From Folioceros fuciformis (lineage: Eukaryota), in assembly GCA_049999805.1 (NCBI GenBank), contig JBNGIO010006274.1, positions 143,818-207,817 on the forward strand: a DNA stretch of 64,000 nt, given 5' to 3'. A model generated the notes under the pieces. That model searched no databases. It saw nothing but the letters and a program-made list of their open reading frames with translations, and was not told the origin of the DNA. The translations under genes and the position numbers were made by a program. Below are positions 1 through 64,000 of the stretch, one piece after another (position 1 is the first letter of the stretch; every line of letters begins with the position of its first letter).

Positions 1-157
1 TCACGGACTGCAGAAAATCCGGCAGCCGAGCCCTCCGCGTCCCGCCGCCGACACCGCCGCCATGGTGCCCATTTTCAATCCACGCATTCCCGTTCCCGTT
101 CACCACCTCCGCCGTCTCCCTCTCCTTGTCTTTCTCCTGCACCCGCTCCTCCTCCAT
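1..157 (-). CDS. KCS: 3-ketoacyl-CoA synthase (very-long-chain fatty acid elongase), 5' end; gene runs off the left edge
   Basis: Not in the ORF track. ATG at 157 reads MEEERVQEKDKERETAEVVNGNGNAWIENGHHGGGVGGGTRRARLPDFLQSV. The R-LPDFLQSV(N/K) motif is the N-terminal signature of plant KCS proteins, normally followed by LKYVKLGYHY. Confidence 0.8.
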   Translation of the reverse strand, partial: MEEERVQEKDKERETAEVVNGNGNAWIENGHHGGGVGGGTRRARLPDFLQSV

Positions 158-664
158 CTCCGATGCTCCTCTTCACAACCCCCACCTCCTTCCTCGAATC
201 CGCCCTGCTCTGCTCCACCTTTACCTTTCCTGCCCGGCTCTCAGCTCGGCTGAACTCAGCTCAGCTCAGCTCAGGGCTGGGAGCTCGGCTCCAGAAATGC
301 ACAGGCACTAACTCCCGCAGCGAGCACCGCTGAGCTGCAGGCAGTTGAGCCCGTCAACAAGCCGGCTGACTGGAGAGAGGTGGTGGGAGCCCTGGCCTCA
401 TCGACCTAGGTTTTCCTCACTGCCCAGTGCCAGCGCAGCAAGCCTGCCACGAACAGACTGCGATTCCCCTTCACTGCAGCACCTGCAGCATAGCCTGCCA
501 CGATTCCAGTCGCCCGGGCAGCCTCCATTCGTCGTCACATGCTCTCCCTGCCTTCCTTCCCATGATTCGCGCTCATAACACCCGTGGCGGGGTGGTATAA
601 CGCTCTCCTACTTTCCCCTCTACGTACGCCGCGCCGCACGGCAACCCCCCGGGCTGCGCCTGTT

Positions 665-3600
665 CTACATCCTACGTCCCCGGGCGCTGCTTCCGTTTTT
701 GCCTCTACGGCTCTGACTGCCGCCTCGAGCCGATCGTCGGCACTTCTTCTCGTCGAAGCCGTCGGCGTCAGGGACTCGGCTGCCACCACCATCGGACAGC
801 AACTCCGAATATTCCTCCGCGCTTGCGAACGGCGACCAAGAGCTGCTGCCCTCCCGTTGCCTTAGCCTTCGACCCTGGCCCCGCCCTTGCCGGGATTTCC
901 TCTTCCTCGTCGCCCCCTCAGCCGCGGCCATTTCACACTCATCCTCGCTGTCGGGCCCCAGCATCTCAGGGTCGCTATCAAGCGTGGGCTCTACAAGCTC
1001 GCCGTCCACTCCGAACCCTGATGCCGATTCCGATTCCTCATCGCTGTCGTTGCCGACTTTTGAATCGCGGCCGTCGTCGCGACTGAGGACTCCGTCCAGT
1101 TTATCGTAATCAAACTCGCCCCCGCTGCTGTTACTCTCATCGTCGTCGTCGTCATCAGCTGAGTCCATGCCACCAGCTCCCTCCTCCCGCTCCAGCAACG
1201 CCTCCACTTCCTCGTTGTCACTGTCATCTTCGTCGCCGACGTCGTCTTCGTCGTTCGTGATGCCAGTGATATCGTCGTCCTCCTCATCGTCCTGGTTCTG
1301 TTTCTTTCGAGATTTGCCCCTCGAGGAGGCCTTCGCCTGATAGAATTTATGGAACACCACATCTTCGGGTGCGACATCAGCCTCTGCCAGGGTCAAAAAC
1401 TGAGCTCCCACTGGAAGCGTTGACACAGCCTCCAACTGCGGCAGAGGGACGAAGCAAAGGGCACGCCAATTAATTCTTCGTTCCACACATTTCAACCTAC
1501 TCCGGTGGACAGCTGTTTTTGGTGAAATCGTTGCGCGGAGTCAAAGACGACGGTCATGCGGGGGGAAGAACACTCACCGTCTGTGATGATTTGGAAGTGG
1601 ACAATCCATGCCATGTGCCTCCCTCCTTGCCTTTCCGGGCCTTCGGCTTCTTCTCTGCAAATCTATCCAGAAACACCCCGAGAGCAAAATCTTGCAACGG
1701 GTCGCCTGAGTAGAGCACGTTTGAGCCAGAGAGCAAAGTTCGGGCCATAGCTGCCACTGATGGATGCACATGAACGCTCAAGGATGTAAGCTCCCACCAA
1801 CACGTCTGATCTGCGTTACTGCGAACAGCAAAAAAGACATGACGCCAAATGCTCCAGATGTACGCCGAGCTAACAGTCGTTGCGACACTTCATGAGGCCA
1901 TAAGATGGGGTCGCGAAGATCCACATACCAGTAAGAAGGCTCCCGAAGCAGAGGATTGTAAGCCAGCGTCTCTACTCGAACCTTTCCTTTCCCATCGACG
2001 GGGCCCGCAGAAGAAGGTCGAACCTGACTGCTGCGTGAACCATCTACCACCCTGGGCGTGGCTTGACCACCACTTCTCTTGCTCCCTGAGGATGACCGTT
2101 TCTTGAGGTGTTCCAATGAGTCATCCGAACTAGCGTCGTCTTCTTCGGAATAATCAAAATCTGCACGCTCCGTATTCTCTGCTTCAGAGCCAGATCGCTC
2201 ACCCTCGTGGCCACCACGCGAGGCTGCATCATCGCCTTCACTTGACTTGCTGCTTGACTGATCACCACGTTGCATGTCTTCAGTTGCAGCTGCACCACCC
2301 TCGTTATCATCCAGAAGATCAACAAAGTGCTCGTCCTCCTCGTCGTTACTCTCCTGTTGAAGTATTGCATGCCTGGAGACATCGCCCGGTCATATCAGCC
2401 AGATATAATTCAAGCAGAATAATACGCCTGCAAGACTTCCCCCAAATACCAGAACAAGGGCATGGACGCTTACCATAGACTAGGTCGTCCTTTAAGAACT
2501 TCAGAAACAATCAACAGAGACCCACAAGCATATTGAGGGGGCTGCTGCAACGAGACCTGCAAAACCCATCTTCACAATCTACCTGAACGCTTTTTGGTCA
2601 ACATGCTGCCGAACATGGGTGGGCTCAGGGAACTGACCTGAAGCAAACGTTTCACAAATGCAGCAACCCGCTTTGAATTGATATCAGACTTGATCGCCTT
2701 AAACATGAGACCTATGAACATCTCCACCTGCATGACTCAAAGCTTATCCTCTGGAGAAGGAACCATCTTGTGCATCGCAAAATTACGTCTGCACTCTTGA
2801 ATCGACCCTCACAGACATCCATTCCACAAGCGAATGAGTGAGGCATGTCAGCTGACCTTTGAGGACTTAAAAAGCCCAGGCATTAGAAGAACAGCATAGA
2901 GCGCACGGTAGAAGCGGTCACTCATTGCCAAATTCTTGGACAACAGCTGGTAAATTAGTATAAGGGCTTGTACCCCAATATTCAAATTCTCGGAGTGCAC
3001 CTATTCAATGAACAACCCACGTTTTGCAATCATCGTTGTAGCAATATGAATAAAAACCTTTGTGTCAACCAATTAGCATTAAAAATTACCAGACGGAAAA
3101 GAAGAGGAGTATGAGATTCCACAACCCCATCCACCTCACCGGCGGCAACAAATGGGAAAGCCCTATTGATACCCTGCAAATCGATACCAAACACATCATC
3201 GAATACCCTAACTTCCAGGGCTCTTCATAAGGCAGCACACACAGAAGAACTACATGTAGATAAATGCACTAAATAAGACACGCAATGAAGGAAGTCCCGT
3301 GCATCTCTGCTGGCATACAGCCCCCAAACACGAAGCCCTGCCTACCGTTAGCAAGGCTGAAAGAAGACGAGAATCCACTTCCGTTGGGCCATCCATACCA
3401 GAACCTCCATTCATCTTGTCCTTCTTGTTCTGCTTCCCTTTCATATTACCCTTCTGCTTGGTTGTGGATGCAGCTTGTGTTTGCTCCGTCGTAAGTGTCT
3501 GGTATCGAAAACAAAACATCAGCCAAAGTTGGAAAAGTGCTTTCCTGCAAATTCAAGATCTCTCAAGGTTACCTTGAACATGGCAAAGTACAAATCAACT

Positions 3601-5930
3601 AGACGTCTAGCAAGCTTTGGTCCGTCTCCTCTATTACCAAGGATGATTTGATTCAAGAAAATTACCTGCAAGCAAAGCTGACAAACTTGGACAGAAGCCC
3701 AAACACAATACACGTGATGCACGAAGAATTATCAGCTCAGTTAACCAATCCAAGGACAGGGGTCATTGAGCATGTTGGCAGCGAGATGCAGCTGCCACTT
3801 GGCTAATCCGTGGTGCTATCCTATAGAGTGGTTGACATGTGGAAACATATGTTCAGAGCAGTACCGCATAGTATCTTGCTCGCAGACCCACATGTGGTCG
3901 GAACACAAAGGTGTCCACCTCGTCAATGACAACACCCTGCACATAAAGATCAAAGAAACTCGTCAGAAATTATGTGAAAGCCACTACAATATCATAGTCG
4001 GAGAGAAGGATCACAAGCTCTGTGGCTCACGACAGCAGTACTCTCATCTAATGAACAGGATAGGCATGGAACATCTCGTACCTTCATGTTTGGGTGTCCA
4101 GAAAGAAGACAAGAGAGCATGTAGCTGGCGTTAGAGGCTGTCTTCCTTTCTGGATCTCCAAGCTGGTTCAGGAAAATAGACAACCCCATGACAAAGTTTC
4201 TTGTGGAACTGTAAGCCAAAACTGACATTCCAGCACAGCAAGGCACTTATAAGTCGTTTCGTCCAGCACACCACTAGGTATGCCATTACCTTGTTCACTA
4301 AGGTTGACAGCAATCTCCGTTCTTGCTCAGGCTTTCCCTTTAAAAGATCGTACACAGTCTGCAACATATCAGCAAACGATGACATTAATGTAGGCGTCTC
4401 GCAAACAGACATTCACTTGTCTTCAGTAAAGATAAACAGACTACCAGTTTCTATTATAGGCACTCACCTTAACCGCTTTCTCCTTCAGTATGGGCAGAGT
4501 ATCCTTGGCAGCTTCCTCCAGAGTACTAACAAACTTGTCATACCTACGCTCATGCCACCACCAGAGTGCAGACAAGAAGCCAGCTATGAGGCAGAAGACA
4601 GGCTGACAAAGAAACGGAAAACGTGACTGCTAAGGCAACCAGGACCCATAATAAAGGCCATGTGAGAGGTATGCATAAAGACCAACCTCCGCTTCAGAGA
4701 GTCTTCCCAGCACCAATAAAGTAGCAAATCCTTCCCCTCCTTGGTTGCTGGCAAGGATGGAAGCGGCTGTTGTGACAAGTATTTCAGCTTCCGCTCTGGC
4801 AGCAAACTGCAAGAGAACCACTGTAAGAACAAAGCTGCAAGCACCACAATACTTCAAGGTTTAGGACAGCTGAAATTCCCTGGGCAAGGATTACGTACTT
4901 AGTAAGGAAGAGCTCCTTCAAAGCAAGAATGCCTGTGACAGCGTGTCGTTTACCGCCTTTCGAAGTCACCATCCCTGTAACACACGTCACCGCCTCTCAT
5001 TACAAGATTTATGCACAGAAAAAGATTGAATGTGGCAGCAATAAGCCTCTGCAACGCACCTAGCAATGCGTCCAGACTTCGCAGATTCGCTATAGGATTA
5101 TCCTGCAGCAGAACAGTCATGGCAGCGACCTTGTCAGCTGATGTTCCGAACTTGCTTGCCTTGGTCACCCAACGTCTGTCACTATCCTTCTCCTGGGACC
5201 TGGCATGATCAGAGGCTGCCTTCTCCAGCAGCTTATCCCCCTCCAACTTTTTTTCATGCACCAACTTTTCCCACTCGCTCTGGTCTCCACTTTGAGCCGG
5301 ATGACTTGAACCAGCAGTCCAGACAATCCGGTCAGCTGCAGCGGCCGCAGCTTCGTACCAGAGGAACGAGGAAAATTGGCGAACCCTGGATACGCTCTTG
5401 TCGGTGTCGGTTGTCTTGCCCCTTTTCACCCCTCCCTCGGCCTCTACGAAAGGAGATGCCCGTTTCCGGTCCTGGCGACTACTACCCTGCTGCTCGTCAG
5501 GGTCTGCATCGGATTTGGCCTTGTTGCTCCGAGCTTTTGTCTGGACGGTTCCCTGTTGCTGTTGTCTTCCAGCATGGGATTTGCCTCTGTTTCCGGGAGC
5601 TTGAGTCTCGACGGATCTCTGCTGCCTTTGCCCCTTGACAACATGGGGTTTCCCCTTATTCCCCCCAGCTTGAGTGTGGACGGCATCCAGCCCAGCGGAA
5701 TCATCGGCTGGCAGCTCCTTGGCGCCCTTCTCCTTCTGCTTTTTCTTGAGCTTGGGAGCGATGGGCCCGGACTTCCGAAAGTCGGAATCGTCGAAGCCGT
5801 CAAAGCCAGCTCCAGGAATGAGCCCCAAGCTGGCTGCAAAAGATGCGACCTCAGCCTGCAAATTTTCGTCATTCACCGCCTTCTTCTTGGTAGCAGAGGC
5901 CCGAGCAGGTTCACTCGTTTGGGCCGCCAT
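665..5930 (-). CDS. NOC1: CBF/Mak21-family ribosome biogenesis factor (NOC1/MAK21/CEBPZ; SWA2-like), multi-exon
   Basis: Exons encode LQAEVASFAASLGL, GTSADKVAAMTVLLQDNP, KPEQERRLLSTLVNK|LGDPERKTASNASYMLSCLL, IFLNQIIL, DSRLLSALLT, HPSVAAMARTLL...YSGDPLQDFALGVFLDRF, PEDVVFHKFY and an acidic tail with SPFASAEEY. ATG at 5930, TAG at 665-667. Confidence 0.93.
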
Positions 5931-5997
5931 AGCCCGTTCCACGGCTGCACGAAGCACTCAACAGCCTGGGTTTAAGCCAACCTGCTCCGGCGCGGGA

Positions 5998-6008
5998 ATT
6001 AGGGTTTA
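5998..6008. promoter_or_regulatory. telo-box (TTAGGGTTT) in the divergent promoter of NOC1 and the Lsm10-like gene
   Basis: attagggttta lies in the 144 bp between two divergent ATGs (5930 and 6075). Telo-boxes are typical of plant ribosome-biogenesis and translation gene promoters. Confidence 0.55.
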
Positions 6009-6074
6009 AGCCTTTCCTTCCTTCCGGAAAAGGTCAAATAGGAGTACATACATACGTCCCAGTGTGATCCGACC

Positions 6075-6784
6075 ATGGAGGAGGTAGGTCCAGTTTTGGG
6101 CAATACGGAGGCGGTTGGCGTGGTCGGGACCGTGACTGGAGCTCGGAAAACCTCAGTTTGGAAGCCCAAGATCCGGTTGAGGCGATCTGAGAAGGGGTTA
6201 GTGTGTTTGATCCAAGCTTTGATGGGGACGCAAGTCATTGTGGAGCTGCGGAAGGACGTGACAATCTCCGGAATTTTGGAAGAATGTGATGACTCCATGA
6301 AGTATCGTACTTCTGCTGCCCTATATTGTGGGTCCGTTTTCTAAGTGTACCATTTGTATCAATCACGCCGTTCGATGTCTGCAGTCTCCTGATCAAGGAT
6401 GCCATCACGGAAGATGTGGAGGTAGGTTTCTTGCTTGGACGCTCCTCCACCGTATCGTGCCACGCTCCCATTACCACAATTGAGCAGGTGGCGTCTGTCA
6501 GGGCGTCCAAAGTTTGCTTCCGATGGTTTTCTTGAGGGGAAGCAACGTTCGGTTTGTGCACATCCCAAAGGAAGTGGCTGTATCGGAGGCCATAGAAGCG
6601 AGGGTGAGTCCATTTCCCGGAGTAGCACTGTCTCAGTGGGGGTGCGGTGGTGGATGACGCGTATTCGCTGTTGCAGCGGTTGATGCTCGATAAAGCAGCA
6701 CATGCTTACATTGGAGGCCGTGGACAAGCGGACGCGAGTGCAGCCGGGTCGTCCAGCACCGGGAAAGGTTTCCAAAACGACTAG
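6075..6784 (+). CDS. LSM10: Sm-like protein most similar to U7 snRNP-specific Lsm10; 4 exons (6075-6301, 6385-6421, 6502-6603, 6677-6784)
   Basis: Spliced product with all introns GT-AG: ...RRSEKGLVCLIQALMGTQVIVELRKDVTISGILEECDDSMN|LLIKDAITEDVE|GVQSLLPMVFLRGSNVRFVHIPKEVAVSEAIEAR|RLMLDK...FQND*. It has Sm1 and Sm2 motifs. The pre-Sm1 helix and the NVR[FY]VHIP ending fit Lsm10 better than SmD1 or Lsm2. Confidence 0.7.
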
Positions 6785-6848
6785 AGATCCAATCCCTTTC
6801 TTGCTACCCAGTCAGGTACACTGCATATTTCCCAGACCTAGCCCGCTC

Positions 6849-9566
6849 TCATGAAAGGAATGCAAGTCCAGTTACGGCCAACACTAGTCCCACAGCCTGT
6901 GCCAGGAGTTGAGAGGCGTACGTTGCTGCAGCATTGTTGCCTGAATCGCCAAAAGGAAAATGTCATGGCTCAGGTGCAATCGCACGCAAGCACCTGAGTT
7001 ATTAATGGTGCAGGTGGCAAACGGGATTACCTGGCATACACACACAGCTGCTGGAAGCGAGTGGACTCTGGTCATAGGGACAAGGTGCACACGAACCTGA
7101 CACAGCAATGCTAGGGCTTAGAAATAGGGAATATCTATAGAGAAGTAGAGAAATAGGGAAATAAGTGAACCAGCTGCAAAGGCTGGGTAGGAGATTACCG
7201 CCTTTCGTCAAACTCAAAAAGGTCTGACAGTTCAGTTCTCGTTTGCATTTTCGTGGTGAGTCGTCCGTCGCCGCAGTGATGTTGTCGAAGCAGTTCTCCT
7301 TGTACGATCTTTGGTGGAAGCAAGCAAGAGCTTGAAAATGGGAAGTAAACCAGCAATTCAGCACGCAGGCGAGGAGGATTATAGGGGCTTACAGCGTGTT
7401 GCCCCCTTGGTTGGTTTTAAAGGTTGGATAAGGGCCAGTAAGGAAGTTACACCCGAGCTTCCTGCAGTTGTGTTAACTCCTTCGTCAAGACACCTGCGAT
7501 TGCAATCACGCAACTGCCAGCGCAAAAGCCAACTTACATCCTCTGGTATTTCTGAAGATCGAACTGGGGGAACGGGCCTTGAAACTCATTGTTGTACAAT
7601 TCTCTGTAAACAGGGCCAGTCCCGGAAAGGAGTTAGGTCCTGTTGCTTCAACTGATTCAGAACTTAGGCCGTCCAAGTGCATCCTCACATTCGGACAAGG
7701 CTCGGAATGTTGAATAGCCAAGCAGGCAAATTCCCAGAGAGGGAGTTCGAGAACATTTGCCTGTTAACGTTTGCCCCGTGGAGAAAGGGTTAGGACAGCG
7801 CCTGTAGATCTGCGGCAGTGAGTTTGGAATGAAAGGCAAGGAAATCATAACTTACAGAACAGTCAAACTTTGAAGGGACTGCCACGAGTCTGGGATAGGT
7901 CCTGTCAACCCGTTCCCCTGTAAGGCACTGCACAGCCAGAGAAGCGCTCATGAGTCTGAGACCAGGCTCATACGTACAAACAAGGAAACAACCCCATCAA
8001 TGATGAGTCCATGCATGTGGTGGTTGAAGCCTTACAGCTCCTGCAGGTTCACAAGACGTCCGAAGCTGCGGGGAAGGCCACCGTAGAGATAACAGGTGTG
8101 CAGGTTCCTGGTATCGTTGGTACCAAAGCAGTGAAACATTGCCCGCACTGAACCGAATGGAATCGAATGGGATGGGATGGACATAAACTTTGAAAGATAC
8201 ACAGAAGCTTACAAGTAGGTCAGCCTGGTCAGGTTTCCTATGTCAGGAGGAATTTGGGACCTGAAGGAGTTACCCCACATCGTCCTGAATGAGACACGCT
8301 TGCGGAGCCACGTGTCAGAGACGAGTTCCAAGAGTTCCAGACGCCGAAAGACACACTGTGCACACAAGATCAGGGGAGTGTGTAATTCACAGTTCCATCA
8401 GATTGGACAGCGTCATAAGTTCGGGCGGGATGGGGCCCGTTAGTGAGTTGTTGCCCAAGTACCTGCCGCAAGGTGACAGAGCATTGAGGGTTGTAGCAAC
8501 CTGGAATAGCTCGCAGTACGCTAGTGAAGAGAAAATTTGCACCCACCCACCCGCACACTCACTCACAGTATCTCAAGATTTCGAAGTTGGCCAATTCCTG
8601 AGGGAATCTGTCCTACCAAGTTGGCATTATCCAGCTTCCTACCATCCATTCACAGAACTGGTCAAGCGAGAGCCAGAGGCAGAGGCTGGGTACTTGTCCA
8701 TATGCAGGTATCATGAGCTGCAACTCACAAGTTCACGAGGCTAGTCAGGCCCAGCAGCAAGTCCGGAAATGTAGTACCCAGAGGGTTGAAAGTGAGGTAC
8801 CTGGTGACAGAGCCAAGCCATGCACGTCAGGAAGATACCTATCAAGACGCGCATACGCACACCCACCGTAGCCTCCACACGCATGGACGGGCGCGTGGGC
8901 GCGGGCCCGGACTAAAGCCCAAGCCCAAATAGCACTGACAGGGTCTGAAGGCTGGTGAGAGTGGCCAGCTCCTGGGGCCAGGGGGGCGTGATAGCATTCC
9001 AGCCCAGGTAGCCAGTCATGGAGATATCAATGTGGTTGCTCAGGTCCAGCACAAGCAGGGAGGGCAGCTGGGCAATCTGCGGAGGTATCGGGCCCACCAA
9101 ACCACGGTTGGTGAGGTTCCTGCAACCCACAGGCACAGCATCAGGGAGCGGTTCCAGCCTGCAACTGCAAATTGGGGAGGCTATGACAAGCGGGATGCTG
9201 CTCGTGACTGAAGTACAGGGAGGTGACGTAGAGCTTGCTGGAGTCACAAGCTACCCCTTCCCAGCCGTCCTCGGCGCACGGGTCTCCCCCAGCAGTCCAG
9301 GAAGGAAATTCCACCAGCCAGTGATTCATCATAGCGTACAGCGCATCTCCTGCTCCCAAGAGCAAGCACAGGTTTCAACATTCAAGCCTTCAACAACGTG
9401 CCGTTGAACCAGGCCAGCCAACTTTGGTTGCCTTCCTTTCACCTTGAGGAGTTGCATCGACTCGGCCTGCCAGGAGGAGGAGGAGAGTGCCGGAGGCCAG
9501 CAGCAGGCACCTCCTGAGCCGATCCGTCTGCACCCAGCTGCCCGAATTCCCGCGACCAGAAGCCAT
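6849..9566 (-). CDS. Extracellular LRR protein (signal peptide, LRRNT, plant LRRs, Cys-rich region, hydrophobic C-terminus; no kinase)
   Basis: Signal RRCLLLASGTLLLLLAGRVDA; LRRNT FPSWTAGGDPCAEDGWEGVAC; LRR exons such as NRGLVGPIPPQIAQLPSLLVLDLS, LGNNSLTGPIPPELMTLSNL, WGNSFRSQIPPDIGNLTRL and LQGNGLTGPIPDSWQSL. The last exon is GNNAAATYASQLLAQAVGLVLAVTGLAFLS* (TGA at 6849-6851). Confidence 0.8.
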
Positions 9567-10184
9567 CGAATCTGCATCCGCACTCACTCAACCTCCGCAC
9601 CACAGCTCGACAATGCAGGGAGCCTCACTTCGACTCATGGATCGATGCCCGCAGGACCCACACTTTGACTCAGCAAATGGTCTCCGAACACAACTTGCTC
9701 TCGCCGCGTTTCCCGGTCTGCAAGTCCTCGGTTCCATTTACTCGGATAAAGAAGCAACTCCCTCGTCTCTATCCTTGGACCCAAGTCTTTCTAACAATCG
9801 ACTTTTTTCTGGGGGACGGGGTGTATGGCATACCACAGCGGACATAGGGGAGGTGTCAGAATTTTAGTATTATCTCCCTGGGTATCTCCTAGCATATACC
9901 TGAGTTCGTCACTGTAGAGAGCTGTCCGCTGCGGGGCCTTCCCCGAAGAGATCAGTGCACCCACAGCGGCCATGCTTTCAGAATCGTGCGCGAGTTTCAT
10001 TTAAGAGAAGATAAAAGGGTTCGAGAACAGCGTGTTTGGCACACTTCACGGTTTCTTCTCCATGGTCTCAGCCCCTCGCACGGCATGCTCTCATTTCCTC
10101 TGAATTAGACCCAGAGCCATCCCTTTCGACATCCATTCAAAAGCCTCAACTTGCCGCAAGGCTGAATTCTGCAAGCAGAATCTA

Positions 10185-10310
10185 GCTTGCTCTGGCTCTT
10201 CATCTGATCTCCACCCCCGTCCTCACCTCTCCCTCGCGGCTTGCTCTGGCTCTTCATCTGATTTCCACCCGCGTCCTCACCTCTCTCTCGCGGCGTGCTT
10301 TGGCCCTTCA
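10185..10310. repeat. 54-bp tandem repeat, about 2.3 copies
   Basis: The unit gcttgctctggctcttcatctgat(c/t)tccaccc(c/g)cgtcctcacctct... starts at 10185 and 10239, with a partial copy at 10293. Confidence 0.85.
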
Positions 10311-10547
10311 ACAAAAATTCCCCCTATCCTCATCCCTCCCCCGTTAAGTCACGAATGATGTGAAAGGAACAGTCGGGTGAAAGGGAGGCGTCAAGGTTTC
10401 AGAGCCTTTTCTTTTTCTTGGACAACGGACGATGTCCGTTGTGGGATTTTCCTTTGAACAACTTTCTATTCATCTTATGCGCAACAGCGGCCATTAGTCG
10501 TGTGTTAAGACACGTTTGTGTCTCATATTCCCTTGCGTTGGTTGCAG

Positions 10548-11215
10548 ATTCCACCTTGGGAGGCAACCCCTCATCATGCTTGCCGATCCGGAGCTTTGCA
10601 GAATGTTGGCTGTCAAGACTGCTAAGCTAGCTCCCAACTAATCGACACCTCCTTACATTACTTGCAACCCCGTTCTGCAAAAGGGTCTATTCTTCACCAG
10701 CTGTTTTTGTTTGTGAATCTCCTCATCCGCTCTCAGCATCGGTTTGAAAAATCAAGGGGCAGGCCAGCCAGCTCAAAAACAGCCTTCTGTCGCTCATGTC
10801 AGGGATGACCGATGGCGTGCCGAACGCAACATATTCCTGCCTCTGTTCCACAAATCAAGTATCGTGAACCACCTGCCAGTGATGACAGAGCGCGCCGACA
10901 AGCTGTGCACCGTCTTAGATCACTTGGTGGAGTAGAACGCCGAGAAAGCAGAGTTTAGGGTGTCCAAGCTGCTGCTCAGGGCGACAGTGGACGTGGTAGG
11001 TGCAAAGGCCCTCGGCACCAACTTCGGGCAGCTTGACTCGACCAAGATCAAAGTGGTTTATGATAAAAGCGAAGCAAACGAAGATCAGGACCTCATCAAC
11101 AACATAGTGACAGCTATCTTCATTCAGCATAGTCTTGGGGATCATGATGCCCATCCTACAACATCTATTGGCATTCTTTCTCGAGAGGATTCCAGGCACC
11201 TTTGACTACACCCAG
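10548..11215 (+). pseudogene. MAX1: CYP711A/MAX1-like cytochrome P450 pseudogene fragment (two internal exons)
   Basis: Exon 10548-10700 reads (R)FHLGRQPLIMLADPELCRMLAVKTAKLAPN*STPPYITCNPVLQKGLFFT. Exon 10803-11215 reads RDDRWRAERNIFLPLF...LLLRATVDVVGAKALGTNFG...(frameshift)SIVLGIMMPILQHLLAFFLERIPGTFDY. These match CYP711A motifs. Stops at 10639 and 10933, donor at 10701 is CT rather than GT, and no heme-binding exon is seen. Confidence 0.82.
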
Positions 11216-11580
11216 GTACTACAGAGCGACGCATACACAAGCTCCCAAACATATCATCCGATGAGATTCTGTGCCCCCAAATCTGTTGTCTACACTTGCA
11301 CTGCTTGGTCGTGGCCAGAAAAAGTTGAATGCAACCATTGGCAAGCTCTCAGACGACACAGATGAGACAAAAGGGTGAGGAAACGAGACTTCGTTGCTTG
11401 AGCCCACTTGCGCCTCTACCAAATCCAGCATTCGTGCAACATTTAGGATTGGAAATCCAATTTGCGGCACATGTCTAGAGCTCGCACTCACAGACTTGCA
11501 GGTGAAATTAAGAAAGGTTCACTGAACCTGCAGGAGATCACCATCACTGCAACACCAACGAGAGAACCTCTAACCTGCCT

Positions 11581-13300
11581 ATGACCCTACACGCCACATG
11601 CATGTCTACCTGCCTACACCTCCGCCTCCAGGCCTTGCACGACACATGCTTGCCTACCTACCTACGCCTCCACCTCCTGCACGCCATGCCTACAGCTCGC
11701 GATCCCTACCACGAGAGGCAGCCTCCACATCTGCTGCACAGTCACGGAGGTTTGCCCTCAACTTGCGCAAATTGCTTTCTAGCGAGTCCACCAACCCAAG
11801 GCGTTTACAGCGAGTCCACCAACCCAAGGCTGTTGTGCAAAGCATGCACCGCGTCCACTGAGGTGTCCGTGACATGGCCTACGTTGCTGCCTCCCGCTAT
11901 TGCGCGTCGCCCTACTCTGCCGCGGGTGGAATCGCCGCGGGTGGAATCCCGCAGGAGAAGACCTCTGAGTACGAGACCACTCACTGCTGCTTGCGCACCC
12001 TTCTCGTTGGCGAGATGCTCGACCCCGAACTTCGATCTGCATCTCCAGCCCGCCGGCCGTCCTGCCCTGCACCGTTGTCTGGGGTCCCCCGGGGTTCTCC
12101 TCGGCCAGCTGCAATGTGCCTCGCAATACTGGCCTCCACCGCATCTAGCTCCATCTGCAAACTCCATCTGCAAAACACAACGCTCTTCCTGTGCACGGCT
12201 AGGTCTGCCAAGCTTCCTGGTTAGTTGTTGCTTGCGAATCACATCAAGGTACCTCCACCGCTGAAAGTGGCCATTTTCAGCATACGCGGTCCTTCGCAGT
12301 CTATCCCCGACTACCCAGTTCCAAGTCCCGGCGGCAAACTTGGCCATTAGTTCTAGGCTTGGGTCTCCGTCCACCGTAGGCTCAACTTCCGCTTGAGCCA
12401 CGTCGGTGCACCAAGCTTTGCACCCTGCCCACCCATGCTTAGGGTAGCCTCCTCCTTCCCCCCTGCATCTGCCTCCTCTTGCAGGGTGGGAAGCAACCCT
12501 TCCCCTCGTGCCTCAGGCACAATCAGGTCTACCGTAACCTGCGTAGGTGCGCCGCCATTGCCCTGATAGAGCACAATGGCGAGGCTGTCGGCGTGGTCAA
12601 CACCGCAGACAACCATTTCAGCACCTGCAGTAGGGCTGACGGGCTTCACTTTGCCCTCCGCCCCTCCCGCTGTAGTCTTTGCCTCAGGCCGCCGCTGTCC
12701 CGTTCGCACCGTCGCCGCCGCCGCTGCCCTGCTCACTTGGCCTGCACCAAACAGGCTTGCTCCTCCTGCTCACTTGACCTACACCAATCAGGCCCACGCG
12801 CCTGCTCCCTTGGCCTGTAGCAAAGTCGCTCGCTCGCAGGCTCCCTGCCCTACACCCTCCCAAGCGCTCACACCTGGCCACGCTGCACTCCACCACTACA
12901 TGTTGCGCTCCTACTCCATGGTTGAGGGGCCGTCAATCTCTCTCACGACCTGGTTGTTCGCTCTTCACTGGTGGACTGCAAGTACGATGTGCCCACGAGA
13001 AAGGGTTGGCTTTGCACCCTTTGCAGTTCTACTGCCCGTTTGCCACTGCATGCACCTTTCACTGCGGACAAGTGCAAGCTCGCCACCTGACTGCCACCCC
13101 TACATCCACATCCATACAAATGGTGATCCAACCTGCATGCGACAACTGCATGATCAGCCCACCATCTTCCCATCTCCTGGAAATGTGCACCACTCAGCTG
13201 GTACTCTGGCAACCTCATTTGGGGCATTGCATTGCAACTCAGCAATGGAAGGCATTGATTTTTCAAGGGTCACCCTTCTGCATGGCCTAAGTTGCAATGC
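11581..13300. mobile_element. GC-rich degenerate non-genic segment with short internal duplications, probably TE-derived
   Basis: Local duplications include agcgagtccaccaacccaaggc twice near 11781-11830, ccgcgggtggaatc twice near 11920-11950, and the cacatgc..cctacc..cgcctcc motif at 11590-11680. No recognisable protein; it lies between two pseudogenes. Confidence 0.35.
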
Positions 13301-13389
13301 ATGAGGAGGGATGCCGACCAGCCAGCGCTCGACCGAGTGCCGACCACATTGGTGGTGTCCCTAACATTGTTTTTGTTTCATGTTTTCAG

Positions 13390-14596
13390 CAACTGAAGGA
13401 CATGGACAACTTGACGAAGCGCTGTGATGAGTTCCAAAATTTTATTTTTGACGTAAACAACTAGAAAGGATTGGACAACGAGTAAAGGGCTATCGCACAT
13501 AAAGCCATCCAAGAAGGCCTGTTCACATTCAGCGTGCCTTCTAAAAATATCCCAAGTACTGTATGTTGTGGAAACTCGGACTGTACAAGAGATGAGAGGA
13601 TATATGCGGCGATGGGACTATAGGTTGTTGTTGATGGACATCCCTCAGGGGTTCGGTATTCATCCATTGGACAAACGATTTGACGGAGTGATATTGCGAA
13701 CTATTTTCTCAAGCGTCGCCGCGAAGACAACTTTCTGAGGATTTCCGGCTTGTGGTCATGCATGGGGTGGAGGATGCGCACACGGTGAGGGAGGCGATGC
13801 GTAAAAGGTGCAAAGGGGGTGGTCCGGTTTCGTTTGTCTAGGATAAGACAAGCATGTCAAATGATCGAGGACGTTTTGAAACTGTGGAGTACATAACTAT
13901 TGCATGGTGCCTGAAGGAGGGAAGCAGTAAGGGCTGCAAATCTATGATGCTAGGGTAATAGCAAGAAATCTTCAACATGGGCAGGTCCATCATCGCACAT
14001 GACACTATGGTGAAGAAACATGTCTACCTATCTCATGACAAATGAGTTGTTTGCCTATATGAGAGGCCCCTGGGATTGATGGACAGGCTTATCTACAGCT
14101 TTAGTAAAGAGGGGGAATGGGTTGTCGATGCTTGTTCTGGTAGCGACACTACACTGTTAGCGGCGTTGCTTCTTGGCAAAAACTGTGTAGCGATCGAACA
14201 AGATAGGCAATGCACAGCGTATATCCCGTGGAGAATCCACGTCTATGAAGTTCTACCAGATGCAGACGAGGAGGTGACATTCGATGCGCATTAGCGAGGG
14301 CCATCCCAATTCTGGGCTAAGGAGGTTTGCTTTAGCAAAAGGGACAGCTCCCGAGCACAACTTGTGTTACTGACGTCAAAGAGGCAGAGTCAAAAGACGA
14401 GCGAAGACTTCATGCCTGGAAAGAAAACCCTATTTGGGAGGGGCTTGTATCCAATCAGAAAGATGTGGAAGATGCAGGAGTCGATGCGAAAGCGCTAGAG
14501 GAAGTTAACAACTTTGATGTTCATGAAGAAGCAAGATTGCGGGATGTTTTTGTTGTGTTCGACTCCGAGGCTGCAAAGGATGTTAAAGAGCTTTAG
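13390..14596 (+). pseudogene. beta-class N6-adenine/N4-cytosine DNA methyltransferase (N6_N4_Mtase-like), disrupted
   Basis: After an acceptor (tttcag at 13389), reading across frameshifts gives STVCCGNS..., DYRLLLMDIPQGFG (motif IV-like, DIPQG at 13637-13651), SFV*DK (WxK), ETVEYITIAW, then ERPLGLMDRLIYSFSKEGEWVVDACSGSDTTLLAALLLGKNCVAIEQD (motifs X, I, II) and an acidic tail. Catalytic motif before the SAM-binding motif is the beta order. There are several stops. Confidence 0.78.
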
Positions 14597-14856
14597 AGTT
14601 TTAGCATAGAGTAGGGAGTCATAGTTAGATGTGATGTGCACTTTGCAGTAGGTGTTTAGTCACATTCCTTTAAACATTGGTTAATGAAAGACATGTGGAG
14701 CCCATGAGCGAACCCATCGTCATTGAAATGGTCCTCCAGGGAGAGGGCGCCGTCCTGCCGGCGCCCTTTCCTCATGGCAAGGATTATATTGCATACAAAG
14801 TACACGTTCACGCTGCGTGGTACTAGGAAAAGAATAATTGACCGGATAGAAACCAG

Positions 14857-14940
14857 TGGAATTTGTTTATTTGTACAAGGTATAAATTTCAAGAAGAAGG
14901 CCTACCCCCTTTAGAAGTAAGACACGACATTCCCCCCCTT
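14857..14940 (-). mobile_element. Possible LTR-retrotransposon 3' junction relic (polypurine tract followed by TG)
   Basis: The minus strand reads aagggggggaa-TGTCGTGTC..., a PPT-like run directly followed by TG. It coincides with the GC-to-AT switch. No partner LTR was found. Confidence 0.3.
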
Positions 14941-15242
14941 GCAAGTTTACTGCGTTTCATCATAAAGTCTTTATTAAATGAACAATATAAAAATAATTCT
15001 AGGACTACTCTTAGTGGTTTAAATTATTCACAAATTATGTCGGCATAACATAAGTTCTCGTCCTTGTAAGAGATTATATAGCTTAGTTGAAGATACAAAT
15101 AACATTCATCTACTTTATAAACAGAACTTTTATGAACTATAGGATTCTAGCCTAAATTTGGGGAAAATTCTACCTAATTATTTTATCATGAGCATTCTTT
15201 TTCAATCTAGTATAATAACAATCGAACCATTGTCCTTTTTCT

Positions 15243-15375
15243 TGTTTAATTTTCTTACAATATTTTAGGGATAGTACTTGCAGTTGGTCAATTTTCTGAC
15301 AATATTATGGGGAGAGGTCTTAAAGTAGTTGGTCAAATTTCTTACAATATTACTGGCAAAGCTCTTGAAGTAGTG
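15243..15375 (-). repeat. About 45-bp degenerate tandem repeat (x3) resembling a decayed Cys-containing LRR
   Basis: The minus strand reads LLQELCQ*YCKKFDQ / LL*DLSP*YCQKIDQ / LQVLSLKYCKKIKQ. Confidence 0.45.
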
Positions 15376-15654
15376 TGACGCCCAAAAGTTTTGAGATAAT
15401 CATCTGTTAACCAGTTAGTTTCTATTTTGGAGCTGCTCATGATTACAATCAATAGAAAACATGTTATATAATAGTCATATCTTTCTTATCTTTTAAGTTA
15501 TATTTTACAAAGTTTAATATTTTTGGATTCATGTAAAGTACTTAGGTTGTGAAGCCAATCACTCTTTAGGTTATATTACTTTCTTGATTGTATTCAAACT
15601 ATTCTATTCCACATAGATTTACAAAATTAAAAGCTTACCATGAGTGTAAGACAT

Positions 15655-16329
15655 CTAACCTTTGTGACGTCGTAGCGTTCCTGAAGCAGCACCAAATGGG
15701 AGATGATAACTTAAAGAAGCACTTGTGAGACCCGTTCCAGCTTTTTTAGCCGGTCTAGTAGCTGAGCAAGAGTTTTTGTGATGACCAAAGGCCTTTGGGG
15801 TAAACCTTCTATCACAATATGGACACTTCTCTAGTGTTTGTTGAAATTGTTTAAAAGCCCTATCAACCACAATAATTGTATTAGCAGCAATAAGTGTCAG
15901 GGCAATTCATCTTCTACCATTTCTTTCTACATCATAATAAATTCAAATGGTTTCGTTATCATACTCCTCGTTTAAGTCGTCAATTTGTTGAGCTGTGGCA
16001 CTTCCCTTTTTTATAGCAATAGGTATTTCAGAAGTTGCTTTAGATGGCAAAGGTAGAGGACGACGATACTTCTTTGGTTTCTTTTCTTCTTCAGCTAACC
16101 ACTTCTTTTGACATTGAGGGATATGTATTGGTAGACTGGTCAGTTAATTTTATTCAAAATTATTAAATTAGAGAACTCCATTCCAATGATTACCAATGAC
16201 AAATACATATTACTTTTAAACCAAGGTTGCTAGTACATACCTTTTGCTTCCAAACTCGCGTCCACATAAATAGCACATCAACATGCGAGGACGTTTGCTA
16301 GCATCCCCACCTACTTTTATGTCCATCAT
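15655..16329 (-). CDS. C2HC zinc-finger protein (zf-C2HC_2, ZNF474-like), 3 exons, intact
   Basis: Spliced product: MMDIKVGGDASKRPRMLMCYLCGREFGSKS|LPIHIPQCQKKWLAEEEKKPKKYRRPLP...IDDLNEE|AFKQFQQTLEKCPYCDRRFTPKAFGHHKNSCSATRP...HKG*. Two CxxC-H-C knuckles; GT-AG introns restore the frame. Confidence 0.8.
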
Positions 16330-17248
16330 TGTGTACCTTTCATGAATTCTTTACTTTTAAATAAGGTCTTTCTTCATAGAACATATGTGATGAGTAATCT
16401 GATTTACAATGCCCTTCCTTGAAATACTCTTGGTTTTGAAATAAAGTATGTTGCCACCTAACAGGATCGAATCATGGCCTATTACATAACTTTCTAAACC
16501 TGCAAAAAGTTAGTTCGCAAAGATTACTGATGCACGATAAGTTTGTCATATTACTTGTTTACAAAATAAAGAAAAAAAAGAATGTTTCCATCTTGTTATC
16601 CCCTCAACATTTAACATATTTATATATATATTCTCGTCACTATAGACACCTGCTTCTTTTAAGAGGGTCAAACCTTTTTCATTCATACTTTATTTATAAT
16701 GAATATTTAAACTTTTGGATAACTTGTTTATTGTGAAAACAAAAAAATTAACTTTTTTTTTTCGTCCAATACGTACACCTTTCTTCACTTCATTGTATGA
16801 CAAATTTTCTCTTATTGTTCCTAATTTACTACTTATATCTTTTTAAAATTATTAATATTTCATGTTTTAAATTATGTTTTGGTCATATATGCTTTGATAA
16901 AAAATAACATAGTTTTTGATCAATTGATATTAAACTTTATTTAAATTATTATAAATATATATAATATTGAGTTAAACATTTTTAAACCTAAATTATGCAA
17001 TAGTTCTTTATAAATGTTCACATATGCAACAATAAAGGATTGTGGATGGACTTATTTTTTCAAGTTTTAAATATAGTAATATGTTATGAATATTTTTATG
17101 AATAAATAATTTAATTTGAAAATTTTGATAAAAGAGAAGAACTTAAAAAGCACTCAAAGAACAATTGATAAATCTAGGTGGCTGCATTGGCTTGATTCTA
17201 AGTTTTAACTCAAATATAGATTAATTGTAAGCCTTTTGCAAAGAAACA

Positions 17249-17908
17249 ATGGCAGAAGATATAGACAAAGATTGTAAGGATGAAAGAAATATATGCGAAA
17301 AACAAATCCACCATTTTGATAAAAGATATCACAAATGTGTAACATTGAAAGAAGAAAAGAATGTTGACTCTATATGTACATCATTTTTGGACCCACTTAT
17401 TCCAATTCCTTGGGAAGTAACAGAAGTTCGACAATCTAATCTAGCAAATCGACGGAGAGATCTTAATATGTTTTTTCACAAGAATTCAGAGTTATGTGTT
17501 TTCGTGTTTGTAGCAGAAAACCACAATAATGAAGACAAAGATGTAGTGCAAATTGCGCAAAATATGTTATCACAATATTTCAAACTGTCAAAGGATGTAG
17601 TCCATCAAAGTTGGACAATTGGGAAAGCTGATGTGTATGGATCTCGATGCCTTGTTGTGCAATTCGTCTCACAGAAAGATCGAAGACATGTTCTCGATAA
17701 TCGAAAGGTCTTGTGCGGCACTAACCTTACTGTTTTTGAAGATCTGACAGAGAATGCCTATTGTCGGAGAAATGCGTATCGTTCGTATGACAATCGACCA
17801 CGGATATGGCCAGATGAATGTCCGTCCTATATGGTTGAGTATCAAAAGTTGAAGGAAGCAAAGGAGCAATGTGCTTATGCATTTATGCGAACTCAAAAGA
17901 GTTTATAA
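17249..17908 (+). CDS. Stand-alone LINE ORF1p-like protein (RRM + C-terminal domain), 219 aa, intronless
   Basis: A 660-bp open frame in very AT-rich DNA. The segment SRCLVVQFVSQKDRRHVLDNRKVLCGTNLTVFEDLTENAYCRR resembles the RP(I/L)xVxF...KLKGTxIxINED(L/F)T..RR motif of L1/CR1/L2-type ORF1 proteins. No ORF2 follows. Confidence 0.55.
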   Translation: MAEDIDKDCKDERNICEKQIHHFDKRYHKCVTLKEEKNVDSICTSFLDPLIPIPWEVTEVRQSNLANRRRDLNMFFHKNSELCVFVFVAENHNNEDKDVVQIAQNMLSQYFKLSKDVVHQSWTIGKADVYGSRCLVVQFVSQKDRRHVLDNRKVLCGTNLTVFEDLTENAYCRRNAYRSYDNRPRIWPDECPSYMVEYQKLKEAKEQCAYAFMRTQKSL

Positions 17909-18263
17909 GTGACATATGAAAGCAACAAAAAGAATAGTATGAAAAGTGTATGGATTAAATTGTACAATTAAATTGTGTAGAGGTAATGCAAATAATCTCC
18001 TAACTATTTTTTGATCTAAATTCTAACTTTTTCAACGCGAAATACTTGTGTTCTTTTTGCAACAAACAAGCTCTAATGTTTTAGTTTGTTTTGTTGCATA
18101 AAAATATTTTTTGCTCTTTCAAGGAACCTGCTACCATAAGGAGGTGAAAGTATTTGAAGATTATGAGACTTTATTTCTTCTGAAGTTAGATATTTAGAGT
18201 TTAGGGTAAGCCACTTAAAAGTTGTTTTTAAATGGTTCCTCTCCCAGGTTGCATTACATCTTA

Positions 18264-18364
18264 TTAGGGTTTAAGCCCTATGATTTAGGGTTTAGGGTTT
18301 AAACCCTAGGATTAAGGGTTTAGGGTTTGAACCCTAGGATTTAGGGTTTAGGGTTTAAACCCTA
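18264..18364. repeat. Interstitial telomere-like array, about 28-bp unit with a head-to-head palindrome
   Basis: About 3.5 copies of gatttagggtttagggtttaaaccctag with variants; each contains TAGGGTTT|AAACCCTA. Confidence 0.85.
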
Positions 18365-19330
18365 CATGGTTGTGGTGGTTATTATTGTTATTATTATTAT
18401 TATTATATTTTTTCTATGGCTTTTAAATTTTGATCAAGACATATTTAGTTTGCCTTAAAGAAAGTGGGATTAGGGGATGCCTGAAATTTCTAATTGTTAA
18501 ATCACTAAGCTATTCCCTAGGGATATAGGGTTTAGCAATTGAAGATATTCATTCTTATGTGTCAAGAGGGGGACAAGGTTGCAAGGTGATATTTGTGAGC
18601 TAAGAAACAATGGTTTTTTTATTATTATTTTGATGTTAAGTAATATCGTTAAACCGACCTAGAACTTAAAAAATGTTTTTTTTCCCGCATAACAGAGCAG
18701 GAAGGTTGACTCATTGCCTTGGAACTTGTTGGCTCACCAAGTGTCTCAGTTCACGTACCCATTTGTCCAAATGCGTATGAACTCTACGAGGTACGGGTAC
18801 ATGGACTGGGTACGTACCTAGCTAGAGACAATGACTAGAGGGTGGCGGCACCGGGATCGATCCTCGACGCCGTTATTATTATATAAAAATAATAAACGTC
18901 CCAACGTACCTCTCGTTCTTCCCCCCAAACTCCTGTTTGAAATACAACCAAGGCTGTCATCTTGACAGGCCGGGACCGGCAGCGGAAGAAGGGCTGCTCT
19001 TTCATGATGGAAGTCGAGAGACTGCCTATAAGGTGTCGATACGTGACGCGCGCTGCAAGCCCGTCAGTTTGACAGGCGTGGACTCCCGACCTCTTTAGCC
19101 GCCTCTCCTCCCCTGCCGGAGGGCCGTTGCCCGCCATCTTTTTCGAACGGATCCTTTCTCCGAGCTTGGTGGATGAGACGTGCGAACGTCTCGCAGACTG
19201 CCATTCTTGCAAGCACCTCGCAGCATTGCCTTGAGGCTGCTCTGCTACGCTCGCACAGCATTGCGCTGCTTCCACCCACCACCCCATGTTTATTCTTCCG
19301 AGGTAGCCAAGCCTGCTCGGGAGCGCCAAT

Positions 19331-22300
19331 ATGCTGGCCAGGACGTTTCTGTCCGAGGCGGAGCGGCAAGTGGACCCTCAGCTAGGGTACCCGCGGGGGT
19401 ACGCCAAGCTTTGTCGAAATGCGGCCACGCAGCTGCGGGGACTCATCACTCCTTTCACCGAAGGGCCCCCGCAGCGCTTCATCCCCTACGCTCCTCAGCC
19501 TGATGAGGTGGTGGTTCTTCTTCACTTCCGGAAAGGTTGTTGCTGATTGTAACATTTTCATCCGTCTGCCCGTCTGTCTCACATTGTTCTTGTTGTGTAG
19601 ATTGCAAGGTTGAAGGAGCTGGATGCCTGGTTTCCTGTTGTGGCGGAAGAGGACAGGGATCCTCCCAATGCCCGCAAGTACGCGGACTTCCTGTGGCGTC
19701 AGCTGGACCATCTGGGGTATGCAAGTGCTCGTCCTCTTCCGTCTCTCATTGCTTCTTGCCTGCCGTGGTTGCGGTGCGTGTTGACAGTGTTGTTGTGGCT
19801 TCGTCATGTAGAAATGCTGGTTTCGATCCTGCCAAGTTCAGGGTTGATATGTATGGAAATGTGCTCTACTGGAATGCTGACGCTGGCTCTCCTTTGGCGT
19901 GGGAGATTGACCACTGGTTTCCCCATTCTAGTACGTTTTCTGACCTACTGAAGGGAGCATGTGTCGCGCCTGGTTTAGTGTTGTATCCCTCTCTCGGCCT
20001 CCCAGCTCTCTATGCGCCCCCTAATCAAGTCCTTTCCTTTCTTTTGCAGGAGGCGGCAAAACGGTGATGAGTAATCTACGTGTGCTACAGTGGCAAACGA
20101 ACCAACGGAAATCTAATAAGCTGGAGTTTCTGGTGCCTTGGTGGGATCTCCAGCTCGGAGTCTCCATCAACCAGTTCCTGTCAGTGTTCTCCTCCAAGAA
20201 TGCTGATTTCAGGTAGGTCTTCGGGTTCCATCTCTCATGCTACGGTCATGCATTATTTTCCAGTCGTTTCGGTGTGTACTGTCCCTCATGCCCGAGGTTG
20301 TGCGCACGAGCTGCTCCTTCATTGCAGGAAGAGGTCGCTTGAGCTCTTCTTTGCAGGTGGCGAAGAAGAACAAGTAGAAGCGAAGTGTCTTGTTGAGCCT
20401 CATTCCTGGCCTGCCCCGTTTCGGGAGCAGAAGGCGGAAATCGGCTTGGCCGCCGCGGCAGTTGTGTCAGTGTCGAGAAGAGACAACGATGATAAAATTA
20501 GAGGAACGGCGTCGTGGGCTTCAAGGTCTGGCACAGATTTGATCACGGAAACATCTGCTGTGGCGGGTGAGCTGACTGACCAGTGTTCTCTCCAGTAATC
20601 GAGCCTTTTTTTGTCGATCGTCTAGACTCTTGACACCAAACCGGAACACGCCAGCTACTGGAACGCCTGCGAGACGACGATGGAGCCTGGAAGAGGAAGA
20701 GGCTCTACGGCGTGCGGTCCACAAGTTTGGTCCAGGCAGCTGGAAGGAAATCAAAGAGAGCGAGCCTGCGCTGGCCGGTCGCTCGACGGTACAGATAAAA
20801 GACAAGGTGAGGCAGGACTTCATCCTTGAGCTGTATTTCGTTGTTTCCTTGGAGTTCTTTTGAAGGCGATCTGAGTGAACTGTTGTGCACATGGATATCA
20901 GTATCGGCTCCTGAGAGGGGATTGGCACCCTGACAAAGAGAATGTCACGGCAAACGTCGACAAGGAGACTGCGGTGGCTGCAGCCATCCAAAAAGAGCGG
21001 AAGTTGAAGCAGATGAGGGAGGATGAAAAGAAAGTGAAAGAGGAGGAGTTGGCTCATTTGGAAGACACTCTCGGAGCCATCACCCGGGAGAATGAGGCCG
21101 AGTTTCTAGCATTGGAGGACTTGGAGCGGGTTTTGGTGAGAAGCCGAGAGAAGGTGGAAAAGCAACGCCGATGGTCTGAAACGCAGTCCTCGTACCGGAT
21201 CTGCTTGGAGAGGATGATCCGAGACACGATGCACCAGTAAGTGACATGTTGGCCTTCAGAAATGATCCATAGTTTGAGTTGTATGTCTAAGACACCGTAT
21301 TGTCTGTGAGATCTGTAGGAGCGTGGTGTACAAGGAACAGGCCCGATTGAATCAGGCAGCGTGCAATGCACTTCAGGTTCGGCTTGACTGCGAGAAGCAG
21401 ACCTCCGTGGCTGCCGGCACAGACCTGGTGAAAAAGTACAAGCAGAGGGAAGAGCTGTTGGCTCTGTCCTGTCCAGATCAACTGGACAGCGAGGTGGCCA
21501 ATGAGTTGAAAATGCAGGCAATGACAAGCTTCGCTCTTGCGGAAGACGAAGAGGGGCCCAACGCCCCCAAGCTGACGGATTCCGAGCATCGCTGGCTTCC
21601 TCGCCTTCCTCCCGTGGCTGAAGATGGTTGTATTCCCCATTGCGCGTCGAAGCCGGCGGGGAAGTATGACCAAGAACGCGAATCTTCTGACACCCGCAGC
21701 AATACAAGATCCCTTCAAGCTGGAGGGGAGGAAGAGCTAGTAGCCAGCTTGAGGAGTTTGAAGCTGCGGGAGGATTCCAGCGATTTGAGCAGGTCTCCAG
21801 CCGAAGGGAGCTCGGGCAAACGATCGCTGGACGAGGAGAAGGAGAAGCTGGGAAAGGCTGGAAGGGAAGGTAGCCGCCTGAAAAAGAAAAAGAAAGTCGA
21901 TGACAAAGACTCGTCGGACTTCAGGTTTAAAAAGGCGGCCATGCATGAGGTGGATAATGAATGTGGGAAGGAGAGGAAGTTGACTAATCGTCCAGTCTGT
22001 GCAGTCGACAAGGAGTTGGGGAGGGACAGGACGGGGAAGGAAGGCAGGCAATTATCGGAGTCGGGGGCGCCTCTCGGCAGCTGGTCGACAACGAGAGCAA
22101 AGCTTCATGAAGGGGTCGCTGAAACCGGCTATGGGTCCTCTTCCGGCTCTGGCACTACTTACTTGAGAGCAATTGATGGGGACAGGCTGCAGAAGGTCGA
22201 CAAGGTGAGCCGCGTGACGGAATGGCTAGATGCAGTGCCCACTCCCCGGCCTATTCGTGGCCAAGAAAGGTCTGAGGTTTGGGACAGCAGCGATCGAAGG

Positions 22301-23335
22301 CCTCAGGAAGATGACAGCGTGGAAGATGATCTAGAGCCGGAAACTGATGGTGATGGAGATGGAGACGACATCGAGCACAAGATTACCATGGTCGGATTCG
22401 AGTATGGCGACGCAGGCCGAGCACGCTTGCAGCAAGAAACTGAGGAGGAGACTCGAGGAGGAAGAATCGAAGAGGAGGTAGGTACGGAGAGACGGTTGAC
22501 CAGTCGTAGGGATGCTCGAAGGCTGAGAAGAGGTGACGCCATTCTGGAGCAGATTGACGCATGGCTAGACGTGGAAACTGCACGTGAAGCGCCCAAGAGC
22601 AGTGAAGGGGAGAGCAGCGAAGAGCAGAAAAATGTCATCGTGGTTGGGAGCCCAACCCGGCATGGGAAGGAGGAACCTCTGCTGGACGAAATTCTGCATG
22701 ACATGCTGGATGCGCATCTCAGCAACTCAGCTGACGCCGAGGAGGTGGACGAGGACGAGAAGTTACGTCAGCTGGGCAAGTCCAATCTGGACAAATGGTT
22801 GCACGTTCTCCTTCATAAGGAGGCCGTTGCAGCGGAGGAGCCTTCCAACATCGAAGGTGATGGCAATGCAGAAGTCTGCCCGGGAACCCCACAGGCGGAG
22901 GACGAATCCTTGGAAAGATTGAGGATGGACTTCACTAACGCGGTGGCCAAAGAAAGGTCAGAGCAGGAGATCAATGGCGAAAAACCAACAGGCCTCCTGG
23001 TTGCCTTGCTGAAGAAACTGAGCTTCCGACCTCCGGTGGAAACCAAACACTGGCTGCGGTCTTCTCTCTCAGTCAAACGCACAGAAGAGGCGAAAGGTGT
23101 GTGCGAAGAGCAAGAGGGAACATTCCATGGTGGAGCAGAAGTAGAAGAAATTCCCGCAGCGACGGCAGTGGCTGGCCGCACCAGTGACGAGGATGCTTGC
23201 GGAGGCGTTGGGGGAGATTTTGCCGCACCCTCATCGTCACTGCGAGCTTCGATCAAAGCCTGCACGGTAGCATGGAAACGAGCAGTGAAGAAGATGGAGA
23301 CTCGGCCAGTTTCAACGACGTGGGCACTGTTGTAA
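19331..23335 (+). CDS. Multi-exon protein with HNH endonuclease domain, TRF/telobox-type Myb domain, coiled coil and acidic low-complexity C-terminus
   Basis: N-terminal DPQLGYPRGYAKLCR...GPPQRFIPY; HNH region FRVDMYGNVLY...AWEIDHWFPHS|RGGKTVMSNLRVLQWQTNQRKSNK; Myb RRRWSLEEEEALRRAVHKFGPGSWKEIK...LAGRSTVQIKDK|YRLL; coiled coil and a long last exon ending TAA at 23335. Confidence 0.8.
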
Positions 23336-23659
23336 CTGGCCTCCATAGGATTTTTTCACGTACTCACGTGCAAATTTTGGGACGTCTTCGTTGTACATAA
23401 AGTATTTTGGATAGGTAGCGCATGCGTCTGAGGAAATCATTCGCGGATTTTCTGATGAAATTGGTGTTTGATGTTAAACGGTTTACGGTTTAGAGTTTTC
23501 GGATACGAAATCGAAAACTGGTAGTGGCTGTGGTGGGAGATTCTGGTGACAGTTTGGCGCGCTGGAGCATCAGACATCATGAACGTATTTTTTATTTGTC
23601 CTAATCTATTTCATTACAAACGGCCTGCCATGTATCTTCAGGACCGGTCATCGAAGGCG

Positions 23660-24290
23660 CCACTGTTCTGCAGTTATAATTGCAGACCAATCGTTCTTGA
23701 GAAGCTCTGCGTCCATGATGAGTTCACAGAACGTACGAAATCCTGCGCCGCTGCTGGGACCACCAACTCCCAACCTGGTCTTCGTCGTGCAGTGGAGGGG
23801 AATATGCTGGAACATGAGACCTTGTCTCATTTGTCAACTTAGTGACAAATAGGCGAGAGATGTGCATGGGCGGCTACTATGTGTGCTCGTTCGCTTCTAA
23901 TGCTGCGTCTACACAGATTGCTCCAAATGCACTGCGTGACCCAGAACACTCACCGGCTGCACACCGGTGCATGCTGCCGCCTGCAGAGGTCCGTTATTGA
24001 CACTGTTAGTCCAAGCGGGAGTGGTAAGTGGCTCGGAAGTTCCAGATGTATCTTGGTGTATAGCTGACAGTTTCTAGGAAAGGGTGTGCCCCTTTCCCAA
24101 GTATGTACGACTCCAATATACTGGCTCGGCGACCCGGAGCGGATATCGAAGCTTTATCCGCCAAGCCACGAGCCATGTCTTGGTCAATGTTGAGCAAGCA
24201 ATTTTCCAGCTCCGTAACAAGTATCTCGTTCACATCACCTACTGGTGCACCACTGGAAGTGAATACCTGAAAGAACGTAAGATGTCCCAA
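23660..24290 (-). pseudogene. Inverted, degenerate partial duplicate of the last two nicastrin exons
   Basis: The minus strand reads DVNEILVTELENCLLNIDQD...ILGKGAHPFLETVSYTPRYIWNFRATY, versus nicastrin (33424-33650) DVNETLVQELVNCLLKIDED...VLGKPSANPFLETVSYTSQFIWNFLASY. Bases 23700-23816 are similar to the reverse complement of 33870-33990. Indels and stops are present. Confidence 0.88.
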
Positions 24291-24294
24291 GTAG

Positions 24295-24500
24295 CAAGCA
24301 TGTATGGCCGGGGGAGCCGTTGTGATCATTTCTCCATTTTTCTGCTGTGGTGCATTGCAAGACTATGTGCAGGAGAAACGGAATCCCATGGTCCACCCAC
24401 CAACCACACATCAACTCTCTCACCACCATCTCCACTCTAAGTTTCAACCCATGGCTATGTCTAGTTGGTTCTCCAACTAGATCTATTGTTTCTTCGTATC
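24295..24500 (-). mobile_element. Degenerate Ty1/copia integrase fragment
   Basis: Across frameshifts the minus strand gives ENQL..KLRV..DGGE...DHGI...APQQKNG, resembling the copia integrase ENQ..IKxLRSDxGGE...GI...PQQNG pattern. Confidence 0.45.
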
Positions 24501-26966
24501 ATTGCATCTTCATAGAGATTTCCATTTTGGCAGCTTCAAGTGCTAATAGGCACTGAGAAAAAGCTGCTAACCCAGCAGCAAGCAACAATGTCCTTGCCCA
24601 ATCGAGTAGAAGACTTCCAGTGCTTCACTATTCTATATTGTAGACCTTATTGCACAATCGACAATGTCATCCTTCAATGCCATCCTTCTCCTAGTCTACC
24701 TTCTTCATTTTTCTGCATTGTACACCTTCTTGCACAAACGACAATGTCATCCTTCACCTAGTCGTCTTTTAACCGATTAAAGCTGGACTCTCTAGTGTTG
24801 CAAGCGCACCCGACCACTAATCTTGTGGCAGTCATCTTGTAGATAGTATCGTACATAAAGGCTTAGACTAGATGATCCATAGAGGTAAGCCTATAGGAAG
24901 GATACGTCTCTCTCGAGGAGTATGGAGTTTTTGTGTGCTGCTTTTGTGTTCCTTGGAAAAGGGGCTCTCTTAGGGGCTTCTCGCGATAGTTTAAATAGTA
25001 GGGCATTGGAGCTGGTACTACGTATGTACATGATTCCGTCTTCCTATCCTTTCTGCCCCTCTCCCTCCTCCTCCTCCTCCTCCTCCTTTGCGTGTGGCTG
25101 CAGGTGGACAGAAATGGAGTCCCGGTCTGAAAATCAAAGTGTTACAGGGACAGGGCTCAGTGACCTAAGTTTGTTAGATGCCCGCGCAATCCTCGGTTTC
25201 ACCTGGAACTTTGGAGTGGAAAACTCCAAGTTGAAGCCTGTGTGTCCGTGGGCCAGGTTGCCGGCCCGCTCAGATATTTTGGCTGGTTCGTATGTACACA
25301 TACAGTACTTGGATGCTGCTGCCTTGCGAAGATAGGAAGGAACCACGATCCTGTGATCCCCCGAGCACGGCGTGCTCTTCTCCCCAAGATCCTGCGGTTA
25401 ACACGCCATTTCTTTCTCTTCTGTATCTATTAGGGAGACCGGACAGGAACCCACACGAAAGCCGCTTCAAACTGGAGCCGTGGCTGGGCGTATGGTGAAA
25501 ACAGCAATCCCGATACTCGTTGATGAAATCGATATGACTTGAACAGCAACCCGATGAAATATCCGAGATGAGAGGGCCGTTGGAGTTACATGCGGAGCGG
25601 AGCGCTGATGTTATACCATAATCTGTTGTGTAAGAGAAGAAGCGAGGAGATGACGATGGGCAGCAAGCTCAAGCGAGAGGGAACGATAATTGGAAAAAGC
25701 CGTTGCATTGAAAGTGGGGGAAGTAAACGTAAGCAAGTGTGGTCCGGCCCGTGTGGGCGTGGGGAGAAGAATAACTACGAGGGTACTGCGCACAGTTAGA
25801 TTTTTGGGATATTGTGCCTGCTTGCTACAAACAAACCTGTGAATCATAGTAAATTATTGAACTGGAAACGTGGAGCGCGGAGAGCCCCGGTTTGACCGGG
25901 TTTGTGTCGGTGGGCGATGTGCGGTGTGCGGTGCATCCTCGGGGCCGTGAAGTGGGGCGGGGTTTAGGGTTTTGCAGAGCGCGCAATTTGCAGGGAGAGG
26001 TGGGCCTGGGAGAGGAGGTATGGCGCGCTTGCTGCAGCCAAGCGGAGCGGGGAGCCGAGTCCCAGTCCCAGCCCGAGAGCCCGTCACAAAAGGAAGGTGT
26101 TCCCTCCCAGGGAACCTAGGGGGACTGGGCCCATGGCCCGAAGCCCAAGGCCTCCAATGGCCCAATAAGCACACCCACCTGGGCGGGCCTTTGTGTTGCA
26201 AACCCCAGCAGTGCACCCCACTGGACATGCTCGCATCAACCGTCGTCCAACAAAAAACTTTTGTTTATGACCGTGGCCGGGACTGGGATCTGGATCGGGA
26301 CTCCCCGCCAACGCAACTGTAGGCTCGTCCTTGCCTTCTCTTTACATATCCATGTGTTCAGTACCATAGCGAAATCATTTCTTCCCGCCAAGCTCGGGCC
26401 TTGGCACTCTGAGTGGCAGGTAGGGAGCGACCTGTCAGCTCCTTTCTTTCATCAGCCGAACAACTCGCCGCCACCAGCAAGCAAGCAGAAACAATTGCAG
26501 CGGCATCCAGCAGGAACAACAACAGTGAACAGCAATCGCATCGGCTGGCTACCGCGAATCCTTCTTCTCTCCCGCCATCGCCTTTCCCCATTGCTGCCTG
26601 CCTGCCTGCCTGCGTGTCTGCCTGCTTGTCTGCCTGCTGTTTCCCCTGTTGCTTCTGTTTGCTAGCAGCAGCTGCTGCTGCTACAGCTCCTGCTCCGCCT
26701 CCGCCTCTTGCTGCTCCTGTTGCCAGCTTCACCACCCGGCAATGCTGCTTCCCATCGGCTTTAGATACCACGAGCAGCGGAAGCCGCAGCAGCTGCACCC
26801 CCCGGCTGCCCTCCCCTAGATCGCCGCCTCGGCGCTGGCCGGAGCGAGCAGCTCGCCCATGGAGGCTTAGCTGGGGTGCGGGTGTGGCGTGGCGTGGCGT
26901 GGCGTGGCGTGACGTTGTGAGGGGGAAGACGGGAGGTCTCTGCTCAGGTGTCGGGCCTTCACGCCC

Positions 26967-29383
26967 ATGTCTCTCACCAATGCCTTCCTCCCCGAGCTCG
27001 TGGTAGAGCGCGGATCCTGGGGCGACGAAGCGGTTGGAGACGGCGATGTCGTCTCGCAGCTGGCCGCGCTCTGGCTGCGCTTGCGGGCGCCCGTCGTCGC
27101 CCCGCTGCTGCAGGCCGCCGTCTACCTGTGCCTGCTCATGGTGTTTATGCTGTTTCTGGAGAGAGTTTACATGGCTGTCGTGCTCCTCCTCGTCAAGGTC
27201 CTGGCCTTGTTCCGCAGGCTCAGAGTCCCCAAGTTGGAGCCTGTAGAGGGGGACATTGAGATGGGAAGCCATGTCCAGGGGGATTGCCCCGTCGTGCTCG
27301 TCCAGATTCCCATGTATAACGAGAAGGAGGTGAGTCCCTGCCGCTTTCTTTCATCATTCCTCTTCTCTTGTTCCTGGGCTTGACCGTCTTCTTGCCCTTC
27401 CTTGCCGCCCCAGGTGTACCAGTTATCCATTCAAGCTGCGTGCGGCCTGGTATGGCCCGCGGATCGCATCATCATCCAGGTGCTGGACGACTCCACGGAC
27501 CCCCAGATCAAGGTCAGCATGCTTTTCCTCCGCCGCGCTCAGTTGAGCCGCCTGCTTCCTTGTGGAATTCGTCAGCTTGCCTGGAATCCCACGAGTATTG
27601 ATCGGAAGGCAGCGCATGCGCATCGTGGCAGGCCATGGTGGAGATGGAGTGCCAGAGATGGAGGAGCAAGGGTATCAATATCAAATACGAGACCCGCGAG
27701 AATCGAAAGGGCTACAAGGCGGGGGCACTCCGAGCGGGAATGGAGAAGGAGTACGTTCGGACGTGCGAGTTCGTGGCAATATTCGACGCCGACTTCCAGC
27801 CGCAACCGGAGTTCCTCCAGCTCACATTGCCGCATCTGCGGAAGGACCCTCAGCTTGCCTTGGTGCAGGCGCGCTGGGCTTTCGGTAAGTATCGCAACCG
27901 AACTCTCCTCTCACTCTTGCTGCTTACCTTTCTTCTTCTTCTCTACCCCGCCTTCGCTTATGAACCACACTTGGCATTGTATGCAGTTAACAACAACGAA
28001 TGCTTGCTTACGAAGATGCAAGACATGTCCCTGGGCTACCATTTCTCCGTGGAGCAACCGGTGGGATCTGGATGTCACTCCTTTTTCGGCTTCAATGGTA
28101 GGTTTTACGCCGGCTCTCGTTCCGACCTTTCATCCTTGCACACTCCAATTCAATTCTCTCAGCCACCTTGCTTGCTCTCTCCCACTTTTGTCAGGCACCG
28201 CGGGAGTGTGGCGGATATCTGCTATCAGCGAGGCAGGCGGGTGGAACGATCGCACAACAGTGGAGGACATGGATCTGGCAGTTCGTGCCAGCCTCAAAGG
28301 TTGGAAGTTTCTTTTCAGAGGAGACATCAAGGTCAAAAGCGAGCTCCCAAGTACCTTCAAAGCGTACCGTTACCAGCAGCATCGCTGGTCCTGCGGACCA
28401 GCCAGTCTGTTCCGAAGGATTCTTCCACAAATTTTGAAAAACAAGGTCAGTTCTGTCGTTGCTCTTCCCTTCTTTTGCCAGGGAAAGAACCGCCTGTGTT
28501 CGACTTGCTCACCCGAGTGTTTCATGATATGCAATGGCCAGAGAGTTTCCCTCTACACCAAATGGCACATCATCTACTCGTTCTTTGTGGTGAGGAAATT
28601 GGTTGCGCATCTCGTGACTTTCTTCTTCTTCTCCCTCATCATTCCTGCCACCGTCCTTGTTCCCGAAGTTCGCTTACCTGTATGGGGAACAATTTATGCG
28701 CCTTCCGTCATCACGTTTCTCAACGCGGCGGTCAGCTTCAGGTACACATCCACTGCTTCTTCACCCATTACGCACTCCTGACTGTTCTCTGGGATATCTT
28801 CCTCCTCACCGTGCTGCCCACCCTGTTGTGATGATCCTACAGGTCCCTTCATCTGCTAGTGTTCTGGATCCTGTTCGAGAATGTCATGTCGCTGCACAGA
28901 AGCAAAGCTACTATCATCGGCCTTTTCGACCTCGGGCGTGTCAATGAGTGGATTGTCACCGAGAAGCTGGGCGACGTCATGAAACTCAAGTCTGTTGCTC
29001 TCAAATTGGGCAAGAGACGAATGAAATTTGGAGAAAGGTGAGCGGCCTGCACAAACATCAACCACTCACTCTCTCCTTCCTTCTCCCCTTTCACCTGACA
29101 GTTGTGCGAACACCCACCCGCCGTGGCAGCTCTCTCCCATGCCCCTGCCTTGACAGTTGCAGGGCGATGTCCCACTCTGATTTTCTGTCCTCTTCTTGTC
29201 GGTACGTGTGTTCGACTTTGCAGGCTCCACGCGCTCGAGCTCTTCACCGCCTTTTACCTCTTCTTCTGCGCTTCATACGACTTGGCATTCGGAAGAAATT
29301 ACTTTTGGATCTACTTGTACAGTCAATCCGTGGCGTACTTCATTTGTGGCTTTGGCTACGTTGGGACCATTGTCCCGTCCTAG
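26967..29383 (+). CDS. CSLA: Cellulose synthase-like A (glucomannan 4-beta-mannosyltransferase, GT2), multi-exon
   Basis: Exons encode VLVQIPMYNEKE, IQVLDDSTD, NRKGYKAGAL, VAIFDADFQP, LVQARW, FGFNGTAGVWR, TVEDMDLAVRA, QQHRWSCGP, FWILFENVMS, EWIVTEKLG and GFGYVGTIVPS*. Confidence 0.96.
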
Positions 29384-29661
29384 TAATTTACATGCGTACG
29401 TATTACGCAATCGGAAGGAAACAATTATTGCCTGCTTCGCTTCCGCCCCTCCCACTCTCTCCCTGCGTGCATCATGTGGCGTGGAAGGTCACGTTCATTT
29501 CACGTCGTGGTGGAGCCGAGCTCCTGCACGGTCTTACTTTCAGCCTCTCTGAACACATACTCTCTCGTGCAAACAAAGAAGAAAACGAAAAAGAGCGGAA
29601 CACTCATTTACAAAACGTCAGGCCGAGTACAGCGATATCGGGCAACATTTCACCCGTTTTC

Positions 29662-30426
29662 TCACAAGGCCTTGAGAATTTCCTCTGCCCCACTGATAGT
29701 GAAGGCACCGCCCTCCTCCAGATTCAGAACCTTCACGACGCCGTCATCGGCAAGCAGGGCGTAGCGGCGTGATCGGATCCCCAGGAGGGCCGGCTTGTCG
29801 CTCAGATCCACCGCAACGCCCAGTGCCTTGGTGAAAACGGCGTTACCGTCGGAGAGCAGCAGCACCTTATCCCCCACTCCCACACTCTCGCCCCAGGCAC
29901 GAAGCACGAAGGTGTCGTTCACAGACACGCAGGCGATGGTGTCCACGCCCTTGGCCCGCAGCTCGTCCGCCTTTTCCAAGAAGCCTGGCAAGTGCTTCTG
30001 CGAGCAGGTCGGGGTGAAGGCCCCGGGCACCGCGAAGAGCACCACCTTCTTTCCCTTGGTCAGCTCCGACACCTTCACCACCTGTATGTTCCCTTCCTGA
30101 TCGAAGTAGGAGAGCTCCGCCTCCGGGAGCTTCTCTCCAACCGAGATGCTCCTGGACGGCGCAGCTGTGGCCGGCACGCTCGCCCCCGCCGCTGTGGCCA
30201 TACACCGCACCAAAGGCGCCAGCGCTCTCAGCCCCTTGAGAGGCGCCGCTACGGCCCGCATTCCTGCCAACCCTTGCACCTGAGCCTGCAGCTGCTGCCC
30301 AATCTGCGGCGGAGAATTCCATCTCCCAGTCGCCACGGCCGACCGCGGCCGGGGCCCGGACGACAGCGCCAGAGATCGCCCACAGGCGGAGAAGGTGGAT
30401 GCCATGTTGCTGGCGGTGGAGGCCAT
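29662..30426 (-). CDS. PRXIIE: Type II peroxiredoxin, plastid-targeted, intronless
   Basis: A Ser/Ala/Arg-rich transit peptide followed by [43 protein letters not shown] and LNLEEGGAF. Confidence 0.95.
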
Positions 30427-30619
30427 ATCTCCTGCTGAGACCCTTGCTTCTTGGGGCTGCTCACTGCTGATTTTGCGATGGACAGGGTAGTGATAACCCC
30501 GAGTCCAGCAGGCAACAGACCTAGTGTTTCCCCTTCCTCCTCGTCAAGAACGAGCTAGGCTAAGCGTGCAAACGAAGCGGGGGCCGACACGGTCGACCCA
30601 CCGTTCCGGCTAGCCCGCC

Positions 30620-33600
30620 ATGGCTGTCCCTGTCATCGTCCACCTGTTCCTCTGGTTGCTGCTGCCTGCCACCTCCCCTGGCCTCGCGTTCTGCGCCCCG
30701 CTGCGATCCGTGCCCGAGCTCGACGCTGCCATGTACCAAGTCCTGGACGCCACTCCGTGCGTCAGGCTGCTCAATCTCACGGGAGAGGTTGGTTGCGCCA
30801 GTAAGCTCCATCCGGTCTCTGCATCCTCTGCTGGTGTGCTGTCCCCGCTCTCGTCCGAGTGCACAGTTGCTCATCTCAGGCCGTGGGGTGCAGATCCTGG
30901 GAGGCTCAAAGTGAGAGCTCCTATTTGGCACTTCGCGGACCTCAGCACCTCGCTCCCGGAGCCTGTCTCCGTTCTCCTCCCATCGTCTGAGCTGCGGGAA
31001 TTCCTGTCCAGGTTTATGTTGTACCTGGCTCTTCGTTCGCAACTCCAGCCCCATGTCCGTGGGGTACTTAATTTTTCTGCCTGGTGCAGGGGTGTGCACC
31101 AATTTGCACCACTGGTGGCAGGGATTCTGGTGGAATATGAGGATGGCAACGACACATCTGGTATTCCTTCCATTCCGTCTGCTTGTGGTTTAAAGACTTG
31201 AGTGTCGGGAACACGGTGCTGAGGGCTCATTGCGTGCTGGATTTTCAGCAGTCTTCTCTGCTGACTCAACTTTCCCACAAGCACCGTTCTCGGGCTACGG
31301 CGATGGCTACGTGTGGAATCCTACGGTGACAATGATTTCCTCGCTCTCGGTCGTTGGGTGACGCCCCGTCAGCAATTCTTTGATATAGCTTTCATGTCTG
31401 TTCAGGGATCTGGTCTTGTGCACGGCGTTTTCAACATTCCCGTTTTCCAGCTCTCCCCGCAGAGTACCGTTTCCGCTCGCGAGGTATTACCCGACAACTT
31501 GGCGGATGCTAGTGCTTACCGTGTATCATGGGACCGACTGAACGTGCGTGCAAAACAGGTAGCGTCTAAGAACCGGGAGAGCAATCTGCAGTATCCGGTG
31601 CATGTTGCGGAATTCGACTTGGTTATGCAGGTCAGCTTGTTTCTTCGTGCTTGTGTCTCTGCGCAAGGTGCTCCAGGCGCCTGGTGGACAGGGCCGTGTC
31701 GTGGTGGGAAATTCCTGAGGTCTGAATCCTTTGCAGACAACCAAGTCAGGGACAAGAACATCAAAATCATGTCTGGAAGAGCGGTCGTGCTTGCCTTTGG
31801 GGGGTTACAGGTCAGTCGAAAATATATGCCCAAACACCCTTGAAGATAGGCTTGTTCTTGTCTGCATAGTTCGTGAGTCCCGTCTGTTCCTAACGGTAGA
31901 GGCCTTCTGGTGGCACGAATGCAGTGTGTTGTCGGCGCTTCCACCTTTTAACTCATCATCAGCTTGCGGAAAACCTGCTGTCCTTGCTATGGCATCGATG
32001 GATTCCATGTCCTTGTTCAGGGATTTAACACCAGGCGCTGACTCGCCACTCTCTGTGAGTCTCAACTGGAGGCGTTCTTGAATGCTTCAGCCCTTTACCC
32101 GGAGAGCTGTGAAACTTGGTGACTAGTGCGTTAACCTGATCTTGGTCAGATCTCTATCTGGCAAGCTATAGGTCTGTTCTTCACAGGTCAAGGATCAGCT
32201 TTCATTTAGCGTATCACAGTTTCCTTCATCATTAATGCCTCGGCAAATATGGTATTCGCAGGGCATGATTGCTCTGCTAGCTGCAGCGGATGCTTTGGGG
32301 AGGCGGGGTTCTGCCCATTTGTGGAAAATGCAGGTCATAACCTTTCGTATGCTTATGCTTCACCTGTTTCTGTGGAACTGAGCACTTGATCTTTCTTAGC
32401 TACAAGGTTTGCAAAACGAGCTGCCTGTTACTCTGCAGACTCTTTTTTACGTCAAAAAGACACAAAAAAATTGTTCTGTCCTCTGTGCAGGTGGTCTTCC
32501 TCTTTCTGGCAGGAGAACCATGGGGATACATTGGGAGTCGCCAATTTTTTGCATCGTTGGCAGCAAATGCACCTCCATTGGCTGACCTTGATCCTTCTTG
32601 CATTCACCAGGTGAGTTCTTATTCAAAACGTGAAGAGTGTTCTGGTGAATTGTAAAACTTCTCTGAATGACCATAATTTGAGTTCTTTGTACCATCAGAT
32701 TCTTGAGATTGGCTCTGTCGGACGGGCCTCCGACTTGGGCTTGACTACCCTATATGCCCACAAGCAACCTGGCCAGGTCTGAATGGAATGCTAAAGGCTT
32801 CGTTTCTTCACAAGATTACCTGTGTTGCTGTTTTTCTCCTAAACCTCCGTGCTGTGGGCATCTTGTGATTAGGGTGGGGAGTCCGCTTCAGTAATGGGAA
32901 TACTTGATGCTTTGCAAGTCTCTGCTGGCGTGCCAGGTTCAAGTATTGAGGTTAAAGATGCGAGCACATCGAATCCGGGGCTCCCACCTTCGTCATTAAG
33001 CTATTTCTTACAGAAGGTTAAACTTTACCTTACTGTTTTTTACCATCTCAAGTTTTCACAGAGTGAGTCTTAAAGTTCACAGTGTTCTGCAGAATGAGAC
33101 CTTTGCAGGTGTTTTACTCGAAGAATTTGATACAGCCTTTGTAAATCGAGCCTTCCACAGCCATTTTGACACTCACGGTACATCTCCCCACCTTCAGGAA
33201 GAAGTCAATTCCAATACTAGGACCATACTTAATAAGAGTCAGAGTGGATACTCATGGTTGCAGCAAACTCATGAGCTGTGGGATTATCGAAGCGAATCAT
33301 TGAGCGTGCCGCTAAGATTTGTTTGTTTTGCAGTGAACGTTACTTCCCTTGCTGAAGCGGCACGCCTCCTAGCTCGAACATTATATGTCCTTGCTAGTGA
33401 TTCAGCTTCGGGTGTTGCAGCAGTAGATGTGAACGAGACGCTTGTTCAGGAGCTGGTGAATTGTTTGCTCAAGATTGACGAAGACGTGGGTTGTGACTTG
33501 GTGGATAAATATTCAATATCAGCTCCAAGGTCGGCAAGCCATTATGTGGGAGTCGTACTTGGGAAACCTTCGGCGAATCCTTTCCTAGAAACTGTCAGCT

Positions 33601-34133
33601 ATACATCACAATTCATCTGGAATTTCCTAGCCAGTTACGGCCCCCGTTTGGACGAACAGTTTGCAGAAAAGACGGCTGCAGGACATCAGCTTGCCGAATG
33701 TTCAGGGACATGCAGCGGATATGGAGAAGTATGTGTTGGCTCCACTTCGAAGAGCAAAGGGGTCTGTCTCCCTACAAACACACGGTAGGCAGCCGTGCAG
33801 ACCCCTACACTACCCCTCGCTCATCTGTCCTTGAGTGACACTGCTAACTGTACGTATCCTTGTTGCAGATATGTTCCAGCCTATTCCCCTCGATTGCATT
33901 ATGGAGATGGAGGTTGGGAGTTGGTCCCAGCAGCGGCGGAGGATGTCATGGGTTCTGTGGACCCAGTATGGACGGAGAGCTTCTGGAGAACAACTGGTCT
34001 GAGATTATTTGTGCAGGACAGTGGCGCGTTCGATAACTTGGTGTTACTGTCAGGCGTGTGTACCACTGCAGTATCCCTCCTTGCAATTGCATGCACTAAA
34101 GCTTTGTTCAGGAAGAGATTGAAGGAAGCATGA
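30620..34133 (+). CDS. NCSTN: Nicastrin (gamma-secretase subunit), multi-exon
   Basis: Signal peptide; PCVRLLNLTGEVGCA, CLPLGGYSV, SMDSMSLFRDLTPGADSPL, GEPWGYIGSRQF (DYIGS-type motif), NPGLPPSSL, YVPAYSPRL, DPVWTESFW and a C-terminal TM helix. Confidence 0.93.
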
Positions 34134-34345
34134 ATTGAAATCACGGACGACGAGTGGAATGTGACCGAGGGTTTAGGGTTTAGGGACTATGAATCCTTAT
34201 TTTAGTAAGGGTTCGTGGTCTTAGAAGTCAAAATCAGGAGTTAGAAACCCAAGTCCGTGACTTAGTAACTAAACTATTGAATGCTGTCATACCGTGCATG
34301 CCAGGCAGCTCTGCCAGAGGCACAATCATGGCCTCGAGTTATCCG

Positions 34346-34430
34346 CAGTGTTGTCCAATAACGTGTGTTAATATCTGCCATTACAGTAAGGAGTAACGGC
34401 AGATATTAACTCATGTGCCTGAACAAGCCG
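34346..34430. repeat. Short fold-back inverted repeat
   Basis: The core GTTAATATCTGCC-a-TTAC agtaagga GTAA-c-GGCAGATATTAAC spans 34367-34410, with imperfect pairing extending outward. Confidence 0.8.
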
Positions 34431-34551
34431 CCCACTTTGGAGATGGACTAGGATCGGTCAGGATTGCGTTCCTTCCATCTGCTCCTTCTGGCCCCCATCC
34501 TGTTACCAGAGTCTTCCGGAGCAACCAAAGTCATTGTTTGCTCCTGGGACA

Positions 34552-34652
34552 GCCCTTTTCTTAACAGCTTGGCCTCCGACCATTAAAAGAAAAGGAGTAG
34601 CGCCTTTTTTCTTGACAACTTGGCCTCTGACCATTAGAAGAAAAAGAGTAAC
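34552..34652. repeat. About 51-bp tandem duplication
   Basis: cttttctt(a/g)aca(g/a)cttggcctc(c/t)gaccatta(a/g)aagaaaa(g/a)gagta occurs twice. Confidence 0.8.
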
Positions 34653-35197
34653 GACGCTGGTTTGAGTGCCATGCAAAAAATCTCCATCCATACGCATGTT
34701 TAGTAGAGCTGCTTACTAATACAAAGAGCATGATAAGCATGCAGCCCTTGGAGTGATCCGATGGCATGCTCAAGAGGTTTGGATGGAGGCCGGCAAGTGG
34801 TTGCAATACCTCTTCCCAGCCACCAATGTTGTCGTTACAAAACAGATAACTCTCTTTGGTAGTAGGGAGTCCTCTTGCAAGCTGCTATTTCGGTGCTAAT
34901 TATGGGCCTATTGTGGAGCTCTTGGCTCTTGGGCTTATGGATCAACTAGGCAGCAATGGTTTGAGGGAGAAAGACCTATGGTCAATTAGGATTTGCGAGC
35001 ATATTTTGATTGCTGTAGAGGGGATAAAGACAACGTTCTTGAGCAAGTTCAAGTGCCAGGATTGGAGATGGGAAAGCTTCTCTCCTCTCGGGAGGGGGAT
35101 GATGTCGAACCTCTCGTGTCATGGCAGAGGGTAATGTCTTTCTGTCGTCTTCAACATTAGAGTAGAGGCTCCTACATTATGAGCAGCTCTGTATGCA

Positions 35198-35366
35198 GCC
35201 TTAGAGGCACATTAAGGGAGTAAGCTTTAGAGGCACATTAAGCGAGTAAGCTTTAGAGGCACATTCATGCCTTAGAGGCACATTAAGCGAGTAAGCTTTA
35301 GAGGCACATTCATGCCTTAGAGGCACATTCGCCTTAGACGCATGTTCAAGCCTTAGAGGCACATTT
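35198..35366. repeat. Minisatellite built on ttagaggcacatt (about 8 copies with alternating spacers)
   Basis: The core ttagaggcacatt is followed by aagcgagtaagct or catgcc spacers. Confidence 0.88.
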
Positions 35367-35542
35367 AGGTTAGCGGTGGACTCTAAGCGGGGCTACTCTC
35401 GTTACTCCTCGATCTAAGGGTGGCGACCCTTCCTTGCTCTAAGGGGGTACCTTTCGTTGCTCGCCGGTTATCCCTATAAACATCACAAGCTGTCATAATC
35501 CGAATTTTTCCCACGGAAAAAAAAACAGGACGGCAAGACAAG

Positions 35543-35637
35543 CTAAACGTGGACGGCAAGACGCGGGGCTTTCTGCTGTCCCTAAACGTGGAGGGCAAGA
35601 CGCGCGGCTTTCTGCTGTCCCTAAACGTGGACGGCAA
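35543..35637. repeat. 39-bp tandem repeat, about 2.4 copies
   Basis: Unit ctaaacgtgga(c/g)ggcaagacgcg(g/c)ggctttctgctgtcc. Confidence 0.85.
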
Positions 35638-36252
35638 AATTTCTGGCAATCCATGTCTCATGTCTTGGCCCTGGAGGGCCCTGTGGACACACGTGCCGAC
35701 ATTAATGGCCATCGGGTATCCATTTGCAAGCGAAGAGATTGTAACCAAGCTGCACACAAGGCGTGCAAACTCTCGGCTCCTTATGGTATGGACATGTTCC
35801 CATGTAGCTTTGTATAACGGAATGTAAGTAGTGCTTAATAGAAATGCCACTACACTCTACCGACAAAACATGCCATTGCAATTACCCTCATCCACTTATA
35901 ATATGTACGAATGGCTCCTAGTCCTGTAAACCGCCAGCCCCATCTCATGGAGGGTTTGGCCTCCACAAAAATTCTAAGTCTCTCGCCTCAAATGTACAGC
36001 CCGCCAGTACCTCCGGCCAGACCAGTTGCTTTACACTGTAGAGCTCTCGACACAAACTACACAACCTACACACTTATGGTACAATTTGAGATGCATCCTG
36101 CCTGCTCTGGCCTGGACGCTTATGCTGAGACCCCAAATCAGCTTCAAAACTGCCTTGCTGTAATGGTACACCTGATAATTAATGCGCGGGCATCCCGGAT
36201 TCAATCTTAGCCAAAACTTCCCACCCTCCAAGCTTACCCAATTGAGTCCTCG

Positions 36253-39200
36253 CTACTGCAAGGTGCTTAAGAGCTCGCGAGCACTGCTTAAAGTCCAATC
36301 CGCAGTATTTGTCCGTTGCAAGTATCCATTCGACAAATCCTCATTCGAAATAGGAGGCACCGATAGAGGACCAGGCGAATTTGCCATCAGCTCCTCGTTT
36401 AGCCAATCAACAGCTCGTTTCCAGTCCACTCTGCGACCAAGAAGATACTGTCGAGCAGCAGGGCAACTACCTACCAGCTTCACAACAAATTTCACTAATG
36501 CATACCGCTTGTGAGGATTCACGGCCTGCATCATCCATCACAAATTCACTGCATATAGTCAAAACAAGTGGATAAGAAAGGATGGCCACCAACATCTAAC
36601 TTCATATGAGCAGGCTCTGGAAAGTGACATACTTTACCTTCACTACAATAAGATCTATAACCCCTTGGGGGAAATCATGAAATCCAAGGAGCATTATTTC
36701 TTGCCTCACCTGTGCAGACAGCAAAACTTTAGCTCTAGAAACTACTCTGGCATAATCGCTGTCAATTCTACGTCAAGAGCACATTTCAGCACTCACTGTT
36801 TGCAACGAGTCTTTTAATTGCAATAACCGCAATATCAGAGACAGCAGATGACTGACTTCAGTAGTTCCAGCCCTATGGAGCACTTCTAGGATATCCTGAA
36901 GAATTGTCTACAAAAACAGTACAACAGAGATTGTTAGTCACAGAGGACTGGAAAGGTGGAACCTCTACAGTAGGCCGGGCAACATTGCCGGCATCTGTGG
37001 AGCAGGCAAATCAACGGCAAGGAAAATCTTCACGGAACAGAAAATCAGATAGGGCAGTTACCAGACACTCACCACACTAAATGTTTCATTTTGCCAGCAA
37101 CAGAACTCAAGCAACCGGAGTACATCCTCTTGCTCACAGCATGATTCTATCTGCAGGTAGGTACAATTTATTTACGAGGGTAACGAGAGGTGTGCCGTTT
37201 TTCTACCCAACAGACTTGCCAACAATACCAAGGGCCTTAGCCGCATAATGTGAGATGCCAGAACTCACCAGTACGTTTATGTAAGGATGATTCTTGAAGA
37301 TGACTTCTACTGCATCAGATGGCAATGGTAGAACGGGAGCCAGCTGAAGAGGACTGGGTGGACCGACTACCTTGCTCTCCAGTTCATCCGCGCCATCACA
37401 GATCATATTCTCTTTGTCTGGATCAAAATTCTCTACAATATTAAAAGAAAGCACAAGCTTTTCCAACTGAGTGTAGAGGCCTGTCACAACACTAGCACTT
37501 TGAGGACAAAGGTGTTTGGCAAGGTTCATAGAACTAACCACACATCTTTGAGACATCACAGCTCCTTACTAGCAAAGAAACTGTTGAGTGGAGACACGAA
37601 AGATCCACTTTCAAAGCAGAATAGTTGACTTTACTCGCAAATCCTGCCTGCGAAATACATGGACACATCGGGAGACGCCTTAATCGAAGCTACTAAACTG
37701 AACAAGCCATCTCTAGAACCGATCTCCGATTACAATTAGACCTCACCAGGTGGCTGACAACGCATTTCTGAAGGAGATGTTGCCGCTGTGAAGTTCCAAT
37801 CTTGGCATATTCCAGAACTACTCCAAAGTACTGTGACAACACAGGCAACAGAAGTTGATACCAACTGTCAGCCTCGGAGACCCATACGTCCAAAATCAAG
37901 GGATGAGCCAGTGACAACAGTTATCTGGCGATGGATTACATGGAGTTGGGCCCGTAGATGTCAGACTAACCTGTGCTAGGTAGCATTTTGGGACTATTGC
38001 ATCCCTCAGAAGTGATAACAACACCTCTATAAGTGCATCTACGAAGAGAGCATCTGCTTGCCGACCATTGCCATCTCTCAAGTAAGAACTTCCTCGTAAG
38101 AACGAGACTGCACACTGCATAGCCCGCACAAGCATTGCTGCGAACGACTGCATCAACCACATGCCCTCTGATGTGTCAGTACATGAACTACTGTAAACCC
38201 AACCCCCCATTCCACATTCTGCTATTGAATGTACCTGTCGAATCTCATCTACAGGACACTTCAGGAGGTACTGATGTAACCAGTATGGTCTGTCCACTAG
38301 TGCCAAAACAAAATATCTACAGGCATGGATGTTGGCCTCAAGAAGCCTCCACATAGTACTCTGCACACATCGCAGAAGACATCAGTTACAACCTCTAAAC
38401 CAAAGAGACCTTTAACCACACATTTCCATTCCTTGATCACCTTCCACTGTGGTAAGTCTTCACGCAGGCTCGAGTGAGTTCTTAGGTACACTCGCAGCAA
38501 AAACTCAGTGGCAAGTTGTGTTGTTAATCTGGCATATTCGTTAATCTGTACATCAGGTAGCAGACCATCTACTCGTCGCCCAGTAGTCTCCCCCATTCCT
38601 CGAGCACACTTCAAATTATCCTCCACCGTAGCTTGTGATTTTCGAAATAGCCTGCACTAGAATCCCCACAATTCAGTCTTCTACATTAACTGGCTACCTC
38701 AGTGACGTAGAATACAGATACCAGAGCCACAAAAACCCAGTTTCTGACTTTTCAGAAAGTCAGCAGAACAGTATGTGGAAGCCATGCCATTTTCCATCAT
38801 CTCAACATCATCCAGACAGCATAATCACCTTTCATCAAGTATGCCAATTTCGACCTCCACCAGTGTATGCAGAAATCGAAAGTAGTCCTTGTCTAGTAGA
38901 TGATTTTCATGCACAAACCTGGTAATCAAACTACGAGTGAGTAACTCTCCAGAATCAGAAGGCACATGATAGAACCAGACAACCACTGGGACATCAATAT
39001 TAAGGATATAATCCACATTTCAGACAGTAAAAGGATAGACCTTAAATTTTCTTCCCAAACACTTCTGTGAATGGAAGCTGGCATCTGCACAGATGTCAAC
39101 CTGCACAGAGAAATACGTGGACGTTGTTCCCCTCTGAAAAAAGGAAGAAAAAGGCTTAGTTAGCCTGAAACACTTTCCACAAAACTTACGTCAACGGTGG

Positions 39201-42200
39201 TCGTTCTGAAGCTCCAGTCTCCTTCATTGATTCATCTCCATCATCCTCTTCTGATAAGAACCAAAGATATCAATTGGCTGGAAATAACGATGTAAATACA
39301 CTTAAGATGGAAGAACTTCGACGATGAACTAACCTTTACACTTCGAAGTTGCTGTCCCTGCTGGCGAGTCTATGGAATTTCCCTGCTACAATAACAAAAC
39401 ACCCCATCACCATGCTGCTGAGCAGCACAGCAAAAGAAAGCTTCACAAAGAAAAACGCTAAAACACAGGAATGTGCAAGAAAATACCCCAGAATGACACC
39501 TTTCATACAGCAACATATATGCACTGTTAGGACGATCGAACTCCTACAGACAATGAGCAAATGTTATTGATAACAAAATCGTCAAATCCTAGGAGCAAAG
39601 GAAAACGGCGAGATCGAAGTTTGACTTGCAACCCTACAGTTCCCAGCTTACCTGAGGCGCGGTTGTCTTCAAGAAGTTATCGTAAACATCAACCATATAC
39701 TTCCCTCCAAAACAATCCTTCTCTAGATCGTTGATATTGTATGGCTCTACACGCTTATCATCAAACGCTATCCACCTGTAATAACATTCAGCTTCATTTA
39801 GCATCCTTCAACTGGATTGCTCTGCAAAATCACATCCACTTGACTCAAAAAGCTCACTCTCCATTCAGGAAACAGTTTGACTCCATAACAACTCTCAATT
39901 GTCATCACAAAAACATTTTAAAATCATAGCACAACACTAGTAGAAAGTCAAGGGGTTGATTAGAAAATCTCAACAATCAGTTGACCCATCATAGAGGAAG
40001 AATCGTACCGGCCACTTTGATCACCAGCAGCATTAAGGGGACAATCTCCAGGCCTTTCCTTGATATAAGAATAATAATGCCCAGCAAAAGCCGTTCCTGA
40101 ATGGACTACTACACCAACCAACTCATAGTTGTAATAGGAATCTGGTTTGGGTGCCGCATGGGTCACACTAACCTGCTTTACACAACCCTCTTGTGTGATG
40201 CTGCCTTCTGCACAGCTATTACCGTTTTCATTGCATTGGCTACCTGTGACATGGTTCTGAACATCACGTGAAGCCAGCCCCTCCACAGTAAAAGGTTTCA
40301 TGTCCAGATGGACAGGGAACTCAAAACGGTCCTTCAATTTGAGCCTTTGCATGCTCTCATAATCAAAATCAAATCGCTTCAAGTGTACAACCAGTGTGTG
40401 AGGGAGCAACTTTACGCACACCCTTTTCAAAGCGTCTACCTTCACCCCACATTCCTCGCAATAATAGGCATTGTCTGCTTCAAGCAGATCCCCACGTACA
40501 AAAGATTCCAGTGACTCAAGAAGATCCCTTTTATTCTTGACATCAACACTTATTGCTGCAAAAGGCTCCTGTCGCTCACTCTTGTGTGGACACCCACGAC
40601 AGATAACCTGCAGAACACGACTAGCAGCCATCAGCCCAGCTTCAAGTGACGAGAGACGTGATCCAGAATGAGGATATGATGCAAACCTGCTGTACAAACA
40701 CTCCGCCGAAAATTTTTGTCAGAGTGGTCTCTTGTTGTGTAGCCTTCAGAGTCTCATCCACAGTATCATACAAGCGATTAAAAAACTCAAACGCATCCTG
40801 GTGCTCTCTCAAGTTTATTGGCAAGCCATCGTAGTCCCTATAGGCACACCAGAACCCTTGGGGAGTATAATGATCTAGGTTACTCCCTAGAAGAGCCCCA
40901 AACATAGCTTGCAACTGAAAAAACACTGAATCTGGCTTTTCACTGTCATCGCACTCACTACAAGCAAGAACAGTCCGTCGCACTTCCGGCTGCATATAAA
41001 GCTGCTGGAACACCGAGTTCATATAACAGGTTGCTCCGGCATTTTTTAGGCCAACATAGCCCCCAACTGCCTTTCGCCCATAAGAAGGAATATGTTCCCA
41101 CTCTGGAATCTCTGACGAGAAGTGTATTTTTACCAAAAGGTCTACTACTTCTCGAAGATTGTCCAGAGAATGTGTTGCCAAGAAAATCAATAGTTGGAAA
41201 GCTTTATCTCTGCTCCGTCTGGTACTGCACTTGGACTGGAACATGGAATCATCTTGTGGACTCCCACCATTGCCATCAAAGTGCATTGCCCCACTGACAG
41301 CCTCGAGATCTTCACTTTTGCCCCACAGGAGGGCAGATTCACGGAAAAGAAAATAACGAATAATCTAGGGCATGCAAAGCAATGGTTAGTACCAAATACC
41401 CTTGTACATGCAAAACAGTGGATAAAAGACAGTTACTTATCACGAACACATCACAGCCTCAGAAGCGGGAGAACTGACCTCGTGCACAAGACCTCCTTGT
41501 AAAGCTCTTGTAGAGCTAACACGTCGATTGTCCAAGACCTCCACAAGTATCTTGATTAATGTCAGGTGCCCCTCAAGCAACTGCCAAGCAATATCAATAT
41601 TGATCAGTCCCAAACGCCTAACCCAAGAGTCAGTACAACCGCTAAAGTGGGCTACATCAATGCACATGAGAGATGTATATGCAAACCCTGTCATCCTCAT
41701 CAATTGCCACTGGAGCAGACTTCAACCATGTGAGCTCTTCAACCAGCTGATTCTCAGCCATTTCGGTGTCCTCAGCTCCTTTCAGCCTGGATAGCAGTTG
41801 CCCAAGCAGCTCCCAGTACTGCAACAAACGCAATCTGAGGATCAATAGGAGTAATGGACTACAACCACAATCCCGGGCCTCCCCTGAAAACAGTACAGAT
41901 CAAACCATTACAGCATGGTCATTACATGCAGACAGCGCCTGGGCTGCTTGTTGGCTTCTCCTTTCGCTCCTATAAGAGCTGCCAATATGTATTGGTGAGC
42001 AACAGGCTGCTTATCCGAATTATCTGTTGATATTTTACTGGAAATTCACCAACCAGCAATGTAAGCATCTGGCAGAGATAACAAAAACTTCACACACAGC
42101 ACTGACAGGTGATCTTAAGTCAACACACCACTAAAACCCACCTTAAGTCCAAGAAGGTTACCGCTGAACGGAGGCGGACGCGCTCATTTGGGGGGTACAA

Positions 42201-45200
42201 GACCATGTCCTGCACACGTACACACATTGTGATGCTGCATAAACCCATGATCACCTACGGTGGCCATCTACAAGCTAGACATATTCCATTGCATTGACAA
42301 GACATTTGATCAAAACTCCTCCCGCAGTTCTCTGACTTTCTATACCACTTGTTACAGCTTGGACAACCTTCAAGCACATATGTCATGCAGTATGATAAAC
42401 GACCTGACCTAAAACAAATCAACACTTTCAGCTAGGCTGTCCAGACGTTACCACAATAAATCGTCCAGTCTCAGATGAGGAGAAAAAAGGAGCGAGCAAT
42501 TCCCTGTGCATCAATAAGCATGAAACCTGATACACAAAGATAAGTCTTAGAAAGCAAGCATATAGTTCACAGGCTACCCAGGAGAAAAAGAGAGTCGATG
42601 AGAACTTTTGGTTGTGCCAACCTACCAGCAGACTCAGTGCCTCAGTGCAGAGATATTCATCTTCTGAATCCAGTTCAGTCCCCTCAACCTGAGCTGGTGT
42701 TTTCTTCTGCAACCACCGTAAGAGGTTGAGGACTTAAATCAAAGAACTCCTTTCATCCAACTTCACCACAAATATGTATGTACAGTTTGTGTACCCAGTC
42801 TGCTCTCCTCTCCAATTTCCTTAAACTTGCAGAGAATGACAGAGAGCTGCCCATAGCCGATATATGGCCAAGGCCTGCTGACCATGTCAATCGCTTCAGG
42901 GCTTGAACCACTGCGCTCATGTCCACAATCTCAAGCACACCATCCAGATTCTGACAAAAGGCTAGAAGTCAGGGCCAATATATATGTAAACAACAAATGA
43001 GATCAATAGACTTCAAAGCTTGAAACCTAGAGTCTTCAGAACTACCTTAGACCCATTTGATTTGCCATCTTCGGCCTGCTTACTGCTAATGCCAATCATG
43101 CAGCCAGCTTCTTCTTCTGAGACCTCTCCGTCATCTGTGACAACACTCCCATCCGCCCTAAATCACCCAAACAAAATTGAACAGTCTGCAAGCACTTAGA
43201 AAATCGATTTTGTCCAATGATGCTTAAGATATCGAATGATGTAACACTCCCATATACCTGGTGACATCTGGCGGAGACACATCAAATATCTCTTCACCAT
43301 GTTTGTTCAAAAGCTGCAGCCAAAAGGTGTGATGGTTAGGAATGTTGAACCCGCAGGTGATCATCAACTGATTTGCTGTGATGCGGTAGCACCCGCACAC
43401 CCCTCAGCAAAGGCTGATCCTTATTTACTGTTGGCGAGTCAAATTGCAAGCTTCAAAACATCGAGGAGATAACTACTCAAACCTTTTTCACCACCAAACT
43501 GCCTCACAGAGGAAGTGTATTTTAAGGACACTGCTAACCCAGGCCCTTGACCACAAAACTGGACATCAAGCGAGGCCTCACCAAGTATTTCAGAATCCTC
43601 AACCCACTTGCATAACAACCACGACGTGTTCGCTCGTCAATTCCTTCTGGCAGTGCCCCTGATTCAAACACAGCCAGCAAATGCCTGTACACATGAACAC
43701 AGGGCAGTCATGGCTTTGCAGGGAATCCGCTTCCAAGACATGGTGAAAAACTTGGAGGTAGTCGAGAGCTTACTGAAATCCACCAAATCGAAGAAAATCC
43801 AAACGGAACCGACTCGTATGTGTCTCTTGTATCCTGTTCACAGGCATGAGAATGCCATCGAGAACCTACAAATCCGACCCAGCTTAGACTTCAAGGCAGT
43901 AGCAGAGGATTCTAATACAACTGGTGGCACAACCTAATAACCACAATCCCAGCCTTACATCACTCCAGAAAGTAGGACCTACAACTGCTGAACTTGCAAA
44001 CAACGGTTGCACCTACATCTTGTACGGCAAGGCACAAATAACACCTGCACATCAGACACACATGTGAACATGTCACAGTTTTTACCTGCAAGGTATAAAG
44101 AAGTCGAGATCGAGCCCCGAAATGAGCAGACAACTGCTTCCTAGCAATTTCTGGACTCTTTTTATGCAAATTCTGCAGACAAAAAAAAATGACAAGATTT
44201 AGGGGGGGAATTTTGAGTGCTCTTGTGCGATTCTCGTGAGAGGAGAGGAATACTACCTCAAAATCTGCCAACAATGCTGGATGAGTTGGAAGCAAAGACA
44301 GTAACAAATTCGCGCCCTTTAAACATACAAACAGTGCCAAGAAAAACGAATCACAGAAACGATTAACAATTCAGATGTCTAAGTCCTTCCTCCAGAGACA
44401 TCCACAAAGAGAAGCTGTAAAAGCAAGAAAGGCATGGCCCAACAAACCACTTCTTACAACTACCACAATCTGCACAAAACAGATGTTCTAAAACTTTAAA
44501 AAAGGGTAGAGGAGCAGTAATCTCAAGCTCCCCATGCACTGAAGAAATACCTCTCGGACCCTGCTGTTGCTGGCATCAGCTAACTGGAACAATATATCAT
44601 AGATCTGCAGGGAGTCCATCGGATAGTCATGAAACAATTATTGATACCAGAATCAGGATGATACTACAAAGTTTCAACTTGCGTTGGACTTTCGGTTCAC
44701 TAGGTGGAATGAAAAAACATTGAACCTTCAACCTGTTCACTAACCTCAATCTTTTTAGATATAAGCACCCCGGGCAGCTCTTGTTCATCCATGGCTTCAA
44801 CCGCCCGTTCAACAATATTCACCTAACAGAGACAGTAATATCACTTCCATTACACTAACATGGTGTATGACCGAGTGCTATCAGAACTTGATTTACCATC
44901 ATAAGCATCAATGAGTTCAATTGTCTAGCCAAGCATATGGGGACATACAGCTGCTGAAATTGGGTACCCATCAACTAAACCACACTGTTGCAAAACCTTC
45001 ACAGTGCCAATGCGGAATCAAGATCAGGATCAAAGATTAACGTAACTCCACGTCCGCCTTGAAAGCCAAATCGCTCTAGAGAAAAGATAGACAATGCACC
45101 CACACACCTGCGCGTCCTCAACAAGTTCCTTGTTAAGGCAAGTAAGACGGACACGCTGAGAAGGACACTCCAATCGCTTTGCCACCTGTGAGGGTTCAGA

Positions 45201-48200
45201 TGACAGCGTGAACAGGAGCTGTATTAAAGGCTCCATACGTGAAGTACACCACCTATACCCCCTAAGCTGCTACAGCGGAGCTCTATTTCCCAGTCTCCTA
45301 CCAGACTCAAAGGTGTCCAGGACAATTAAGAGATAATCTGCTGTACCTTGGCGCGAAGAGAACCCAAATACTCGTTTGCATGAACCCACAAATCAAACCT
45401 GGTGGGGGTGCCCTGCTTACTGGCAGTAGTTATCTGGGAATATAAAGAACAAACATAAAGAAGAATGGTTAATCGTTAAAGAACGTGGAGAGGTGGGCAT
45501 TGAAACTGACCAACCCACTAGATGAAGTCTGCCAAATCTGTTGCCTCAGAAAGCAACTGAACTCATGCAGAGATTCTCAAAGATTTGAACAAAAATGGGG
45601 AAAAGGATTGAGCCGTACTCCCAGCAAAAGAGGCCTCCCCTGGAAAGAAGCACCATGAGCTGGCATCTTTCGGGGGCACCTTCCTTCACACCGAAGAATA
45701 AAAAGCTGCCATGCAATCGTATCAGCTCACCAGTAAAGAAGTTTTCACAATAAGCTACGACTCATGGCACCTAGCCCCTCAGAAACCATAAACTGAAGTG
45801 AAGAGATGCACGCAACCAAGAAAGGAGTGACAAAATCTGATTCCCAATATGTACAAGAACACTTACTCTCAGCAACCGAAGGCAGCGCTCCACTTGATGG
45901 ACCTCTCCAACTGCGACATCCAAACTTGCTAATAAATGGTCGTTACTACCTCCTTTGTTGGGGTCTACAAAAGGCCTCTCTTCACCATTGTCCACCTTCA
46001 CCCCGCCATTTAAAATCCCCTCTGCCATGCTGCAACTTGCCAAAATACTGCTCTCTGCTGACTCCACCTGGTTCTTAACCCCGTCATTTCGAAGTGCTGA
46101 GATGAGGTGCCGCATGCACTCATCGATGAAACTCTGACGAATGGCCACCACTTCTTGTTGCAGAGACTCAGAAAGCCAGGTATGTACATCTCGCAGCATA
46201 ATGATGCTCTGATCCACAATCACGTCAACAGAAGAACAAAGGGCTACATCCCACAGATAAGGGAGGCCCACAAGATCAAGATCCTCTGTAATGTAGTTAT
46301 CATCGCCACGTAGCTGCTTCAGTTTCTTCTCATTCACGTTCACCCAAAGAAATAACCCAGTAAAGCACCTGCAATAGCACAAATGCCTTTCATGTTACTC
46401 AAATGTCTCGTTGTACAGCAATGCATAGGGCTCTGCACTCCTGTCCTACATAAGCCCTGCAACCCAAACTGCAATACACTCACCGATATGCCGTAGGAGT
46501 CAAAGAAGCTGGGTGGATTGACGTGATTTTCTCTGTCAGAACACTTGCTCGGGCTTCAGGTGAAATCACTTCAAGCGCGTCAGAAAGCCACTTCATGAAC
46601 ATTTCTTCGTCTAACTTCCCAGCTGGAGATTCCACCAAGCAGTTCCACACTCTCTCTGTCAGCTCCCATGGAAGACTTGCTCCAGCAGACTGGTTCGGAA
46701 AGATTTGCAATTAATGTCAGAAATAGCAGGCATGCAAGTTGGAACTGCAGTGCTTAAGACATTTTTTCAATGTAATCAGCACCCTACAGACAACCACGAG
46801 CCTAAAAGGCTGAGGGAACAATGCGTCACCTGCAAAGAGAAGAGAAGAAAATCAAGGCGCTCTTGAACGTGCTCCTTGTGGCTGTATTGTTTATCCCTTT
46901 CAGACGATTTTGAACCATTCGCAGTGCCTGAGGGTGCTGAGCAAGCACGAGCCATGTACACCTCAAGGCTGCTCACGACCTGGATATACCAGTTTGCATT
47001 CCGAACACAATCACAGATTACATCACAGTTGGCGTGAAGTTAGCATCACAGCAGAAAATCCTCAACCTGGATGTAAGGACAGGAGTTTATCACACACCGT
47101 TTGAGTGAGGGCCTCATTTTTAATGAGTTCTTGCAGCCGCATTTGTCGAGAAACTTCACCCTGCATGTTCCAGGACCCAAAATTCCATAATTTTGCTCTC
47201 ATAAGCTACATAGTTCCTTGCCAAGATCATACATACAATCCATCCAAGTCTGTCTTGCGACTCTATCAGGAATTCACTTCACACTCAATCAGGTTGTTGG
47301 CTCCAGGTGCTCCAAATAGGTGCATATCCATGTAAATCTTTAAAGGGGCAAAAGGACACCTATTTGATAGGGGAAGGCAGGTCATGAGCGCACAACACTT
47401 GCAAATTTAAATGTAGTACAAACAAACCTGTAACGGCAAACTTCAAGAAAAAAGTTCTAACAGATAGAAACTATGTACGCAGCAGACCACAGTCATAGAG
47501 GCGTCATCCTGAGGGACGTACAGTACAGATTACCGTATAGAATGGCTTTTCATTGTCCAACAATATTATTTCTCTAAGTAGTCGCAAGGATGGTATAACG
47601 GATTCGCCATTCTCTATGTTCTTCAGACACCGAGAAATGTAAACCTGGCCAACGCATTTGACGCACAATGAGCACAATGGGACAGCGGCAGTCAAAGGGC
47701 AGCAAACTGCAACCCAAGAAAACTAATACGTCAGAAACATGGATCTATTCTGGAGCCTCCTAAACCTCAAGCATGCAGCAGAGCCAATGCAGCAATAGCT
47801 CTACTTGGAAGTCCATACATCTTTGCTGGCGCAACTGACTGAGTCATAGTGACCAAGAATTTCAGTTAAGGCTCCTGATTCCAAAATCTCTGCAGGCGCT
47901 TCGCCTGAGTGCATCATGTTCCATAGAAGTTCAAGCAATCTGACACAACAAAGAGAACAATGCTATAAGACTGGCCAAACCCCTGTTGACGAGCTAATGC
48001 ACAGAAATCCGCCGCAATCATGTACTTCTCGTTTCAAATACTCATAAGGTATCTAAGAGGGTAGGAAAATTCAAAACTACAAAATGATAATACCTTGAAG
48101 CCATGACGCCTTTGGTGTCACTTCGCGCTAACTTCTTCACAAGCGAAAGAATCTTCACAATATCAGCAGCTGGACGGCCCTGACAACACCACAGAATGCC

Positions 48201-50294
48201 CTGAGCGTTTCGTTCTAGAAACAGGGTTCACAAAAGCTCACTTGCAGAAACGGTGCCTTCAAGGTTGCTTATAGCACACTACAGTACCTGGCTCCGCTCA
48301 AACCTTCCAAAGAGGCTGTCAAGTTGTTCATCAGAAAAGGACCAGGCAAGATCAGCAAGCAGATCAAAAATATTGGCCTTGACCTGCGACATCCAGAATG
48401 CAGACCACAGGATCAGGTTCGCTCCTTGGAAAAATAAGGACATGTAATGGCTGGTTTCTGGGCTGGCAGTGGGCACCGTCTCGAATTGATCTGGTTTCTC
48501 TGTGGCTGCCCAAATTGCATCCAAGTGCTCCTCTGACAGTCGGCGCTCTTGCAGAAGATACCTCATTATCTTCTCCACCTGTTCTAAATGACACATGGCA
48601 CGTGATCAGGAAACTTGTGATGCTGCCACGGTCACCGTCCCCAGCCCCAGATACTGGGGACATGCGCGGAACAAACTATTGAGAACCAGACTCAAGCCTG
48701 CGAAGTGTATGACCTCGATACACTCAATTTGAGCAGTAAGAGAGGGACAACTACGTGCCTGATCGACATATTGCTTATGATGTAAGTGAGAGCGGAGTAT
48801 GTGCCGCAGGATATCATTCTCCTCGAGCCACTGTATTGTTGTAAAGACAGAACGTGAGTTGTCCCTGCAAACGTACGTAGTACACTATCATCTCTCTGTT
48901 ACCATAATCAATCAAACATAAGAGTGGCAAAGGAAAACCAAGGCACAGTGAAAACTTGGGTTGAGTACTTGTCCACGCCCCAGGAGGGAGGTTGGCAGAG
49001 ACCACGTCCGTGTGACGATTGAGGCTCATGAGAAGTAGAAGCTCATAGCCGTGGAAGCGAACAAGCAGAAAAGGGCGTAGTACCTTGAAGCTATAAACCG
49101 GGCGTTCTCCAAGAGTTTGTTGATCTCCCGGACTGCGCTCAATTGCTTATTAAAGGACGGGAAACCAAGCATGCGCTCCACCATCCTTCGTTGCACTACA
49201 CTGACCATACTCTCAGCCTTCTCAGCGGAAAGGCTCCTGCCAATGATCGCCTGCAGGTGTTTGAGGATTGAAGAAAGTGCCCCAAAGGAACCATCCCGGG
49301 TGTTGTCACTAAGGGCATCCACATCCTTCTCCAAGAGGTCCGAAACGTATTGCAAGAGTCGAGTGCAGGGATCAACAAAAGCTTGCGCGACGTCATCGAT
49401 GAGAAACTCCACAGCCTTGGCGATTGGTAGCAGGAGGACTTCAATAACTGCAGGCATGAGCTTTTGCGGCTGATTGAGTACCCGCAGGAGAGACTGGTAA
49501 CCGCTGCCATAATTTGTGAAGCCAAAGTAATTGACCAGATATGCAAGCCAGCAGTGGACATCCGGAGGTTGACACCTTGAACACGGACAGCCATCAGCTT
49601 CTCGAACGGACGCCTTGCGAGCGGAGCAATACCAATCCCCATTCTTCTGTTTAACAGGAGCACCCGGCACCGGCTTGGCAAACTTGTGCGGGTAGGAGAG
49701 AGCGAAAGGCGGCAGCGCAGTCTGCTCCTTATGCTTGACGTGGAACTGACTGTGCTTGTCGAAGCCGATTGCCAAGGCCCTGAGCAAAGGAACGAGGTCC
49801 TCATCCACAGCAGAGTTGAGGTCGTCCTGGATGAGCTGGGGCAGCTTAGCTACCACCAAGTCCATGAGGCGACACACGGCATCCAAGATGTTAGCATGGA
49901 TGTCATCCGCCCACTTCCAAATTGCCTTATCGTCCAAACATTTCTCGAACGCACTAGGGACAGCTTCGCGGTAGAGGGTCTGCAGACGACGCAGCTCCAA
50001 GCTGCTCTCCTCTACACCGACGTGCACAATTTTGGCAGCAGAGGCTAAGCACTGGCTAAGTTGAGTGGGATATACAGTCCAAGGCCACTTGTTGAGTCCC
50101 TCCAGCACCTGCGACAGATGATCACGGGGAAATTCGTAGGGCAGCTCCTCCTCGAGATCGGCATCTGTGGCGTGCATGGTTAGGTCGGTTCCGTCGAACT
50201 CTCCCATCGATGACTCCTCGTCGCTACTGTTGCTCTCCCAGGTCTCGGGGTCGTCGGAGCGAGACGGTGGCCGCTCCCAGACACGATGATCCAT
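36253..50294 (-). CDS. Large ubiquitin C-terminal hydrolase of the USP9X/USP24 (Fat facets) type, many exons
   Basis: Cys box VGLKNAGATCYMNSVFQQLYM, REHQDAFEFF, HLKRFDFDY and His box GVVVHSGTAFAGHYYSYIK. The N-terminal region has SFNKQLSAVREINKLL, WLEENDILRHILRSHLH and LLADLAWSFSDEQLD; the C-terminus is SNEDLSNGYLQRTNTADWTL. First in-frame ATG at 50294. Confidence 0.9.
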
Positions 50295-50735
50295 AGGCGG
50301 CTCTACGGGAGGAGCAAGATACGAGGACGAGCCTCCGGGTGCAGGGGAAGCTGCAGGGGCGGGAACGGGGACCGCGGAGAGCAAGGCGGGGGAGTTGGGG
50401 GAGGGGCGGACATTCAAGCGGGGGCAAGCCAAGGGGGCCTGGCCTGGGGAATGGGGCAGGGAAGGGGTAGGGGCAGCGCTAGCGTCAGAGCCGCCGCCGA
50501 GCAGATGTACCGGGACTGCCTGCAAGGTGAGGAGGAGAAGCAGGTGGAGGCGGATGGAGAGCGAGCTAGCAGCCTGGCCATCCCTGCCTCGCGTCTTGCC
50601 TGCTTCCGAGTTTGTCACCGGCTCCACTCTCGTCGTGCCTGTGACTTGCTCGCCCTGCCTTGTTAGACTAGCTGCCTAGCTGCCTAGCTGCCTGCTGTTC
50701 CGAGTCGATCCAGCTACCTTGGTTACGCCTCGAAA

Positions 50736-50777
50736 GGAAGGGAAGGGAAGGTAAGGGAAGGGAAGGGAAGGGAAGGG
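50736..50777. repeat. (GGAAG)n microsatellite upstream of the USP gene
   Basis: ggaagggaagggaaggtaagggaagggaagggaagggaaggg. Confidence 0.85.
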
Positions 50778-52208
50778 CTGCAATCTATGAGAGCAACGAT
50801 AGGTACAGCGCGGGAGAAACTTCACATATTCTTATCAAATTCTTCATGCGCTACGTACATATATCAAACAATTGAAGAACGTGGGCACTTTTCTTCGTAT
50901 CCATAAATCAAAGTCTCAACCGATTACAATTACGAACGAACAGACCAACCAAACCAAGAGCCCCACTTTCAAGGGTTTCCATCGCGGGTTGTTCCCCTTG
51001 TCACGGGGTGCATGAAACTTTCTTTTCTTTTTTTTCATAAAATCTTCATCCTTTTATTTAAAGGGGGATTAGCAAGTTATTGTTACAAGTTTTTGTAATT
51101 CTTATATGATCTTTGAAAACAGGATTAGTATGATTCAAAAAGCCTTGATACAAGGTTAAGTAAGAAGCCTAAACCAACTCCTCATCTCAACACACTCCAA
51201 GCCAAGTCTAAGTTGCACTTACAATAAGGAATCATCTTGGAAGAGTGCTAGTTCTACCTGCTTATATTACTTCTCTAAGATGAATCCTAAGTTCCTAGAA
51301 GCTTAGCTAGCTTTGAAGAGTAAGATAAAGAAACTAATTTAGCCTGATCTTTTGAAGTATAAGGAATCTCTTGCCAACTATGCAAACAATTACATAAAAA
51401 GGGTTTCTACTTTAACTTTTATAAAAAATAATTCTAAATTATAATACTCCTTAATGAAGAGGGGAATCAAAATATGGGCTTAAAAGATCTAGTGTCCTAA
51501 CAAATGCTATAGATAATTGGTTGTATGAACACAATTCCTAAGAGCTTTATCTTTTTGGGCTATACCAATAAATAATTAAATTTAGAAGGAAAGCGAATAA
51601 TGAAACTTTTTGTATTTTTGCAAAAAAGAGGATAGAATAGGATCTCTTTGAGTTTAAGCTATACTCCAATGTGCGTAGAATGACTTAATAAATAAAAGGA
51701 TTCATTTGTGCTACAAGGTTGGTAAAGCAAAGGAAACATGGTAGTTAGCATAGGAAACTTTTTCAAAGCAAAACCATAAGAACTCGAAGCCATAATAAGC
51801 TAGAGCACAAAGTTTATTAAAGACGATCAACGTGATTGACAAGAAATTAGAAAAAGTGCTCTTGTGTACTATGTATTGACTATCATTTCACTGACAGCAA
51901 AATAAATCTTTTGAAATTATGGACAGAACTAGAGGAATCTTCAAAGAAGATATTCATAGACATATGGAAGCAATAGGTAGATACTAAATACGATTAAAAT
52001 GCAATGATTAAATGGGGCATTCCCTCTCGGGCAAGGGAATGTCCTGAACAAGAGGATGGCGTCCCTCACGTGCACCAGAATGGATTTCTTTACGTGCAAG
52101 AGTACATATACGACGGGAATGGAAACGGGGGATGATAAACTGGCTTACATAAGATAATATAACAGACGATGACAAAGAGCATGAGAAGAAACGCATGCTA
52201 CGATGGCA

Positions 52209-55200
52209 TCATCCTATGAGCTCACTAATGGGTGGACGATCCATCACTACAGCAGCCAACCTCGCGGTCTTGGCCAACTGCGGGCTGATGTTTGGGAGTT
52301 GAGGAATCTGCATCACCACCACAGTATACGGCGTCGCTCAAGGACATGGCGTAGCAAACGGAACAAGGTTTCAGGCTCATACGGATATTTGAGGACAACT
52401 GAAGGCTGACGAGTTTCGGACACGGAATGAAACTCATGCAGGCACCGCCATTACACACCTGAGATAGAAGATCGATTGATCTGCGTAGCAATCTGGCTAT
52501 GTCGCCTTCGTCCATGCCGCAATCGGCTATCAGTTCTTTCCATGTGACTCCTACTGCCCAGGCCTCCACCATGCCGGCGAACTGTGTGTTTAGTTCACAA
52601 CTTATCTGAGAAATTCAAGCCGAGCAATTAGGAAGACGCAGAATTCCAACTAGCTGAACAAACCGACTCCTGTGCTGGCTACCGACAGAACCCCCAGTGC
52701 AGGTGATTGATTGCACAGCTTTGCGCCACGCTACCTGCACGTTGTGTTTTTCTTGGAGTCGTTCAAGCCAGCCGCGAGTCTTATCCATCTCCTCTACGCA
52801 CTGTGCAACATTCGCGGATACTTGGTATATGGCACTGCGTTGTGAAACACTCCACAGAAACAGGTCAGACCATTGTCCGACACAGGTGTCGCGCTACGAC
52901 CAAAAAGAGTTTCCCAGTAGCGCGATAGATTCAGGCGAACACTTACCTTGGTCCGTTTTCTGGACGAGACTTGATTCCATCTGATACCAGACTTCCACAA
53001 ACTGCAGCAAGTTCTTCAGGCCTCAGGCCATTTAAAGCACTGTTCCTGAAAACGAGGGCCAGCCACAGCTCGTTCTCCCCGTGGATTGATGCCGCAATTT
53101 CTCCAAGCTCAAGCAATTCGTGGCTTTCAGGCTTTAGAGCTTCGGCAGCCTCAAGCACATTCACAACCTGACAATGAGGCTTCAGATACCAACCGCTACG
53201 CACAGAACTCAACTCCATCTCATGCACCATTTACAGTACCTGTAGAAATTCCTTCCACCCAGTAGGCTGCATCTTTTCAATACGAGTAGCAATACGTGAC
53301 GCCTTGGCCTGCAATCGTGCAAGTTTCTCACACCTAGACTTTTCAAGTCGTACAAGCTGTTTCTCCTCTTTATATCCTAAGCAATTCTTCATGATCTTCT
53401 TCAGTCTAGTGACTTCCTTTCTCTGATTTGAGAGCGACTTCTCCAGCTGAACAAGATCATCTGGGGTCTGCAGGCAGTAGAAGACTTAGAAGGGGCCCCC
53501 GATGGCGAAAACTTCAGCGGAGTACCTCAATGCTTTTCACCTACATACCAGCTCAGTCAAATTCGACGCATGCACTAGCCAGCATTAAGGGTACACGCGA
53601 CCAAATCGGATGGAATAGCACAACCACAAAACGGTGCTTACCGGATGTGTATCTGTGAGCTCGCTAAGACGGGGGACATGCACACTCCATGACCAGGTAT
53701 CCATCGAGCTTTCAGCACACCATACACTACTAAGTTTACTCCAACCGGATCTCCCAAGATTCTGCCAAGAAAAAGACCTACTTCTGAGCTTGTCCTTGAA
53801 GAGGCCTTTCAGTGACACGTGGGTTGCGTCACTAGGCACAAAACAAGATTTGCTGATCGCTGAAACGGATCTCCCCGTGAACATGTACCAGGAGTTGTCT
53901 GACGCCAAAGCCACATAATAGCACTCTTGAGGACCATCTTGGGGACCCGTACTAGATGCTCCGAGGCCATCAGTGCCGGTCCTCTCAGGAGCTGGCATTT
54001 CCGTGTCGCTGCTATTGTCACCCTCCAAATCAGTTTCAGGTTCTTCAGAGTTGCCCAGCCCCAAATCGGCAGAAGACATCTGAAACGATAGGCAAAAGCC
54101 CCTAGATCATGTCAGAAACGCCACTTATCACGCCACCCCATAATGAAAACAAGCAGTGGATCCCTCCCTAGTCACATAGTAGCAGCCAATCCCATCCAAG
54201 CAAGACCTACAGGGTTGTCCAATGTCGACAGAGGCTGAGGAACACTGCAGACATAGATTGCTGGAATCACTTGCTCATGTCCTGTTTCAGCATCTGTATA
54301 TGTGAAGCAAATGTATGGTAAAGCATCTGATCCCACTGCGTCCAGAATCGGCTGAACCATGGAAACTCTCCTGGCTTCAACCCTGGCCCGCAAATCCCTC
54401 GTATCTCTTTTGGCTTCCTGCGCAGATTATGTGCAGCGCTTGTCAATCTGTCCTGTTGAGCAATTCAAGTACAGATTCACCAGATCCCATAGCGAAGATG
54501 AGAATAGTAAAAAAAGTAATTTCAGCAAATAATTGCTAACCTGAACCCTTGCTTTGGCTTCCGCATACTCTTGCCACTCATCTGCTCTTAACTTATCCTG
54601 TACAAATTGAGAAGTGTCTTGTATTCCCTCTTCCTGTAATTTGGCAATCTCTACCTCTAACCTACCCAATTGTTGTTTTGCTGACACCATGACTTCACTA
54701 CCAATATAATTGCCAAAACTCTTCTCAACCAAAGCTCGAGCCTCCTCCAAGCTTCTTCCATGCTTCACCGGCTTTGCATCTGGCACATCTCTCGGCCTTG
54801 CTCTCTACACACAGAAACACACCCAATCACTTTGTGTAGCCAGAGGAGCGTAAGCGGGCTCAAAGAATGCTTAAAGATGAGGAAGGTTTCAAAGGGTCTT
54901 AAGCACCAACATACCCCCAACAGGTTAAGAGCCATGCCGTAGGTCGCAGTGAACTGCGACACTAACGGGTCTGGCCCGGCAAAAAGAAGATTGCAGCAGT
55001 CCTCGGCTCCCTCAAATGGAGTCTGGATCACTACCACATGCCCCTGATTGTCAATGCCCCTTCGACCTGCACGACCCGCCATCTGAAGCATGGAGTTGGA
55101 GCTCAAGAGCATCTGGCCGTCATCTCCGCGCTTGCTCAAAGATGACAAGACTGTGGACCTGGCAGGCATATTGATGCCTGCTGCTAGTGTTTCCGTCGCA

Positions 55201-57517
55201 AAAATTAATTTGATCAAACCATCCTGGAATAAGTCTTCAATAAATGCCTTCCAAGCCGGCAAACAACCGGCGTGATGAGCAGCAACACCACACAGGAGGC
55301 TTTTCACCGCTGATTCCCTGACAGCTTCTGGGTGTTGCTCTCGAAACCTGGACAAAGCCAGTTCTACCTTGCCAACTTGTTCATCCGACAGCAGTTGGGC
55401 ATCTTGTACGTATTTAGTGGCAGCGTCACAACCCCGTCGGCTGAAAATGAACCAGATAGCAGGTAGCATATCTCTGTCCTTTAACTGGAATACTGTGTCA
55501 ATTATCCGAGGAACCTGATATGACCATCGCACTTAAGCATGCGAGGAGTGGGAGAGACTCGAAGCAGCACATGGAAAAGAGAAGAAAAAGACTTCACCTA
55601 CAGACCTGTCGCCGGCGAAGAAATTGAAGCTCCTCCTCGGAAACCATTTCCTCTGCGAGTGACCATTCTTCTCCCTTCCGCACGCCGAGACGCTTCTGAC
55701 CACCTCTGCTCCTATCGGAGGAGCCACGCTTTCTTCTCGATCTCTCATCCACCCACTCTTCGAAGTCTGTGTCCTTCTGCTGAGTCAGGAGTAATCGTCT
55801 GCACACGCAAGTGGAGTGGTGAAAACACTCCAAAGAAGCCTATTTACCAACATGATGCACCAACTGTCATGGAGAAAGGAAAACCAGACCACACCTGTTC
55901 ATGGCAGTAGACTGCTCATTCAGAAGAGGGAGAAATGCGCCACGGGCTGAAAAGTGCCACATCAGTGGGACGGGCCTTCTCGAAGATGTAACCAATTCTG
56001 TGGGGCCATGAACCTGCACTACAATCCTTATCCGATTGCAGCAATCCAGAAGGCGAAAGCTATTGAAAAGAGATCACGCTTGCACTCCATGATCTCTTGC
56101 CAAGTCCATGGTGTAGCATTGGAATGCCTGCCAAACTGAGGGTGTACCTGAGCAATCCAACCAGCTAGCTCTTCAGGGTTGGCAACAGTTGCCGACAAGC
56201 AGATGAGACTGATATCTTTAGGGCAATAGATGACCTGCAACATCAGGTTTCAAGAAAAGCAAATCAATTCTTTCCTCTTTCATGGAACCAAGGCTCGACG
56301 AAAGGGCAGATACTGAAGTCAAGGCACGCAGGTCAGAAGGGTCAGAGAAGAGCTCTTGTCGAGAAGCAGAACTGTAATTCGGTTAGTGATGGACTTGGGA
56401 GAGTTGATCTAAATGCAGCTGTTGGCAAGTATTAACGAGGCAACGTGGCAACGATGGTCCTCTGATGGGAACGACGACAAGCTGGATACCGTACCGTCTC
56501 CTCCCACACAGTGCCCCTGGAGATGTCACTAAGGTAGTGGACCTCGTCCAGCACAATCGCATCGACTTCAGCCAGCAGGCTGCCTTCCTCCAGGAACCGC
56601 TCCCTGAGTGGGAGGAAGTATTGCATCAAATCAGTGGATGCAGCTACAAACTGGAGGTAAGCTGGGGTAGAGGCAGGAGATGCCAGGACAGGAGAAGAGA
56701 GGTGACCTCTGGTACAGCATGTTTCTCAGAATTTCGGTGGTCATGACCAGGATCGGAGCGTGTCTATTGACAGCAGCGTCTCCGGTCAGAAGCCCCACAT
56801 TTGACTCTCCGAACAACTCTCTGAGCAAACGGTGAGCCGCAGCAGTGAGCAGTGCAAACACACGTGAGAAAGGAGGGATGAACGGCAGCCCGGAGAGCAG
56901 ACCTGAATTCCCGCAGCTTCTGATTCGACAGCGCCTTGAGAGGCGTGGTGTAAAAGAGCTTCCTGCCCTTGAGCAGCATCGCCGCGGCTGCAGCTTCCGC
57001 CACCAGCGTCTTGCCGCTGCTGGTGGGGGCGCACACGACCAACGACAGTCCTTTGAGAAATGCATCGATAGCCAGCCTCTGCCCAAGAGCAACAACGTGA
57101 GCAGCACCGAATGAGCAACCGACACCCGAATGTGCGACGGGGCGATGGAGGAGGACCGACCTGGAATTTGTCGATAGGGAATTCGTAGAGCTGGACCACA
57201 TCCGCTGTGCTCAAGTCGTGGTATTCCCGGGCCTCGAGCTTAGCGCGCAGGGCGTGGAATCTGGCTTCCTTCCCCACCGGCTCCTGAGGGCCTGGGGGGC
57301 TGGCGGCTCCTTCCCATGGGAAAGCGCGCCCGGCTGGGCTTTCCTGGTGCGTGGGCAGCGCAAGCAGAGGAGAGTGCGCGGCTACGGATCCCGGGCCCGA
57401 CCCGGTGCAGGCACACCACAGCAAGGTGCGCGTGAGGGCCAAGGGAGGAGCTTGCCAGACGCTGATGCCAGGGAACGGGCGGGTCGCACTTGCTCCCGCC
57501 ACGACAAGCGACGCCAT
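52209..57517 (-). CDS. ISE2: Chloroplast Ski2-like DExH (DEVH) RNA helicase ISE2, multi-exon
   Basis: Transit peptide; YEFPIDKFQ, APTSSGKT, YTTPLKALSNQK, LDEVHYL, LSATVANP, AIWFIFSRRGCD, HHAGCLP, ATETLAAGINMPA, QMAGRAGRRG, GENELWLALV, MDEGDIARLLRRSIDLL and MDRPPISELIG*. Confidence 0.93.
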
Positions 57518-57767
57518 CGCCACCCACGACCCACCTCCTGTCCTTGCCTTTGAGTTCGAATCAACCTGGTTGCTTCGTGTTGCGCAATATCGAGCATAGC
57601 AAATCTGAACTGAATTAAGAAAGACTCAACATGGATCCTTAATTACAGAGCATGAGCCTCACATTAGCGGATTCTCCGCCTTGTTTTGGCATCCATCCAG
57701 TGGCATCCCTGCCTACCTGCACCCACAAAATCTAGCTACTTCACGCTCGTCCTCTGCACCTAGGTGT

Positions 57768-58976
57768 CTAGCCTCTCAACCACGTATTACGAAAGGACGA
57801 CATGTCCTTGAGAGATGCATCATGAGGCTTGTACTCCATCACATAGCTGAGAGGAAGGTGCAAGTGGCGTTTGATAGAGTCCCTCAACAGCATCACTGCC
57901 TGCACGCATCCATGCGAACACACATGGGTGGGTCACACTGCTTGCACATTACACTCGCGGACTGTATCTGCTGTTGCTGCAGCTCCCCTTACCTGAGTGT
58001 CTGCAGCATTTCGATTCCAGATGCTCAGGATATCTTCGCCAAATCGGATGCTCAGTACAGCACCGCAGACTGTGTCGCTTGGCTCCAGTTGATCACCCAC
58101 CATTGCCAGCACCTGGATGACCAGACAGATAACCACATAGGATCACTACGCTCACAGATAGTGACACCACACAGAAACGGACACCTCATTACCAAGTCCT
58201 CCCAGTATCTCCCCGACACCACTTTCTTAAACCTGATGATCCACTTGCCTCCATTGCGGTTAGCTGCATCCTGTCAATACACGCATCGTTGAATCGACCA
58301 CTGGATTCAACAGGCTCCATGGCTCAAAGCGACCAAAACATTGCATAGCACCATAGCAGGTACCTCCCATAGAGGGCGGATTCCCTCCTTGAACACATGT
58401 AGATCTGTGGGAACCGGCAAGTTCACAGCCCTGGTAAGATGGCAATAGCAACCCCAATACCCTTCAACCTGACAACCACATCGCCACATGGACGGACTCA
58501 GAGCAACATGTGGTGCAACATCTTCCATTCCAGCAGGGAGACAACAACAGCCTGGCAGCAGACAGCAAGTGCCACCTACCGTACTGAATTCCGCAATCTT
58601 CTTCATGCTGTCCTCGTACGTGGTGATGTTTCGCACACCTGGAGTTCGTCGGGTGTACCAGCACACAAAGCGGTGCTGCTCCACACAAGCAACGGAAGTG
58701 CAAGTCCAGGTTCAGCAAAAGATCAACCTTCTCTAAGCGAACAGAGTGGCGAGCTACCTGCAAAGGATGCAACCCAGCTCGGAATTCCCTGCTCTGCCGC
58801 TCCCGCTCGTCCACAGGCTTTTGCCCATCATTGCCTCCCTGCTCCCCGGTAAGCGGGAGGAGCGGAGCCGGATCAGGAGGGCGGGGAGGACCGCCTGTCT
58901 TTTGGTCACTTAAATCGGCAGCTGTGTTCTGCTGTTGGGCCTCCCGCTCCCGCTCCCGCTCACGCTCGGCTTCCAT
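57768..58976 (-). CDS. nCBP: Novel cap-binding protein (class II eIF4E), multi-exon
   Basis: GLHPLQ|HRFVCWYTRRTPGVR...YEDSMKKIAEFSTVEGYW, PTDLHVFKEGIRPLWE, NGGKWIIRFKK, GAVLSIRFGEDILSIWNRNA and EYKPHDASL...FRNTWLRG*. Confidence 0.95.
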
Positions 58977-59091
58977 ATGTAGCTGGAGGAGGTCTCTACA
59001 CCAAGCCCTCCAGCTCTTATATATATAGGTTTGCTCCGTATGGTCTGGGGCTGGAGTTTCTGTATGCGATCTCCACCCGTGCCAGGCCACC

Positions 59092-62000
59092 ATGCGCTGG
59101 GTTCGTGCGGTCAGCGGTGACTTCAAGGGGACTCCTCCCTCGCCGCGGAGGTCAGCTCTCGTCTCTTTGTCGCTCACGGCCCAGGCCTGCCCAGTCTGGG
59201 CTTGGAATTGTTTCGTTGATTGCTTGCCTTCTTGGCGTCTTGGATCACACGAGGAAGGCTACATGCTCTGCAAATTGCGCAGTGGGCACTCGACCGTGCG
59301 AGTGGGAGCATCATCCGTCGTCGTCTTTGGTGGCCTTGTGGACAAAACCTTCCTGCAGGACGTCACCGTCTTAGACACTGGTATTAATTGATTCCTTTAC
59401 CTTCGTGATCCTGCTGTCGCACAACCCAGACACTCGGTCAGGCACGTCATGGCTCTTTTGCAGACAATGACATCTGGTTCACACCTCCCAGTACGGTCCG
59501 TGATTCTGACGTCCCTGCTCCAAGTCCGAGGGCGTTCCATGTTGCTGTGGCCATGGATACAAACATGTTTGTTTTCGGTGGACGTGGGAATGGGCGGAAG
59601 AGGTTAGGAAAGTGGGCTCTTCGCACGGTCACGTCTGTCCTTTTTGCCAACGTCCTCCTTATTTGGATTCGTTATAACGTGGCAGGCTGGGAGACTTTTG
59701 GATGCTTGACACAGGTGATTGTGAAGGAAAGGCTCCCGGAGTTTGAAGCAGTTGTATCTTCATATGCTGGGTTGAGTATTGGAGGTGGCAGGGATTGACA
59801 ATGTAGCCTGGAGCGCTGATTTGGGTGGTTGTTGCTCGGTTTGGCTTCAGTGACATGGCAGTGGGCAGAATTGGTTGGCTTTGGTGATATTCCACCAGCA
59901 CGGGATTTTGCAGCGGGGGCCTCAGTTGGTAATGGGAAGATTGTGATGTGAGATTCAAGCTACCTTCTCGGTTTCTTACTGGCCTTTGATCTGGCGGTGG
60001 TATTTTGCTCACAAGTTTGTTGTATCAACAAAGATATGGCGGGTGGGATGGCGACAAATGGCTTTCAGACGTGTTTGTCCTGGACACAAGTATGGACGAC
60101 TTGAGGACCTAGTTTTCAGAATCTGTGGCGGAAGGATCTTCTGTTTCCTTACAATGACTGCACTGTCCGCGTGTAGTGTCACTGGAGTGGCAACGGTTGC
60201 CAGTCGTGGGACCAACACCCCCACCACGCTGTGGTCATTCTCTCATAATGCTGGAGAAGCGCATGCTTATATTTGGAGGCAGAGGTGCAATGGTGATTGG
60301 AATGACACCGTACTTTGAGGTCATTTTGTGTAGGGGGAAAGTGGTTGTCACTGGGCAGTCTTACGTTTTAGCTCATGCTGTTCTCTAATTTCTCAGGAGG
60401 TGGTGGCCCTATTTTGGGAGACTTGTGGGCGCTGAAAGGGCTATTTGATGGAGGTATGCATCATGGAAATTCTCTTTGCAAGCACGAGGAGAACAATGTG
60501 ACCTGTATTCGACATTTAATGTCAATGACGATGGATGAACAGTGGAGAGGGACTTACGTTGTTGGCTGCTTTGCCAGAGACGGAACCTGCTCAATGGACT
60601 CAGCTAAAGCTTCCTGGCTCGTCACCCGCAGCACGGTGTGGACATTCCGTCGCCTCGGGGGGTTCTCAAGTAACGTGTAGCCTCTTTCATGTCAGTTCTC
60701 AGGGATGGGCTTCAAAGGCCTGTGTCCTGCGGAATAATTTCTGGTGTCTGATTTGCAGCTGTTTATTTTTGGAGGACATGGTACTGCGGGTTGGTTGACT
60801 CGTTACGACATATACTTTAATGATGTGGTTGTTCTCGATCGTGGTATGTAAGACCTGATGCAGGGACTAGTGTGATTAGGAAGTGCTTTGTGGATGAAGG
60901 TGCTCTTATTTCCATAAGAGTTTGGGTTTAGGGTTTAACTTCGCTCACAGACTGAGTGGCTGCTGTGTGGGTGTTGAGATGTTAGCTTGCAGCTATTACG
61001 TGGTGTTCTTGTTCACCGTTGTTTGACTGCCCCTTCATCCAATGTCTGTTGTGGATGTTTCCAGCAACCGTTCAATGGAAGCAGCTGACTGTGCTGGGCG
61101 ATCTACCACCACCAGTGGCTTATCATTCTATGACCCGAGTCCGAGGTCGACTCCTGCTGTTTGGAGGATATGATGGGAAGGCTGCCTATGGGGACATTTG
61201 GTGGTTGGTACCCGAAGGTTGATCTCCAGGTCCCAATCCCCACCTTTCATGTGCTCGCACATCTTGGTGTGAGCAGCTTCCTCTGTTTTTCATACTTGCT
61301 GTAGGGAGAAGAGGAAAGTGAATCTTAGTCATGTTTCTAGTCACAATAATTTTTGAGCTTCCCTGTCTAGGATGTTTAATGGGTGTTTCTTTTTCCTGCT
61401 GTAAGGTGACGTCTGGACGTCTATTGTTCTCCCAATGTCCACAGATGATCCAACAGGTAATCGGGCTTTGCAGCATTCAGGTGCAGCAGTCACTGCAACG
61501 GGTTCCGCTCAGAGATCGAATCAACGTGGCAAGGTTTGTGGCATGATCCCTATATCACCAAAGGCATTGGTCTCAAAAATTTTAATTCATGTCGTCCGTC
61601 CAAGCCACTCTAACCTAGTGCGATGAACACAGATCTCTAACTCCTCAGGACTCTCTACACCCGACAAATTTCGAAAGCGTTTAGGCTTGCCTGCCCTTGC
61701 GGATTCTCCTCTGGCGGCAACTGAAATTGACAAACAGGGCAGAACGACCTTACAGCTTCCAGCCGTTGAAGAATCTGCACACGAACTAAAGGTAGCATAA
61801 CGTGTCCTCACTTAGCTTTGCTTTTATATCACCATGCTACATAGACGCTTGTAATTGGATGTGGGACATTTCAGGTTCTTCGAGACAGGTGGTCGACAGT
61901 GCGTTTTACGGATTTACGTCTAGGCGAGTTGGAACTTCTCTTGAGTCATTATCAAGAACTCGTTGTTGAGTCGCAAAGGTAAGATGCCGACATTGCTGTA

Positions 62001-62347
62001 TTTGTCTTTTTGGCAGGCCCTGAATCCCTGGGTCTGAGTAGAAGCCAAACCTGATCTTCTCGATTCCGTTGCGTAGGCAAGACATCAATGCTGAATACAG
62101 ATTCTTCCACTTCAGAAGTGCGAACGAGGTTAGCTACCTTTCTCGAGAACACTGTCGCGACGCTATACATTTGGCTATGTTGATCAGGTTGCCAACCCAT
62201 TCCTCTTGTTCCCCTTAGGTGCGGATGGACGATGTTGATGCTCTTCTATCCGAATATCGCAAGTTGACTACCTCCAAGGAAGTGAATAGCGTACCCTACT
62301 CCCTTGGGCTGCACGACCACGCTGAAGGAATGACAGTTTCCGAATAA
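59092..62347 (+). CDS. Kelch-repeat (galactose oxidase/kelch) protein, multi-exon
   Basis: [23 protein letters not shown]...[19 protein letters not shown]...[21 protein letters not shown]...LIFGGRG and [19 protein letters not shown]; last exon [16 protein letters not shown]...VSE*. Confidence 0.88.
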
Positions 62348-62432
62348 TGTGTGCCGATCAACAACTCAGGCGGTTCTAAAACCAAAAGAAAGGCTACACA
62401 AGATGAAAAGTTGAATTATATCTAAATAATCG

Positions 62433-63322
62433 CTATCCAGAAGATTGCCTGTTCATCGCCTCAACGTACACATTCAACTCATCCAGCTTTTGCATCCTCG
62501 ATCTTTCGCTTAACGTGACAATCTGGCACAGCCAATAACTAGTGAGTGCATAGATCTCTCACCAACCGTCGATGCGCAGGAAAGAGATAGCGACATGTGG
62601 AGCTTTACCTCCATTAACCTGCACACAAGATCTGTTTTGATTTTACTCTTCTCATTGTAAGCATCCACAGCGTCTTTCAACTCCTTTTCCTGCTCATTCG
62701 AAGCGGAAGCAGTCTACCTTGAAACGACCGAACAAGAGGATTCAAGAGTTCGGAGTAAAAGGTGACACTTAAACCCTCATACCTTCTTTTCGCAGAGTTG
62801 CTTCAACGGTCTCAAATCCCTGTCCACCGTCTCGATCTTCTTTCTGATATCAGCAACCTCTTTCTTGGTAGGATCCTCGAGCCCTTCCAACTCCTGCTCA
62901 ACCAAATCACCAGACGATGTTGCGTCACATCCTGCCAATACAAATGCAAAGGAGAAGGATGTGCCAAACTTCCAGTTGCAGCCTTACGTACTCACTCTAC
63001 GCAGTTCATCCAGGCGCCGTGCTTCCTGCTCAACGCGGCTGAGCTGAGCTTCAACCTTCTCCCTCACTTGCAGCTTCCGACGCTGGATCTCCTCCTCTTT
63101 AGCGTGCAACGAGTGCACCGCATTGTCAGCCTGCTCCTCCTTGTTCCTGAACCCATTCACGAGATGCACCGGCACGGAGCGCAACGACCGCTGCTGCTCC
63201 CAGGCTACTTTCTCCTGCTCGGCATCTCGCGTACGCCGGTCGCTATCCTGCGCCTCCTGCTGCAGTGTGTTTCGCAGGCTCCGCTCCAGGCCTGCCGCCA
63301 GAAAGCCTAGATCCGACGTCAT
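62433..63322 (-). CDS. RAB6-interacting golgin (GORAB/DUF662-like) coiled-coil protein, 4 exons
   Basis: AKEEEIQRRKLQVREKVEAQLSRVEQEARRL...|ELEGLEDPTKKEVADIRKKIETVDRDLRPLKQLCEKK|EKELKDAVDAYNEKSKIK...LME|IVTLSERSRMQKLDELN...*. Confidence 0.85.
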
Positions 63323-63742
63323 GGTCTCACACCTTACAACTTGCGTTGTTGTCACAGCGTCTGCCTCCCTGTACAAAATGGAAGACTCTCCAAAGCCTCC
63401 ATGAACGACTAATAATATAGTTTTCCTGTCTTTGGACAAACGCGCATGGACCATATGTCATGCATACATACATTTATGTATGAAGACCACGCGAGGTTCT
63501 AAATTTCAATGCGTCCCGCCACAGTGCTTCGAGGCGCGCAAGAGGGGAACTGGGCAAGCCCCGTCTTCAAATTTGCCTACTTTTGTGTTCCTCTGATGCG
63601 GACGAGACATTCGTGCTAGCCTATCTAGTGCAGTGTAGAAGGCAGAGGGCAGAGCAGCGGCGGCGTGATCATGCAGGCTGCTGAAACGCAGCTTCCGCGA
63701 ATGCTCTTGGCTTCGGGACGAGCAGGAGCCAGGCACAGAGAC

Positions 63743-63989
63743 TCAATTGTAGCAGAAGTATAGCACTGCTGCAAAGCCGACATTGCACATGATGGATATG
63801 AACCGCAGCGGCTCCTGTGCAGCTGAGCAGGAAATCAGAAAGAACCTCGCATTAGAGGCCAGGGTGGGAGCTCATGTGCAGGAGGAAGCAGTATTGCATG
63901 AGCGGGAAAATGTGGGGTCGGGACTGCGCAGCAAGCGCGGAGCTTCCGGGTCACCTGCCATTGATAAGAGCACCGTGAGCATACCGTCT
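63743..63989 (-). CDS. Last two exons of an unidentified gene with a hydrophobic C-terminus; continues beyond the window
   Basis: GT-AG splicing gives DGMLTVLLSMA|AAQEPLRFISIMCNVGFAAVLYFCYN*. Confidence 0.4.
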
Positions 63990-64000
63990 CTGCAGGAAAA

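What the first reader, a model, noticed from the sequence alone, without database searches (positions are those of the whole stretch)
6075..6784. Intact Lsm10-like (U7 snRNP) gene in a land plant
Seen: a clean 4-exon Sm-fold gene. Established: Lsm10 and Lsm11 replace SmD1 and SmD2 in the U7 snRNP that processes non-polyadenylated histone mRNAs in animals, whereas angiosperm histone mRNAs are polyadenylated. Inference: the SEKGLVCLIQAL helix and RGSNVRFVHIP ending resemble Lsm10 (SENSLIILLQGL...GRNVRYVHIP) rather than SmD1 or Lsm2. This plant may retain a U7-like or repurposed alternative Sm ring with an unknown small RNA.
Basis: partly seen in the sequence, partly recalled or inferred. Interest (0 to 1): 0.75.

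Follow-up and report, generated by a model that had tools for sequence, protein, structure and literature searches.

The report
Plant LSm10 (U7 snRNP-type) gene
This is a real, spliced four-exon gene for the plant counterpart of LSm10, the Sm-like protein that marks the histone-mRNA-processing U7 particle in animals, but the same gene is already named in moss and reported in land plants, so it is one more member of a known family.

Summary
Window 6075-6784 (+) is an intact four-exon gene (6075-6301, 6385-6421, 6502-6603, 6677-6784; all introns GT..AG; 157 aa) for an Sm-fold protein. A contig of a public run joins 6301 to 6385. Orthologues align without gaps across all three exon junctions.

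The LSm10 reading is supported:
- Exon 3 alone, a close orthologue and a 13-sequence family profile all hit human LSm10 (6v4x_C) best among solved Sm/LSm chains. The profile scores 83.2 bits against 63.7 for the next hit, LSm2.
- A model of the closest orthologue matches the LSm10 chain of four human U7 snRNP structures first.
- The tail has no RG-rich cluster.

Named orthologues come from green algae, charophytes, mosses, a lycophyte, ferns and gymnosperms. None is from an angiosperm.

Novelty is low. RefSeq already names the Physcomitrium orthologue "U7 snRNA-associated Sm-like protein LSm10", and an October 2026 preprint reports LSM10 and LSM11 homologues in land plants.

Whether this organism has Lsm11, SLBP, a U7 RNA or histone stem-loops could not be tested, because no genome is held and the window has none of them. 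I could not build a phylogeny with animal LSm10 and the paralogues. "Land plant" is plausible but not shown.

The parts
5993..6074 (+). minimum 5' UTR of the LSm10-like gene
   Evidence: Contig record 2 of run X1 lies on 5993-6301 with 0 other letters. An in-frame stop lies just upstream of the frame that opens at 6042, and my reading finds no ATG between 5993 and 6075. A contig end is not a mapped transcript start.
6075..6301 (+). exon 1 (CDS aa 1-75 plus 2 nt): 31-aa N-terminal extension, N-terminal helix (SEKGLVCLIQAL) and Sm1 motif up to DDSM
   Evidence: Translation. Pfam LSM aa 46-75, E 5.5e-5. 25 relatives found with this exon alone. Donor AA|GTATCG.
6302..6384 (+). intron 1, 83 nt, GT..AG
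   Evidence: Joint 6301->6385 'skips 83, GT..AG' in one contig of X1, depth 20.1, 38 letters on the shorter side.
6385..6421 (+). exon 2 (completes Asn76, then LLIKDAITEDVE)
   Evidence: AA+T gives the Asn of the Sm1 motif. Ungapped alignment to orthologues.
6422..6501 (+). intron 2, 80 nt, GT..AG
   Evidence: Donor GAG|GTAGGT and acceptor TCTGTCAG|G. This junction gives the same spacing as orthologues (EDVEG + 4 residues + LP). No contig joint was listed. Contig 2 stops one letter after 6421 and contig 3 starts at 6500, which I read only as a weak hint of a branch at this junction.
6502..6603 (+). exon 3 (aa 89-122): Sm2 motif LRGSNVRFVHIP and start of the C-terminal helix
   Evidence: Translation. 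Pfam LSM profile positions 51-65. Best solved-structure hit is human LSm10 6v4x_C, E 1.1e-3.
6604..6676 (+). intron 3, 73 nt, GT..AG
   Evidence: Donor AGG|GTGAGT and acceptor GTTGCAG|C. Supported by ungapped homology across aa 122/123. Not seen as a joint: contig record 3 of X1 runs through it unbroken.
6677..6784 (+). exon 4 (aa 123-157 and the TAG stop): RLMLDKAAHAYIGGRG tail shared with plant orthologues, no RG-rich cluster
   Evidence: Translation. The orthologue consensus RLxLDxAAxAY..G.G is.

Best explanation
The gene encodes the orthologue of LSm10 in a streptophyte that is not an angiosperm.

Shown: it is an intact gene with at least intron 1 spliced. It encodes a 157-aa Sm-fold protein with both Sm motifs, and it belongs to a family conserved across green algae, charophytes, mosses, a lycophyte, ferns and gymnosperms. 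That family is nearer to human LSm10 than to any other solved Sm/LSm protein, in sequence and in predicted fold.

Inferred from the animal system: the protein pairs with an Lsm11-type partner and takes the SmD1 position in a heptameric Sm ring, together with SmE, F, G, B and D3. The ring assembles on a U7-type small RNA, and that particle guides cleavage of replication-dependent histone pre-mRNAs downstream of a 3' stem-loop.

My odds: LSm10 orthology about 0.88. Given orthology, a U7-type histone-processing role in this organism about 0.65-0.7.
For: Gene reality:
- Searches give the gene model and ungapped homology across all exon junctions.
- a contig joins 6301 to 6385. All 12 of 12 joints listed on the 4-kb stretch have GT..AG or CT..AC ends, so the run holds spliced transcripts of this same organism. 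All 3 contigs laid are 99% or more alike.

Sm fold:
- Pfam LSM hits exons 1 and 3.
- The AlphaFold2 model of the closest orthologue P0036 (57.6% identical to the window protein) shows an N-terminal helix, five strands and a C-terminal helix. Mean pLDDT is 83.1 and pTM 0.68.

LSm10 rather than a paralogue:
- Exon 3 against PDB sequences: LSm10 6v4x_C E 1.1e-3 (21.9 bits), next SmD3 at E 0.44.
- P0023: LSm10 2.1e-15 / 59.9 bits, aligned over residues 8-110, against LSm4 at 2.3e-10 / 43.6 bits.
- 13-sequence profile A2: LSm10 1.1e-22 / 83.2 bits, LSm2 63.7, LSm4 55.3, SmD3 49.9, SmD1 41.8.
- Foldseek ranks 1-4 are chain C (LSm10) of 9nh5, 9n96, 6v4x and 9nb1, with 92-113 aligned columns against 70-84 for most other Sm chains (one other, 5nrl_l at rank 17, aligns over 105).
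- ESM Atlas named clusters ranked 1 and 2 are 'U7 snRNA-associated Sm-like protein LSm10' at 0.93.
- The tail has a single GRG and no RG-rich cluster. SmD1, SmB and SmD3 carry GR-rich C-terminal tails (PMC10578488, passages).

Independent naming: XP_024388930.1 of Physcomitrium patens and PNH07487.1 of Tetrabaena socialis are named LSm10 by their sources.

Against: - Exon 1 alone finds LSm4 and LSm2 first among solved chains (E 0.16-0.3). LSm10 is not among its 9 hits at E up to 10.
- No animal LSm10 and no canonical Sm paralogue came back from any of the protein searches, so I could not build a tree that tests monophyly with animal LSm10.
- The ESM Atlas margin over SmD3 is thin: 0.93 against 0.92.
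- The PDB and fold tests used orthologues and a profile, not the window's full protein. Only its exons could be submitted.
- Nothing in the window speaks for the pathway. There are 0 Rfam families at gathering score, and only two chance-level rows at E up to 1, neither of them U7 or Histone3. None of the 18 large ORFs scanned has a histone, SLBP or second Sm domain.
- No whole genome is held, so Lsm11, SLBP, U7 and histone 3' ends in this organism are unknown.
- The only contig over intron 3 is unspliced.
- The names in RefSeq and GenBank are automatic, and the preprint is a computational survey. No plant U7 snRNP has been shown at the bench in anything I read.
Confidence: 0.7

Rival explanations
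1. It is a true LSm10 orthologue that has been repurposed. The ring it forms sits on some other small RNA, or acts in snRNP assembly or another RNA pathway, and histone mRNAs in this lineage are made by ordinary cleavage and polyadenylation.
For: The family persists through gymnosperms. The preprint describes plant stem-loops as increasingly divergent and 'decoupled' from SLBP. No plant U7 RNA turned up in the window, and none was reported at the bench in the passages I read.
Against: No named angiosperm orthologue appears among the hits. That loss pattern fits the lineage whose histone mRNAs are polyadenylated (PMC8600027 introduction, passage). A gene with a general housekeeping role would be less likely to be lost. 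The preprint reports co-occurrence with LSM11 and stem-loops in bryophytes.
Confidence: 0.17
2. It is not an LSm10 orthologue. It is a green-lineage paralogue of LSm2, LSm4 or SmD3 that happens to score best on LSm10.
For: Exon 1 alone prefers LSm4 and LSm2. The ESM Atlas places SmD3 at 0.92, just below LSm10 at 0.93. No tree with the paralogues was possible.
Against: The bit-score margin for LSm10 is 16-20 bits in two searches. The alignment to LSm10 runs through the N-terminal helix and the C-terminal helix (residues 8-110 of 126). Foldseek ranks 1-4 are all LSm10 chains. There is no RG-rich tail such as SmD3 and SmD1 carry.
Confidence: 0.1
3. It is a decaying or non-functional copy.
For: There is no direct contig evidence for splicing of introns 2 and 3. 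An abundant antisense transcript overlaps exons 3-4.
Against: The reading frame is open, all three introns have GT..AG ends, and intron 1 is spliced. The window protein scores 155.3 bits against the family profile A3. I checked residues only by eye against the profile-A1 list: of its 11 invariant columns the window protein keeps the nine inside the Sm fold and tail, has His at the Asn of GSNIRF (NVRFVH), and has no counterpart of the orthologues' start Met because of its N-terminal extension.
Confidence: 0.03

Closest known systems
Human LSm10 (U7 snRNA-associated Sm-like protein; PDB 6v4x chain C, also 9n96, 9nb1, 9nh5, 9nh6)
   Same: Best solved-structure match by sequence for exon 3, for an orthologue and for the family profile. 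Best fold match as well. It shares the N-terminal helix motif (sE.sL..l.q.LqG), the Sm2 stretch G.NVR(F/Y)VHIP and the following D/E-rich helix (..IE..). It also has no RG-rich tail.
   Different: Foldseek reports 29-33% identity between the orthologue model and the four LSm10 chains. The window protein has a 31-residue N-terminal extension that the plant orthologues lack. No partner RNA or Lsm11 is known for this organism.
Physcomitrium patens XP_024388930.1, 'U7 snRNA-associated Sm-like protein LSm10 isoform X2' (P0045), with the orthologues in Sphagnum, Ceratodon, Diphasiastrum, Ceratopteris, Adiantum, Cryptomeria, Picea and Welwitschia
   Same: 57% identity over 114 residues with no gaps. 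Same domain order and the same RRLxLDxAAxAYxGGKG tail. Same family in the tree.
   Different: The window protein branches outside the moss, lycophyte, fern and gymnosperm group (98/89 support). It is no more than 59% identical to any protein found (59.4% over 96 residues to Ceratodon P0053; highest full-length match 57.6%, P0036), so this organism's copy was not in the collections searched.
SmD1, the spliceosomal subunit that LSm10 replaces
   Same: Sm fold, and presumably the same ring position (PMC10578488 calls Lsm10 'the SmD1 counterpart').
   Different: The profile scores only 41.8 bits on SmD1 against 83.2 on LSm10. SmD1 has a GR-rich methylated tail, while this protein has a single GRG.
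LSm2 and LSm4 (U6 snRNP / Lsm1-7 ring)
   Same: They are the runners-up in the sequence searches.
   Different: They score 16-20 bits lower than LSm10 and give shorter structural alignments, 78-84 columns against 92-113.

Membership tests
LSm10 (U7 snRNP-specific Sm-like protein) | Sm fold with Sm1 and Sm2 motifs | tested here: met
   Pfam PF01423 on exon 1 (E 5.5e-5) and exon 3 (E 0.025). The orthologue model shows a helix plus five strands.
LSm10 (U7 snRNP-specific Sm-like protein) | Nearer in sequence to LSm10 than to any other Sm/LSm paralogue | tested here: met
   Against all PDB chains: exon 3 gives LSm10 1.1e-3 against SmD3 0.44. Orthologue P0023 gives 59.9 against 43.6 bits. Profile A2 gives 83.2 against 63.7 bits. 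Caveat: exon 1 alone prefers LSm4 and LSm2 weakly.
LSm10 (U7 snRNP-specific Sm-like protein) | Fold, including the terminal helices, matches the LSm10 chain of solved U7 snRNPs | tested here: met
   Foldseek ranks 1-4 are 9nh5_C, 9n96_C, 6v4x_C and 9nb1_C. The model is of orthologue P0036, not the window protein itself.
LSm10 (U7 snRNP-specific Sm-like protein) | No RG-rich, methylated C-terminal tail (unlike SmD1, SmD3 and SmB) | tested here: met
   The exon 4 translation has one GRG only. The GR-rich tails of D1, B and D3 are described in PMC10578488 (passages). That LSm10 itself lacks such a tail is my recollection plus the 6v4x_C alignment.
LSm10 (U7 snRNP-specific Sm-like protein) | Forms one clade with animal LSm10 to the exclusion of canonical Sm and LSm1-8 proteins | not tested
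   No animal LSm10 or paralogue sequences could be obtained as usable records. The tree holds family members only.
LSm10 (U7 snRNP-specific Sm-like protein) | Heterodimer with Lsm11 and assembly on U7 snRNA | not testable with these tools
   No Lsm11 or U7 sequence of this organism is at hand and no genome is held.
LSm10 (U7 snRNP-specific Sm-like protein) | Co-occurs in the genome with Lsm11, SLBP, U7 snRNA and histone 3' stem-loops | not testable with these tools
   No genome is held. The window holds none of these. The only support is the preprint's survey of other plants.
SmD1 | GR-rich C-terminal tail and best similarity to SmD1 | tested here: not met
   A single GRG in the tail. SmD1 chains score 41.8 bits or less against 83.2 for LSm10.
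LSm2 / LSm4 | Best similarity to LSm2 or LSm4 over the whole protein | tested here: not met
   LSm2 63.7 and LSm4 55.3 bits against LSm10 83.2. Only the exon 1 fragment ranks them first, at E 0.16-0.3.

The most novel reading that the evidence does not exclude
Land plants other than angiosperms (bryophytes through gymnosperms), this organism among them, still run a working U7-type snRNP with an LSm10/Lsm11 ring. It makes stem-loop-ended, non-polyadenylated histone mRNAs, and the whole module was lost on the angiosperm stem. On this reading the gene is a direct handle: tag it and pull down the small RNA. That could identify the first plant U7 snRNA, which nothing I read has identified at the bench.
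Probability: 0.45. Interest if true: 0.6.

Novelty: new member of a known kind. Interest (0 to 1): 0.3.

Why it matters
Histone mRNA 3' end formation by the U7 snRNP is usually taught as an animal speciality that plants lack. An intact, spliced and conserved LSm10 gene in a streptophyte adds one data point. So does a family that the searches here found from green algae to gymnosperms but not in any named angiosperm. Both fit the view that the machinery is ancient and was lost late in the plant lineage.

The idea is not new. RefSeq already names the moss protein LSm10, and a 2026 preprint surveys LSM10, LSM11, SLBP and stem-loops across eukaryotes. The open question is experimental: does a plant U7 particle exist, and what RNA does it hold? 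This gene, or its moss orthologue, is a practical entry point for that experiment.

Tried and rejected
Lsm11, SLBP, U7 and histone 3' ends in this organism therefore stay open.
- Exon 1 against longer proteins by word index: 31 candidates, none at E 0.01 or better.
- Pulling in animal LSm10 and canonical Sm proteins for a paralogue tree. Profile A1 was swamped (8000 candidates, 32 hits, all family members). The cleaned profile A2 at E up to 10 gave 49 hits among 1131 candidates, again family members only. The paralogue tree was dropped.
- Rfam on the whole window: 0 families at gathering score. At E up to 1 there were two rows (SurA sRNA, archaeal RNase P) far below their cut-offs, which I take as chance.
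- Sequencing runs: no RNA holder is listed on record. One run (X1, kind only guessed as RNA) holds 0.74 of the sampled words. Two further runs of the same study hold next to none.
- In X1 no joint was listed for introns 2 and 3, and the contig over 6500-6939 is unspliced. Contigs drop rare forms, so I do not count this against the model.
- Alternative intron 2 junctions (donor at 6426, acceptors at 6485 or 6488) keep the frame but add residues. I rejected them because 6421/6502 gives the exact orthologue spacing with 0 gaps.
- Earlier findings of this scan: nothing by place, words or sequence.
- Lopez and Samuelsson 2008 (RNA 14:1): the PMC id I recalled is not held. I know that paper only through citations in the preprint. 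The preprint's supplements and GitHub lists, which would say which land plants have LSM10 and LSM11, were not seen.
- I sent no complex prediction, because no partner sequence from this lineage was available.

Full report
**1. What is in the sequence**

Reading window 5500-7400 shows an ATG at 6075-6077. The open frames can be joined through three short introns:
- exon 1, 6075-6301
- exon 2, 6385-6421
- exon 3, 6502-6603
- exon 4, 6677-6784, ending in TAG

A script confirmed that every intron has GT..AG ends (83, 80 and 73 nt) and that the joined CDS is 474 nt, or 157 codons plus the stop. Joining exon 1 to exon 2 creates the Asn of the Sm1 motif (DDSM-N-LLIKD).

**2. Is it a real gene?**

Pfam's LSM domain matches exon 1 (E 5.5e-5; 23.2 bits against a gathering score of 23.4 for this half-domain) and exon 3 (E 0.025).

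An exhaustive HMMER search of 1.84 billion representatives with exon 1 alone gave 25 proteins at E 1e-3 or better. These and later hits are full-length Sm proteins with the same architecture. The spliced window protein, built only inside scripts, aligns to them at 55-58% identity with E down to 1.6e-50. It has 0 gaps from residue 36 to 138-149 against P0043, P0035 and P0045, which spans all three exon junctions. It scores 155.3 bits against a profile of 28 family members.

One public run (X1) holds 0.74 of the sampled words of the locus. Its kind is recorded only as a guess. When laid on window 4000-8000, its contigs match with no differing letters. All 12 of 12 listed joints have GT..AG or CT..AC ends, so the contigs are spliced transcripts of the same organism. 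One contig covers 5993-6301 and joins 6301 to 6385, which confirms intron 1 and at least 82 nt of 5' UTR.

No joint was listed for introns 2 and 3. The only contig listed over 6500-6939 is unspliced there. It belongs, by its CT..AC introns further right, to a convergent minus-strand gene. Those two junctions therefore rest on homology.

**3. Which Sm protein is it?**

I tested its exons, its close orthologues and family profiles instead.

| Query (against all PDB chain sequences) | Best hit | Next hit |
|---|---|---|
| Exon 3 | human LSm10 6v4x_C, E 1.1e-3 | SmD3, E 0.44 |
| Exon 1 | LSm4 / LSm2, E 0.16-0.3 (LSm10 absent from its 9 hits) | n/a |
| Orthologue P0023 (55% identical to the window protein) | LSm10, 2.1e-15 / 59.9 bits, residues 8-110 of 126 | LSm4, 2.3e-10 / 43.6 bits |
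| 13-sequence profile A2 | LSm10, 1.1e-22 / 83.2 bits | LSm2 63.7, LSm4 55.3, SmD3 49.9, SmD1 41.8 bits |

Three further lines agree:
- An AlphaFold2 model of the closest orthologue P0036 (28-row alignment, mean pLDDT 83.1, pTM 0.68) has an N-terminal helix, five strands and a long C-terminal helix. Its Foldseek ranks 1-4 are the LSm10 chain C of four human U7 snRNP structures, with 92-113 aligned columns against 70-84 for most other Sm chains (5nrl_l at rank 17 has 105).
- The ESM Atlas ranks two chordate 'LSm10' clusters first at 0.93, with SmD3 close behind at 0.92. This is a lead that agrees, by a thin margin.
- The C-terminal tail has one GRG and no RG-rich cluster. That is unlike the GR-rich tails of SmD1, SmB and SmD3 (PMC10578488, passages).

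What I could not do is a tree with animal LSm10 and the canonical paralogues. None of the protein searches returned such sequences.

**4. Who else has it?**

Source names for hits give the following organisms:
- Chlorophytes: Haematococcus, Edaphochlamys, Astrephomene, Tetrabaena, Pterosperma, Ostreococcus
- Charophytes: Coleochaete, Chara
- Mosses: Physcomitrium, Ceratodon, four Sphagnum species
- A lycophyte: Diphasiastrum
- Ferns: Ceratopteris, Adiantum
- Gymnosperms: Cryptomeria, Picea, Welwitschia

In one search, 13 of 49 rows carry an organism name, from 9 species, and none is an angiosperm. The same holds for the clusters looked up. Angiosperm proteomes are heavily represented in public collections, so this suggests loss or strong divergence in angiosperms. 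The searches were limited by word index or by using exon 1 only, so it is not proof.

Two sources already name their member 'U7 snRNA-associated Sm-like protein LSm10': XP_024388930.1 of Physcomitrium patens and PNH07487.1 of Tetrabaena socialis.

**5. Which organism?**

I built a maximum-likelihood tree of 29 rows: the window protein plus 28 chosen family members. It included all named full-length species representatives except Chara, whose record has a long insertion. Fragments, isoforms and most unnamed near-duplicates were left out.

The tree places the window protein inside streptophytes. Coleochaete branches first (96/94), and then the window protein is sister to the moss, lycophyte, fern and gymnosperm orthologues (98/89). 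Pterosperma fell inside that group on a very long branch (2.13), which the tool flags as unreliable.

This placement fits a liverwort or hornwort, or a late-branching charophyte. 'Land plant' is plausible but not shown. The protein is no more than 59% identical to any protein found, so this organism's copy was not in the collections searched.

**6. Surroundings**

- Left: a divergent minus-strand gene whose transcript contig reaches 6016. It overlaps the start of the LSm10-like contig at 5993.
- Right: a convergent minus-strand gene whose last exon or UTR covers 6500-6939, antisense to exons 3-4.
- Eighteen large ORFs elsewhere in the window gave only ordinary nuclear families: a family 2 glycosyltransferase, a Redoxin, a UCH protease, a helicase C domain and a weak nicastrin match.
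- No histone gene, SLBP, second Sm gene, U7 RNA or histone stem-loop was found.

**7. How it most likely works**

By homology with the solved human particle, LSm10 pairs with Lsm11 and the pair replaces SmD1/SmD2 in the heptameric ring on U7 snRNA (abstract and passages of PMC10578488). The particle base-pairs with the histone downstream element and brings in the cleavage module.

For this organism only the first step is shown: an intact, spliced LSm10 orthologue. The partner, the RNA and the substrate are inferred.

Support from print is a computational preprint (10.64898/2026.10.14.759114; sections 7, 12 and part 1 of 15 read, plus passages). It reports:
- LSM10 and LSM11 homologues in green algae and land plants;
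- SLBP in mosses and seed plants;
- relatively canonical histone stem-loops in green algae, bryophytes and gymnosperms.

Its supplements and lists were not seen, so I cannot say which land plants it covers.

**8. Novelty and verdict**

The gene and its LSm10 affinity are real. But the family is already labelled in RefSeq for a moss, and its presence in land plants is in print as a preprint. This is therefore a further member of a known kind.

What remains open, and moderately interesting, is experimental:
- whether land plants other than angiosperms run a functional U7 pathway;
- what the plant U7 RNA is;
- whether the module was lost on the angiosperm stem.

Interest 0.3.

Noticed in passing
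window 6500-7927, minus strand: A convergent multi-exon gene. One 2073-nt contig of run X1 (depth 236.7 against 20.1 for the LSm10-like contig) lies unbroken on 6500-6939. It then skips 6939->7030, 7094->7197, 7308->7393, 7460->7537, 7603->7689 and 7759->7855, all with CT..AC ends. Its last exon or 3' UTR therefore overlaps exons 3-4 of the LSm10-like gene in antisense. Its product was not identified.
   Followed up: partly
window 4081-6016, minus strand: A divergent head-to-head neighbour. A 5486-nt contig with five CT..AC introns (4162-5059) reaches 6016, and the LSm10-like contig starts at 5993, so the two contigs overlap by about 24 nt. Its large first exon (ORF 4950-5957) is Lys/Arg-rich and has no Pfam family.
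   Followed up: partly
window 5999-6007: TTAGGGTTT lies between the two divergent genes, inside both 5' contigs. It is the reverse complement of AAACCCTAA, which I recall as the plant 'telo-box' promoter element. Neither the name nor any enrichment was tested here.
   Followed up: no
window 6075-6167: The window protein has a 31-residue N-terminal extension (MEEVGPVLGNTEAVG...) that all named plant orthologues lack. They start 5-10 residues before the conserved ER.L.C motif. I see no later Met before the Sm fold and no ATG between 5993 and 6075, so the extension is probably translated.
   Followed up: partly
window 27384-28781 (+), 29662-30543 (-), 39960-41364 (-), 54765-55532 (-), 33000-33788 (+): Other gene fragments with Pfam families: Glyco_trans_2_3 (7.9e-15), Redoxin (4.3e-35), UCH in two adjacent ORFs (2.3e-20 and 1.9e-18), Helicase_C (2.4e-6), and a weak Nicastrin match (2.8e-4, below its cut-off). 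This is an ordinary gene-dense nuclear context.
   Followed up: no
window 16001-20000: GC content falls to 0.388 here, against 0.44-0.56 in the rest of the window. I did not examine it.
   Followed up: no
proteins P0009 (Chara braunii) and P0071/P0072 (unnamed): Some database members of the family carry long insertions between the Sm1 and Sm2 halves. They look like unspliced introns read through in the gene models rather than real insertions.
   Followed up: no

Follow-up and report, generated by a model that had tools for sequence, protein, structure and literature searches.

The 64,000-nucleotide stretch of Folioceros fuciformis DNA analyzed here (the window) contains, at positions 13391–14294 of the plus strand, what is very probably a 3′ exon, decayed to a pseudogene, from a multi-copy eukaryotic family of beta-class amino-methyltransferases, which itself probably arose from a phage-type fusion of a ParB_N domain with a methyltransferase. 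The pseudogene, hereafter called the relic, is incapable of making protein because two one-nucleotide insertions shift its reading frame, six internal stops interrupt it, and its AdoMet loop is damaged by a Gly-to-Asp change (GSDTT). The features of the locus are as follows:

11400–15000, no strand assigned: repeated block of approximately 3.6 kb containing the relic (contig depth; borders approximate)
13371–13390, plus strand: polypyrimidine tract and CAG, proposed from the sequence as a putative splice acceptor in front of the 3′ (methyltransferase) exon
13391–13551, plus strand: first part of the exon, a linker containing CDEFQNF (13423–13443), frame of 13201 (weak alignment)
within 13391–13551, plus strand: in-frame stops TAG 13462–13464 and TAA 13483–13485 (sequence)
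13549–13553, plus strand: first frameshift, an insertion of one base, most likely of a C into the CCC run 13551–13553
13553–13729, plus strand: motif IV segment with DIPQG at 13637–13651, frame of 13202 (tblastn, HMM)
13730–13734, plus strand: second frameshift, an insertion of one T into the TTT run 13732–13734
13731–14294, plus strand: rest of the methyltransferase domain, frame of 13200, with motif I at 14121–14153 and the terminal TAG at 14292–14294
within 13731–14294, plus strand: internal stops TAG 13839–13841, TAA 13956–13958, TAG 13959–13961, and TGA 14043–14045
14295–14596, plus strand: possible decayed acidic C-terminal tail, uncertain (HSPs extend past 14294)

Identity of the methyltransferase relic

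The longest stop-to-stop piece of the relic has 82 residues (14046–14294), not the 72 given in an earlier reading made from the sequence only. It matches the Pfam family PF01555 well beyond what chance would give, with 42.3 bits and an E-value of 1.1e-10 (gathering cut-off 26.7 bits), and the match spans only positions 165–214 of the 221 in the profile. The X-read-through of the relic matches the same family with 40.8 bits over read-through residues 111–160. The DIPQG of motif IV lies upstream of the CSGSDTT of motif I, which is the permuted order of the beta class. The sequence-only reading had proposed a beta-order relic of this Pfam family and an HMMER-type search as the check, and the Pfam match, the motif order, and the profile of the relatives described below bear it out.

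Searched against longer proteins (70 candidates) and proteins of near length (one candidate), the 82-residue piece had no significant match. The search with the relic, conducted among 1.84 billion representatives, found 249 proteins with E ≤ 1e-3. When these were aligned back to the window by tblastn, 134 of the best 150 of the 249 mapped to it, and all 136 of the 136 HSPs fell within 13400–14600. A search with alignment A1 gave only four matches with E ≤ 1e-5 among 7998 scored candidates. With a profile built from the six closest relatives, 13731–14294 scores 123 bits (E 2e-39) and 13583–13699, in the neighboring frame, 9.8 bits; the relic scores 148.8 bits against the family profile A2, which was built from 15 sequences without the window. 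The intact relative P0004, with 446 residues, aligns by tblastn with residues 82–132 to 13589–13729 and with residues 133–379 to 13731–14447 in the next frame (E 2.3e-21), and residues 64–125 of P0002 align to 13562–13720.

Seven short strings had been put forward as the remains of the domain, and all are present in the sequence:

13567–13578, plus strand: CGNS, frame of 13201
13625–13651, plus strand: LLLMDIPQG, frame of 13202
13833–13847, plus strand: FV*DK, frame of 13200
13884–13907, plus strand: VEYITIAW, frame of 13200
14061–14093, plus strand: ERPLGLMDRLI, frame of 13200
14121–14153, plus strand: VVDACSGSDTT, frame of 13200
14175–14204, plus strand: GKNCVAIEQD, frame of 13200

Of these strings, six fall within segments alignable to the relatives, whereas CGNS is probably a chance resemblance, read in the wrong frame. 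The extra base at 13551 is absent from most of the paralogous depth, and the ancestral frame downstream would therefore read QVLYVVETRTVQEM, which is also the reading (13553 onward) that MAFFT aligns to the relatives.

Lesions of the window copy

The base at 13551 is missing in three contigs assembled from the DNA run X1 (29.2 of 41.2 depth) and three from X2 (25.7 of 34.2), both runs being from the same organism. The base at 13732 is missing in two X1 contigs (19.9 of 32.5 depth) and one X2 contig, and the HSPs of tblastn switch frame between 13729 and 13731. Contigs of 432 nucleotides that cover 13577–14008 with zero mismatches in both X1 and X2 confirm the reading of the window itself. Since some copies do not have the two extra bases, both frameshifts are specific to the copy in the window.

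The stop TAG at 13839–13841 stands for TGG at the conserved Trp of V-W-x-K, and another of the stops is located just ahead of P-Y-Q-K-P. The F/C-x-G-x-G pattern of the AdoMet loop is broken in the relic, where C-S-G-S-D-T-T has Asp for the second Gly of the SGSGT/S of the relatives. The ends of the copy are less distinct. The alignment of 13391–13551 to the N-terminus of P0004 has a local score of 38, reached by one in 300 shuffles, which is marginal; that to P0153 has a score reached by nine in 300, and six other relatives tested were no better than shuffles. Beyond 14294, two HSPs continue in the frame of 13200, that of P0004 to 14447 and that of P0152 to 14390, and the relatives have acidic low-complexity tails. 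The open reading frame at 14336–14596, in another frame, has no Pfam match.

Exon structure

The splice acceptor described in the sequence-only reading was found at 13371–13390, and its suggestion that the gene was eukaryotic and spliced is plausible. In long-form relatives, a GTAAGT...AG intron of approximately 300 nucleotides lies immediately upstream of the same conserved segment, and in P0004 and P0153, the two closest intact relatives, conservation begins exactly at a Q (CAG-type) that is followed by RVRSVGNL. The position of the putative acceptor points to an intron conserved between the relic and the long forms. In these forms, an N-terminal ParB-like domain would precede the methyltransferase part, with the intron between them. 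When all six frames of the window were scanned with an HMM of 13 such N-domains, the best E-value was 1.9, at a position away from the relic, and tblastn at E ≤ 20 found nothing credible for the N-domain in the window. The window copy would thus be either truncated or left with a ParB-like exon that has decayed past detection.

Repeat block and genomic neighborhood

The relic is part of a block of approximately 3.6 kb that appears to be repeated several times, with 80–95% likeness, in the genome of the same organism. The summed contig depth in X1 is 60–190 over 11402–13411, 40–70 over 13412–14617, and 27–32 over 14618–15019, compared with 8.28 in the flank (bins 15020–16426); contig depth is not copy number, and some of the placed pieces could be other repeats. 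There are 239 contig pieces placed in X1, 104 of which are less than 90% alike. A zero-mismatch contig begins to fit at 14957, and the GC content drops from 0.46 to 0.30 at approximately 14950. The presence of several diverged copies among contigs from both DNA runs upholds the earlier proposal of a multi-copy family. No intact copy was seen among the sequences from this organism, and the 6mA or 4mC system that the sequence-only reading proposed for the lineage found no support. Five pieces of a further run guessed to be RNA (X4) were placed in the window, each of them before position 12836 with none covering the relic, and they are uninformative about expression.

The relic had also been described as part of a TE-like island and as borne by a mobile element. 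Neither a transposase nor a reverse transcriptase, LTR, or TIR turned up nearby, which leaves repetition as the sole basis of that description; any mobility of the family is presumed. It is rather unlikely that the copies are passengers, accessory genes of a large DNA transposon (compare PAG2 in Plavaka and Mutator) of which the locus is a fragment. The precedent is in red algae, where Plavaka elements are described as carrying PAG2, composed of PF01555 and SET domains, and PAG3, composed of a ParB-like domain and a 2OG oxygenase, and where most Plavaka copies are reportedly degenerate. The relic likewise lies within a repeated block, and the family shares with PAG2 and PAG3 the occurrence of ParB-like and PF01555 modules in repeated, mostly degenerate eukaryotic copies. 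However, the family holds both modules in one protein (PAG2 being compared by its description), and no transposase, SET, or 2OG domain, nor a reverse transcriptase or recombinase domain, was found in 100 open reading frames of at least 75 residues (of 121 listed) between 3 and 26 kb. Furthermore, the relic is not flanked by terminal repeats, inverted or direct, of 60 nucleotides or more: the window has no direct repeats of this length, and its two inverted pairs are both away from the relic. The homology between paralogues at metagenome loci is limited to the gene itself, which is approximately 3 kb long. Pfam found nothing in the 2 kb that form the upstream part of the repeat block, and the minus-strand open reading frame at 11808–12512 has no usable match in the ESM Atlas.

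The family and its hosts

As judged by sequence comparison, the relatives of the relic are eukaryotic, not bacterial. They include genes of Riccia sorocarpa on scaffolds or contigs of 52.3 and 46.9 Mb, of the sea cucumber Holothuria leucospilota on a scaffold or contig of 103.9 Mb, and of Chara braunii on a scaffold or contig of 2.3 Mb, as well as Gb_37443 of Ginkgo biloba; further relatives are on many other contigs. In the phylogenetic tree, 22 of the 26 rows form one clade with support of 100/99, and the rows outside it are three DPPY-type outgroups and P0089. Within the clade, the relic groups with P0009, P0004, P0002, P0014, and P0045 (support only 86/89) on a long branch (1.25). Its identity to any relative is at most 37% over 150 columns; by its score against profile A2 and its place in the tree, it is nearer to the family than to the DPPY-type enzymes.

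The only annotation of the family members is "DNA methylase N-4/N-6 domain-containing protein". The literature searched has no description of the family in streptophytes or animals, and the family looks undescribed there; the supplementary tables of the DAM-TE and Bostrychia studies may list relatives.

Catalytic loop and target base

In intact members, the catalytic loop is followed by a target-recognition stretch, after which come P-Y-Q-K-P, which is conserved, and an AdoMet loop of the form D-x-C/F-S-G-S-G-T. In place of D-P-P-Y, the catalytic loop of the family is D-[ILV]-P-[Y/H/R/Q]-G, and it aligns to the DPPY of CcrM, MboIIA, and 8urk. The pattern D-[LIVMF]-P-x-[GDNST] occurs in 16 of the best 150 of the 249 matches, including the closest relatives of the relic. 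The canonical (D/N/S)-P-P-(Y/F/W) is replaced by D-I-P-Q in the relic, D-L-P-R in the closest intact relatives, and D-I/L/V-P-Y/H in others. In the sequences aligned, the departure from D-P-P-Y is family-wide and more than decay of the relic. Where D-P-P-[YFW] has its aromatic residue, the relic carries Q and its closest intact relatives carry R, which makes activity doubtful even in these relatives.

The family appears to resemble most closely the N6-adenine enzymes of the DpnA, CcrM, and MboIIA type. The E-values of the family profile are 6e-16 for 5hek, 1e-13 for CcrM, 1e-12 for MboIIA, and 5e-12 for RsrI. By contrast, the solved N4-cytosine enzyme 8s9m, the structure of bdelloid N4CMT, is matched at 1e-7, in the AdoMet region alone. 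The lean toward N6-adenine proposed in the sequence-only reading finds weak support in these profile comparisons. The bacterial and phage beta-class N6-adenine enzymes (M1.HpyAVI, 5hek; CcrM, 6pbd; M.MboIIA, 1g60; M.RsrI, 1eg2) share with the family the PF01555 domain, motif IV before motif I, and alignable P-x-Q-K-P and AdoMet loops. They differ from it in that the family has I, L, or V for the first Pro of DPPY, and in the residue at the aromatic position; the family is also eukaryotic, intron-containing, multi-copy, and without a restriction partner.

The sequence-only reading had also cited the eukaryotic enzymes DN4MT1 and N4CMT, and the comparison with them is one of kind rather than of kinship. 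MpDN4MT1a and MpDN4MT1b of Marchantia are described as a functional tandem pair of N4-cytosine methyltransferases of sperm, with expression in late spermiogenesis, 4mC in sperm DNA, a TSPPY motif, and prokaryotic ancestry, and N4CMT of bdelloid rotifers as a horizontally acquired beta-class enzyme with introns and a C-terminal chromodomain, reportedly without eukaryotic homologues. That the relic derives from an enzyme of either type is very improbable, even though the Pfam family and beta order are the same, both enzymes are eukaryotic acquisitions by these accounts, the Marchantia pair is, like the relic, a plant-encoded enzyme of PF01555 type, N4CMT likewise has introns, and the family has members in Riccia, which is related to Marchantia. 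DN4MT1, compared by its described motif, has TSPPY where the relic has DIPQG, a form of the loop shared with its closest relatives, and the relic is dead and belongs to a different clade. The difference between the N4-cytosine and N6-adenine structures in their matches to the family profile likewise argues against this derivation. No chromodomain was found by Pfam in 14336–14596 or in the other pieces of the relic.

Putative ParB-like domain and probable phage ancestry

The N-domain of the long forms may be ParB-like, a lead that comes from structure prediction. With a low-confidence AlphaFold model (mean pLDDT 60.8), the top ten Foldseek matches are all ParB, Noc, or Spo0J, with E-values of 2e-3 to 1e-2 and TM-scores of 0.23–0.41. 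A profile search of the PDB with the N-domain gave only two rows at chance level (E 0.14 and 0.79), and the Pfam family DUF6551 matches two of eight N-domain members, with a best E-value of 0.009. Look-alikes in the Atlas, which are leads only, are phage clusters with PF01555 and PF02195 (ParB_N), at 0.88–0.89. The family would probably descend from such a phage-type ParB_N–methyltransferase fusion, which its long forms weakly resemble in having a ParB-like N-domain followed by the methyltransferase. Unlike these fusions, the N-domain of the family has no sequence-level match to ParB, and the window copy has no N-domain.

An origin of the locus itself as bacterial or phage DNA, through contamination or a very recent insertion, is extremely unlikely. 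PF01555 is mainly prokaryotic, and 554 phage records match a family member. However, these matches comprise the methyltransferase part alone, at approximately 25% identity, and none of the 554 covers 80% of the query. Among viral contigs, three of 40 pattern matches encode a relative, all of them partial and limited to the C-terminal part. The nearest relatives of the relic are eukaryotic chromosomal genes, and the relic, full of stops and repeated in the genome, lies on one contig between the plant-type genes LRRNT_2 (9144–9374) and Myb (20576–20860).

Implications of the family

The locus is inert now, and its value is as a pointer to a gene family. DN4MT1 and N4CMT are the two accepted eukaryotic PF01555 enzymes and are treated as isolated acquisitions in the accounts consulted. 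The relic belongs instead to a third PF01555 lineage, which is multi-copy, contains introns, and occurs on large eukaryotic scaffolds or contigs of distant lineages. Land plants are said to have few N6-adenine methyltransferases (Iyer et al. 2016). Activity in any member of the family would make that member a new candidate for writing DNA methylation other than 5mC in plants and animals. Were every member inactive, the aromatic residue being replaced by R or Q, the methyltransferase fold would have been retained for another use. A more far-reaching possibility, for which the probability is small, is that the family is undescribed and self-propagating, combines a phage-derived ParB-like domain with an altered-loop amino-methyltransferase in streptophytes and animals, and has some expressed members that write ParB-targeted 6mA or 4mC; its patchy hosts would be Chara, a liverwort, Ginkgo, the plant of the window, and a sea cucumber.

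Retrotransposon domains and residual function as unlikely alternatives

DIRS and some LTR elements are described as carrying adenine-methyltransferase DAM domains, many of them degenerate, with an Asn-Pro-Pro triplet and an alignment to Dam-type enzymes, and the LTR forms are reported absent from Streptophyta (2026 preprint, 10.64898/2026.05.21.726589). The relic resembles these domains in being adenine-methyltransferase-like and often degenerate in its kind, with a proposed link to transposable elements, but it is hardly conceivable as one of them: they have another fold class and are inside polyproteins that contain reverse transcriptase, whereas the motif of the relic is D-I-P and no reverse transcriptase or tyrosine recombinase domain was found near it.

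Equally remote is a locus that is still functional, its lesions removed by introns or translational frameshifting. An in-phase intron of 108 nucleotides (13956–14063), bounded by the GT at 13956 and the AG at 14062–14063, could in principle remove three stops. This intron was rejected because homology to the relatives is continuous through it, with residues 491–592 of P0005 aligning to 13983–14282, including the TGA at 14043. The loss of the conserved Trp at 13839 and the damage to the AdoMet loop also speak against function, and other copies in the genome are free of both frameshifts.

Dead copy of a eukaryotic amino-methyltransferase gene

Judged by sequence comparison, the methyltransferase relic at 13391–14294 (plus strand) is real and far beyond chance. 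Stop-to-stop open reading frames (ORFs) between 12.5 and 15.5 kb are only short pieces. One 82-residue piece (14046–14294) matches the Pfam family PF01555 (N6_N4_Mtase) with an E-value of 1.1e-10 and 42.3 bits, above the cut-off of 26.7, which agrees with the domain assignment of the sequence-only reading; the other six ORF pieces tested have no Pfam match. An exhaustive phmmer search with the 82-residue piece among 1.84 billion representatives identified 249 proteins with E ≤ 1e-3, seven of them with E ≤ 1e-10. Among the 150 matches listed, 134 map back to the window by tblastn, and all 136 HSPs lie inside 13400–14600; therefore, the window contains one copy. The best full-length relatives cover the entire relic over two frames: residues 82–132 and 133–379 of the 446-residue relative P0004 align to 13589–13729 and 13731–14447 (E = 2.3e-21), and residues 64–318 of P0002 to 13562–14255. 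With a profile made from the six closest relatives, 13731–14294 reaches 123 bits and 13583–13699 reaches 9.8 bits; a 15-sequence family profile with the window left out scores 148.8 bits on a single-frame read-through. The seven motif strings quoted earlier all occur in the three forward frames of 13291–14700; however, one of them, CGNS (13567–13578), is out of the ancestral frame, since it is read in the pre-shift frame at a position past 13551. The segment aligned in the ancestral frame near this position is QVLYVVETRTVQEM.

Reading the relic against its relatives identifies the following changes.

Lesions and substitutions of the relic
13462–13464, plus strand: in-frame stop TAG in the weakly aligned N-terminal linker
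13483–13485, plus strand: in-frame stop TAA in the same weakly aligned linker
~13551, plus strand: frameshift from protein alignments; base left out in other contigs
13732, plus strand: frameshift from protein alignments; base left out in other contigs
13839–13841, plus strand: stop TAG replacing the conserved Trp of V-W-x-K
13956–13961, plus strand: stops TAA and TAG
14043–14045, plus strand: stop TGA directly before conserved P-Y-Q-K-P (L-Y-E-R-P in the relic)
AdoMet loop CSGSDTT, plus strand: second Gly changed to Asp

An in-phase intron at 13956–14063, which would hide three stops, is ruled out because homology to the relatives continues across this stretch. The locus cannot encode a methyltransferase and is an ordinary dead gene copy, the anatomy of which had been described largely correctly. 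The relic does not show a 6mA or 4mC system in this lineage; some interest lies in the family of eukaryotic D-x-P-x-G PF01555 methyltransferases to which it belongs, not in the dead locus.

Two DNA runs of the same organism from one sample (X1 and X2) contain 82% of the sampled words of 12500–16500, and their contigs were aligned at a likeness of at least 80% onto 11000–17000. X1 provides 239 pieces, 104 of which are less than 90% alike. Its summed depth is 60–190 over 11402–13411, 40–70 over the relic, and 27–32 over 14618–15019, with a flat 8.28 in the flanking bins 15020–16426. Because summed contig depth is no copy number, these values indicate only several diverged copies in the organism. 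A base is omitted at 13551 in three contigs (29.2 of 41.2 depth in X1, 25.7 of 34.2 in X2) and at 13732 in two contigs of X1 (19.9 of 32.5) and one of X2. The omissions coincide exactly with both frameshifts inferred from the protein alignments. Therefore, these lesions are private to the relic, and less-damaged copies exist. The window reading is confirmed by 432-nt contigs of both runs with zero mismatch over 13577–14008, although the window itself may derive from these runs.

Relatives and catalytic loop

The closest relatives of the relic are not bacterial. Twenty were looked up, of which 15 are from Logan, ENA, or JGI contigs and five from named eukaryotes.

Relatives from named eukaryotes
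Ginkgo biloba: Gb_37443, 670 residues
Riccia sorocarpa: two proteins, on contigs of 52.3 and 46.9 Mb
Chara braunii: GBG75370, on a 2.3-Mb scaffold
Holothuria leucospilota: KAJ8049666, on a 103.9-Mb contig

Among the 150 matches listed, 31 have YQKP before motif I, 16 have a D-[LIVMF]-P-x-[GDNST] loop, and 32 have [DSN]-P-P-[YFWH]. In profile-to-PDB alignments, the family loop falls on the DPPY of CcrM, MboIIA, and 8urk. In a maximum-likelihood tree of 26 rows and 179 columns, 22 rows form one clade (100/99) that excludes P0089 and the three rows of the DPPY outgroup. The relic groups with relatives P0009, P0004, P0002, P0014, and P0045 (86/89) on a branch of 1.25, a length expected of a pseudogene. 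The loop is D-L-P-R-G in this sub-clade and D-I-P-Q-G in the relic. The aromatic residue of (D/N/S)PP(Y/F/W) enzymes stacks on the target base. Because it is missing from the loop of the relic and its nearest relatives, the sequences make activity doubtful even in intact members of the sub-clade.

The family is multi-copy in metagenome assemblies, with paralogues of 68–87% nucleotide identity and homology confined to ~2–3.4 kb. Two loci, L024 (4739–7895) and L025 (1743–4900), have 3159 nt in common at 99.3% identity. The L024 copy looks 5′-truncated, because the common stretch begins within the ORF of the N-terminal domain of L025; the sharing could be a hint of how copies arise or an assembly effect. 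In locus L040, a Ty3-type capsid/gag ORF (7159–7947, minus strand) lies ~2.2 kb downstream of the methyltransferase match (4231–4907), indicating no more than repeat-rich surroundings of the family member.

N-terminal domain and intron

The Ginkgo, Holothuria-type, and JGI members have a common N-terminal domain. Eighty metagenome loci were fetched with a narrower alignment, and 19 among the larger ones were examined. An upstream ORF of 351–569 residues matches the domain in 12 of the 19 (E 1e-34 to 1e-74), and shorter ORFs match it in three more. In five of six loci inspected, this ORF ends in a GTAAGT donor ~270–370 nt upstream of the methyltransferase ORF. L005 and L025 have a polypyrimidine-AG acceptor, a few codons upstream of a conserved [FY]P-x-x-F segment. 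The polypyrimidine tract and CAG at 13371–13390 of the window are at the equivalent position, 12 codons upstream of C-D-E-F. The proposed splice acceptor before the relic is thus supported by an intron at the same position in long-form relatives. A profile of 13 N-terminal domains finds no match in any frame of the window, which, given the acceptor, implies that the upstream exon was lost or has decayed.

The N-terminal domain has no match in Pfam or among PDB sequences. The top ten Foldseek hits of its low-confidence AlphaFold model (pLDDT 60.8) are all ParB, Noc, or Spo0J (E 2e-3 to 1e-2, TM 0.23–0.41), and on this predicted fold the family probably carries a ParB-like DNA-binding domain. 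In the ESM Atlas, the Ginkgo protein adjoins a 62-member eukaryote, mostly streptophyte, cluster (0.91), followed by phage clusters with PF01555 and PF02195 ParB_N (0.88–0.89), which serve as leads only. The phage records match the methyltransferase part only, at ~25% identity, and none of 554 reaches 80% of the query.

Comparison with known systems

The family is a third eukaryotic PF01555 lineage, multi-copy and intron-bearing with an altered catalytic loop, and is distributed patchily in streptophytes and animals. Sections of the bioRxiv 2021 version on DN4MT1 give that enzyme a TSPPY motif and group it with prokaryotic N4C enzymes; the relic does not have this motif. N4CMT has a chromodomain and, in portions of PMC8885841, is said to be without eukaryotic homologues. 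The family profile matches its solved structure at only 1e-7, whereas N6A enzymes score 6e-16 to 5e-12, which weakly favours the earlier leaning towards N6A. The "DAM" domains of retrotransposons, with an Asn-Pro-Pro triplet and LTR forms reported absent from Streptophyta in parts of a preprint (10.64898/2026.05.21.726589), are a different family. Parts of Iyer et al. 2016 (PMC4738411) list six Group-1 acquisitions and few N6A-methyltransferases in land plants; none of the acquisitions as described there fits the distribution of this family. The nearest precedent in kind, likened by description only, is the red-algal Plavaka elements with accessory genes PAG2 (PF01555 and SET) and PAG3 (ParB-like and 2OG oxygenase), as portrayed in excerpts of 10.1101/2025.02.11.637652. 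In the literature searched, apart from supplementary files, no paper describes this family from either streptophytes or animals.

Surroundings of the relic

The region 3–26 kb contains 121 stop-to-stop ORFs of 75 residues or more; in the 100 of them that were scanned, no domain of a transposase, reverse transcriptase, or integrase and no SET or 2OG domain was detected. The scan gave the following matches.

Domain matches near the relic
6042–6341: LSM
9144–9374, minus strand: LRRNT_2
15658–15906, minus strand: zf-C2HC_2
20576–20860: Myb

Farther along are ordinary genes (GT2, peroxiredoxin, nicastrin, UCH, helicase). The window has no direct repeat of 60 nt or longer and just two inverted pairs, located at 23.6 and 33.9 kb. 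These pairs, of 116 nt (81%) and 111 nt (79%) within 23647–24090 and 33572–34037, flank ~10 kb with GT2, peroxiredoxin, and nicastrin-like ORFs. The "TE-like island" of the sequence-only reading is therefore borne out only by the repetition of 11.4–15.0 kb.

The segment 11402–13411 upstream of the relic has a GC content of 0.58 with a C-rich plus strand, and is repeated to a higher degree than the relic, its summed depth rising to 191 where the flank has 8.3. Its long ORFs on both strands have no Pfam or Atlas match, and it may be a separate repeat. A 4510-nt contig of X4, a run guessed to be RNA, fits 11000–11211 and 11315–11357 at less than 95% likeness, with a GT..AG joint omitting 103 nt. 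The contig probably represents a paralogue that is transcribed, its counterpart in the window being a fragment of a spliced gene immediately upstream of the repeat block; the ORF at 10936–11202 has no Pfam match. Tandem arrays are present at 10185–10310 (54-nt unit, 2.3 copies) and 15248–15374 (42/45-nt units, ~2.2 copies). In a further run of the same sample, X3, differences on 11000–17000 are nearly all C>T (300 places) and G>A (362 places). X3 resembles a library converted with bisulfite or enzymes, from which 5mC in the relic and its repeat block could be read.
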